This document shows positions 1 to 62,929 of a stretch of 62,929 bases of DNA, piece by piece. The stretch is from assembly GCA_032718475.1 (NCBI GenBank), contig JAUCBJ010000772.1:1-62929 (forward strand), written 5' to 3'. Below the pieces are notes generated by a model that was not told the origin of the DNA, did not search any database, and saw only the letters and a list, made by a program, of their open reading frames with translations. Position 1 is the first letter of the stretch. Each line of letters opens with the position of its first letter. The DNA comes from Nemertoderma westbladi. Its lineage: Eukaryota > Animalia > Xenacoelomorpha. Both the position numbers and the translations under genes were made by a program.

Positions 1-359
1 GCAGTCCTTAACCTAATAATAATATATCTTTAGTTCATGGCAGCCAGCATGGGGGGAGAAACTACGTATTAGCTTTTGCCATTCTAACCAATTTTATCAC
101 TGTATCAAAGTAAAGCAAATAATAATTAGATCAGTTTATCTTCTGATTTGAATGTCAATGACGCCGACGCCAATCCATAGTAGAGTATTAACGTTGTATA
201 TTTTAAATACAATAATTATATTATTGGAACAGCGAGCGTACTGTATACAATAGTACCCGACACTCATCAGGAAAGGCACTGTGTTAACTAAAATTAATTC
301 AGCTGGAACACCATTACCATATCCACCTAACATAATAGCAGATTGAATATTCCCATACG

Positions 360-1850
360 ATTTGAATGCCACACAGTGTGTAACCTGATACAGATAATAA
401 GCATTGATTTTTACATTTCAAACTATAATATTAGCTATAAAGGAGAATCATATTATGTGGCTGCGATTAAACCAAGGTGTACTAAATAACAACTCATGCA
501 GCGAGCGGATTGCTGAAATTAGCGGAGGCCGATCTTTTCCCTATTTATGACACTATTTTCATAATATTTTCTTAGAAACTTCTTGTGTACTTCTTTGGTT
601 AGGTGGATCTGATGACTAGGATTCATAGCAATGTAATAAAATGTGTTTCTGGAATTTTTATCTTGTAGTTGCCAAGGTAACCGGGTGCAAAGTTCAAACT
701 TTGAGCGCCTGTATTTCAAGGCGACAATGGATTCTTCCCTTGAGATTTCGTAGGTGATTAAAGGAAATAAAACGCAATCAAAATATTTTACATTTTAATT
801 TGTTTACATTCCCGTTGCCATGGAAATAAGTATAATGAAAAATTTGAGAAATTGTCTACCAATTCTATAAAACACCATTTTTATTCGGTTTGTCAGTCTA
901 AATAATAAGTTAAAATTGCCAACATTTTATTTTATAATTCGTCAATTGTGAATCATATTTTTAAAAGTCAACATTTGCCAATAAACTAAACTGTCTAATC
1001 AGAGAGCAAGACCTGTTATAGCATGATTTTCACATTCCAGAATATTAAATTTCAGTTAGCAATTATTAGAAATATAGGACAACCACCAGGCATGTTTGTT
1101 GAAAATTATATAAATAGTAAATAGTAGCCCAATTTCAATCTGGCGGTCATAATGGGAAATTATCGTAATTCCCGTCACCATGGAAACGGGATTGAAAAAA
1201 AATTAAATGTAAAATATTTTGATAGACTTTTATTCCCTTTACTCATATACCAAATCTCAAGAACAGAATCCCTTGTCGTCTTAAATTACAGGCGCTCGAA
1301 ATTTGAACTTTGCACCCGGTTACCTTGGCAACTACAAGATAAAAATTCCAGAAACACATTTTATTACATTTCTATGAATCCTAGTCATCATATCCACCTA
1401 ACCAAAGTAGCATATAAGAAGTTTCTAAGGAAATTTTATGAAAAAAGTGCCATAAATAGGGAAAAGATCGGCCTCCGCTAATTTCAGCAATCCGCTCGCT
1501 GCATGAGTTGTTATTTAGTACACCTTGGATTAAACATACACTTGTTTAAACATACAGTCTCCACAGTATTAATGTTTGGCATTAATGAAGCCAACACACT
1601 GTGTACTTAACACGCGTTATTTTACCAATGCGCCCATGGCGTTTTTTCGTTTATCTCTATTTTTCGAGCCCAGAGGCTATGGACGGAGTAGCCGATCATG
1701 CCAGGGATCTTAGAATCGCGGTATCTAGTTGCAGTGAAAATTTCATCAAAACCGTTAGAGGAGTTTCGGTTGTAGATGAGCCAGCCAGTCAGCGGGTCAA
1801 GCAATCAGCCAACAATTCTTACAGTAATCAAGTCTTACGAATTTTTTAAA
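360..1850 (-). mobile_element. Degraded family-B HINE-like element, interrupted by the MITE
   Basis: Shares TTTGAATGCCACAG...GATAATAAGCATTGATTTT and the conserved end block (GCGCC(C/T)ATGGCGTTTTTTCG...GAAAATTTCATCAAAA...CAGC microsatellite...CAATTCTTACAGTAATCAAGTC) with 9984-11742. The terminus is decayed and the left boundary is approximate. Confidence 0.55.
472..1528. mobile_element. Non-autonomous TIR DNA transposon (MITE) with ~350-bp terminal inverted repeats and a 6-bp target-site duplication
   Basis: 472-~823 (CCAAGGTGTACTAAATAACAACTCATGCAGCGAGCGG...) is the near-perfect reverse complement of ~1178-1528. ATTAAA flanks both ends (466-471, 1529-1534). The element interrupts a repeat unit seen uninterrupted at ~10340-10430. 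Superfamily not assignable. Confidence 0.85.
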
Positions 1851-1892
1851 CATACAGTCTCCACAGTATTCATGTTTGGCATTAATGTAGCC

Positions 1893-3169
1893 ATTTCGAA
1901 ACCACGCTGGTGCGATGCGCGATATCGTGTTTAGTTAATAAATTGAAAACTCCATCAATTCATGTGCAACCAGTAATAAGAAATCGCGATAAATGTAATT
2001 AAATAAATATTATTCTAGAAAAATTTTCCTCAAAAAGTATGAAGTCTTGGCATTGGTGACGCGAAACTAGGCTAGTGAGATTCAGGATATTGCGTTTAAT
2101 ATAAAAATCGAAAACGTTATCGAATTCCGTAAAGGCGTTAATAAAATACTGCAACTTTTTTGAAATTTGTAAAATTCTAGAACTAGAAAAAAATAATTTT
2201 TGAACGGCGTTGTTTGGGTTTTCGAAACATGGATAGGCTGAAAGAGGACATCGAATTAAGTTGAAAAATGAAAACCCCATCGAATTTGGACAAAGCGTTC
2301 CGGAGTTATAGCGAATCGAAAAAAATTGACCCCCCCCAGTCGCCAAAAATTTACAGTAATTTAAAATTTTGCAAAAAAAAATTTTTGCGTTATTTTTGAT
2401 GGCGAATCGATTGGCAGTACTGGCTACAAAAAATTTTTTTTTTGAAATTTTTGGTCAGAAAAAAAACATGGAAAAAGTATATTTTAAAAAAGATTTGATG
2501 TCTTTGCCTATGGTCAGAGAATGATCCAACTCTGTACTTGGCAATCGCTCAAATCCATTCAGCTGAATGGCACAGTAGAGTAAACTAAAGTAAATTCCCT
2601 ATACAATGTTCTGAAGGGGAGACTGACAGAGAGTAATCCAACAATAAAACATTTTGCAATAATGTTGGCATTAATGTAGCCAACTCACTGTGTACTTAAC
2701 AGTCATTCAGCTTACATTAGCAGAGTGAGATATTCCCATAGATTGCATTGGGAAGAGTAATTCAGCTGAGGCGATATTAGATTTCAAACTAAACCAACAA
2801 GTTAATGTTTGCTTTGACAGAGAGTGGTGGCCTATACAAACAGTATGGGTGTACTGAGTATAATAATCTTGGCAACCTCATCGATTTATTACTAAGCCTT
2901 GTGTAGAAATGCATTACATAAGCCATTTTTCATCAGGACACCAGCTGTCATTGGTGTTATTTTACTATTGCGCCTATGGCGTTTTTTCGTTCTCTATTTT
3001 TCGAGCCCAGAGGCTATGGACGGAGTAGCCGATCATGCCAGGGACCTTAGAATCGCGGTATCTAGATGCTGTGAAAATTTCATTAAAATCGTTAGAGTAG
3101 TTTTGGCTGTAGATCAGCCAGCCAGTCAGCCACGAGCAATTCTTACAGTAATGAACCTCTCGGTTCCTA
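1893..3169 (-). mobile_element. Truncated family-A HINE-like element (internal type 2)
   Basis: Nearly identical to ~11960-13248 and ends in GAACCTCTCGGTTCCTAA. The hairpin end is missing. Confidence 0.7.
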
Positions 3170-5361
3170 ACTAGTGACGGGCCTAGCGGCCCGATAAGGA
3201 ACCGACTTTTTATTCCAAATAAAGGAGACAACGAGCTCGGCTCGGTCTGGCATGATTGGGCTCGATTCAGTTCGACTTGGCTTGATCGGCTCGGTTTGGC
3301 TCGATTGGGCTCGACTCGACTCAGCTCGATTCGGCTCAATCAGCTTGATTGGGTTCGACTCGGCTTGGTTCGGCTCAATTGGGCTCGACTCGGCTCGATT
3401 GGTCTCGACTCGGCTCGATTGGGCTTGAATCGGCTCGATTGGTCTCGACTCGGCTCGATTGGGCTTGAATCGGCTCGATTGGGATTAATTGGGCTTGACT
3501 CGGATCGATTTGGCTCAACTTGGCTCAGTCCGGCTCGACTGGGCTTGGTCCGGCTCAATTGGGCTCGACTAGGCTTGATTGGGCTCTACTCGGCTCTATT
3601 GGGCTCGACTCGGTTCGATTGGGCTTAACTCGGCTCAGTCGGGCTCGACTCGGCTTGATTAGGCTCAACTCGGCTCCGTCCGGATCAATTGGGCTCGACT
3701 CGGCTTGATTGGTCTTGACTCGACTCAGTCTGGCTCAATTTGGCATGTCACGGCTCGATTGGTTTCGGCTCAGCTCGGTCTGAGTCGACTCAGCTCGATT
3801 CGGCTCAATCGGCTCGATTCGGTTCGACTTGGCTCGGTCCGGCTCGACTTGGCTCAATTGGGCTCGATTCGGCTCAATCCGCTCAACTCGGCTCGATTGG
3901 GATTGATTGGGCTTGACCCGGTTCGATTTGGCTCAACTTGGCACAGTCTGGCTCGATTGGGCTCGACTTGGCCCAGTCCGGCTCAATTGGGCTCGACTAG
4001 GATTGATTGGGCTCGACTCGGCTCTATTGGGCTCGACTCGACTCGATTGGGCTTGAATCGGCTCAGTCTGGCTCGCTCGGCTTAATTGGGCTCAACTCGG
4101 CTCCGTTCGGCTCGATTGGGCTCGACTCGGCTTGATCGCCTCGATTGGTTCTATTCGGCTCGATCGGTATGATTCGGCTCGATTGACACATGCTGCTGGA
4201 AGGGTCAAAGCCAAACTCACGTGCTGCTCGAAGGGACAAAGTCAAACAGTGTGTCTATTATTTGATGTAACTCACGTGCTGCTCGAAGGGCACAACATCA
4301 TATATCAAGGGTCAAAGCAAAACTCACGTGCTGCTCGAAGGGACAAAGTCAAACAGTGTGTCTATTATTTGATGTAACTCACGTGCTGCTCGAAGGGCGC
4401 AAATACATATATCGAAGGGTCAAAGCCAAACTCACGTGCTGCTCGAAGGGACAACTCAAACATTGTGTCTAATATTTGATTAACTCACGTGCTGCTCGAA
4501 GGGCGCAACTACATATATCGAAACAAGCCCTTGTCTTGTATTTTAATTATATCAGAAATCCTTGCCTTCAGTACAAAATATCTAAAAATTCATTTACCTG
4601 AAGTATGGGTAACATCATAAATTCGCTTTTCACACAGTAGTTAACTAAAGCAAATACCCTTCAGGTTGACTGAATGATTTTATTAATGTTTGCCCTGCAT
4701 ATGCATAATGTACTATATTTGGGTCCCATGACCCACCCCATTGCTTACATCTGATAGAGAGTAATCCCAAATTAACTTCCCTCTACGAAAATTATTTTAA
4801 TTAAATACATACAACATGGCAGTCAACTCTACACTCAACAGTACACAATAACTAAAATGGCATTCAGCTTACCAGCTATTCGCATTAAGCTAATAGATAT
4901 TCGATTTCATTCGATTCAGTGAGTGTGTGAGGGCTATTGGGAGAGCAATCAGCTTATGATGTAATACATTAGAAGCCCACAGCTTATGTTTGCTCACTGT
5001 CTGAGTTGTAGAGTGAGGATAATACTTGGCACAGAAAGCATTTCCTTGTTAGGTGGCCATTCCTATAGAATAGCATTACTAGGCCATCTCTATCCATTTT
5101 TCATGAGTGCCAGCTGGTGTTTTTATCATTGCGCCTATGGCGTTTTTTCGTTTATGTCTATTTTTCGAGCCCACGGCTCATGGACGAAATAGCGGAACAT
5201 ACCAGGGACCTTAGAATCGCGGTATCTAGCCGCTGTGAAAATTTCATCAAAATCGTTAGAGTAGTTTTGGCTGTAGATCAGTCAGTCAGTCAGTCAGTCA
5301 GTCAGTCAGCCAGCCAGCCAGTCTCGAGCAATTCTTACAGTAATGAACCTCTCGGTTCCTA
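3170..5361 (-). mobile_element. Family-A HINE (Helentron-associated non-autonomous element), internal type 1 with degenerate GCTCG pentamer tract
   Basis: On the minus strand: 5' TTAGGAACCGA subterminal IR plus short hairpin (GGAACC-GAGA-GGTTC), then a (CTGA/CTGG)n microsatellite. The 3' end has the TCGGTTCCT subterminal IR, palindrome CGGGCC-GCTA-GGCCCG and terminal CTAGT. This is the established HINE/DINE-1 architecture. Confidence 0.8.
4216..4503 (+). repeat. Six copies of ACTCACGTGCTGCTCGAAGGG separated by two alternating spacer types
   Basis: Read directly. Four-copy versions occur at ~7035-7236 and ~8810-8993 in the sister HINEs. Confidence 0.85.
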
Positions 5362-8028
5362 ACTAGTGACGGGCCTAGCGGCCCGATAAGGAACCGACTT
5401 TTTATTTCAATTAAAAGAGACAACGAGCTCGGCTCGGTCTTGCACGATTGGGCACGATTTAGTTCGACTTGGCTTGATCGGCTCGGTTTGGCTCGATTAG
5501 GCTCGGCTCCGCTCTATCTGACTCGACTCAGCTTGATTCGGCTCAATCGGCTCGATTGGGTTCGACTCGGCTCGGTCCAGCTCGACTTGGCTCAATTGAG
5601 CTCGATTCAGCTCAATCTGCTCGACTCGGCTCGAATCAGCTCAATTGGGATTGATTGGGCTTGACTCGGCTCGATTTGGCTCAACTTGGCTCAGTCTGGC
5701 TCGATTGGGCTCGACTTGGCTCGGTCCGGCTCAATTGGGCTCGACTAGGCTTGATTGGGCTCGATCCGGCTCTATTGGGCTCGACTCGATTCGATTTGGG
5801 CTTGTCTCGGCTCAGTCTGGCTCGACTCGGCTCGATTGGGCTCAACTCGGCTCGATTGGGCTCGACTCGGCTTGATTGGGCTCAATCTGGGCTCAATTTG
5901 GCATGACACGGCTCGACTCGGCTCGACTCGGCTCGGCTCGGCTCGGCTCGGCTCGGCTTGGCTCGGCTCGGCTCGGCTCGGCTCGGCTCGGCTCGGCTCG
6001 GCTCGGCTCGGCTCGGCTCGGCTCGGTTCGGCTCGGCTCGGCTCGGCTCGGCTCGGCTCGGCTCGGCTCGGCTCGGCTCGGCTCGGCTCGGCTCGGCTCG
6101 GCTCGGCTCGGCTCGGCTCGGCTCGGCTCGGCTCGGCTCGGCTCGGCTCGGCTCGGCTCGGCTCGGCTCGGCTCGGCTCGGCTCGGCTCGGGTCGGCTCG
6201 GCTCGGCTCGGGTCGGCTCGGATCGGGTCGGCTCGGGTCGGCTCGGCTTGGATCGGTTCAGCTCGGCTCGGCTTGGCTCGGCTCGGGTCGGCTCGGGTCG
6301 GCTCGGGTCGGCTCGGCTCGGGTCGGGTCGGCTCGGCTCGGCTCTGCTCGGCTCGGTTCGGCTCGGCTCGGCTCGGCTCGGTTTGGCTCGGCTCGACTCG
6401 GCTCGGCTCGGCTCGGCTCGGCTCGGCTCGGCTCGGCTCGGCTCGGCTCGGCTCGGCTCGGCTCGGCTCGGCTCGGCTCGGCTCGGCTCGGCTCGGCTCG
6501 GCTCGGCTCGGCTCTGCTCTGCTTGGCTCGGCTCGGCTCGGCTCGGCTCGGCTCGGCTCGGCTCGGCTCGGCTCGGCTCGGCTCGGCTCGGCTCGGCTCG
6601 GCTCGGCTCGGCTCGGCTCGGCTCGGTCTGAGTCGACTCAGCTCAACTCAGCTCGATTCGGCTCGATTGGGTTCGACTTGGCTCGGTCCGGCTCGACTTG
6701 GCTCAATTGGGCTTGATTCGGCTCAATCTGCACGACTCGGCTCGATTGGGATTGATTGGGCTTGACTTGGCTCGATTTGGCTCAACTTGGCTCAGTCCGG
6801 CTCAATTGGGCTCGGTCCAGCTCAATTGGGCTCGACTAGGATTGATTGGGCTCGAATCGGCTCTATTGGGCTCGACTCGACTCGATTGGGCTTGACTAGG
6901 CTCAGTCTGGCTCGACTCGGCTTGATTGGGCTCAACTCCGCTCTGTTCGGCTCGATTGGGCTCGACTCGGCTTGATCACCTCGATTGGTTCTATTCGGCT
7001 CAATCGGTATGATTCGGCTCGATTGACACACGATGCTGGAAGGGTCAAAGCCAAACTCACGTGCTGCTCGAAGGGACAAAGTCAAACAGTGTGTCTATTA
7101 TTTGATGTAACTCATGTGCTGCTCGAAGGGCGCAACATCATATATCAAGGGTCAAAGCAAAACTCACGTGCTGCTAGAAGGGACAAAGTCAAACATTGTG
7201 TCTAATATTTGATTAACTCACGTGCTGCTCGAAGGGCGCAATTACATATCGAAACAAGCCCCTGTCTTATATTTTAATAATAATATAATAATATACACTC
7301 CCCAACGGGGTAAATGAAATTCGGTAAAATCATATTATTATTTTATCAATAAAATAGATATAAAATAAAAATAAAAATAAAAATAAATCAATTTGTATTT
7401 TAATTATATCAGAAATCGTTGCCATGCTTAATGTACTATATTTGGGTCCCATGACCCACCCCATTGAACAGCTTTGCTTAAATCTCATAGAGAGTAATCC
7501 CAAATTAACTTCCCTCTACGAAAATTATTTTAATTAAATACATGCAACATAGCAGTCTACTCTACAGTCAACAGTAGTAGGCCTACACAATAACTAAAAT
7601 GGCATTCAGCTTACCAGCTATTCGCATTAAGCTAATAGATATTCGATTTCATTGGATTCAGTGAGTGTGTGAGGGCTATTGGGAGAGCAATCAGCTTATG
7701 ATGTAATACATTAGAATCCCACGGCTTTTGTTTGCTTACTGTCTGAGTTGTAGAGTGAGGATAATACTTGGCAGAGAAAGCATTTCCTTGTTAGGTGGCC
7801 ATTCCTATAGAATAGCATTACTAGGCTATCTCTATCCATTTTTCATGAGTGCCAGCTGGTGTTTTTTATCATTGCGCCTATGGCGTTTTTTCGTTTATGT
7901 CTATTTTTCGAGCCCACGGCTCATGGACGAAATAGCGGAACATACCAGGGACCTTAGAATCGCGGTATCTAGCCGCTGTGAAAATTTCATCAAAATCGTT
8001 AGAGTAGTTTTGACTGTAGATCAGCCAG
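5362..8028 (-). mobile_element. Family-A HINE, type 1, with expanded pure (GCTCG)n array; fused to the next copy by a junction deletion
   Basis: Starts with ACTAGTGACGGGCCTAGCGGCCCGATAAGGAACCGA. At ~8028 the end block runs directly into CTTTTTATTTCAAATAAAAGAGAC of the next copy, so both termini are lost there. Confidence 0.75.
5910..6627 (+). repeat. (GCTCG)n pentanucleotide array, ~140 units, embedded in a degenerate pentamer tract (~5425-7020)
   Basis: Read directly. Degenerate GCTCG/ACTCG/ATTGG tracts also occur at ~3235-4180 and ~8055-8780. Confidence 0.95.
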
Positions 8029-9983
8029 CTTTTTATTTCAAATAAAAGAGACAATGAGCTCGGCTCGGTCTGGCACGATTGGGCTCGATTCAGTTCGACT
8101 TGGCTTGATTGGCTCGGTTTGGCTCGATTGGGCTAGACTCGGCTTGATTGGGCTCGACTTGACACATCTCGATTCGGCTCAATCGGCTTGATTGGGTTCG
8201 ACTCGGCTCGGTCCGGCTCGACTTGGCTCGACTCGGCTCGATTGGGCTCGAATCGGCTCGATTGGGATTGATTGGGCTTGACTCGGCTCAACTTAGCTCA
8301 GTCCGGCTCGACTGGGCTCGGTCCAGGTCAATTGGGCTCGACTAGGCTTGATTGGGCTCAACTCGGCTCTATTGGGCTCGACTCGATTCGATTGGGCTTA
8401 ACTCGGCTCAGTCTGGCTCGACTCGGCTTGATTAGACTCAACTCGGCTCGATTGGGCTCGACTCAGCGTGATTGGTCTCGACTCGACTCAGTCCGGCTCA
8501 ATTTGGCGTGACACAGCTCGACTCGGCTCGATTGGGCTCAGCTCGGCTCGGTCTGAGTCGACTCAACTCGATTTGGCTCAATCGATTCGATTTGGCTCAA
8601 CTTGGCTCTATTGGGCTCGACTCGACTCAATTGGGCTTTACTCGGCTCAGTCTGGTTCGACTCAGCTTGATTGGGCTCAACTCGGCTCCGTTCGGCTTGA
8701 CTCGGCTCAATTGGGCTCGATTCTGCTTCATCGCCTCGATGGGTTCTATTAGGCTCGATCGGTATGATTCAGCTCGATTGACACACGCTGCTGGAAGGGT
8801 CAGAGCCAAACTCACATGCTGCTCGAAGGGACAAAGTCAAACAGTGTGTCTATTATTTGATGTAACTCACGTGCTGCTCGAAGGGCGCAAATACATATAT
8901 CGAAGGGTCAAAGCCAAACTCACGTGGCTGCTCGAAGGGACAAAGTCAAACATTGTGTCTAATATTTGATTAACTCACGTGCTGCTCGAAGGGCGCAACT
9001 ACATATATCGAAACAAGCCCCTGTCTTGTATTTTAATAATAATGTAATAAATAATATACACTTCCCAACGGGCTAAATGAAATTCGGTAAAATCATAATA
9101 TTATTTTATCAATAAATGGATATAAAATAAAAATAAGAATAAAAAATAAAAATGAATCAATTTGTATTTTAATTATATCAGAAATCGTTGCCTTCAGTAC
9201 AAAATATCTAAAAATTCATTTACCTGAAGTATGGGTAACATTATAAATTCGCTTTTCGCACAGTAGTTAACTAAAGCAAATACGCTTCAGGTTGACTGAA
9301 TGATTTTATTAATGTTTGCCATGCATAATGTATTATATTTGGGTTCCATGACCCACCCCATTGATTGAACAGCTTTGCTTACATCAGATAGAGAGTAATC
9401 CCAAATTAACTTCCCTCTACGAAAATGATTTTAATTAAATACATACAACCTAGCAGTCAACTCTACAGTCAACAGTTCACATTAACTAAAATGGCATTCA
9501 GCTTACCAGCTATTCGCATTAAGCTAATAGATATTCGATTTCATTCGATTCCATGAGTGTGTGAGGGCTATTGGGAGAGCAATCAGCTTATGGTGTAATA
9601 CATTAGAATCCCACGGCTTTTGTTTGCTTACTGTCTGAGTTGTAGAGTGAGGATAATACTTGGCACAGAAAGCATTTCCTTGTTAGGTGGCCATTCCTAT
9701 AGAATAGCATTACTATAGGCCATCTCTATCCATTTTTTCATGAGTGCCAGCTGGTGTTTTTATCATTGCGCCTATGGCGTTTTTTCGTTTATGTCTATTT
9801 TTCGAGCCCACGGCTCATGGACGAAATAGCGGAACATACCAGGGACCTTAGAATCGCGGTATCTAGCCGCTGTGAAAATTTCATCAAAATCGTTAGAGTA
9901 GTTTTGGCTGTAGATCAGTCAGCCAGTCAGTCAGCCAGTCAATCAGCAAACAATTCTTACAGTAATGAACCTCTCGGTTCCTA
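8029..9983 (-). mobile_element. Family-A HINE, type 1
   Basis: Homologous to 3170-5361 and ends in GAACCTCTCGGTTCCTAA at 9983. Confidence 0.78.
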
Positions 9984-11742
9984 ACTAGAGACGGCGTCAA
10001 GACGCCGTTAAGCAAGTCGGAAGTCGTCAATCAAAGGTAAGTTCCCTCAACAATGTTTACCTATGTTCAGAAGGGAAGTGTTATTTACCTATGGTCAGAG
10101 AGAGATCCCACTCCTGCACTCTGTAATTTGCAATTGCTCAAATCCATTCAGCTGAATGACTCTGTAGAGTAAACTAAAGTAAATTCCCTCAGCCTCAACA
10201 GCGTTTGCCTATGGTGTGAAGGGAATCTGACAGAGAATAATCTTAGCCACTAAATGTCATTCACCCAACAAAAAATTTTGAATGCCACAGTGATTAACCC
10301 AATACCGATAATAAGCAGTTATTTTTATATTTCAAACTATAATGTTAGTGTAAGCCTTACAGAGTATCAGTATGAGGCTGAGTAAACATTCCGCCTTATA
10401 AGCATACAGCCTCCACAGTATTAATGTTGGCCGAAAGATTTAAAAATAAAATACAGTGCAATAGTACTCTGTAACCTACAGTCATTCAGCTTGCACTAAA
10501 TATCAATCACCTATAAAACATTTAAACATTTTGAATGCCACAGTGTGTAACCTGATACAGATAATAAGCATTGATTTTTATGTTTTAAACTATAAGTATA
10601 ACGTTAGTGTTAGCCTTACAGAGTATCAGTATGAGGCTGAGTAAACATTCCGCCTTATAAGCATACAGCCTCCACAGTATTAATGTTGGCCAAAAGATTT
10701 AAAAATAAAATACAGTGCAATAGTACTCTGTAACCTACAGTCATTCAGCTTGCACTAAATGTAAATCACCTATAAAACATTTAAACATTTTGAATGCCAC
10801 AGTGTGTAACCTGATACAGATAATAAGCATTGATTTTTATGTTTTAAACTATAAGTATAACGTTAGTGTTAGCCTTACAGAGTATCAGTATGAAGCTGAG
10901 TAAACATTCGCCTTATAAGCATACAACCTCCAAAGTATTAATGTTGGACGAAAGATTTAAAAATAAAATACAGTGCAGTAGTACTCTGTAACTAACAGTC
11001 ATTCAGCTTGCACTAAATGTCAATCACCTATAAAACATTTTGAATGCCACAGTGATTATTAACCCAATACAGATAATAAGAAGTGATTTTTATATTTCAA
11101 ACTATAATGTTAGTGTAAGCCTTACAGAGTATCAGTATAAGGCTGAGTAAACATTCCACCTTATAAGCATACTGCCTCCACAGTATTAATGTTGGCATTA
11201 ATGTAGCCGATACACTGTATACCTAATAGTCATTCAGCAGGGGGAAGAGTTATTCAGCTGAGGCGGTAATCGATTGCAAACTAAACCAACCAGTTGGCAG
11301 CCTCATCGATTTATACTAAGCCTGTGTATAACCACAAACTAAATCAACCAGTTAATATTTGCTTTGACAGAGAGTGCAGGGCCTAAACAAACAGTATGGG
11401 TGTACTAAGTACAATAATCTTGGCAACCTCATTGATTTATACTAAGCCTTGTGTAGAAATGCATTACATAAGCCATTTTTCATCAGGACACCAGCTGTCA
11501 TTGGTGTTATTTTACCATTGCGCCTATGGCGTTTTTTCGTTTATCTCTATTTTTCGAGCCCAGAGGCTATGGACGGAGTAGCTGATCATACCAGGGACCT
11601 TAGAATCGTCGTATCTAGTCACTGTGAAAATTTCATCAAATTCGTTAGAGCAGTTTTGGCTGTAGATCAGTCAGTCAGTCAGCCAGCCAGTCAGCCAGTC
11701 AGTCAACAATTCTTACAGTAATCAAGTCTAACGACTTGCTAA
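9984..11742 (-). mobile_element. Family-B HINE with internal ~255-bp tandem units
   Basis: Plus-strand start ACTAGAG-ACGGCGTC-AA-GACGCCGT (palindrome) then AGCAAGTCG. The end is CAAGTCTAACGACTTGCTAA, the matching subterminal IR, with a CAGT/CAGC microsatellite nearby. Confidence 0.8.
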
Positions 11743-11756
11743 TAAGATATATTTTT

Positions 11757-13248
11757 ACTAGTGACGGGCCTAGCGGCCCGATAAGGAACCGACTCTTTAT
11801 TTCAAATAAAAGAGACAACGAGAATTAGTATAGAACTAATAATTATGTAAAAATACAATCATATTTCATACAATAATTATTAATAAATTCGATCTATTAT
11901 TAGTTACTCAATTCTAGAACAAAATCGACCTGCAACTAGTGAAGACCTCGTTTTGGAATTTCGAAACCACGCTGGTGCGATGCGCGATATCGTGTTTAGT
12001 TAATAAATTGAAAACTCCATCAATTCATGTGCAACCAGTAATAAGAAATCGCGATAAATGTAATTTAATAAAAATTATTCTAGAAAAATTTTCCTCAAAA
12101 AGTATGAAGTCTTGGCGTTGGTGACGCGAAACTAGGCTAGTGAGATTCAGGATATTGCGTTTAATATAAAAATCGAAAACGCTATCGAATTCCGTAAAGG
12201 CGTTAATAAAATACTGAAACTTTTTTGAAATTTGTAAAATTCTAGAACTGGAAAAGATTATTTTTTGAACGGCGCTGTTTGGGGTTTGGAAACAGGGATA
12301 GGCTGAAAGAGGACATCTAATTAAGTTGAAAAATGAAAACCCCATCGAATTTGGACAAAGCGTTCCGGAGTTATAGCGGATCGAAAAAAATTGACCCCCC
12401 CCCCAGTCGCCAAAAATTTACAGTAATTTAAAATTTTGCAAAAAAAATTTTTTGCGTTATTTTTGATGGCGAATCGATTGGCAGTACTGGCTACGAAAAA
12501 TTTTTTTTTGAAATTTTTGGTCAGAAAAAAAACATGGAAAAAGTATATTTTTAAAAAGATTTGATGTCTTTGCCTATGGTCAGAGAATGATCCAACTCTG
12601 TAACTTGGCAATCGCTCAAATCCATTCAGCTGAATGGCACAGTAGAGTAAACTAAAGTAAATTCCCTATACAATGTTCTGAAGGGGTGACTGACAGAGAG
12701 TAATCCAACAATAAAACATTTTGCAATAATGTTGGCATTAATGTAGCCAACTCACTGTGTACGTAACAGTCATTCAGCTTACATTAGCAGAGTGAGATAT
12801 TCCCATAGATTGCATTGGGAAGAGTAATTCAGCTGAGGCGATATTAGATTTCAAACTAAACCAACCAGTTAATAATGTTTGCTTTGACAGAGTGGTGGCC
12901 TATACAAACAGTATGGGTGTACTGAGTATAATAATCTTGGCAACCTCATCGATTTATTACTAAGCCTTCTGTAGAAATGCATTACATAAGCCATTTTTCA
13001 TCACGACACCAGCTGTCATGGGTGTTATTTTACCATTGCGCCTATGGCGTTTTTTCGTTTATGTCTATTTTTCGAGCCCACGGCTCATGGACGAAATAGC
13101 GGAACATACCAGGGACCTTAGAATCGCGGTATCTAGCCGCTGTGAAAATTTCATCAAAATCGTTAGAGTAGTTTTGGCTGTAGATTAGTCAGTCAGTCAG
13201 CCAGCCAGTCTCGAGCAATTCTTACAGTAATGAACCTCTCGGTTCCTA
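11757..13248 (-). mobile_element. Family-A HINE, internal type 2
   Basis: Same termini as 3170-5361 but a different AT-rich interior, shared with 1893-3169 and 13249-15950. Confidence 0.8.
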
Positions 13249-15950
13249 ACTAGTGACGGGCCTAGCGGCCCGATAAGGAACCGACTTTTTATTTTAAATA
13301 AAAGAGACAACGAGAATAAATATAGAATCATATTTCATACAATAATTATTAATAAATTCAATCAATTATTAGTTGCTCAATTCTAGAACAAAAACGACAT
13401 GCAACTAGTGAAGACCTCGTTTTGAAATTTCGAAACCACGCTGGTGCGATGCGCGATATCGTGTTTAGTTAATAAATTGAAAACTCCATCAATTCATGTG
13501 CAACCGGTAATAAGAAATCGCGATAAATGTAATTAAATAAAAATTATTCTAGAAAAATTTTCCTCAAAAAGTATGAAGTCTTGGCATTGGTGACGCGAAA
13601 CTGGGCTAGTGAGATTCAGGATATTGCGTTTAATATAAAAATCGAAAACGCTATCAAATTCCGTAAAGGCGTTAATAAAATACTGCAACTTTTATGAAAT
13701 TTGTAAAATTCTAGAACTAGAAAAAATTAATTTTCGAACGGCGCTGTTTGGGGTTTCGAAACATAGATAGGCTGAAAGAGGACATCGAATTAAGTTGAAA
13801 AATGAAAACCCCATCGAATTTGGACAAAGCATTCCGGAGTTATAGCGGATCGAAAAAAATTGACCCCCCCCCAGTCGCCAAAAATTTACAGTAATTTAAA
13901 ATTTTGCAAAAAAAAATTTTTGCGTTATTTTTGATGGCGAATCGATTGGCAGTACTGGCTACGAAAAAAATTTTTTTGAAATTTTTGGTCAGAAAAAAAA
14001 ACATGGAAATAGTATCTTTTTAAAAAGATTTGATGTCTTTGCCTATGGTCAGAGAATGATCCAACTCTGTAACTTGGCAATCGCTCAAATCCATTCAGCT
14101 GAATGGCACAGTAGAGTAAACTGAAGTAAATTCCCTATACAATGTTCTGAAGGGGAGACTGACAGAGAGTAATCCAACAATAAAACATTTTGCAATCATG
14201 TTGGCATTAATGTAGCCAACAAACACACTGTGTACTTAAGTCATTCAGCTTACATTAGCAGAGTGAGATATTCCCATTGATTGCATTGGGAAGAGTAATT
14301 CAGCTGAGACGATATTAGATTTCAAACTAAACCAACCACCAGTTAATGTTTGCTTTGACAGAGAGTGGTGGCCTATACTACTACTACTACTAGGATCGGC
14401 ATGCTGCATTGCAGCTGCATTTTTAAGAATGCTGTGCCGGCTTGTCAACAAAATTGCACCGCCACAACTCCCTATCACCCATGACATTTGCTAGATCATC
14501 CGCATCTTTAAGGCCAGTGTCCTTTAAGATGCGTCTCAAGAAAGTCATGGGCTGTCCACCATGCTTATTCACTCCATGAGGCTGCCAAAGTACAAGATTA
14601 TGCACTGGCTGGTCCTCACGGCGAAAGCAATGTCCTGCAAAGCGGAGGCGGTTTTGTTCTAGTGTCAAGCTTGGGGGAACCAATGAGACACCTCCAATGT
14701 TATATAGTGTCTGGTTGGAGATGTGTGCATTGTACTTGACACAATGAACCCGGCGTAGCATTCTTGTGAATGTGCCATCCAGAGATTTGGTGTCCTCAGC
14801 AGTTAGAGCCCAGCATGGACTCCCATAGAGGAGTACTGGAACTACTGCTGCTCTAAATAATCGGACCTTAAGTTTCCGATTAATTCTCGGTGACTTCCAA
14901 ATCCTGGAAAGCCTATTCAAGGCTGCCCATGCCTTTCCCTTACGTATTCGAAGGTCCTCACCTGACTTCCGGATCCATGATCCCAGGTAACAGAAGTCGT
15001 CCACATGCTCAAGCATACCATCCTTTGAGCTTATGCTCATCCGATCAGAGACTTGCTGAGGACTTTCAAAGTTAACGGTCAGAATTTTGGTCTTTCTGGA
15101 GTTAATAAAAAGACCAACACTAGAAGCAGCATGTTCTAATGAGCTGAGGAGCCGTTGGGCTCCCTCTAATGATTCTGAGAGTACTCCTAAGTCATCAGCA
15201 AAGTCTAGATCAGTTAGGTACTTGGCAGGATTTCCTCGACTTCTGGAGCCAGTAGGTGGAGTTATCATCACCCCATCATCATTATGATGATCTAAGGACA
15301 TGCGTAGAACATAGTCAACCACAATAATGAACAAGAATGGTGCAAGTGTGTCTCCTTGGAGGACGCCCCATAACACTTCAAATGGTTCTGTGTCACCGTC
15401 AACAGTAGACACAAATGTTGTCGAACCATCGTATACTGATCTGATTGCTGCAATAATTTCATCAGGAATCCCATATAATGAAAGTATGCTGAACATACGT
15501 GAGCGAGAGACTGAATCAAAGGCCTTGAAGAAGTCAACAAAGATAACAGCCAGATGCCTGTCTTTCTTTTTTGATAATTCTTCAATTATCCTTCTAAGTG
15601 GCCTATACAAACAGTATGGGTGTACTGAGTATAATAATCTTGGCAACCTCATCGATTTATTACTAAGCCTTCTGTAGAAATGCATTACATAAGCCATTTT
15701 TCATCACGACACCAGCTGTTATTGGTATGTTATTTTACCATTGTGCCTATGGCGTTTTTTCGTTTATGTCTATTTTTCGAGCCCACGGCTCATGGACGAA
15801 ATAGTGGAACATACCAGGGACCTTAGAATCGCGGTATCTAGCCGCTGTGAAAATTTCATCAAAATCGTTAGAGTAGTTTTGGCTGTAGATCAGCCAGTCA
15901 ATCAATCAATCAGCGAACAATTCTTACAGTAATGAACCTCTCGGTTCCTA
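13249..15950 (-). mobile_element. Family-A HINE, type 2, interrupted by an RTE LINE
   Basis: Both termini are present. The interior is colinear with 11757-13248 once 14379-15597 and one TSD copy are removed. Confidence 0.8.
14379..15597 (-). mobile_element. 5'-truncated RTE-clade non-LTR retrotransposon (C-terminal part of RT)
   Basis: RT motifs VDFFKAFDSV, GVLQGDTLAPFLF, LDFADD and FCYLGS. (TAG)n 3' tail. Exact 11-bp TSD GTGGCCTATAC at 14368-14378 and 15598-15608. Confidence 0.92.
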
Positions 15951-17450
15951 ACTAGAGACGGCGTCAAGACGCCGTTAAGCAAGTCGGAAGTCGTCAATCA
16001 AAGGTAAGTTCCCTCAACAATGTTTACCTATGTTCAGAAGGGAAGTGTTATTTACCTATGGTCAGAGAGAGATCCCACTCCTGCACTCTGTAATTTGCAA
16101 TTGCTCAAATCCATTCAGCTGAATGACTCTGTAGAGTAAACTAAAGTAAATTCCCTCAGCCTCAACAGCGTTTGCCTATGGTGTGAAGGGAATCTGACAG
16201 AGAATAATCTTAGCCACTAAATGTCATTCACCCAACAAAAAATTTTGAATGCCACAGTGATTAACCCAATACCGATAATAAGCAGTTATTTTTATATTTC
16301 AAACTATAATGTTAGTGTAAGCCTTACAGAGTATCAGTATGAGGCTGAGTAAACATTCCGCCTTATAAGCATACAGCCTCCACAGTATTAATGTTGGCCG
16401 AAAGATTTAAAAATAAAATACAGTGCAATAGTACTCTGTAACCTACAGTCATTCAGCTTGCACTAAATATCAATCACCTATAAAACATTTAAACATTTTG
16501 AATGCCACAGTGTGTAACCTGATACAGATAATAAGCATTGATTTTTATGTTTTAAACTATAAGTATAACGTTAGTGTTAGCCTTACAGAGTATCAGTATG
16601 AAGCTGAGTAAACATTCGCCTTATAAGCATACAACCTCCAAAGTATTAATGTTGGACGAAAGATTTAAAAATAAAATACAGTGCAGTAGTACTCTGTAAC
16701 TAACAGTCATTCAGCTTGCACTAAATGTCAATCACCTATAAAACATTTTGAATGCCACAGTGATTATTAACCCAATACAGATAATAAGAAGTGATTTTTA
16801 TATTTCAAACTATAATGTTAGTGTAAGCCTTACAGAGTATCAGTATAAGGCTGAGTAAACATTCCACCTTATAAGCATACTGCCTCCACAGTATTAATGT
16901 TGGCATTAATGTAGCCGATACACTGTATACCTAATAGTCATTCAGCAGGGGGAAGAGTTATTCAGCTGAGGCGGTAATCGATTGCAAACTAAACCAACCA
17001 GTTGGCAGCCTCATCGATTTATACTAAGCCTGTGTATAACCACAAACTAAATCAACCAGTTAATATTTGCTTTGACAGAGAGTGCAGGGCCTAAACAAAC
17101 AGTATGGGTGTACTAAGTACAATAATCTTGGCAACCTCATTGATTTATACTAAGCCTTGTGTAGAAATGCATTACATAAGCCATTTTTCATCAGGACACC
17201 AGCTGTCATTGGTGTTATTTTACCATTGCGCCTATGGCGTTTTTTCGTTTATCTCTATTTTTCGAGCCCAGAGGCTATGGACGGAGTAGCTGATCATACC
17301 AGGGACCTTAGAATCGTCGTATCTAGTCACTGTGAAAATTTCATCAAATTCGTTAGAGCAGTTTTGGCTGTAGATCAGTCAGTCAGTCAGCCAGCCAGTC
17401 AGCCAGTCAGTCAACAATTCTTACAGTAATCAAGTCTAACGACTTGCTAA
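15951..17450 (-). mobile_element. Family-B HINE, second copy, one internal unit shorter
   Basis: Nearly identical to 9984-11742 but 259 bp shorter (one tandem unit), with the same termini. Confidence 0.82.
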
Positions 17451-17849
17451 TTAATATCGCCTCTGTTGTCAAAAACTGCTTGAAAATGTTTTATTGAAAT
17501 GTGTATAGATTAAAAATGTTTTCCTAACTATATAGACCAAAAATACTAGTTACAACACAATTTCAATATACTCAATGAATGTCGATTATGTTCTAGAACA
17601 TAACTCTATAAATGTTGTTTTAAACAGGTAGTAACATAATCTGGGGTGTGTGCAGTGTGCACAAAATGCCTGTTGAAGAATAACTGATTTGTAACTGGTG
17701 TAATATCGACGGAGACACCTTTTTTAAACGCTTGTAGCTAAAGATTGAAAGCAAAAATAAAAATTCTGGCTCATCCAGTCAGTTGTCGGGAGGTGAAACT
17801 ATCTCTGTTTCAAATTTAATGTAATATAATTAAGGATTTATAAGATTAA

Positions 17850-18522
17850 GGTAACGGTCGCGTATACATTTTTATAACATAAATCATTGTTACCATGGCA
17901 ACATTGTAGAATTCTAGAACAAAATATAAATATTATTATACACTATTCTACAACACAAATAAAATAAAAAATATAACGGTCTAGAACATAATATATCTAG
18001 TTATTTATCAAATTGGAATAGCTAGTAATTAAAACAATTTTTTTTAATGTTTGCTAATACGCAAAAGTCAAATTAAGGCATTTATTAAAAGATAAATATA
18101 CGATGCCAGAGTGTTGTGTGTGAGGAGTGCATTCAATACGAAGATAAATTCTCCGAAAAACTGACAGAATACATGTGGAGGTGACAGAAGAAAAGGAAAC
18201 TTAAACGGATAGAATACCATGAGATAATAAATGCCGTCAAAGGCCATAAACTAATTAGTTACATACGTATACGAAAACTTCAATCCAATATATCCATTTA
18301 AATGTTTTCAGAAATTTATTTAAAAATGATTTTTTTAAATTTACTAGCTATTTTAAAATAAATAAACCTAGCTATATGTTCTAGAACATTATTTTTATTT
18401 TATTTATGTTCTAGAATAGTATATAATACCTTTCTTTTGATCTACAAACTCTTGAACGTTGCTATATTATGATCAATAATAATATAGGTTTTAAAATAGT
18501 AGTGCTATACGGAACTCTAGCC
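17850..18522. mobile_element. Degenerate MITE with ~190-bp imperfect TIRs (TTCTAGAAC-rich family)
   Basis: 17850-18040 is inversely similar to 18330-18522 and belongs to the same TIR family as 19174-21632. Confidence 0.55.
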
Positions 18523-18709
18523 AAAATTTAGGGGCGGGGGGGGGGGGGGGTCTTGTCACTGAATTGCGACTCTTTTTCCGGGGAATGCTGAAATATTATT
18601 ATCAAAATTATATTCAGCTTGGAACGCACGGTGTAGCAAATGCCGTAGGACCAATACACTTTTGTTACATTATGTCAACTTAACAGCGTTCTGGTAAATT
18701 ACTCAAGGT

Positions 18710-18806
18710 CACTTTTCAGCGTTAAAGACCCTTGTTTATTATGTAAACCTCCCTCGCTGCGCTCGCTCGGTACATAAATAAACTCGGGTCATAACGCTAC
18801 AAAGTG
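18710..18806. repeat. Palindromic element with CCCTCGCTGCGCTCGCTCGG centre
   Basis: AGCGTTAAAGACCC-TTGTTTATTATGTA pairs imperfectly with TACATAAATAAACTCGGGTCATAACGCT. Resembles the core of small palindromic non-autonomous DNA elements. Confidence 0.5.
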
Positions 18807-19378
18807 CTACTTTGCACACAACAATGTAAATAGTTATTACCATCACATTTGATGCTAAACACTTTCGGCACTTATACCTCATGGGTACCTACATTTTCAA
18901 ATTACGTGTAAGCTATCAATCTTGATAAATATATTTGTTCTAGAACACATTTTTTTGTTCTAGAATAAACTTTTTGGAGAACATTTTTTGAAAAAAATTT
19001 TAACACATTATTAATAAATGTACAACGCATACAAAAAAATTTACATAAAATACATCAAAAAAAATTTTCAAAAATTTCAAAAACTTAAAAAACTCAAAAA
19101 GTTTGAAAATGTAGATACCCATGTCGTAAAAGTGCTATACTTTCTGCCTTAAAACGGCATACGAATAATTAATGGTAACAGTTCCGTATAGAACTGCATT
19201 TTTATAACATAAATCATTGTTACCAGGGCAACAGTGAAGAGTTCTAGAACAAAAAATATATAATATACACTATTCTAGAACAAAAATAAAATAAAAAAAT
19301 TATTATTCTAGAACATATAGCTAGTAATTTGTTAAATTAAAAATAGCTAGTAATAAAAAAAATTTATTTATTTAAATT

Positions 19379-20068
19379 AGGTACTTTTTACTTTACCCCC
19401 CCCCCCCCCCCCCCCCCCTCCCCCACAACCAAAATTTTTTGGATGTCCATTTTTTGCCGTTTTTTCTATTGGATGTTGTTCCCCAACACTTCATGAATCC
19501 ATTGGAAAAAAATTTTGTTCTAGAACACTAGCTATTATTGCTATTTAGGCATAGTTCTGAAATATCAATGTTCTCACATTTTGTTTTTAGAATTTATAAA
19601 AATACTTAGATAGTAAAAAAAACCACAAGCTAAGCCTACCTTAATAAATAATATCTTGTAAATGTTCACAAACACTTAACCAATAACAAAAATGAAAAAA
19701 ATACCGTATTTTTTAAATTTCAAAAAATACTAGCTAGTAAAAAAAACACTAGCTACCATATAAAAAATATATCTACTAATGTTCTAGAGATATATGTTCT
19801 AAGAGATATTTAAATACGGTACAGTTTTCTAGAATATAGAATTCTATAGTAACAGCGCAATTAATGTCACATTACCAAATAAACAAATATTATATTTGCT
19901 AAAGTCTGTAGCTATAAACATAGCTAGTAACAATAGATAGTGTTCTAGAACAAAATTTTTTTTTCAACAGAGGCAAGAAGTGTTGGGGAACAATATCCAA
20001 TTGAAAAAAATTCACAAAATAGTAAGTGGAAAAATCTGTAGGGTGGGGGTTAAAGTAAAAAAGTAGCT
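19379..20068. mobile_element. Nested MITE with ~160-bp imperfect TIRs
   Basis: GTACTTTTTACTTTACCCC...ATTGGATGTTGTTCCCCAACACTTC...TTTTGTTCTAGAACACTA is mirrored by TAGTGTTCTAGAACAAAA...GAAGTGTTGGGGAACAATATCCAAT...GGGGTTAAAGTAAAAAAGTAG. Confidence 0.65.
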
Positions 20069-20096
20069 TATATTATTTATTATTAAAAATATTATC

Positions 20097-20160
20097 TACC
20101 GGTACCGGTACCGATACTTTGGTACCGGTACCGGTACCGGTACTTTGGTACCGGTACCAA
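20097..20160. repeat. (TACCGG)n self-complementary microsatellite
   Basis: Read directly. Confidence 0.8.
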
Positions 20161-21315
20161 AAATTGTATTATTTGTTAAATTTACTTTAATTTAGTTTAA
20201 TTTACTAGCTATTTTAAAATTAAAAAAAAACTAGATATCCGTTTTAGAACATTATTTTTTTTTTTTTTATTTATGTAATATTGCATGTATTATAGGCTAC
20301 ACTATTCTAGAGCATAAATAATACAAATAATATAATGTTCTAGAACATATAGCTAGTTATTTTTCAAATTTAAAACATCTAGTAATACAAAAAAATGTAT
20401 TTATTTATATTGAAATAGTTGAAGTCCCAGCGGGGATCTCAGTCTAATAAGGAATAGTATAATGAGCGCAAACTGGAAAAAAAAACCATCAGCGAGAAAG
20501 CAGTAAGTACATAGAAGTAATATACACAGTACAAACACGAATAATATAATTATAGTATGAAATGAACTGCAAAAAAAAGTATTTGATTTTTTGTACATAG
20601 AAGTATAAACTCCACTATAAACTAGAAGTATTGCTCCCCCATACTATAATTATATTTTATTCGTGTTTATACTTCTATGTGGGGCGAGCCACGAAGTGAG
20701 CGAAACCTTAGCATATGGGTGCCATTAACGAGTTGTCTGTCGTCGTCATCTGTCGTCGTCGTCTGTCGTCGTCATCTGTCGTTGTAAATATTTGATCGCT
20801 AATAACTCGGTTATTCCTTGATGAAATTAAACGAAACTTGGTACGTATGTTGTCCGTCAAAAGTTTAGAATGAATCTGCAGTTTGGTAAAAAACGAACGA
20901 ACGCAACGAGTATCCATCTGCCATAAATCAGCAGTTACTCTCACAGTTTCGAGACTTTGCATAGTTGTAAAGGTCGTTCTTCTCCGTTTAGGAAAATTAT
21001 TTTAAGACAAAAGAGAACGAGCGCAACGAGGCTAATGAAGGAGAAGAGTATTGTAAAACAAAACTAAAAATGTCATTCTTAACTTAAATAGCCCTAGTTT
21101 GAAGGTTTGTAAATGACAGTTGAAGTGGGTAAGGGCAAACTGAAATGGATATATGTTTTTACAACTAGTTTATCACAAACTGGTAGCATCGCCATTACTC
21201 ATATATATTTTGTGAAAGACTGTTTTCTTATCTAATAGAGATTAGTATAATGTAGTTTGTAATATAGGCTCTCGTGCTGCGCGAAGGCCTCACGAACGTG
21301 TACTTACTGCCTTTA

Positions 21316-21358
21316 TCTCGCTGAAGATGGTTTATTGATTAAATCGAAACGTTCGAAC
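21316..21358 (+). ncRNA. Minimal hammerhead-ribozyme-like motif of Penelope-like-element type
   Basis: TCG-CTGAAGA-T-GGTTTA(TTGAT)TAAATC-GAAA-CG-TT-CGA gives the CUGANGA and GAAA cores, a 6-bp stem II, palindromic AACGTT stem III and a short stem I. An inverted, core-deleted copy of the flanks lies at 20440-20512. Confidence 0.55.
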
Positions 21359-21573
21359 TATAACTATATGGCTTTTTTCCAGTTTGCGTTCATTATACTA
21401 ATTCTTTATTTATATTAATTATTTAATAGAAAATTCATCTACCAAATTGGATATTTTTTTAAATTTACTAGCTATTTTAAAATTTAAAAAAATCTAGCTA
21501 TATGTTCTAGAACATTTTATTTATGTTCTAGAATAGTATATAATACTTCTCTATTGTTCTAGAACTCTTCAAT

Positions 21574-21587
21574 GTTGCCATAGTAAC
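21574..21587. promoter_or_regulatory. RFX X-box-like motif GTTGCCATAGTAAC ~250 bp upstream of the kinase ATG
   Basis: Matches the GTHNYY-AT-RRNAAC consensus. It lies inside a MITE TIR, so function is unproven. Confidence 0.3.
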
Positions 21588-21838
21588 AATGACATATGTT
21601 TTAAAAATGAAGTTCGATACGGAACTCTAGCCTAATAAATTCAGTTCTTCTTTCATAATATTGTAAATTCAGGGTTGGAGTGGCATCACTGGCTACCATA
21701 ACATCAATAGTGATCGCAGATGGCTATTGATGGTGAAATCAACGATTAAATTATATACCGAAATGGTCACTCAAGGCCTACTAATGCTGCGAAATTGTTA
21801 ATGATTTGTAACTTATCAATTTTTCAACTTTATTAAAT

Positions 21839-22942
21839 ATGGGCAATGCGTATAGCTATTGCGGTGAGGATTTCAAACGGTTTCGAGCTTCTCGACTTGT
21901 CCATTCATATGATTGCAGAGCAGAGGATGTCGCTGTAGAGGAATATATAGAACAGTCTAAAGAATGTTTCAATACAAAATGGAATTCTTGCCTTGAAAGC
22001 AATGCCCGCTTGGCCGATTTTAAAAAAGGGCGAACTTTGGGTACCGGCTCGTTTGGTCGAGTTGTACTTGCTCAACATATCCTGTCCAGAAAATTTTATG
22101 CTATGAAAATTCTAAACAAGGCTATGATAATTAAAACGAAACAAATAACGCATTGTTTGTCAGAAAAAAAGATATTGGCTTGCACATCATTTCCATTTTT
22201 AGTTTCATTGGCTTATCATTTTAAAGATAATTCCTATATTTACATGGTAATGGACTTTATTGATGGAGGGGAAATGTTTTACCATCTACAGAACCACCGC
22301 CGGTTTTCTGAATCTCATACGAGATTTTACGCTGCGCAGGTCGTTCTCGCATTCCAATATTTGCACAGCTTGAATATAATATACCGCGACCTTAAACCTG
22401 AGAACATATTGATTGACAGCCGTGGTTATATCAAGATAACGGATTTCGGTTTTACCAAACTGGTTGTTGGACGAACCTACACCATGTGCGGCACTCCGGA
22501 GTATCTGGCCCCCGAGATCTTAGAGAACCGCGGATACGGTAAGTCGGTGGACTGGTGGGCCGTCGGCGTTCTCATTTACGAATTGGCAATCGGACACCCC
22601 CCGTTCCGTTCCTCGGATCACATGGAATTGTATAAAAGCATAGTATCAGCGCGGATAGTTTTCCCAAAAGTCAGTTCCGAATTCAAAGACGTTATTACTA
22701 ACTTGCTACAGAAGGACGTGAGTAAACGTTACGGCTGTCTGAAGAACGGAGTGGACGATGTTAAAAGACACCCGTGGTTTCGCAACTTTAACTGGTTCTC
22801 GGTTTTCACGAAAACATTAAAGGCTCCTTTTACTCCCTCTGCTGTGGGGAAAGGGGATGCATCACATTTTCTCCGACATAGCGAAATCAAGATGCCAATT
22901 TCGTCCAAATGTCTCTACCAAGCCGAGTTTGAGGAATTTTAG
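21839..22942 (+). CDS. cAMP-dependent protein kinase catalytic subunit-like (PKA-C), single exon, divergent
   Basis: MGNA N-terminus, GTGSFGRV, YAMKIL, YRDLKPEN, DFG, RTYTMCGTPEYLAPE, DWWAVG and C-terminal FEEF hydrophobic motif. Uninterrupted 367-aa ORF; AATAAA at 23012-23017. Confidence 0.93.
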   Translation: MGNAYSYCGEDFKRFRASRLVHSYDCRAEDVAVEEYIEQSKECFNTKWNSCLESNARLADFKKGRTLGTGSFGRVVLAQHILSRKFYAMKILNKAMIIKTKQITHCLSEKKILACTSFPFLVSLAYHFKDNSYIYMVMDFIDGGEMFYHLQNHRRFSESHTRFYAAQVVLAFQYLHSLNIIYRDLKPENILIDSRGYIKITDFGFTKLVVGRTYTMCGTPEYLAPEILENRGYGKSVDWWAVGVLIYELAIGHPPFRSSDHMELYKSIVSARIVFPKVSSEFKDVITNLLQKDVSKRYGCLKNGVDDVKRHPWFRNFNWFSVFTKTLKAPFTPSAVGKGDASHFLRHSEIKMPISSKCLYQAEFEEF

Positions 22943-23216
22943 CTCATTGTTTTGCCAAAGTGGAGGCAATTTACTCATGGAAGAGAATGGATTTGTTTCG
23001 TTGTCCAAATTAATAAAACACGCGCCGGTATCAAAAATAATATAATAAATTTCATGCAAGCGTGATATGCATATATATATAAAAATATAAAACAAAAAAT
23101 AAAAACATAAAATATAAAAGCATGATATGCTTTTAGACATTCCGGTCGAAATTTATATATTATGTGTCATTCAGCGTTTTCCCATTCACGCAGGCCTATG
23201 TCCCTCCCCCCACACA

Positions 23217-24373
23217 CTTCAAGGCCTTTGATTCAGTCTCTCGCTCACGTATGTTCAGCAGACTTTCATTATATGGGATTCCTGATGAAATTATTGCAGC
23301 AATCAGATCAGTATATGATGGTTCGACAACATTTGTGTCTACTGTTGACGGTGACACAGAACCATTTGAAGTGTTATGGGGCGTCCTCCAAGGAGACACA
23401 CTTGCACCATTCTTGTTCATTATTGTGGTTGACTATGTTCTACGCATGTCCTTAGATCATTATAATGATGATGGGGTGATGATAACTCCACCTACTGGCT
23501 CCAGAAGTCGAGGAAATCCTGCCAAGTACCTAACTGATCTAGACTTTGCTGATGACTTAGGAGTACTCTCAGAATCATTAGAGGGAGCCCAACGGCTCCT
23601 CAGCTCATTAGAACATGCTGCTTCTAGTGTTGGTCTTTTTATTAACTCCAGAAAGACCAAAATTCTGACAGTTAACTTTGAAAGTCCTCAGCAAGTCTCT
23701 GATCGGATGAGCATAAGCTCAAAGGATGGTATGCTTGAGCATGTGGACGACTTCTGTTACCTGGGATCATGGATCCGGAAGTCAGGTGAGGACCTTCGAA
23801 TACGTAAGGGAAAGGCATGGGCAGCCTTGAATAGGCTTTCCAGGATTTGGAAGTCACCGAGAATTAATCGGAAACTTAAGGTCCGATTATTTAGAGCAGC
23901 AGTAGTTCCAGTACTCCTCTACGGGAGTCCATGCTGGGCTCTAACTGCTGAGGACACCAAATCTCTGGATGGCACATTCACAAGAATGCTACGCCGGGTT
24001 CATTGTGTCAAGTACAATGCACACATCTCCAACCAGACACTATATAACATTGGAGGTGTCTCATTGGTTCCCCCAAGCTTGACACTAGAACAAAATCGCC
24101 TCCGCTTTGCATGACATTGCTTTCGCCGTGAGGACCAGCCAGTGCATAATCTTGTACTTTGGCAGCCTCATGGAGTGAATAAGCATGGTGGACAGCCCAT
24201 GACTTTCTTGAGACGCATCTTAAAGGACACTGGCCTTAAAGATGCGGATGATCTAGCAAATGTCATGGGTGATAGGGAGTTGTGGCGGTGCAATTTTGTT
24301 GACAAGCCGGCACAGCATTCTTAAAAATGCAGCTGCAATGCAGCATGCCGATCCTAGTAGTAGTAGTAGTAGT
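23217..24373 (+). mobile_element. 5'-truncated RTE LINE, second copy, with nonsense mutation
   Basis: Nearly identical to the reverse complement of 14379-~15530. GGA>TGA at 24112-24114 splits the ORF. (TAG)n tail; no clear TSD. Confidence 0.92.
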
Positions 24374-26195
24374 CATATGAAATTTGAACACTAATTATGT
24401 AATTTTGGGCATTTCCTGTTTTTGGTGTTAGAATCTCATTTTGCTTTCAAAGCGAACATAAAAACTCAGACTCAACCAGTAAGGAGGAGGGAAGTTAAAC
24501 TATCTCTGTTTCAATTTCCATGCAAAAAATATAAAAAAATTTTAAAAATATTAGGGAATGGGGGTCCGTGTGCTTGAATTTAGACATTATATTTCAAGAG
24601 ACGATATAATAGGCGTGTCCTGTTTAAGTAATTCAATTAAACATAGCAACATAATGTTTATTATAACAGTCATATTGTTCTCGTTAATACCGCGTTCTAT
24701 GATTGTGACCATCTATTGATCCATGTTTCCCATTTTATACCACTTCATAAATAGATGAGTATTAGGCGGAATGCAGCACGGTTCACCTATCTCATTGGCC
24801 AGTTCCCTACCTGGTTGCCCCACCCAAATGAAGTTACTCGGCTTCCATGAAACCAGGTAATAACAAGCAACCGATGCATGGAATAATATTTTTATAATTC
24901 ATATATATATATAAGAGAAACGCCTTTTTATTTTGAGAGAGAACGTGGTTTAATCCCTAAGGTCCTAAACTACCCACCCTACTATCCACTCAAAAGTAGC
25001 ATTGGAAGATGCGTGTTTGTTCTTTACGCAAAAAAGAGGGATGGCTGGGATTGGATCCCTAGAGACACACCCTGTTAACTTGCATCTCCTTACCGAAGAG
25101 TGTGGCTTCCTACCTTTATAAGGAAAATTGAATAGCAGCAAACATCCATAGGCAATCACTCTGTGGGTACAAGCCTACACTAGGTATGGAGAAGCACTTG
25201 CAACAAGTAGTTTCACCTAAAATTATATTTATATCATATTACGTTTGGTAAACAGTTTTTAATTGGCTCTTAGGTCGAATTCCAACCCAATCCATAATAG
25301 AAAACTTTCTAAAATATGAATACTTCAATAAAAAATGTTTCTTTGCAGAATGCTTTACATCATTTTGCTTTCTACAGTAGTATGATTCAAATCATGTACT
25401 TGTAATATAATAAGTTTTAACAAATTTTCTATGTATATTGTTTATGTTTACTCTCAATGATAATATTTTCATTAGATTTGGAGTTCTAATTAACTATTTT
25501 TTATATATTTAAATCAATGAATTAAATGTAAAATGAATGAAAATGAATTTAAATTAATTTTGTTTGCTGTCCTGTCCGTACGGTATATGTCCACTATGTA
25601 TTCCGAATTTGAAATTTTCGCACAATAATATGGTGTCATTTTTACATGTATAGTACCACGTACAGTATATTGATCAATCTATAAATCCAACCCGTTGAAT
25701 AGTAATTGAACGAAGGGCAACTATCATGAAATCATTTTAAAGGAAATATGGAATATTCTCTCCGCCCCGCCCACTTGAGTTGAAATATTTATATTTCAAA
25801 TTAATAGCTTTGATCTAAAGAAATTAAAATACAAATTGTTTGTAAAATGTGGGGTTTTTGTCACTATTGTAAGTAAATGACACTATTTTTCAATGAAACC
25901 ACTAGTATAGTATATGAACCAGCCTGCCTACCTAGTACCTACAGATAGGCAGCTAGTTACCAATCTAGTTAGGTAATATATCAGTTGATATAAGTCTTTA
26001 AAACTAGAAATCTCTTAAATAAATTTAAATCATATATAATTACTACTATATTTGGTACTGTAGGTCCTTTATTCTTAAAAATGATATCCCTGTCGTTAGG
26101 TGAAGTTGCAGAAAGATTTTGTCCCGGCGGGAGAAAATTACTCCCATAGAAATCACAAAGGCAAAAAAACAGCGCTTTTTGTGGTAATCTTATAT

Positions 26196-26422
26196 TTGTT
26201 TGGCGCTACCCAGTTATTATATTATTCCAGCGTACCTTTGTAATTGTTTGGCGCTACCCAGTTATTATTCCAGCTTACCTTTGTAATTGTTTGGCGCTAC
26301 CCAGTTATTATTCCAGCTTAGCTTTGTAATTGTTTGGCGCTACCCAGTTATTATATTATTCCAGCGTACCTTTGTAATTGTTTGGCGCTACCCAGTTATT
26401 ATTCCATCTTACCTTTGTAATT
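26196..26422 (+). repeat. Minisatellite, five 43-48-bp units (TTGTTTGGCGCTACCCAGTTATTA(TATTA)TTCCAGC(G/T)TACCTTTGTAA)
   Basis: Read directly; ~400 bp upstream of the ABCA start codon. Confidence 0.9.
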
Positions 26423-26827
26423 ATTGATTGATATGATTAACTATTTATCTTAAACGCTCAATTAGAAAATATATTTATTAATCATAAAATAAACGACGAG
26501 GAACACTTTCGAGAGGCGGAACGGCAATTTAAGAATATAATTAATTAACTAGTTAATTACATTAAAAACAAATGGGGTTTTCCTCTTCCCTTTACGAATA
26601 ATCAGCCTCTCTCGATTACACCTAGGACTTCTAGAAAATAGTATTTATTCTAAAAATGGTTCGAATAAATACTATGCTCTAGAAGTCCTTGATTATACCC
26701 GTTTGGAGAATTATAGGCGTTCATCGGAAAAAAAATCCTACTTGTTTTCGTTGTGACAGATAGTCTGGTTATTTTTGTTTTGTGTAATTCTTTTTCAATA
26801 ACTGAGTTATGATGTAAAGAAGTTAAG

Positions 26828-27206
26828 ATGGGCGATGAAGGTGGTGAAACAGTGGCTAAACTGGAGAAAGTTGCCGAGGAGGTTCCGGAAAAAGTAGTAA
26901 ACAATCAAGAACCGAAAGTGGAGAAGACTAAACCACTGGTGAAACGAACTTATTCTGTTAGCACATCTGCATCGGAATTTTTCACTTCATTTTGCAGCCA
27001 CCAGCTCTTTATTTTGCTAAGTACTCGATTCAAAACTCAGAGACGTCAACCTGTATTTGTTACTTTGGTTATCTGTTTCGCTATAATAATTAGCATTATA
27101 TTAGCTGTTACAAAGGCCCAGGAGACACATGTAGATCCCACTTGGCAAACACATGTCAAGTTTCCACTTTTCGATGACACTGCCGGTTCAGGCGACCCAG
27201 GATATG
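26828..27206 (+). CDS. ABCA-family transporter, coding exon 1
   Basis: HQLFILLSTRFKTQRRQP followed by a TM helix matches the ABCA N-terminal QLxLLxWK...R pattern. Donor G|GTTAGT at 27206/27207 (phase 1). Confidence 0.8.
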
Positions 27207-27572
27207 GTTAGTACTATAAACACATCATATATCACTAAATATTATAAAGCAATTTTATAAATACCAGTACCGGTAAAGGTTTCTTTATAGCCCTACTCTT
27301 TATTAATGAATTTTCTTTCGTAAAGCAATTCAATCATTGATGAATTTCTTGATAACCTATATTTTGTTTTGGAGATAATTAAAAAAATATAAATACATAA
27401 AATATAAAATAATATAAATTAATCATTCGGTAGTTAATGTGGCTATTAGCTGACTGGATATAGTGCAGTAGGGCTGCCTACACAGTATCCGCCGTGTTCA
27501 ATACGAAGTTGGCTGCTATCATCACGATGTTAAACTAACGACTTTTTTAGTTTAATTAATAAGGCTTCAAAC

Positions 27573-27645
27573 TGCACAGTGGCGAAGTTGGTAGAGCGTT
27601 GGACTTGGAATCTCAAGGTACCGAGTTCAATCCCACTTTCCCTTG
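27573..27645 (+). pseudogene. tRNA-derived sequence (SINE head or tRNA pseudogene) in ABCA intron 1
   Basis: A-box TGGCGAAGTTGG, anticodon-like loop CT-TGG-AA and B-box-like GAGTTCAATCC, but the acceptor stem does not pair. Confidence 0.5.
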
Positions 27646-27782
27646 AATTTTTTTGGTACTGTATTAGGTAGGTACATGCGTTAGTATACGTGGGCCTTTG
27701 AGCGATTTCGCGCTTGTTAAAATTTCCTTAATTTTTACACACAACTACAACTACAACTTATTTTAACTGCTTTAATTGACAG

Positions 27783-27972
27783 ATTCGTTGTACATACCTG
27801 ATGGCTCTATCATTGGTTACACTACCGCCCCCGGGAGTGACATTGGAGAAGATTCGTTGGGGAGAGTTATGGATGGTCTCCTCCAAAGATTACTGTATGC
27901 TGTAACTGGAGAAGGGAGACTTGTAAAACAATCATTTTCTTCTGATCGAGAGATGGTGAAAAATATGACAAG
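27783..27972 (+). CDS. ABCA-family transporter, coding exon 2
   Basis: Acceptor ACAG| at 27782; G+AT restores Asp in frame. IGYT.AP segment is typical of the ABCA first exocytoplasmic domain. Donor AG|GTTTGT (phase 2). Confidence 0.75.
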
Positions 27973-28395
27973 GTTTGTATTAAATGATTTACCATTTTAA
28001 CATCCACCTTAGCGCCGCTAGTGAGGTCACTCCTTTCACCTCTAGCTGGGAGATCCGTGATGGGAAGGGATAGTTACTGAGTGTTCACTTTGGGAGTAAG
28101 AGTGGCTTCCCAAGGATAGCTGGTTTAAATATATTAATGCACTCATTATAAATATCAAAAAATATTAATTGCTTTTCAATTCATACTGAAATCATGTAAA
28201 AATTACTTAGTCGATACTATTTCAACAAATTCTAAACCTCTTTAGTCACAACTTCCGCCCATCGCAAAGTATAACGTCAGTTTTTTTTTATTATTCTAGT
28301 GTATCATTCATGTCCTTCAAAGTATAACTGGTCCATGTTCCCTTAGACAACCATTATTTGGAAGTATATTAATGATTCGAAATTCTTTGAGGTTT

Positions 28396-29240
28396 TATAA
28401 CAAACCTGCCTGTATAGGCGGGGTGAGTATTTGTTTGTCTCTATCTATGTTTGTATGTATGTATATTGGTATATATGTATGTATATTGGTATATATGTAT
28501 GTATATATAAATCCGATAAATAAACACCTCCCATAAATCAACAGTTACTCGCACAGACTTCTCATAGTTATAAAGGTCGTCAGTCTGCGTGTAGGAAAAA
28601 TATTTATGACAAAACAGAACGAGCACTAAGAGGCTTATAATGAAGACGAGTACTGCGTTGACTATATGCTAATATAAACCACCTGGCTTCGCATATTGAA
28701 CGCATCCCTAGTTATAAAGATTGTCAGTCTGCGTTTAGGAAATATATTTTAAGACAAAACCGGACGAGCGCAACGGGGCTTACAATGAAGACGAGTACTG
28801 CGTTGACTATGTTTTTTCCTATAAACTACCTGGTTTCGCATATTGAACGATTTCTTCAGTACCAGTAGTGCAATGTTTTCAGCTACATATTATACATACA
28901 TATTATACTATATGTACAGGAACAGGACGGAGGAAGAGCGCAATGAATGATGCTTGTAATGGCGTCGAGTTGCTGGTGTAGTGCTTTCACTAAACTCAGC
29001 AGTTACTGGTAGTTTTGATATTTTTCGTAGTTACGGCCTAACGCTGTTGCTGCAGGACCTAAAATGATACGTTTTAGGAAACGACTTTTTCAATAAATAA
29101 ACGGCACAGTTTTGGGCGTTGCGCTATGCGGCGCTGCTAGTTCTGTGGGATATAGATGTTACGGTTTTTGTTTGGTTGGGTAGGGGGGGGGGGGGGGGGG
29201 TCAGGTTTGTTTCACGCTGCCCTCGCAGCGTTTCTCGTTT
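28396..29240 (+). mobile_element. Third HINE family, solo copy in ABCA intron 2
   Basis: Subterminal IRs AACAAACCTG (28399-28408) and CAGGTTTGTT (29202-29211), 5' hairpin CCTGCCT-GTAT-AGGCGGG, (GTAT)n microsatellite, 3' palindrome CGCTGC-CCTC-GCAGCG and terminal CTCGTT. The interior is related to 20920-21055. Confidence 0.7.
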
Positions 29241-30411
29241 TAAGTATAAAGCTAATAATAATCGTTGTTGTAACGTCGTAAAATTTCTTCTCTTATGATA
29301 TTATACAAAGTAAAGTTAGTAATAAAATGAACATAAAACACAAAAAGTATTTTTTTCCAGAAGAAACATGTTAAAATCGTGTTCAGCTTGGAACGCCAAC
29401 CAACCGCCATATCAAATAGCCGCAAATAGATTCGATGCACTCAAACGTTCTCGCTTCTTTTTGCGAAGCTTTTTTTGATTAAAAGTGTTTTGCCATCAAT
29501 GGAATTATTATTGCCCGACTTGTGTTAATATATTTATACGCTAATCACTTTCCTTATTGATTATCTAATGCACACGACTGACATGTAATCTTTTATATGA
29601 TGTTGACAACTACGACTGAGGGAATAGACCCCATGTCCTATTTTATTGTTTTAATATGAATGTAATCTTTTGGTCGATTCTTTCAAGCATGACATGTTAT
29701 CATATGATGGATTAGCGAGCTCAATAGCCCAACATGTAATTGTATTACACAAAATTGTGCCCCATGGTATGAATTATTAAACGCCCATTAATTTTGACAA
29801 CACTTTTCCTTTTTTGCTAATGAATCATTATAATATTGCTACATGAGTTTTAGGATAGAAACAGCACGATGTTGCCATGCGCTGCATCCTGCCCCGCCCA
29901 GTTACCTAACATCTCACTGCATCCCTCATTTTCATTAATCAACCATGCTGGGCGTATTGTTTGTTCCCAGGAAGGCCATTTATTTGTATTATAATAATAT
30001 AGCGACACAACTATCATTGTATTATTTTATGTCGCTTCGCTGACTTCCTGCTGCTAAACTCATTCTTTTGTATACCCGGAAAATATTTCGCAGAAAATTA
30101 TAATCGCCTTGACAGCAGATTAATAGGGCAGAAAAGATGCTCGATTGTCCACCATATAAGCGAATAGCTTGAAACCTAAAAAAAAACTCTTGACCTATGT
30201 GCTGTATAGGCTTACAAGGGGACCATCTCGCAATGCAATAATGCATCGGACTGGACACTCTACAGTTAATAATATAAGATCAATTTCAGAAAATATTTAT
30301 AGCTTACAATGATATCAAATTATTATTTATTGTAAGCAATTAAGTGAGTATATTGTTAGTTATAGTGCTCAGACCATGGTGCCGAGGATGGAGGCCGTGT
30401 GTTAAGGTTCA

Positions 30412-30913
30412 ATTATTTATTGCAGTAGTAGTACCAGTACTCTTACGTGGGAGGCCATCTGGGCTCTAACTGCAGAGGTTACCAAATCTCTTGATGGCAC
30501 TTTCACAAGAATGCTGCACCGGGTTCAATTTGTCAAGTATAATGAACACATCTTCAATCAGACTCTATACAACATTGGAGGTGTTCCATTAGTCTCCTCT
30601 AGCTTGACACTTGAACGGAACCGCCTCCGCTTTGCAGGACATTGCTTTCGCCGCGAGGACCAGCCAGTGCATAATCCTGTGCTTTGGCGCCCTCATGGAG
30701 TGAATAAGCATGGTGGACAGCCCATGAATTTATTGAGACGCATCTTAAAGGACACTGGCCTTGAAGATGCGGATGATCTAGCAAATGTCATGGGTGATAG
30801 GGAGTTGTGGCGGTGCAATTTTGTCGACAAGCCGGCACAGCATTCTTAATATATATGTAATGTATATATATATATAATGCAGCTGCAATGCATCTTGCAG
30901 ATCGTAGTAATAG
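30412..30913 (+). mobile_element. Older 3' fragment of the same RTE family in ABCA intron 2
   Basis: Encodes ...NRLRFAGHCFRREDQPVH...FVDKPAQHS with more substitutions and indels than the other two copies. Confidence 0.88.
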
Positions 30914-31024
30914 GCCATGCTGCCTGTCGTTCAGGATGGCAAAGGGTAGGCGTTATGGTGGCTCCTGCCTTTATTAATTATTTCTTAATTTAATTATTTA
31001 ATAATTTCTTTACTTTGTTTTCAG

Positions 31025-34000
31025 AGATTATGAAGAATTTACCAGAAGTTCTGATAGCAACCCAGAGATTAATCCTTTGCTGGACAACCCATATTTGTGT
31101 GGGATCGTGTTCCGAAATCTCGATAGCAGCATGAAGGTTCTCGATTACACAATTCGATTGTTCGATAACTTTCTGTCTAAAACAGACGAGCAGACATCCC
31201 GTTTGTGGCCCTATTCATACCTGGAGAAGTACGCACCAGGACACGGTGCTTCGTCTCTATTGCCAACGATACAACATGCAATCGACATGTCTTTTTGGGA
31301 AGAAATAAACGAAAACGTAGCAACGAGAACAGATGTCAATATGTATATACAGGCCATGCCGACCAAAGACTTCGGTTCACAAGTTGTTCTCAATGCTACT
31401 CCGTGGGTAATGCCTTTGTTGGTTATTGGCACTATGTCTATGTTAGCCATCATAATACTCAAAAACGTCACCGTAGAAAGGCAGATACTATTGAAATCAT
31501 TTATGGGTTTGATGGGCATAAAATCGTGGGTAATTTGGATGTCGTGGTTTGTATACTATTTATTGTTATTGTCGGCTGTATTTGTTGTAGTAATTATTTG
31601 TTTGTGTAGCGATTTTTCGGGGAACGGGGCTGTGTTTTCCTTTAGTGATGGATCAATACTCTATTTTATTTTGGTTCTGTATAGCGCTGCATCTATTCTC
31701 TTTTGCTTTTTCATTTCCTTACCATTTGGGAATAGCCAAAGAGCAGCACAATTTGGGACCATAATATTTGTAGTTTCAGTGTTGCCCTATTTCTTTATTG
31801 AAAATGGTTATGTGTACTTAGGTAATAGTTCTAAAGTTGCAGCATGTCTGCTACCGAATGTGGCGGTTTTGTTCGGTATTAGGGCATTCATCGAGTCTGA
31901 AGCTCTGGGCGAAGGCATCTATTGGTCTAATGCTATGAATTACTTTCCACCAGAGAGTAATATTTCTGTTAGTTGGGTTATTGCAATGCTAGTTATTGAT
32001 GTATTGATTTTTACCATTTTTATATGGTATAAAGAAGAAGTATTTCCAGGGAAATATGGAGTTGGCAGACCGTTTTATTTCTTCTGCACCTCATCATATT
32101 GGTCCGATCCGACCGATGACGATGACCCACTTGATGACGAATGCATGGAAGACGACGACGAGAAGAATTCAATTGCAGGCAATAATGGCGAAGTTGGGAC
32201 TAATGATGCTGGAGAACTCAAGTCTGATGGGCGGGAAAATATTAGAAAAAGAAGTAAGAAGAAAAGCTCTTCAACAGAAAGCAACCCTGATGACGATGGA
32301 ATGGATATAGATGATTCCGGATGCTGCAAGCATATAAGGGAACAAAGAGAAACTGATAAAGTAGAGAGAGACGAAAATCCATCTGAAACACATGTCGCTT
32401 TTGAAGACGAAGATAAATTGTGCTCAGCTTGCCAGGAGAAAATCAGAAAGAAATTTGAGCTTCCAAAAAAGAAATCGATATTCTCCAGATTAATGGATGC
32501 AATATTCTATTGGGATTCAAATGAAGATCCTGATTTTGAAGCTGAAATGCGCGCCAGAAATGCTAAATATTTTGAAGATAACATTGAAGATATGCCGATT
32601 GGAATTAAACTTTCAAATGTAAACAAATCGTTCACAGGAAATTCACACCCATCAGTAATTGACTTTGATATGGAAATTTATGAGGATCAAATCACTGCAA
32701 TACTTGGACACAATGGTGCTGGAAAGTCAACATTACTTTCTATGATAGCAGGCCTGTCGAGAGCTTCTTCAGGCGAGATAACAGTAAATGGATACGACAT
32801 AGTGGCAGAACCGGAACTCGCTAAGAAGAGATTGGGTTTTTGCCCGCAACGTAACATAGTATTTGATAATCTATCTCCACGAGAACACTTACTGTTTTAT
32901 GGCCTTATCAAGGGAGGGTCTTGTAAGAAAGCAGAAATAGAAGCTGATGAAATGTTAAAACTAATTCATTTAGACAGAAAGGGAGATGTGTGCGCCAAGT
33001 ATTTGTCAGACGTAATGAAACGGAGGCTGCATATCGGCATCGCATTCATTGGAAGACCTAAAGTCGTCGTTCTCGATGAGCCCACATATGGTATGGACCC
33101 AAAGGCGCAGGAAGCAATGCATGATCTAATGAGTCATTTTCGAAAAAATAAATCAATACTGATAACAACACATAATATGAGCGAAGCTGATGGGTTTGCT
33201 GACAGGATTGCTATTATGTCACATGGGATTGTAACAAGTTGTGGGAGTGCAAACTTTTTGAAAAAACAACATGGTGTGGGGTATCAGCTTTGTATAAAAA
33301 AATTGCAAAATTGCAAAATTGAACAAATTCTTGATGTTGTAGAAGCAGCACTTTCTGATTCATGTTCAGTACATAGTTTTGGAAATGAGATAACTATAAC
33401 TCTGCCTTATGAAAAATCACAGGCTTTTTCAGAATTATTTAAACAATTAGAAGAAAGTAAAAGCCAGTTAGGTATTGAAAGGTTTGCCATGTCAGTCACA
33501 ACACTTGATGACGTTTTTCTAAAAATTATTAATACTGGAGGCAAAGAAGATTCCACTGTTAATCAACTTATGCGGAGGGTCAGTGTGGCAATTAACAGAG
33601 TCTCTAATGTTTTTAGCGAAGCTAAACAGGAACAAAAAGAGATCAAAGCTGTAAAAAGAAAATTCTCACTCTATCAACCAGACGATGGTAATGATAATGA
33701 AAATGATGAAGAAAAAGGCGATGAAAATACAGATAATGATAAGAAGGCCGATGTAGTTATTGACAATGTCGATACTAAACCAGCTCCTGATTCCGGTGTA
33801 GATAACAAGGCGTTTGAGGTATTGGAGGCTCTTAAGTCAAAAAACAAAAAGTTAATTCCGGCAAAAAAAGATAAATCATCGGGAAAAAAAGAAAAATCTT
33901 CATCAAAAAAAGAAGAAGATCATGATGAAAAAATAGACAATGAACCAGAAAATGCAAAAAAACCTAATGGCGAAAAGGAAGACAATGAACCTGAAATAGA

Positions 34001-36752
34001 TAAGAAGCTGACCAAAGATGATGGAAATGAAATCCGGAAAGAAGATGTCACTGTTAATGTCCCTCCTGGAGATGATGATTTGAAAGATAAAGTAAAAACG
34101 AACTTTGTAAGACTGACAAAAGGTGTTAGAACCAGCATGAGAATTGCTCAAACTAAAATTTCTTCAAAGGTTCAGCATCAATCAAATGTCTTATTTAACG
34201 AAGAAAGTCTCCTCCAATATAAGCAGACATTTAGGATATATTTCAAGCAATTTCGAGCTGTATTTTACAAGAAATGGACTAATTTTATTCGTAATCCTGG
34301 GGTATTGTTGCTTCAGGTACTTCTCCCACCAATTTTGTTTATCATACCTCTTTTGATTAACATGTCATGGAGTTCGCAAGTTCATCAGCTTAATGTTGTA
34401 ACATCACCTTCTCGGATGTATGACTTGAATTCGTATTCTTCTTCTTCAGAAATCGTTCTTTTCGACGTAGATGAAACTAATGTTGAATTGAAATCATTCC
34501 ATGATAGTTTCCCAGCTTTCTTGGGAGTCGCTTTTGGGAAAGAAACAGTTAATAAATCTCAAGCAGATACAACTCTGCTTGATAGCTACCAAAATGTCAC
34601 TCTAATAGCTATTTCCTATGATGACTACCAGAATAATAATGGTGACAGTGTTCTTGATGTTACAACATGGTACAAAAGCACGAACTTCCATTCATCTGGT
34701 CTTGTTATAAATTTAGTGGATAATGCATTAATCAGAGGGGATGATAATTATGGAAGTATCACAACTTACAACCATCCCATGCCTATAAAAATTATCAAAG
34801 CTGATATGGCAGACTTCTTTGGCCAACTTTTGATTCCTACATTGATGAAACTTTGTCTGGGTTTTGGATTTTCGGTTTTGAATTCGAGCTTTATTTGGTA
34901 TCTGGTAAAGGAGGCGGAAGATCAAGCTAAACACCTCCAGTTCTTGTCGGGTTTGAATCGAGGTGTCTTTTGGTTAGCAAATTTTGCGTGGGACATTCTG
35001 AATTATACCATTCCAATTCTTTTAATTCTCATTATATGTGCCGCTTTTGGGACTCAATCTCTGGTTTCAGAAACTCGTTTAGGAATGTGGTTTTTATTAC
35101 TGATGGCATTCGCATTTTCAATTCTACCATTTGTCTACACTATACATTTCGTGTTTAAAAAATCGATGTCTGCTTTCACAAAATCCATGTTTTTCTTTAT
35201 TCTATTTGGTATCGTGGTATTTTTGTTGAGCATATTAATGAAAGCCACTTCCAATCCTGTTAACTCTGTTTCATCTGTAGAGAAGATATTTTATGTGTTC
35301 CCCAGTTATATACTTTCCGAAGCAATTATAAATTTTATAATTAACTTCAACGCAAGAACAACAATAGATATCGAATGCAATGGTATTCTTGAATGTGAGG
35401 AGCATATTCAAAAAAATTCTGGAAATCTGTATGAGAAGATAATACAGAGAAGTACACCCAACTACATGCAGTTTGATAGTCCAGGTTTGGGTATATACAT
35501 TCTTCTTCTTGTGTTTGTTGGATGTATTTATTGGGTCTTAGTGGTATCAGCGGAGACCGGTTGTTTGAAGTATATGGGCAATGTTATTTGGTCATTAGCA
35601 ACCTGTAAAGCCTATAGAATGAAGAGGAAACTAGAAAAACGAGATGTTGAAGAGTCGGACAGCACCTTTGAAGCGCCATCACCGCCTATTGTGGATCAGG
35701 ATGTGTTTCGAGAAAGCTCATTAGTCACTGCAAATTTAAAATATATTGTGAAAAGCAATCCTCTTGTTTTATGGGGTATGCGGAAGGTATATAACTTAGA
35801 TAAATTAGATCAGGAACCTTTGGTTGCTGTTGATGATGTAAATATTGCTATTCCAAGAGGTGAATGCTTCGGTTTAATTGGTATAAGTGGAGCTGGGAAG
35901 TCTTCCTTGATTAAAATGCTAACAGGGGAGACGGACATTACATGCGGGACATGCTTTATCAAAGGTTACGATATAAAAACGCACCCTAAAGAGGTCTACA
36001 AAAGAATCGGATATTGTCCACAGAAAGATGCTCTTATTGATACCCTAACCGGAAGGGAAACCCTTCGAATGTACGCTGCATTGCGAAACATTGCCGATAC
36101 GGAGATAGACACCTTCTGCAATAAGCTCATCAATAACATATGTCTCGTAGATTCGGCAGATATTGAGGTCAAGAAGTACAACGCAGCAACTCGCCGGAAG
36201 TTGAGTGTGGCCGTGGCCCTAGTTGGATATCCCCCTGTAGTGTTTCTTGATGAACCCACTACCGGTATGGATTCAGTTACCAGACAGCAGGTTTGGGATG
36301 CGATCATGGGTTATAGGGACAGTGGACGATGCCTCTTAGTAGCTTCGCATAGTATGGAAGAAGTGGAGACGCTCTGTAATCGCTTAGCTGTTATGGTTAA
36401 TGGTCAATTGAAATGTTTAGGCACCAGTCATCACTTGAAATCAGTTTACGGTGCGAAATTGGATCTAGGTGGATATATGCTACGGGTGAAAGTGGGTGAT
36501 AATGACTTCCTGAAGAGGATGCTAAAACGATATATTGAATCGAGTTTTGCGAATGTGAAATTGAAGGATGTTAATGAGGGTCTGGTTACCTACCAAATTT
36601 CAGATGAAAACGTAACCTGGTCTCAGATATTCGCTACGATGGAAGAGGCTAAATCACAAGTTGGTATTATTGATTACAATATCGGACAACCAACTCTTGA
36701 ACAAGTATTCTTAATGTTCGCAAATTCACAAATTCCAAGAATAAAACCTTAA
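31025..36752 (+). CDS. ABCA-family (ABCA3-like) full transporter, 5.7-kb terminal coding exon; spliced product ~2098 aa
   Basis: Acceptor TTTCAG| at 31024 joins in frame (AG+A). Two TMD-NBD halves with Walker A GHNGAGKST and GISGAGKSS, Walker B VVLDEPT and VFLDEPT, H-loops TTH and ASH, and R-domain TLDDVF/TLEQVF. Exons 379+190+5728 = 6297 nt. Confidence 0.93.
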
Positions 36753-38102
36753 AATTATTGAACTTTGTTAAAAGTAGGTATCTTTGTTTTGCAATACCCA
36801 TTAACCCTGTCGACACAATATTTATTAGCATCTGAGTCTTTTTATTACGTATATTGTGTAATGCATTTATTTATCCTATTTTTGGTGAAGTGGTTAAGTT
36901 CTCATTAAAATAGATGAACTATAATACATAATATAGTTTACAATTATTATATTATTATTATTAGTAATAATAATATTATCTAGAGAACCTGCATATTATA
37001 AATATGATGACTTTCAAATAAAAGGATTATGTATTATTGGTATTGCTGACTCATGTGTACATAATATATCATTACTTTACAACTAATACTACTATGTATG
37101 TAGCAGATTAGCCTAACCTATTAAACTCTCGTCAGTATTTGTTATATTTTTAGCAAATATTTTATATTCATATACTGTAGTAGGCCCTGCTAAATATTCC
37201 CCGTGTTATAATTTCTCCCGGTGGATGTATATTTTTTGACCAATTTATTAGATAAGTTTTGTTTATTGTGAAAAACATTTTTAACTTTCAAGTCGCTGAC
37301 TTTATTTGGTCTCTATTTATATATAAATAAAATTAACGAAAAACATAACGGCCAGGGTGTTATAGGCAAGGGGGTTAATACGACATTCTAGACTATTGCA
37401 CTTTATTTCTATTTTGGGTAATTTAGGCTTTTGGTTCAAACGTTTGAGAACACGAAAAGGTTAAAAGAGCCTTACAACGTTACCGAATTTAATTTATATT
37501 TCAAAAATATAAATTATAAGAAATGTTTTGTGTCGAACCTTGAAGTATAATATATATTACGGTGGCACTGTGCCGCCTTTATATAATAATTATAACTTAA
37601 ACCCCAGGGAGGCAGAGTGCCACCTTTACATATATTATCATTCGTGTTGAGCAGGACAAACTGGTCTAGAAAAGTTAATATTGATTAACTGATAAACCTT
37701 TATTAAGAAAATACCTCTGGTTATGGTATGAAAGAGCAAACTCAGTCCGTACCTATCGAAAAGTTGTTTTCTGAACTTTGTTAAAGACTAATGTTAAATA
37801 AAATTCTTGCGGGTGTTAATCAAATTAAGAACGTATCTGGTGATATGAAGGAGAAATAATGGACCGCTGGCTGTTGCACGATTAAGAATGCGAGATTAAT
37901 ATTAAATAAATATAAAGTGAATAATCCTGGAATAATTGTGTATTATATTAGGGTGTGGTTTATTTATTTAATCCATTCATGTCCCTTAATACAACAAGCA
38001 TTTTTAGCAAGTTGCCCCTCCCCTTAATATTTTCAAAATTTCAATCAATTTCTACGAAATTTGGTTTGAAGATAATCGACAATTTTTATTTACAACAAGC
38101 CG

Positions 38103-41100
38103 TTATAAATGCAATGATGCTGGCCGCGAGAAGAGGGAACTTCTTATAAATGCAATGATGCTGGCCGCGAGAAGAGGGAACTTCTTATAAATGCAATGAT
38201 GCTGGCCGCGAGAAGAGGGAACTTCTTATAAATGCAATGATGCTGGCCGCGAGAAGAGGGAACTTCTTATAAATGCAATGATGCTGGCCGCGAGAAGAGG
38301 GAACTTCTTATAAATGCAATGATGCTGGCCGCGAGAAGAGGGAACTTCTTATAAATGCAATGATGCTGGCCGCGAGAAGAGGGAACTTCTTATAAATGTA
38401 ATGATGCTGGCCGCGAGAAGAGGGAACTTCTTATAAATGCAATGATGCTGGCCGCGAGAAGAGGGAACTTCTTATAAATGCAATGATGCTGGCCGCGAGA
38501 AGAGGGAACTTCTTATAAATGCAATGATGCTGGCCGCGAGAAGAGGGAACTTCTTATAAATGCAATGATGCTGGCCGCGAGAAGAGGGAACTTCTTATAA
38601 ATGCAATGAGGCTGGCCGCGAGAAGAGGGAACTTCTTATAAATGCAATGATGCTGACCGCGAGAAGAGGGAGAAGAGGGAACTTCTTATAAATGCAATGA
38701 TGCTGGCTGCGAGAAGAGGGAACTTCTTATAAATGCAATGATGCTGGCCGCGAGAAGAGGGAACTTCTTATAAATGCAATGATGCTGGCCGCGAGAAGAG
38801 GGAACTTCTTATAAATGCAATGATGCTGGCCGCGAGAAGAGGGAACTTCTTATAAATGCAATGATGCTGGCCGCGAGAAGAGGGAACTTCTTATAAATGC
38901 AATGATGCTGGCCGCGAGAAGAGGGAACTTCATAAATGCAATGATGCTTGCCGCGAGAAGAGGGAACTTCTTATAAATGCAATGATGCTGGCCGCGAGAA
39001 GAGGGAACTTCTTATGAATGCAATGATGCTGGCCGCGAGAAGAGGGAACTTCTTATGAATGCAATGATGCTGGCCGCGAGAAGAGGGAACTTCTTATGAA
39101 TGCAATGATGCTGGCCGCGAGAACAGGGAACTTCTTATGAATGCAATGATGCTGGCCGCGAGAAGAGGGAACTTCTTATAAATGCAATGATGCTGGCCGC
39201 GAGAAGAGGGAACTTCTTATAAATGCAATGATGCTGGCCGCGAGAAGAGGGAACTTCTTATGAATGCAATGATGCTGGCCGCGAGAAGAGGGAACTTCTT
39301 ATGAATGCAATGATGCTGGCCGCGAGAAGAGGGAACTTCTTATAAATGCAATGATGCTGGCCGCGAGAAGAGGGAACTTCTTATAAATGCAATGATGCTG
39401 GCCGCGAGAAGAGGGAACTTCTTATAAATGCAATGATGCTGGCCGCGAGAAGAGGGAACTTCTTATAAATGCAATGATGCTGGCCGCGAGAAGAGGGAAC
39501 TTCTTATAAATGCAATGATGCTGGCCGCGAGAAGAGGGAACTTCTTATAAATGCAATGATGCTGGCCGCGAGAAGAGGGAACTTCTTATAAATGCAATGA
39601 TGCTGGCCGCGAGAAGAGGGAACTTCTTATAAATACAATGATGCTGGCCGCGAGAAGAGGGAACTTCTTATAAATGCAATGATGCTGGCCGCGAGAAGAG
39701 GGAACTTCTTATAAATGCAATGATGCTGGCTGCGAGAAGAGGGAACTTCTTATAAATGCAATGATGCTGGCTGCGAGAAGAGGGAACTTCTTATAAATGC
39801 AATGATGCTGGCCGCGAGAAGAGGGAACTTCATAAATGCAATGATGCTTGCCGCGAGAAGAGGGAACTTCTTATAAATGCAATGATGCTGACCGCGAGAA
39901 GAGGGAACTTCTTATAAATGCAATGATGCTGGCCGCGAGAAGAGGGAACTTCTTATAAATGCAATGATGCTGGCTGCGAGAAGAGGGAACTTCATAAATG
40001 CAATGATGCTTGCCGCGAGAAGAGGGAACTTCTTATAAATGCAATGATGCTGACCGCGAGAAGAGGGAACTTCTTATAAATGCAATGATGCTGGCCGCGA
40101 GAAGAGGGAACTTCATAAATGCAATGATGCTTGCCGCGAGAAGAGGGAACTTCTTATAAATGCAATGATGCTGACCGCGAGAAGAGGGAACTTCTTATAA
40201 ATGCAATGATGCTGGCTGCGAGAAGAGGGAACTTCTTATAAATGCAATGATGCTGGCCGCGAGAAGAGGGAACTTCATAAATGCAATGATGCTTGCCGCG
40301 AGAAGAGGGAACTTCTTATAAATGCAATGATGCTGGCTGCGAGAAGAGGGAACTTCATAAATGCAATGATGCTTGCCGCGAGAAGAGGGAACTTCTTATA
40401 AATGCAATGATGCTGGCCGCGAGAAGAGGGAACTTCATAAATGCAATGATGCTTGCCGCGAGAAGAGGGAACTTCTTATAAATGCAATGATGCTGACCGC
40501 GAGAAGAGGGAACTTCTTATAAATGCAATGATGCTGGCCGCGAGAAGAGGGAACTTCTTATAAATGCAATGATGCTGGCTGCGAGAAGAGGGAACTTCTT
40601 ATAAATGCAATGATGCTGGCCGCGAGAAGAGGGAACTTCATAAATGCAATGATGCTTGCCGCGAGAAGAGGGAACTTCTTATAAATGCAATGATGCTGAC
40701 CGCGAGAAGAGGGAACTTCTTATAAATGCAATGATGCTGGCCGCGAGAAGAGGGAACTTCTTATAAATGCAATGATGCTGGCCGCGAGAAGAGGGAACTT
40801 CTTATAAATGCAATGATGCTGGCCGCGAGAAGAGGGAACTTCATAAATGCAATGATGCTGGCCGCGAGAAGAGGGAACTTCTTATAAATGCAATGATGCT
40901 GGCCGCGAGAAGAGGGAACTTCTTATAAATGCAATGCTGCTGGCCGCGAGAAGAGGGAACTTCTTATAAATGCAATGCTGCTGGCCGCGAGAAGAGGGAA
41001 CTTCTTATAAATGCAATGATGCTGGCCGCGAGAAGAGGGAACTTCTTATAAATGCAATGATGCTGGCCGCGAGAAGAGGGAACTTCTTATAAATGCAATG

Positions 41101-44100
41101 ATGCTGGCCGCGAGAAGAGGGAACTTCTTATAAATGCAATGCTGCTGGCCGCGAGAAGAGGGAACTTCTGATAAATGCAATGCTGCTGGCCGCGAGAAGA
41201 GGGAACTTCTTATAAATGCAATGCTGCTGGCCGCGAGAAGAGGGAACTTCTTATAAATGCAATGCTGCTGGCCGCGAGAAGAGGGAACTTCTGATAAATG
41301 CAATGCTGCTGGCCGCGAGAAGAGGGAACTTCTTATAAATGCAATGATGCTGGCCGCGAGAAGAGGGAACTTCTTATAAATGCAATGATGCTGGCCGCGA
41401 GAAGAGGGAACTTCTTATAAATGCAATGAGGCTGGCCGCGAGAAAAGGGAACTTCTTATAAATGCAATGATGCTGGCCGCGAGAAGAGGGAACTTCTTAT
41501 GAATGCAATGATGCTGGCCGCGAGAAGAGGGAACTTCATAAATGCAATGATGCTTGCCGCGAGAAGAGGGAACTTCTTATAAATGCAATGATGCTGGCCG
41601 CGAGAAGAGGGAACTTCTTATAAATGCAATGATGCTGGCCGCGAGAAGAGGGAACTTCATAAATGCAATGATGCTTGCCGCGAGAAGAGGGAACTTCTTA
41701 TAAATGCAATGATGCTGGCCGCGAGAAGAGGGAACTTCTTATAAATGCAATGATGCTGGCTGCGAGAAGAGGGAACTTCTTATAAATGCAATGATGCTTG
41801 CCGCGAGAAGAGGGAACTTCTTATAAATGCAATGCTGCTGTCCGCGAGAAGAGGGAACTTCTTATAAATGCAATGATGCTGGCCGCGAGAAGAGGGAACT
41901 TCTTATAAATGCAATGATGCTGGCCGCGAGAAGAGGGAACTTCTTATAAATGCAATGATGCTTGCCGCGAGAAGAGGGAACTTCTTATAAATGCAATGCT
42001 GCTGGCCGCGAGAAGAGGGAACTTCTTATAAATGCAATGCTGCTGGCCGCGAGAAGAGGGAACTTCTTATAAATGCAATGCTGCTGGCCGCGAGAAGAGG
42101 GAACTTCATAAATGCAATGATGCTTGCCGCGAGAAGAGGGAACTTCTTATAAATGCAATGATGCTGGCCGCGAGAAGAGGGAACTTCTTATAAATGCAAT
42201 GATGCTGGCCGCGAGAAGAGGGAACTTCTTATAAATGCAATGATGCTTGCCGCGAGAAGAGGGAACTTCTTATAAATGCAATGCTGCTGGCCGCGAGAAG
42301 AGGGAACTTCTTATAAATGCAATGCTGCTGGCCGCGAGAAGAGGGAACTTCTTATAAATGCAATGCTGCTGGCCGCGAGAAGAGGGAACTTCATAAATGC
42401 AATGATGCTTGCCGCGAGAAGAGGGAACTTCTTATAAATGCAATGATGCTGGCCGCGAGAAGAGGGAACTTCTTATAAATGCAATGATGCTGGCCGCGAG
42501 AAGAGGGAACTTCTTATAAATGCAATGATGCTTGCCGCGAGAAGAGGGAACTTCTTATAAATGCAATGCTGCTGGCCGCGAGAAGAGGGAACTTCTTATA
42601 AATGCAATGCTGCTGGCCGCGAGAAGAGGGAACTTCTTATAAATGCAATGCTGCTGGCCGCGAGAAGAGGGAACTTCTTATAAATGCAATGATGCTGGCC
42701 GCGAGAAGAGGGAACTTCTTATAAATGCAATGATGCTGGCCGCGAGAAGAGGGAACTTCTTATAAATGCAATGATGCTGGCCGCGAGAAGAGGGAACTTC
42801 TTATAAATGCAATGATGCTGGCCGCGAGAAGAGGGAACTTCTTATAAATGCAATGATGCTGGCCGCGAGAAGAGGGAACTTCTTATAAATGCAATGATGC
42901 TGGCCGCGAGAAGAGGGAACTTCTTATAAATGCAATGATGCTGGCCGCGAGAAGAGGGAACTTCTTATAAATGCAATGATGCTGGCCGCGAGAAGAGGGA
43001 ACTTCTTATAAATGCAATGATGCTGGCCGCGAGAAGAGGGAACTTCTTATAAATGCAATGATGCTGGCCGCGAGAAGAGGGAACTTCTTATAAATGCAAT
43101 GATGCTGGCCGCGAGAAGAGGGAACTTCTTATAAATGCAATGATGCTGGCCGCGAGAAGAGGGAACTTCTTATAAATGCAATGATGCTGGCCGCGAGAAG
43201 AGGGAACTTCTTATAAATGCAATGATGCTGGCCGCGAGAAGAGGGAACTTCTTATGAATGCAATGATGCTGGCCGCGAGAAGAGGGAACTTCTTATAAAT
43301 GCAATGATGCTGGCCGCGAGAAGAGGGAACTTCTTATAAATGCAATGATGCTGGCCGCGAGAAGAGGGAACTTCTTATAAATGCAATGATGCTGGCCGCG
43401 AGAAGAGGGAACTTCTTATAAATGCAATGATGCTGGCCGCGAGAAGAGGGAACTTCTTATAAATGCAATGATGCTGGCCGCGAGAAGAGGGAACTTCTTA
43501 TAAATGCAATGATGCTGGCCGCGAGAAGAGGGAACTTCTTATAAATGCAATGATGCTGGCCGCGAGAAGAGGGAACTTCTTATAAATGCAATGATGCTGG
43601 CCGCGAGAAGAGGGAACTTCTTATAAATGCAATGATGCTGGCCGCGAGAAGAGGGAACTTCTTATGAATGCAATGATGCTGGCCGCGAGAAGAGGGAACT
43701 TCTTATAAATGCAATGATGCTGGCCGCGAGAAGAGGGAACTTCTTATAAATGCAATGATGCTGGCCGCGAGAAGAGGGAACTTCTTATAAATGCAATGAT
43801 GCTGGCCGCGAGAAGAGGGAACTTCTTATAAATGCAATGATGCTGGCCGCGAGAAGAGGGAACTTCTTATAAATGCAATGATGCTGGCCGCGAGAAGAGG
43901 GAACTTCTTATAAATGCAATGATGCTGGCCGCGAGAAGAGGGAACTTCTTATAAATGCAATGATGCTGGCCGCGAGAAGAGGGAACTTCTTATAAATGCA
44001 ATGATGCTGGCCGCGAGAAGAGGGAACTTCTTATAAATGCAATGATGCTGGCCGCGAGAAGAGGGAACTTCTTATAAATGCAATGATGCTGGCCGCGAGA

Positions 44101-47100
44101 AGAGGGAACTTCTTATAAATGCAATGATGCTGGCCGCGAGAAGAGGGAACTTCTTATAAATGCAATGATGCTGGCCGCGAGAAGAGGGAACTTCTTATAA
44201 ATGCAATGATGCTGGCCGCGAGAAGAGGGAACTTCTTATAAATGCAATGATGCTGGCCGCGAGAAGAGGGAACTTCTTATAAATGCAATGATGCTGGCCG
44301 CGAGAAGAGGGAACTTCTTATAAATGCAATGATGCTGGCCGCGAGAAGAGGGAACTTCTTATAAATGCAATGATGCTGGCCGCGAGAAGAGGGAACTTCT
44401 TATAAATGCAATGATGCTGGCCGCGAGAAGAGGGAACTTCTTATAAATGCAATGATGCTGGCCGCGAGAAGAGGGAACTTCTTATAAATGCAATGATGCT
44501 GGCCGCGAGAAGAGGGAACTTCTTATAAATGCAATGATGCTGGCCGCGAGAAGAGGGAACTTCTTATAAATGCAATGATGCTGGCCGCGAGAAGAGGGAA
44601 CTTCTTATAAATGCAATGATGCTGGCCGCGAGAAGAGGGAACTTCTTATAAATGCAATGATGCTGGCCGCGAGAAGAGGGAACTTCTTATAAATGCAATG
44701 ATGCTGGCCGCGAGAAGAGGGAACTTCTTATAAATGCAATGATGCTGGCCGCGAGAAGAGGGAACTTCTTATAAATGCAATGATGCTGGCCGCGAGAAGA
44801 GGGAACTTCTTATAAATGCAATGATGCTGGCCGCGAGAAGAGGGAACTTCTTATAAATGCAATGATGCTGGCCGCGAGAAGAGGGAACTTCTTATAAATG
44901 CAATGATGCTGGCCGCGAGAAGAGGGAACTTCTTATAAATGCAATGATGCTGGCCGCGAGAAGAGGGAACTTCTTATAAATGCAATGATGCTGGCCGCGA
45001 GAAGAGGGAACTTCTTATAAATGCAATGATGCTGGCCGCGAGAAGAGGGAACTTCTTATAAATGCAATGATGCTGGCCGCGAGAAGAGGGAACTTCTTAT
45101 AAATGCAATGATGCTGGCCGCGAGAAGAGGGAACTTCTTATAAATGCAATGATGCTGGCCGCGAGAAGAGGGAACTTCTTATAAATGCAATGATGCTGGC
45201 CGCGAGAAGAGGGAACTTCTTATAAATGCAATGAGGCTGGCCGCGAGAAGAGGGAACTTCTTATAAATGCAATGATGCTGGCCGCGAGAAGAGGGAACTT
45301 CTTATAAATGCAATGATGCTGGCCGCGAGAAGAGGGAACTTCTTATAAATGCAATGATGCTGGCCGCGAGAAGAGGGAACTTCTTATAAATGCAATGATG
45401 CTGGCCGCGAGAAGAGGGAACTTCTTATAAATGCAATGATGCTGGCCGCGAGAAGAGGGAACTTCTTATAAATGCAATGATGCTGGCCGCGAGAAGAGGG
45501 AACTTCTTATAAATGCAATGATGCTGGCCGCGAGAAGAGGGAACTTCTTATAAATGCAATGATGCTGGCCGCGAGAAGAGGGAACTTCTTATAAATGCAA
45601 TGATGCTGGCTGCGAGAAGAGGGAACTTCTTATAAATGCAATGATGCTGGCCGCGAGAAGAGGGAACTTCTTATAAATGCAATGATGCTGGCCGCGAGAA
45701 GAGGGAACTTCTTATAAATGCAATGATGCTGGCCGCGAGAAGAGGGAACTTCTTATAAATGCAATGATGCTGGCCGCGAGAAGAGGGAACTTCTTATAAA
45801 TGCAATGATGCTGGCCGCGAGAAGAGGGAACTTCTTATGAATGCAATGATGCTGGCCGCGAGAAGAGGGAACTTCTTATAGAATGCAATGATGCTGGCCG
45901 CGAGAACAGGGAACTTCTTATGAATGCAATGATGCTGGCCGCGAGAAGAGGGAACTTCTTATAAATGCAATGATGCTGGCCGCGAGAAGAGGGAACTTCT
46001 TATAAATGCAATGATGCTGGCCGCGAGAAGAGGGAACTTCTTATAAATGCAATGATGCTGGCCGCGAGAAGAGGGAACTTCTTATAAATGCAATGATGCT
46101 GGCCGCGAGAAGAGGGAACTTCTTATAAATGCAATGATGCTGGCCGCGAGAAGAGGGAACTTCTTATAAATGCAATGATGCTGGCCGCGAGAAGAGGGAA
46201 CTTCTTATAAATGCAATGATGCTGGCCGCGAGAAGAGGGAACTTCTTATAAATGCAATGATGCTGGCCGCGAGAAGAGGGAACTTCTTATGAATGCAATG
46301 ATGCTGGCCGCGAGAAGAGGGAACTTCTTATAAATGCAATGATGCTGGCCGCGAGAAGAGGGAACTTCTTATGAATGCAATGATGCTGGCCGCGAGAAGA
46401 GGGAACTTCTTATAAATGCAATGATGCTGGCCGCGAGAAGAGGGAACTTCTTATAAATGCAATGATGCTGGCCGCGAGAAGAGGGAACTTCTTATAAATG
46501 CAATGATGCTGGCCGCGAGAAGAGGGAACTTCTTATAAATGCAATGATGCTGGCCGCGAGAAGAGGGAACTTCTTATAAATGCAATGATGCTGGCCGCGA
46601 GAAGAGGGAACTTCTTATAAATGCAATGATGCTGGCCGCGAGAAGAGGGAACTTCTTATAAATGCAATGATGCTGGCCGCGAGAAGAGGGAACTTCTTAT
46701 AAATGCAATGATGCTGGCCGCGAGAAGAGGGAACTTCTTATAAATGCAATGATGCTGGTCGCGAGAAGAGGGAACTTCTTATAAATGCAATGATGCTGGC
46801 TGCGAGAAGAGGGAACTTCTTATAAATGCAATGATGCTGGCCGCGAGAAGAGGGAACTTCTTATAAATGCAATGATGCTGGCCGCGAGAAGAGGGAACTT
46901 CTTATAAATGCAATGATGCTGGCCGCGAGAAGAGGGAACTTCTTATAAATGCAATGATGCTGGCCGCGAGAAGAGGGAACTTCTTATAAATGCAATGATG
47001 CTGGCCGCGAGAAGAGGGAACTTCTTATAAATGCAATGATGCTGGCCGCGAGAAGAGGGAACTTCTTATAAATGCAATGATGCTGGCCGCGAGAAGTGGG

Positions 47101-47683
47101 AACTTCTTATAAATGCAATGATGCTGGCCGCGAGAAGAGGGAACTTCTTATGAATGCAATGATGCTGGCCGCGAGAAGAGGGAACTTCTTATAAATGCAA
47201 TGATGCTGGCTGCGAGAAGAGGGAACTTCTTATAAATGCAATGATGCTGGCCGCGAGAAGAGAGAACTTCTTATAAATGCAATGATGCTGGTCGCGAGAA
47301 GAGGGAACTTCTTATAAATGCAATGATGCTGGCCGCGAGAAGAGGGAACTTCCTATAAATGCAATGAGGCTGGCCGCGAGAAAAGGGAACTTCTTATAAA
47401 TGCAATGATGCTGGCCGCGAGAAGAGGGAACTTCTTATAAATGTAATGATGCTGGCCGCGAGAAGAGGGAACTTCTTATGAATGCAATGATGCTGGCCGC
47501 GAGAAGAGGGAACTTCTTATAAATGCAATGATGCTGGCCGCGAGAAGAGGGAACTTCTTATAAATGCAATGATGCTGGCCGCGAGAAGAGGGAACTTCTT
47601 ATAAATGCAATGATGCTGGCCGCGAGAAGAGGGAACTTCTTATAAATACAATGATGCTGGCCGCGAGAAGAGGGAACTTCTTA
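38103..47683 (+). repeat. 41-bp satellite, ~234 copies (TTATAAATGCAATGATGCTGGCCGCGAGAAGAGGGAACTTC)
   Basis: Period measured directly (38103 to 38144). Highly homogeneous with clustered variants. Confidence 0.98.
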
Positions 47684-48510
47684 TGCCGGTAGATTTTTAG
47701 TTATTGGGCCTATAAGATGCAGAATTATTCAGAATTGAGATTTTAACAAAAAGAAACTGTGTTTCAATATCTATTATCTATTTCCAATAAAAGTTATAGC
47801 TATTTACGTGATTTACGTGAATTGGGTAATTCTTCTCAAAATAATTTTGTTTTTAAAAACGGGGAAAGATTAATAATATAATAGTAATTCTTACTATTGT
47901 TTAGTTTACTGAATTATCTTATACTTCCTGTAATTAGTTCTTTATACTTTATCAAAATTCAAAGGTATACATTTTAACACTTAAATCGATATGTTTTATG
48001 AATAATAAATATTGTCTTTATTTACCGAACTCATAATACGAATAATAGTGAAATACGATTGCTGACTGATGATGTGTTGGATAGCACTGTGTACGTACAG
48101 CAATATTAGCACACGGTACAAAAATTAAACTAACGTCAGCTGTTTTGGGCTTCTGCGAATAAAAGAGGTGAGTACAAAAAAAGACCACAAAGACCCAAGA
48201 CCCACTGTACAAAACAAAGGTAATGTCGCGTTAGATCCCAAAGAGCGTTAGGTCCCATTGCCATCTAAAGGAGCAGGTTAGTAAGGGAGCAGGTTACATA
48301 GGCGTTTTGTGGGAACCAAAACAATAAACGAAAGTTAACACATGTTACAAGATTATGCAGGTTACTTAATTGAGTTTTTTGTCTTTGTTTTGTACTCACC
48401 CGAATAAAAGCCAATGAATTAACGGTTAAAATCCATCATTTTTAAGAATAAAGATAGGAAAAAAGTTCAACATTATTTCTAATTCTTTTTTCATAATTCA
48501 TTATTTCCAA

Positions 48511-48822
48511 CCCACAGAAACTCATAAAACTAAAGGACATTCAGTTAATAACTGTTCCACCCACAGAAACTCATAAAACTAACGGAAATTCAGGTAATAA
48601 CTGTTCCACCCACATAAACTCATAAAACTAACGGACATTCAGTTAATAACTGTTCCACCCACAGTAAACTCATAAAACTAACGGACATTCAGTTAATAAC
48701 TGCTCCACCCACAGAAACTCATAAAACTAACGGACATTCAGTTAATAACTGTTCCACCCACAGAAACTCATAAAACTAACGGACATTCAGGTAATAACTG
48801 TTCCACCCACAGAAACTCATAA
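48511..48822 (+). repeat. 49-bp minisatellite (CCCACAGAAACTCATAAAACTAACGGACATTCAGTTAATAACTGTTCCA), ~6 copies, resuming at 53746-53793
   Basis: Read directly. The array is split mid-unit by the LINE. Confidence 0.92.
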
Positions 48823-49075
48823 ATTTAATTTAATTTAATTTAATTTAATTTCGTACATAGAAAATAAATCTAGTACAGCATACATACAGGACCAACAAAG
48901 CACACGATATATAATGAATGATGTTAATAATGATGCACAGGGTAAATTAGTTACTGTAAATATGTGTACAAACCAAACACCTAACTGATTTGAAATTAGT
49001 ATCTGTAAACTATTATAACTAAACCTAACAAAGAGCTAACAGTATGAATAAACAAAATGAACAACAATAAATAAG

Positions 49076-52000
49076 TCAATTCGTGGAAATATAATTGAGA
49101 ATGTCATCCAGTTCAGATCTATCAAAACCAGGAATATAAGTTTCTGCGCCACTAACTCTGCACTCAATTAATTCACGGCACATATTAATAACTGGTAAAT
49201 GTTCGTGGGAGGTAAACCAAGAAACGTTATTGCATAGTTTGGACGATAAATCATCAAAACGAACTTTACACTTATCAGCGATGTGTCTCAAATTAGAGCC
49301 ACTGACGGACCTACAATCAAATAGAGTAACATTACCAAGAAAACGAATAGATGGTTTATCAGAAGTTAATAACGACTTTGCAAAAGTTACAAAACGACTG
49401 CACAACATAGATAACGGATACGGAAAATCGATCAAACCCTCTACCAAAAATCTATGAGAATTATATGGAAGCCCCCAAACTAATCGCATATTAATATTCC
49501 AGCTAGTTACCATTTTACGGCAAGAATCCCCCCAAAGGTCCCAAAGGTTACTCCCATAAAAACTCGTTGTATAAATTCGCTGAATTTTTGATAAACTACT
49601 GTATATGGATGTGCAAACATGAATTCTTGCCTTAAACAATTCAACCTACCAATAAATATTCCCCTTTTACGTAAAATATCGCTACTGAACTTACAACCTG
49701 AATCAAATATGTTACCCAAATGCGTGGCCTCTTTAACCCATGGCAAATAAACAGAACGAATATAAACCTTAGCACCGGGTGGGTTCCAATTAAAACCAAA
49801 TGGGATACACTTCGACTTGCTTTTACTAGCATCTACATTTGTACTAAAGCACATATTAAATTCTTTAGCAAAATTATCACATGTCGAAATCATCTTTTGT
49901 AAACCAATAATAGATGGACACAAAAGAAAAATATCATCTGCATATACGAAAACACCAAGGTATCTAGAACCTAAATGACAACCAATCTTACTTTCTCTTA
50001 GCCGTACAATTAATTTATTTATCATAACACAAAACAAAATCGGGGAAGCCACCGAGCCTTGTTTAACGCCATTTGAAATACTAAAAGTAGTGGAGCAGGC
50101 AGAACCCCATCTAACAAAACCGCACTGACCTTTGTACATCGAAATTAGTGCACGCAGAAAAAGTGGCGAAAACCCCTTATCTAATAATTCTAAAAATAAT
50201 GATTGCCACTCGACCATATCAAATGCCTTCGTAAGGTCAAGCAGGCACCCAAACACAGGGGTAGAGAACCGCTGGTAAAAAGATATCGTTTCCTTGGCCG
50301 CCCAGCTGCACATTGAGGTACTAGAATTACGTAGGAAACCAAACTGTAATTCATCATTCTTAAATACATTATCCTGGGAAAGCAACATTACCCATTCAAA
50401 CACCTTAACAATCAAAGAAGAAATAGCTATAGCACGGTAATTAGTAGATGACGTATGGCTACCTAATTTATTCTTAATAAGTGGAATTAAAGCAAATTTC
50501 AATAATAGCAATGGGACATAACCATGTAAAAGGAAAGAATTGAACAATTGAGCTAAATGCATGGCTAAATCGTCATTAGCATTTTTTAAACAATCGGAAT
50601 TAAATTCAGTATCAACATCAGACTTGGCAGACTTGAGTTTGCCAATGGCTGCAGAAACTAACTGAGGAGAGATAGTATCATGTTCTTGTAACGAATAATC
50701 TAATAAAATATCCTTAATTTTACCATCTAATAAAGGTATATCAGACTCATAACCTTGATTATATAAATTACTATAAATTGCACCGAAATGATTAGCGATA
50801 GAAATATCGTCAGTCTTGCCATCAACCGACGTACTACAACCCTAAATACAATTACCTCGCAATCTCATTATCTCTGAAAATAAATCCACGCTACTATTAG
50901 ACAAACATGACTGTAATAATTTATCTTTATTCACAATATCAGCTTGACGCTTAAGTCTACGTACGGCATACTGATATTGCGCTCTGGACGACCGCCGCAT
51001 ATGGTATAGATTGCTCGCACTTGCACTTGGTCTACCTGCAGACACCCACAGGCTGTGCCAAAATATTGCGTCATCTATGTACGGACGCACATGCTCGTTC
51101 CAACCAGGTAAAGTGTGACGCTTATTACCGTCATTAGAAATACCCCCAGTTTGGGGCAATACCCCTGCGGCATCATTCAGAGCACTCAAGATATCACTAG
51201 TATACTCATCAATATTATTAATATGCGCAGGATTATCACACAGTAAATTATTACAAGTACTACAATGCAATGATATTGAACTTAATCGCTCATTTAAATT
51301 AGATTTAAATAAAGATTTCTCATCATCATTCGCCCGTAAAAAATTTGGTTTGGACGGTATGTTTCTAGATACTGCTGATTCAGTCAAACCTTCAACCAAA
51401 AATTTAAAATAAATAGGGTTATGGTCAGGCAGGATGGCACCTGAGTGAACCACTCCCGCCTCAATGCCTGCATTAAGCACTGAGTCTGAAATCAAAAAAT
51501 GATCAATAGTGGAAGTATATACTGTACCATTAATCACACAAATATGCGTAAAATCAACATTGTAAGTATCCCATGCAATATTTAGATTAAAATCACGAAT
51601 AAATTTTTGCAAATAATTGACATGAGCTGATTGACGCAAAAAATCAGAATTAAGATCTCCAGCTATAATTACATTGTTCGAAGAAGAGGCACTTACAATG
51701 CGATTGATATCATTGCACAATAATAAAAATTCGTCAGAAACTATATCTGAATGCCTGGTATCGACTGGGAAATACGTATTTAGTAAAATAATTTCCCTTG
51801 AATTGGGAAATAATAATTTTAAAGCCAATAAACGTCTATTATCTGTGGTAACCGATACCACATACTTCAAAAGTGATTTACGCACTAAAAAACATAACCC
51901 AGCCATTTGCCTTCCATGCTGTCCAGCAACATTCGAATCTGAAAAATAAGAAGGTTCAAAATAGCACTCAAAATCGGGAAAATGTTTCTTTATGTAATTT

Positions 52001-52176
52001 ACATTATTTTTAAGAATAAAATGTTCCTGAATGCAAATTATATCAGCACTACAGGCTAATATTTTTATAAACTCACTTCTATCAGAAGAAAACCCCCTGC
52101 TGTTATAGGAGTAAATTCTAAAATTGTAACCATTGTTTTGAGAGTTACTGGCCATATTAAAGTATAAAAAATACAA
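49076..52176 (-). pseudogene. LINE ORF2 (AP endonuclease + reverse transcriptase), disrupted
   Basis: APE motifs YNSRG, IQEH, GDLNS, TIDHF and DHNP; RT motifs LDLTKAFD, GVKQG, SPILF and YADD. One in-frame TAG at 50842-50844 and one frameshift near 49590-49605. Confidence 0.9.
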
Positions 52177-52209
52177 ATCTATATATATATATATACACGT
52201 AGCTATTGC

Positions 52210-53508
52210 TTAAGCCCTCCGGCCCCCGCCATCCCCTCCGCTCCTAGCATAATATACCCATTTACGAACACAAGCCCCCGGGGGCCATACCAAGGGATCA
52301 AGCGCCATTTCAAGGAGGTTACTGGGAATTCCAACCTTAAAACTAGCACTCCTAGACTCTTTATTAGAGATCCTCGAAACAAAGCTAAGCGGAATCTTTA
52401 TATTGCTGGCTCCCAAGTCGTCTACAATGTCCTGTGGTGTTGTCTCACTATCCATTCTAAACACAAAAATCTCAGCAGGAGCAACTTTCGACTTAAATGT
52501 TTTACCAGACATCCCCTTATCGTCGGGCTTTCTTCCTAAGCCTACGATGTACTCAGGACGAGACCTTCGGTATTTCGGGAACTGGTAGCCCTCAGAATCG
52601 GTACGCGACCGTGAATTAACAGTTCCAGTTTCTGTAGCCGGGATCGATGGCGAAAAACGAGGTCGCTTAGCACTCCCTGGCTGACTCCCAGGCTCAGCTC
52701 CAGGCTGTCTACCGGCAGCCTCGGAGCTATTAACGCCAACCACTGCCGGAGTGGTAGGGAACCGCGATTGAGAAACGGAGGTGCTATAGGGATGCCCTGA
52801 GTTCCGAGCAAATCTCGGTGACGAACGTCTAGAGGTTACTACCTCCCTGAAGGTGCGAGAAGTATCTGGCGGAATAAAGCCAACTGGGGGAGGAGGTAGC
52901 TGCGACGGAACGGAAGACGCAACGGCCCCTCCTACTCCTGTAGCCTTAGCAGAAACATGTGACTCTATAGACTTGAGTTTGTCGATTACAGATTTCTGAA
53001 AGTCATCTATTTTCTTATCAACGGAACTGATTCTCTCAGAAATATCAACATCAGCAATCTTACAGTTAAACAGTGATGTTCTATCCCCTGACTTACCGGA
53101 ACTGGAGGATAGAGTCCCAACCGCAGGCAACCTGAGGGCCGCCAGGGCCTCAACGGTAATCAACGGTAGTTTACCCGCTTTATCCAGCTCATGAAGCTTC
53201 TCCAACAAATCACGTACATTCGCCATTGCGGCAGTACGGTCTTTCGTGTCCTTCCGATTCACACACTCTAGACTAGCGCGCCGACAGAGTTGTTGCTTCG
53301 CAATGTAGATTTCATCCGCCGGGAAGTTTGACAGACAAACTTCAGATGCGACATCATCAGTATGACAGGAGATACACTGCAACAATGAGGCAAGGCATGT
53401 ATTGACAAGGCAAGTACTGTCAGAAAGGATAACAGCATCTATACCGGCCGCGGCCGTACTGCCGTACCGGTACCGGGAGCGTAAAAGGTACCAGAAGTAT
53501 CCATGCAA
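52210..53508 (-). CDS. LINE ORF1 (nucleic-acid-binding protein)
   Basis: Lies upstream of ORF2. Coiled-coil-like segment, low-complexity linker and C-terminal IFVFRM...SFKVGI...WPPG..VRKW RRM-like block typical of LINE ORF1s. The start codon is uncertain. Confidence 0.8.
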   Translation of the reverse strand: MHGYFWYLLRSRYRYGSTAAAGIDAVILSDSTCLVNTCLASLLQCISCHTDDVASEVCLSNFPADEIYIAKQQLCRRASLECVNRKDTKDRTAAMANVRDLLEKLHELDKAGKLPLITVEALAALRLPAVGTLSSSSGKSGDRTSLFNCKIADVDISERISSVDKKIDDFQKSVIDKLKSIESHVSAKATGVGGAVASSVPSQLPPPPVGFIPPDTSRTFREVVTSRRSSPRFARNSGHPYSTSVSQSRFPTTPAVVGVNSSEAAGRQPGAEPGSQPGSAKRPRFSPSIPATETGTVNSRSRTDSEGYQFPKYRRSRPEYIVGLGRKPDDKGMSGKTFKSKVAPAEIFVFRMDSETTPQDIVDDLGASNIKIPLSFVSRISNKESRSASFKVGIPSNLLEMALDPLVWPPGACVRKWVYYARSGGDGGGRRA

Positions 53509-54002
53509 CTACCATCCGGAGTCCAGCCATCGCCTACCTCACCCGGTTGCGAGGAAGAAGGGACGTTTCCACCAAAACCCAAAGGGTCGACAGGTCTAAG
53601 GTCGGCAGGGGCCGAACTAAAAGAATCCATAAAAGAGACAGTACAGCAGTATGAGATAAAGTCAGTCAGTTGGTCTATCAGTTTCAGTAGTTAGCAGTCA
53701 GCAGTCAGCGTGAGTTGTGCAGCCAACCAACAATTAACAACAATTAACTAACGGACATTCAGTTAATAACTGTTCCACCCACAGAAACTCATACAATTTG
53801 TAATAATAAGTCATTTGTGTTATAAGTCATAAGTTATTTGTGGAATAACGGTTTTTAGATATGTTGGGATTGTTTCAGTCAATTTCTGAGTTTTCATTTT
53901 CATAACTGAAGGGAATTCGGTTTCAACGAAACATAGAAACATGTTATTCATAAATTAAACCACCACCGTCCCAATGTTACTACTCTATGCCATTGAGAAA
54001 GT

Positions 54003-54323
54003 TTAGAAGTAAATCACCGCCCGAACAAGTAGAACAGCAACACAAACGACTTGCACCTTGGGACCAATGATTTTATGTGACCGGTCTGTGGTGGTGGTCT
54101 CCGTCGCTACAACTGTTGTCGTTTTCCTTGTCACGTCATAATCCCATACAACTTCAGGACAAGATTCCGTACCATTGCAACATGAAAATTGACATGACTC
54201 GCTTTCCAGAGTTAAAAAGTTTTTTAACCATTCTACAACCATTTGCATGTATTTAAGGAGAATAGGTGGATCTTCCTTCTGAATCTGCATGTTTGCGCTT
54301 TTGAAGACCTTTGACAGTTTAAC
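54003..54323 (-). CDS. Probable terminal exon of a host cell-surface (possibly GPI-anchored) protein gene
   Basis: Acceptor TTCTAATTTTGGCAG| in phase 0. Peptide VKLSKVFKSANMQ...CQFSCCNGTESC, a Thr-rich stalk, and a hydrophobic C-terminus VVCVAVLLVRAVIYF before the stop. Upstream exons not identified. Confidence 0.45.
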   Translation of the reverse strand, partial: VKLSKVFKSANMQIQKEDPPILLKYMQMVVEWLKNFLTLESESCQFSCCNGTESCPEVVWDYDVTRKTTTVVATETTTTDRSHKIIGPKVQVVCVAVLLVRAVIYF

Positions 54324-55058
54324 CTGCCAAAATTAGAATGTCTTTTAGATGATATATATTCTTTAGCTTTATGACGAGTATTTGATACACTACATTAGCC
54401 GAAGCCAGTCTATGCGCAATCATTCACCCGTTGGATATACCCGGGAGACTGAGTTCGGAGCTTAATGATTGATGGTGCAAGCCTACTGTATTATTCGACT
54501 GATCGTAATATATAATCTCTGACAAATATTATTCACTTTCGGGAAATATTAACAGTTCCTTTAGGACGTGGCGCTCTAAATATGTAAACAGAGTTATGAC
54601 TTAAACTAGACACAACGAAAAGGCTATAGATTAACGTATATGGCGCATTCTTTAGGAGATGCTTTGTTATCAGTTACAATCATACACAATGCTGCACAAT
54701 ACTGCACACTAATCTGCCGACCTTCACTAAATTTGGTCACGTATAAAGAGAGCAACATACAATTTATGTCGGGCATATGAAATAGCATTAGATTCACTTC
54801 AAACCACTCAACATAGGTCGCAATCGTTTATCTGTAACCGGTCTCTCTAACCTTTAGTATATCAAGAAGGTGGGGTGTCTGACTATTGATCAGTATTCCA
54901 AATATAATCTTCCATCAACAAATATAATGAATAACCGACAGCAAAAGCAGTAATGTAAGATATGAATTGCATAGATATGTATGATAAGATTGCTCGTTTG
55001 TGTAAATCGTTTGGTTAGGTTAGATAACAGATATACGTTCTATAATTAAGCCTACTAA

Positions 55059-55479
55059 TGTAAAGCTAAAGAATGCTGATATACGGAGGTGCCAAAAGCC
55101 GATGTTCTTAGGCTCTGGGCAAAAACATAACACTGAACTACTGAGTTCTGTATACACCTCCAACACAGAGACAAAAAACGCTCTGATTGGTCAACCGAAC
55201 AACGAGAGAACAAAGAAACAAAGAAATGTCGACGTGGCAATATCAGCTGTTAGCCGTCGTCATGGTAGCGACACTGTTTTCAAGAGTATCTAGCTTATCG
55301 CGTCACGAGATTGCGGATTATGTCCTCTAAAGTACAAATACAGTACAAATACAGAAGAAATGACTTTTATGTCCTCTAAAACACCAGTACAGCAAGGACA
55401 CGGCCTTTTTATGCCTGGCAAACCAACTACAGAGTACTTTAAGGGAAAATAACCGGTTAATGACGCAAAAGCTTTTACA
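55059..55479 (-). repeat. 3' LTR (421 bp) of the BEL/Pao element
   Basis: The minus strand starts TGTAAAAGCT and ends AGCTTTACA (TG...CA with terminal inverted repeat). It is immediately preceded by PPT-like GGGAGCGG (55480-55487). The partner LTR is outside the window. Confidence 0.7.
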
Positions 55480-55557
55480 CCGCTCCCAGAAAATGGGATT
55501 TAAGTCTATAAAATATAACAAATCACAGTTTCTAAAATATAAAAATACTCTAAACAG

Positions 55558-58500
55558 TTAGTCTTTCTTACGCGGACGGCGTTTACGCAGTTTTTTGAGG
55601 CTAGTAAGAGTCCTTTTCTCTTTGGGGCGAGCCACTTTACTAGGAGGGCTGTAACTCCGGGGTGAAGGGTGCAATACAATTGCATCAGAAGGTTTCGGAT
55701 TGCGATCAGTATATCCGCCGGTCGAGGTACCTGGTTGATCGATATCAACTTCCGTGGAGCGAGGTCTAACAGCCTTTAGGGCGCGCCTCAGGACAGCGGG
55801 TCCTTGACGGGTTGTCTGGGCAATGGCGGTAGGCGGACCGTGGGTGGTAAGAAACTTCCTTGGTTTAATAGTTCTTTCCAGCTCGCGTTCTCGGGCTCGA
55901 TATTCGTAGGGCCGTCGAGATACTTCCTGCAACTAAGGGTGCGAGTTGATAAATAAGTCGCCATACTCAGGGTCTTGACGGATATAATTGATCAAATGGT
56001 ATGAAGTAATATCGTTAGGATTGACGTTCCTAAGGTATCTTCTAACAAATTTAGTGGAAATACACTCACCAACACGCTTCATTAGCTCGTAACTCGGTAC
56101 GCGTGTTTTTTGTTCCACAGACGCTAATAAATAAGGATGGAACGCGTAAACTCCCTCGTAAGAGCGTCCAGGGTAGTATCGATGACGGGACTCACAGTGT
56201 AAATCCGCGTTAGCTTCCCAAGCTCGGATGTAGCACAGGGTAATCATTTCATCTACGCTCTCTAAATCGTGATTAAAGGGGCAATTATAACTCGCATGTC
56301 CTTTAAATTGACAGTGGTGGCATTGAGTCATAAATTGGGGGCAGACTGCAAAAATATGAGAGTTATTAAGTCTGCAATACGCACAATATATCTCCATCAT
56401 TGGTTGTTCGTGGAAATAGGAACAGGGTACGTCTGAGTCCATAGGGGTGAAATGGTCTCTCGATGCGCATAATCGACAACGTTTTCGAGAAACATAGTTA
56501 GCGTGTCGATAATCGTATGCGGTGAGACATTGTGGACCTTGATACCACTCTAAGACGTAGTCGTTATCGCTGCTCCGGGGCGCTGTAGGCTGAATCGCTT
56601 CAGCTTCTAAGCATATTGGTTCGTCTTCCAATTGCATAGCTGAAGTAGGTGCGGCTGTCTCCGCAAGCGGACCCACTGTCTGAACTTCGACGACAGAATA
56701 ACCCGTAGGTATTCGGGGTCTTTGTATAACAGATGAGTGCAAGTTCTGTATACAAACGTCCTGAAAAAGGGCAAATCCCGCGCTGTTTAGCTTCTCCGCC
56801 GCTGAGTCTCTCAGGCTGAGTTTGGTCAGAGCGCGGTCCTTGAACTGACTATCAACGTTACGGAACGGAGTCAGAAAGCGCCTGAAACATTCAAAGCGGA
56901 TGAATTTATTGTGTTCATCTAACTTGGCGAGTTTGGTTCCAAGTATTAAGGGATGGGCGCGTATGGTACGACTGCACACATCGGCTAGCCAACCGGCAAG
57001 TGCTGCGTTTTCAAAGATCGTGTATATAGCTAAGGAGGGACGAAGTGGAACACTCATAAAGCTATACACGGCGCCAGGTGCGGTCAATGGTCCATCAAAG
57101 TATAAACGAGAATAATGATCTCCGTATACTTGTTGGTAATTTATAGGATTTCCAACCTTGAAATTCCATCCGTATTCTTGAAAGGCAAGATGTCCGATGG
57201 AGGTTCGTTGTACTTTGGTAATTCCGCTGGGTGTATTGGCATACGTAGTGCGGAAGAAACCTCGGCCTTCTGCCCAAGGAGCAATCAGCTGAGTATCAAC
57301 GAAGGGGTATGGAATGTTCTCCATATTCCGAAAGTCGTTCTGTAGGTCTCCATAAACAGCTGAGCCGATTTTAAGGATTCCTTCGTTAAACAGCATCTCG
57401 AGCACGGGTTGGGGTAACATCGATCCATCGATACCCATGGCCGGCTTGCGCTCGGTGTCGGTGACGTAACGCTGCGCGAGTTCAAATTGTCCATGTCGGA
57501 GTTTCTTTTGTATCTCAGTAAGAGTTTCAAAAGAATAATCAATAACGTCGGAACACGCTCGAGTAAATACGTGGGTAGAACCAGCGAGTCCTCGTATATG
57601 TATCATCCGCGTAGTTCCAAGTTCTCCAACCGGAACGCTACCTTCGTTATCGTAAGTGACAACTCCATACATCTCGATAACGTTAAGAGTTTCGTTCCAC
57701 TCTTTAGTGGCGTTTTCGAGTGTCATTCCCACAGGATGCCACAAGGTAGCACATTCGCTAGCATTAGGCAGGTCTTTATACTTTAAACATTGTGTGGTAT
57801 ATGTTTCCACATCTCCATATCGTTGTATTCTTTCCTCCTCGAATAACACATCAAGATTCCAGTGCACTAAACGAGTTTTGATGAATCCATCAAGATTATA
57901 CGGAGGTATTGTTTCTTTCTCTATTCTGGAAACATTATATGGTTTTCGAAACGAGTTTACTTTAACTAATTGATCCAGATGTTTCTGCAGTTGTTCGAGT
58001 TCGACAAGATCGAGAGGATTTATTAACGGTAGAAACTTCAGACTATGTGTAGGATCTTCCGGTTTTACCATGTAATATTGTTTTAGATTGACGTAATAAG
58101 GGTGATCTTTGATCCCATAAAACGAGTCCGGTAAAGGTCTAGCGCGTATGTTTACATCGTGTACCATGCGACGGACAAGATCTGCTCTATTGTCCGGAGG
58201 TTCAACGAGTATACCATCGACACGGGCGGGTTCGATGGGCGGACGCTGCAACAGAGGAGCATCGGCGATAAGATCGCGAGATCTTAGGTTGATATCAACC
58301 GGTTGGGGTTGTGCCGTCGCAAAAAGTTTGTCTCCGAAATGGGGAACCATCGAGGGATGAAGAATGGTTTTAGAGTAGAGATCCGTCATAAGGATTTGCG
58401 CTTCGGGTTGAGCTAAAGCCGCTTCTTCTCTCTCATCCAGTTCTATATGTCTCTCCTCGAGCTGATTCTCCTCTGCTTGTTGTTGTAGACGCTCATCTAG

Positions 58501-59790
58501 AAACTCTTGTAAAGAGTAGGTTCGTCCACGTTCGATGTCCTCCTCGAGATTTTGTATTTCTCTATCGAACTGGGGTAAAGCTAATTCCTTCACCGCTTGG
58601 ACTTGTTGCTGCAATTTACGCTTCTCCAAACAATCGTACGTTCCCTTTCCGATTTTCTGCCGAATAGCGTCTAATGCGTTTCGTACGACGCTCGGAACGG
58701 GTTGGATAGAGGTGAAGCCGGGACGGTTGTATGGGTTAAACGGCGATATTAGATGACCACGTCCCAATCCAGCTAGGTAGGGTTGGCGAATGTCTCGTGA
58801 GCCTACTACCGGAGTGCCACCGATCAACTGTTCGGGTAACACTAGATCTTTGAACAGTGAGTACAGTTCGGGAGGATCCGTGATACTATTAGGGTCAAGA
58901 GTTTGAGGTCTAACTGAGGAATGCAGAGGTCTGACCGAGTATTCCGGAACTCTGATCATCGGTTTGTTCAAGGATCGCTTGAGTCGAGCGACCGCAGGGG
59001 ACACGTCGAACAGGTTTCGCTCGAAACTCCCGTAAGTATATCGTGTAAAACTGTGTTTAGCGCAACGTCTCCGCGGATGTTTATGTCTTTCCGTTTGCTG
59101 ATTGGGTCTAGGGCATTCGTCACAGTAATACCAAAGACGCATGTCCTGCAGAGGAAACGCGGGTGATCGTTCTCCAGTTTTACAATATTCCTCCATCTGT
59201 TCGAAGCTATCTGGGACAACAGGTAGCGGTCGATCGGCGGTAAGATACATCATAGTGAAATAGAGTCGTTTGAGTTCTAACATAGGATCATGATGTATAC
59301 CTTGAGGATATCGAGTTTCGAGATTTTGTTGACTGGCAATATTGAGGTATGTTTCTCTCAAGAATTCCAGATAATCGTTGAAGTCGTTGCGTTTATCCGG
59401 TTCTTCAACGTCTTCTCTTTCGAGTCAGTTTCGAATAGAGTTCTCGTGTTCTATTCTTGGCTTATCGTTCCGATTCCGTTGGGTATGATATTTAAATAAA
59501 ACCATTTCCCTTTCGGTATCCACATCGTCCGTATCGTGTAAATCGATAGGGTGGCCGGTAGTTAAGAAGTCCATATACGTACCATTACGATGCGTATAGC
59601 GAGCGGTGAACTTTCTATAGTCCAATTCACGCGTAAGTTGCTCCGGGGACATTGGCGGTTCGATATAACGACCATCATCCTCCGTAGTAGTTGGACCAGC
59701 GTCGCCACGTATCAAGCTATCGACAAACGCTTGTAAAGGTAGAGTATATCGCTCCCTGATACCAAGATCATCTTCTATCAACTCAGTCAT
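55558..59790 (-). CDS. Accessory ORF: DEDDy-like 3'-5' exonuclease + CCHC-type zinc fingers + basic tail (~1410 codons, two in-frame stops)
   Basis: Track ORFs 59425-59790, 55933-59361 and 55558-55932 share one frame, separated only by TGA (59425-59427) and TAG (55933-55935). Exonuclease-like motifs: VVTYDNEG, LPQPVLEMLFNEGILKIGSAVYGD, FVDTQL, SIGHLA, PLRPSLAIYTIFE. Fingers: CRLCASRDH..C, CAYCRLNNSHIFAVC, CHHCQFKGHASYNC. Confidence 0.7.
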
Positions 59791-59872
59791 ATCTGCTATG
59801 AGTTTATCAATATTATAATGAGTTTATATATATTAGGCTAGCGGGCGTCGCTGCCTACCCCTCTTTTGCCCC

Positions 59873-59980
59873 CGGACAGTGTAAGATCCTCAGCGCCGAT
59901 GTACCGTCGTCGCTGTGCTTTCGCCAACGATGTAGCTACACAACGACAACGATAACCGGCACAAGTCACTTAACTGTCCG
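59873..59980 (-). other. Long stem-loop ~80 nt upstream of the accessory ORF start
   Basis: 59873-59880 pairs with 59973-59980, 59895-59898 with 59957-59960, and 59902-59917 with 59939-59954 (16 bp, with three pairs that form only as G-U on the minus strand). Confidence 0.65.
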
Positions 59981-60611
59981 TCCCAAAGGCTTAGATGTAC
60001 TGCAGGTTCTTCTTGGAGAGTTAGGGTTACTTTCACAATTGCGACTCGCTACTGTAAACACACCTTAGTAGTAACATTCACCTACAAACGCACAAATTCA
60101 ACACAACTGCAACAAACTGCACACATTCGGGCCATTTGTCCGTTAGTCAGTGCCTTCCAGAATGTCACTGTATTTATTATGTATCCTTGGATACTAGCAG
60201 TGCGCTATTTATTCCCTATGCTATTCAATGGGGCATGCTTTCTATTGTTCTTTTAACTCACTTCTAATTCTAGCGTGGTTGTTGCCATGGTGACATTATG
60301 GAAAGCTAGCGGTAGAATTAGGGTAATTCTCATGCATACAGATCTGGGATGCTATTTAATAATAATTCTTTAATGGTCAATATCCCCTTTATACATGATT
60401 CTATGAATTTTATCGGCTATTGACTATACATTGGAGATTCTCGCACACAAATACACTTAATAGAGTGAATCTCCGCTCCCATGATCTATTAATTAATGGA
60501 ATTTTGGGAATGTTATAAATTGTACAAAATGACAATTTATTAAATTCATTGAAATATATGAATTTAAATTTATTCCCGTAAATTTTATTATTTAATGTTA
60601 AATAGACACAA

Positions 60612-60878
60612 TTTTATTCCAGAACATGTCTGGGGACTGGGATCCTTGATTCTAGGAATTTTGTCATTTTAAGAGTATCGGTAAGTGCTACGATATCTTA
60701 ATCGACTAGAATTTTAAAGGATCTGATATTTGACAGATTTTTGTAAATATTAATAATTAATATTTAGGATGAGCACCAGTTTATTCCAGAACTTGTCTGG
60801 GGACGTTAACCATTGATTCTAGAAATTTGTCTTTCAAGTATATCGGTGGGTGCCGCGATATCTTAATCGACTAGAATT
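60612..60878. repeat. Two diverged ~100-bp direct repeats with conserved internal hairpins
   Basis: 60612-60713 and 60780-60878 share TTATTCCAGAAC.TGTCTGGGGAC...TTGATTCTAG...TATCGGT..GTGC..CGATATCTTAATCGACTAGAATT. Confidence 0.75.
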
Positions 60879-61432
60879 ACAGATGGTCAAAGGGTTTAAC
60901 AGATTTATTTTGCGTTATACGCTACTGTTAAAGGGACATCACGCTACTATATGTATTATTTAATATACGGTATGAGAGCAATATCGCACGAAGCAATGTC
61001 AGTGTGAAGAGGCAAGTCGTTTCCAAGGTCTACCCAGAGCTTGGTTTAGCCGAGACACGAGGATCTGAACTTTGCATTCCTAATACTCTGCCTACCAATA
61101 ATACTTGAATATAGTAGTGGCTTTATTGTACTTTAATAAGTACGGATATTTCATCTTACTGTAGTCACGTATTTATAATATGATACGGACAGTAAGGAAA
61201 GAGAAAAAGAATTATTTCTTGCCGTCGCACTAAATATATAATATACGTAATTAAATAATAAACGCGAATATATATTGCACTAATCTACTAAATGATCACT
61301 AAAATAACATGTTACTAAATAAAATTAAATAAAACGATTAAAATAAAATTACATAATAATACATACATAAATATAAAAATAAAACAAATACAAATATAAA
61401 GTAATATGGTCACACACCCACTCCAGCCGTTG

Positions 61433-62929
61433 CTAAGTTGGGGAGTCCCTAGATGTTTGTTGGATTAGGGAGGTGGTCGTGGGAAGAGTATCTTGTCTCC
61501 CATAGTTTCCGGAGAGTTCTCTGTCTCTTTCCAGTAAACATAAACGTCCCACCGGGCGATTGAGCTGCTGCGTCTCGAAGACAATTCCCGGTTTCTTGAA
61601 GTTACGTCGCATGACGATGAGTTCTACCGATCGCACCAAACCGTCATCCGAGATGTGAGTCTCGATTATACGACCTGTCTGCCACCTCTTACGTGGAAGA
61701 TCTACATCCACAATAAGAACCATGTCTCCAGCGCTGACGTTTTCTTGCTGCGCAAACCACTTAGTTCGAAGTTGTAGCGTGGGCAGATAATGTTTTTCGA
61801 AATGGTCAGCGAAGCGACGGGATAACAACTGCATGAGTTGCCAAGTTTGTCGGCAGTATTCGTCTCCGTCTGTGATTTCCGATTGTGGGAGCATGGCTAC
61901 AGGTTTCTTCAGTAGGAAGTGCGCGGGTGTTAGCGCTTCCAGGGAATCGGGACTCGATGAGACTGGCATAAGCGGTCTCTCGTTGAGATAGGCGGCGATT
62001 TCTTCCATTAACGTCCGCAAAAGTTCGTCGGTGAGATAAGCGCGACAAGGCACTATAAAATGAAATGCTGTCTTCACGCTTCTTATTAATCTCTCCCAAC
62101 TTCCTCCCCACCAAGGGGCGTCGGCGGCGTTGAAGGTCCAACTAGACGCTGTTACTCGTAGTTGGTCGTCCACCTGTCTTTGGTTCCAATCTTTGACGTA
62201 AGCTTTGATTTCATTGTTGGCACCAATGAAGTTTGTTCCCTTATCAGATCTCATCGTGTTACTAGTGCCAAAGCGAGCGATCTGTCGTCGTAAGCTTAAT
62301 AGAAAGCTGTTGGTAGATAAATCGTTCACCATATCGAGATGGATGGCTCTACAAGTCATACAAACAAAGATTACACACCATCTCTTGACTATAGTCCTAG
62401 CACGATATACTTCAATAGGGCCAAATAAATCCACACCGGCATTAGTAAAGGGTGGTTCATAAAAGCTTACTCGTTCCCTAGGTAATTCTGCCTCTCTCTG
62501 TGTTAAAGGCCTACTGAATGCTTTCCTACAGGGTATACAGTTCCTAAGAACTTGGTTCAGAGCTCTACGGGGTTTATAAAAATAATAGCGAGTTCGAATT
62601 TCGCTAAGAACTCGTTCTCTACCAGCATGATAAAGTTTGCTGTGAACATCTACAATCATCTTGACTTGTATTTCAAGATTTCTAATGAGTATGGGGAACT
62701 TAGTATCAAAGGATAATGGGGCATTCGTTAACCTTCCTCCAACACGTATCAACCCATCTATCATTGTGCTAGAGAAACGATCCCTTAAGCGCATCTGTGG
62801 ATTTCTCAACAACAGGAAATACTTATCGGAATCTTCATAGCATTGTAAGAGTCTCAGCATCTGTTTGTTGGTTTCTTCATGCTCCTGATAACTGATCTTC
62901 TCCTTCAGAAACCTGTCGGGTATCTTATA
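61433..62929 (-). CDS. pol: BEL/Pao pol polyprotein, C-terminal part (integrase), 5'-incomplete
   Basis: VGGRL, HHCC (HSKLYH...CIPC), DDE triad (GVDLFGP, SDKGTNF, GGSWERLI) and Pao-type tail YLPTLQLRTKW...GDMVL...WQTGRI...DGLVRSV. The frame is open to the window edge. Confidence 0.95.
   Translation of the reverse strand, partial: YKIPDRFLKEKISYQEHEETNKQMLRLLQCYEDSDKYFLLLRNPQMRLRDRFSSTMIDGLIRVGGRLTNAPLSFDTKFPILIRNLEIQVKMIVDVHSKLYHAGRERVLSEIRTRYYFYKPRRALNQVLRNCIPCRKAFSRPLTQREAELPRERVSFYEPPFTNAGVDLFGPIEVYRARTIVKRWCVIFVCMTCRAIHLDMVNDLSTNSFLLSLRRQIARFGTSNTMRSDKGTNFIGANNEIKAYVKDWNQRQVDDQLRVTASSWTFNAADAPWWGGSWERLIRSVKTAFHFIVPCRAYLTDELLRTLMEEIAAYLNERPLMPVSSSPDSLEALTPAHFLLKKPVAMLPQSEITDGDEYCRQTWQLMQLLSRRFADHFEKHYLPTLQLRTKWFAQQENVSAGDMVLIVDVDLPRKRWQTGRIIETHISDDGLVRSVELIVMRRNFKKPGIVFETQQLNRPVGRLCLLERDRELSGNYGRQDTLPTTTSLIQQTSRDSPT

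Follow-up and report, generated by a model that had tools for sequence, protein, structure and literature searches.

The 3′ half of a Pao element and its extra gene

The window analysed here covers positions 1–62,929 of contig JAUCBJ010000772.1 of Nemertoderma westbladi and carries the 3′ half of a BEL/Pao retrotransposon on the minus strand, on which all of the features described below lie unless indicated otherwise. The 3′ part of pol (61433–62929), truncated by the window edge, encodes the end of the RNase H region, an H2C2 finger, the integrase core and DUF5641 in 498 codons, many full relatives reaching about 2000 amino acids. Pfam recognizes Integrase_H2C2 (E = 1.3e-7) and DUF5641 (E = 4.6e-20), and among the matches listed PF05380 is present in 119 and DUF5641 in 120 of the 120 best pol homologues. 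This pol is closest to those of BEL/Pao elements, with the integrase in last place and a Pao-type C-terminal domain, which bears out the Pao integrase with a stop at 61433 that an earlier note had read from the sequence. Pol terminates at a TAG and the remaining long ORFs translate normally with table 1, for which reason an alternative genetic code was set aside. A purine-rich run followed by TGT lies near 61415, after the pol stop.

An AT-rich spacer of 1.64 kb (59791–61432; GC 35%), which shows repeat cover in each of the four runs, separates pol from the extra gene. This spacer contains a pair of direct repeats of 138 bp, 80% alike (60578–60713 and 60743–60878, spanning 60578–60878; no strand assigned). 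A TATA-like run and an AG are found directly upstream of the ATG of the extra gene and could be an internal promoter or a splice acceptor, respectively. It is fairly probable that the extra gene would be expressed from a transcript that starts in the spacer, either a separate one or one that is spliced.

The extra gene is a frame of 1410 codons (59790–55558) interrupted by two in-frame stops. The first piece (59425–59790) begins with the ATG at 59790 and runs for 121 codons to a TGA at 59427–59425; the main piece, P0001 (55933–59424), continues in the same frame for 1163 codons to a TAG at 55935–55933; and the third piece (55558–55932) adds 124 K/R-rich codons, again in the same frame. The frame of about 1410 codons in the earlier note is thus indeed found on the strand of pol, but not as a single open reading frame. 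The copy in the window is likely to be dead unless both stops are read through. Its main piece is not a product of chance, because the probability of 1163 stop-free codons is about 2e-27 under the base composition of the window. No family matched the 570 N-terminal residues of P0001, so that about 690 codons of the whole frame lie without any match ahead of the exonuclease-like domain described below. The protein has no hydrophobic segment (the highest Kyte–Doolittle mean over 19 residues is 1.19), in agreement with the claimed lack of a signal peptide and transmembrane segment; with no glycoprotein family found by Pfam either, an env identity is ruled out.

Only 70 bases past the end of this frame begin a short purine tract, GGGAGCGG (55480–55487), and, directly after it, the 3′ LTR. 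The LTR most likely extends from 55479 to 54290 (1190 bp, TGT at 55479 and ACA at 54290), the family having tracts of about 10 nt and LTRs of 0.2–1.2 kb. The tract at 55487–55480 followed by TGT at 55479 is the polypurine tract expected from the earlier note, whereas the LTR end that it placed at 55059 is probably wrong: repeat depth stops at 54290, where other copies have foreign flanks, and a divergent copy is continuous in sequence across 55059. An end at 55059 nevertheless keeps a minor, appreciable chance, because the inverted repeat found there, TGTAAAGCT, matches the start of the LTR more closely than the one at 54290 does. The target site ACTAA proposed at 55054–55058 is the flank of this less likely end; the target-site duplication expected for an LTR ending at 54290 is instead CTGCA (54285–54289, plus strand), beside the depth step. 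The LTR contains a hypervariable stretch near 54945–55022, and one contig departs from the repeat at 55479, which is compatible with a 5′ LTR at another site. We also rejected an LTR beginning directly behind pol, since none of the loose ends listed marks a junction and no second LTR-like copy was found within the window. Altogether, the element occupies 8.64 kb of the window, and its full length is estimated at 14–15 kb.

An RNase D-like domain followed by zinc knuckles

Profile and profile–profile tests together with the catalytic columns delimit an RNase D-like (DEDDy-type) domain at residues 571–825 of P0001 (56950–57714). From the alignment columns, its catalytic residues are Asp592 (57651–57649), Glu594 (57645–57643), Asp693 (57348–57346), Tyr801 (57024–57022) and Glu805 (57012–57010). 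The ExoI Asp and Glu are located where the earlier note had placed them, and the motifs VYGD, FVDTQL, SIGHL and YTIFE are present in the order that it gave. Asp592, Glu594 and Asp693 occupy columns that are invariant across the 69 reference enzymes, making up the ExoI D-x-E and the ExoII Asp. The ExoIII Y-x3-D motif is incomplete: Tyr801 is present, but position 805 is a Glu in both P0001 and its homologue P0002 (see below), compared with an Asp in 69 of 69 references, so that the five columns read D-E-D-Y-E instead of D-E-D-Y-D.

Of 18,950 NCBIfam models, the two that match the domain best both describe RNase D, with E values of 0.014 and 0.036. In a set of 528 targets, a profile built from 25 RNase D sequences places P0001 at the top with 15.4 bits and P0002 next with 7.5 bits, none of 400 shuffles exceeding 2.5 bits, and hhalign against RNase D gives a probability of 90–94% and a score of 46–48, the 100 column shuffles scoring no higher than 24. 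Most of this profile signal comes from the ExoII stretch; taken alone, ExoI and ExoIII are weak, their scores being reached by none and by one of 40 shuffles, respectively. RNase D gives a clear signal, a group of 14 sequences a weak one and a group of 30 short sequences none, which makes RNase D the closest of the three bacterial PF01612 groups tested.

The Pfam search of P0001 found no exonuclease family, and the curated cut-off of PF01612 (23.6 bits) is not reached (no match for P0001 and 11.9 bits for P0002). AlphaFold2 gave a pLDDT of 30.5 for residues 516–875 of P0001 alone and of 30.1 with a two-sequence alignment; a fold search with the second model returned no match, the model (pLDDT of about 30) being too poor to inform. 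The two-sequence alignment A2 misplaced ExoI, which weakened the searches based on it, those for homologues, PDB entries and contig loci among them. The DnaQ-fold, RNase D-type reading of the earlier note is supported by the profile tests with their controls and by a homologue whose domains follow one another in the same way, but not by structure prediction. We consider a DnaQ fold highly probable. Catalytic activity despite the Glu at the fourth acidic position is slightly favoured; a literature search for the D501E change of Klenow polymerase found no paper.

Three Cys/His zinc knuckles follow at residues 983–1001, 1014–1028 and 1035–1048 (56281–56478). They are the three CCHC-type fingers announced from the sequence, the first of them atypical (CX2CX3HX10C), and Pfam reports zf-CCHC_3 with an E value of 0.0013, below its curated cut-off. 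They are likely to bind RNA. The R/K-rich tail was also found (26% Lys and Arg).

P0002, an unnamed protein of 648 amino acids from a public metagenome assembly, is the sole homologue of P0001 found among 1.84 billion representatives. The two proteins share 30% identity across 150 residues and the same succession of a D-E-D-Y-E exonuclease-like domain, a linker, three knuckles, an aromatic stretch and a basic end, whereas the long N-terminal part is absent from P0002. The knuckles of P0002 match retroviral nucleocapsids (E = 1e-4), and its Atlas features lead to PF01612 clusters (0.86; a lead only); the Atlas cluster contains cellular proteins joining PF01612 to CCHC knuckles, mostly from Euglenozoa. 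A further homologue search over 2831 candidates found none, and no loci related to the extra gene were detected in viral, metagenome and prokaryote contigs. Plasmids, PHROGs and the PDB provided nothing useful for the extra gene (RNase D, PDB entry 1yt3, at E = 1.4).

Repetition and maintenance of the extra gene

In the runs of four studies, repeat cover extends over all 30 bins from pol to the LTR. It is unbroken, and none of the loose ends listed marks a junction; the two that were compared with the window, at 59799 and 60212 in the spacer, are indel variants and not junctions. No single contig joining pol to the extra gene was found. The extra gene very probably belongs to the Pao element, whose 5′ LTR would lie beyond the window.

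Among the listed variants, for which the tool selected 40 rows out of 2374, 17 of the 26 in the extra gene are synonymous, compared with 8.1 expected (p = 3.5e-4), and the three listed in its first piece are all synonymous in that frame. None of the 12 listed indels falls within the extra-gene frame or pol, and gap totals over the frame are a multiple of three (zero included) in 18 of the 22 listed pieces, the copies differing by up to 15–20%. Its repetition along with pol and the LTR, taken together with this synonymous excess, indicates that the extra gene has been maintained as an accessory gene in a BEL/Pao family that is highly repeated. Contigs of some copies show 2.7 kb deletions inside the extra gene, so many copies spread without it.

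Possible roles of the extra protein

The env position of this Pao element thus appears to hold a conserved accessory gene combining an RNase D-like domain with three zinc knuckles. We tentatively propose that the extra protein would bind RNA and trim or shield 3′ ends, and that host small-RNA silencing would thereby be blunted; Rodriguez et al. (2017; PMC5408684) list EXD1, Maelstrom and Mut-7, which are piRNA/RNAi factors, as DEDD-fold proteins. That the target would be host small RNAs or their precursors, and not the RNA of the element itself, has a little less than an even chance.

RNase D trims structured RNAs such as tRNA, and it is also the best-matching group for the domain. The extra protein might then serve the life cycle of the element, its knuckles binding genomic RNA like a nucleocapsid, as the match of the P0002 knuckles to retroviral nucleocapsids would suggest, and its domain trimming or protecting the element RNA, or the tRNA primer, at the 3′ end. 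Such a role was the first proposal made for the rotifer DEDDy ORF3s (PMC5408684). We regard it as only slightly less likely than the anti-silencing role. Against it, the majority of BEL/Pao elements need no more than gag, pol and in some cases env, and deleted derivatives occur without the domain, although complementation in trans is possible. Proofreaders also exist among DnaQ-fold enzymes, and proofreading of reverse transcription could permit an unusually long element, as ExoN does for nidoviruses, given that the 8.64 kb in the window include so small a part of pol in a family of 4.2–10 kb elements. However, the extra gene is separate from pol, itself accounts for most of the added length and belongs to copies diverging by up to 15–20%, which makes proofreading improbable.

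The extra gene could also be part of a different repeat that is nested in the Pao element or adjoins it; alternatively, its domain could have a fold other than DnaQ. The position of the 5′ LTR beyond the window, the lack of a contig linking pol and the extra gene, the purine-rich run and TGT near 61415 and the poor structure models are compatible with one or the other, but the continuous cover without a listed junction, the single LTR-like copy in the window, the purine tract and LTR just past the frame and the alignment of all five catalytic columns in both P0001 and P0002 argue against them, and we hold this explanation to be unlikely. Still less probable, and hardly to be expected, is a host gene that the element once captured and that, having no function, is now in decay. 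The two stops of the window copy, the internal deletions of others and the existence of cellular proteins with PF01612 and CCHC knuckles would fit such a decay; on the other hand, divergent copies retain a synonymous excess and frame-keeping gaps, and the 1.84 billion representatives include no close host homologue.

A bolder version of the proposed anti-silencing role, which we consider doubtful, is that a BEL/Pao lineage of 14–15 kb encodes an active D-E-D-E exoribonuclease with knuckles, which would stand as a separate family, present in a second animal lineage as well (P0002), and would destroy or trim host piRNAs. If true, an animal retrotransposon would possess a nuclease dedicated to countering silencing. 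Moreover, if active copies share both stops, the domains of the extra gene would be dosed through programmed read-through. The domain, being a defined one, also lends itself to asking whether enzymes with the proposed role of countering small-RNA silencing exist in animal retrotransposons.

Comparison with known elements and enzymes

The domain shares with the PF01612 DEDDy enzymes (RNase D, Rrp6, WRN, EXD1 and Mut-7) the ExoI D-x-E, the ExoII Asp and the ExoIII Tyr in the same order and columns, and with RNase D the DTQ motif, also in the same column. It differs by the ExoIII Asp replaced by Glu, by insertions, about 30 residues long, that follow ExoI and precede ExoIII, by the absence of an HRDC domain according to Pfam and by scores far below the curated cut-offs. 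Our literature search found no report of a DEDDy exonuclease in BEL/Pao elements; Repbase and GyDB were outside its scope, and the novelty is therefore provisional. An additional exonuclease domain is reportedly mentioned either by Malik, Henikoff and Eickbush (2000) or in related studies of those nematode Cer elements that belong to the BEL class. For Cer1, given as a precedent in the earlier note, the word ‘exonuclease’ occurs 0 times in two papers on this element.

Like the env-bearing Belpaoviridae (Tas, Cer13 and Atlas), the element has a Pao-type integrase, a short purine tract, a TG...CA LTR of up to 1.2 kb and a third coding region behind pol (PMC8742986; PMC9094657). In contrast to theirs, its third gene is not an envelope, and its estimated length of 14–15 kb exceeds the 4.2–10 kb stated for the family. 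The precedent that the earlier note named in gypsy-type rotifer elements is published: the bdelloid LTR retrotransposons Juno and Vesta carry a DEDDy ORF3, common to Athena/Terminon elements (Rodriguez et al., 2017; PMC5408684). As described there, ORF3 resembles the extra gene in being RNase D-like, downstream of pol in the env position and devoid of a transmembrane segment, and in its D-to-E change in the catalytic set. The two are likened by description, and they differ in their carrier (BEL/Pao and gypsy-type, respectively), in the catalytic change (the fourth acid, D-E-D-E, in the extra gene, compared with DEED as written for ORF3) and in the setting of the domain, which in the extra gene is preceded by about 690 unmatched codons and followed by three CCHC knuckles and a basic tail in a 1410-codon frame. 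In the same study, the rotifer DEDDy ORF3s showed no clear relation to copy number, and no deviation from neutrality was observed. An exonuclease carried in the env position is known, then, from rotifer gypsy-type and Penelope-like elements, selection being undetected there, and the BEL/Pao case extends this to a very abundant family with a different catalytic change, putative RNA-binding knuckles attached and a sign of purifying selection.

The pol frame and the extra gene

At the right end of the window, an open frame (62929–61433, minus strand) encodes an integrase with an H2C2 finger and a DUF5641 domain. Using this frame as a query, 879 proteins were retrieved at an E-value of 1e-20 or better; among the best 120 of these (34–42% identity), DUF5641 is present in 120 and PF05380, the Pao family, in 119. 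The domains carried by these homologues place the element, on sequence grounds, in the BEL/Pao class, and its pol is Pao-type, as the earlier note had it.

A spacer of 1.64 kb separates pol from the extra gene, which begins with an ATG at 59790 and ends at 55558 (minus strand). The frame of about 1410 codons described in the earlier note does exist on the same strand as pol, but it contains two in-frame stops that had been overlooked (TGA at 59427–59425 and TAG at 55935–55933), which split it into pieces of 121, 1163 and 124 codons, all in the same frame. The exonuclease motifs and the three CCHC-type zinc knuckles lie where they had been located. No piece contains a hydrophobic segment, which rules out env and bears out the initial reading on this point. 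Near the start of the 1163-codon piece, P0001 (59424–55933, minus strand), a further Cys/His cluster (CX2C...H..H...C..H; 59124–59040, minus strand) is possibly a fourth zinc site.

Variation between copies was read from 40 of 2374 variants and 12 of 201 indels, picked by the tool, so that the counts are indicative. The frame of the extra gene holds 26 of these 40 variants, 17 of them synonymous (compared with 8.1 expected for the same changes randomly placed; p = 3.5e-4), and all six in pol are synonymous. The three in the piece before the first stop are also synonymous, which argues that this part is constrained in the same frame. The extra-gene frame and pol are both free of the 12 indels, and of the 22 listed pieces over the frame, 18 have a gap total divisible by three. 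Judged from these sequences, the extra gene is real and has been maintained as an accessory gene of the BEL/Pao element; it combines an RNase D-like domain of the D-E-D-E type with three knuckles. Stops private to this copy would make it a dead copy; stops shared by other copies would mean read-through or separate genes.

The RNase D-like domain

Pfam gives no exonuclease match for P0001, and HMMER, run in full against 1.84 billion representatives, returned a sole homologue, P0002 (E = 1.5e-6). This unnamed 648-residue metagenomic protein matches the knuckles as well as the ExoII–ExoIII stretch (30% identity over 150 residues). On the domain itself (residues 571–825), the two NCBIfam matches are both RNase D (E = 0.014 and 0.036). 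An RNase D profile run against 528 targets, including 400 shuffles and two reversals, ranked P0001 first and P0002 second. Profile–profile comparison with RNase D gave probabilities of 90–94% and scores of 46–48, compared with maxima of 24 and 20 for 100 column shuffles each. The ExoII stretch is the main source of this signal, ExoI and ExoIII being weak by themselves. In a joint alignment with 69 bacterial PF01612 domains, sorted into three groups, the catalytic columns read D, E, D, Y, E in P0001 and P0002 and D, E, D, Y, D in all 69 references. In the Atlas, PF01612 clusters are nearest to P0002 (0.86, a lead only), and the first of them has the same domain fused to CCHC knuckles. Structure prediction yielded no usable model of the domain, the depth being too low. 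The profile ranks, profile–profile scores and catalytic columns nevertheless make a DnaQ fold very probable, in line with the exonuclease originally proposed. The glutamate at the fourth position, common to both proteins, looks like a family trait rather than decay; catalytic competence is putative.

Copies, boundaries and surroundings

Contigs from four runs (four studies), the best-covering of which is possibly the window's own source, were compared with 54000–62929, and each run covers 30 of 30 bins. The flank up to 54289 is represented by single contigs at a depth of 17–25, whereas, in the run whose flank depth is 17, single contigs within the extra gene reach 5101 and 7329. This contrast, which is not a measured copy number, suggests hundreds of copies. 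Joints at 55692–58441 and 56628–59421 reveal other copies with 2.7 kb deletions in the extra gene; as each occurs in two runs, non-autonomous subfamilies may exist. Of the loose ends listed (24 of 1988), the two in the spacer that were compared with the window are indel variants. No single contig in the four runs spans pol and the extra gene, so that we infer their linkage within one element from the overlap, the purine tract and the LTR, the last two lying 70 bases beyond the end of the frame.

The LTR had been taken to end at 55059, where a better inverted repeat indeed counts against the alternative at 54290. However, the flanking sequence at 55059 is retained in a divergent copy, and a further copy extends 18 letters beyond it (bridge threshold 31). 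Between 54288 and 54333 depth climbs from 25 to more than 100 000, two contigs of another run carry foreign letters before 54290, one contig departs from the window after 54289, and the minus strand at 54290 reads ...ACA. The depth step, the foreign flanks and the continuity across 55059 indicate that the LTR is most likely 55479–54290. Just outside it, a frame at 54003–54332 (minus strand) reads as a cysteine-rich segment, a linker rich in Thr and a hydrophobic terminus, as a small host protein that is secreted or GPI-anchored might end; this frame is interrupted by the LTR end at 54290, and one run has a contig without the insertion.

The rest of the window has the character of animal DNA, with LINE remnants, a satellite and intronless genes. 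By eye, an uninterrupted, intronless 1915-codon frame (31005–36752, plus strand) looks like an ABCA-type transporter with two ATPase domains, and an intronless 376-codon frame (21812–22942, minus strand) like the catalytic subunit of a cAMP-dependent protein kinase. The latter is flanked by reverse-transcriptase fragments (14376–15530 and 23217–24371), 99% identical and mutually inverted. A LINE with ORF1, endonuclease and reverse transcriptase (49076–53508, minus strand) is broken by an in-frame stop (50842–50844) and a frame change near 49600. About 10 kb of 41 bp satellite with strong GC skew occupies about 37944–48000, and a long short-repeat array (about 3155–8969) translates as ARLGS/EPSRA runs.

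Possible role and known systems

We tentatively favour an RNA-directed accessory protein, in which RNA binding would fall to the knuckles and the trimming or shielding of 3′ ends, most likely those of host small RNAs, to the RNase D-like domain; every functional step is putative. A role in processing or packaging the RNA of the element itself is a close rival, possible but rather unlikely taken singly. A separate element, or another fold, is improbable; proofreading by the putative nuclease is more so, and a passenger gene is very improbable.

Our literature search found no BEL/Pao element with an exonuclease gene, older and possibly relevant nematode work aside, in agreement with the earlier note. 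Env is the only third gene named in the ICTV profile of Belpaoviridae (PMC8742986) and in the available part of the BEL/Pao survey PMC3118150, in whose main text 'exonuclease' has no occurrence. The term is also absent from two Cer1 papers, which thus lend no support to Cer1 as the precedent formerly cited; the portions seen of PMC11662393 and PMC9094657 hold nothing further on exonuclease. Rodriguez et al. (2017; PMC5408684) describe, in the rotifer Juno, Vesta and Athena elements, ORF3s that are RNase D-like and carry a DEED motif, with no clear selection, and excerpts of two reviews (PMC6431247 and PMC5718144) restate these findings. Given a typical gag-pol of 2000 residues, the whole present element would measure about 14–15 kb, which exceeds the 4.2–10 kb of the family in the ICTV profile (PMC8742986).
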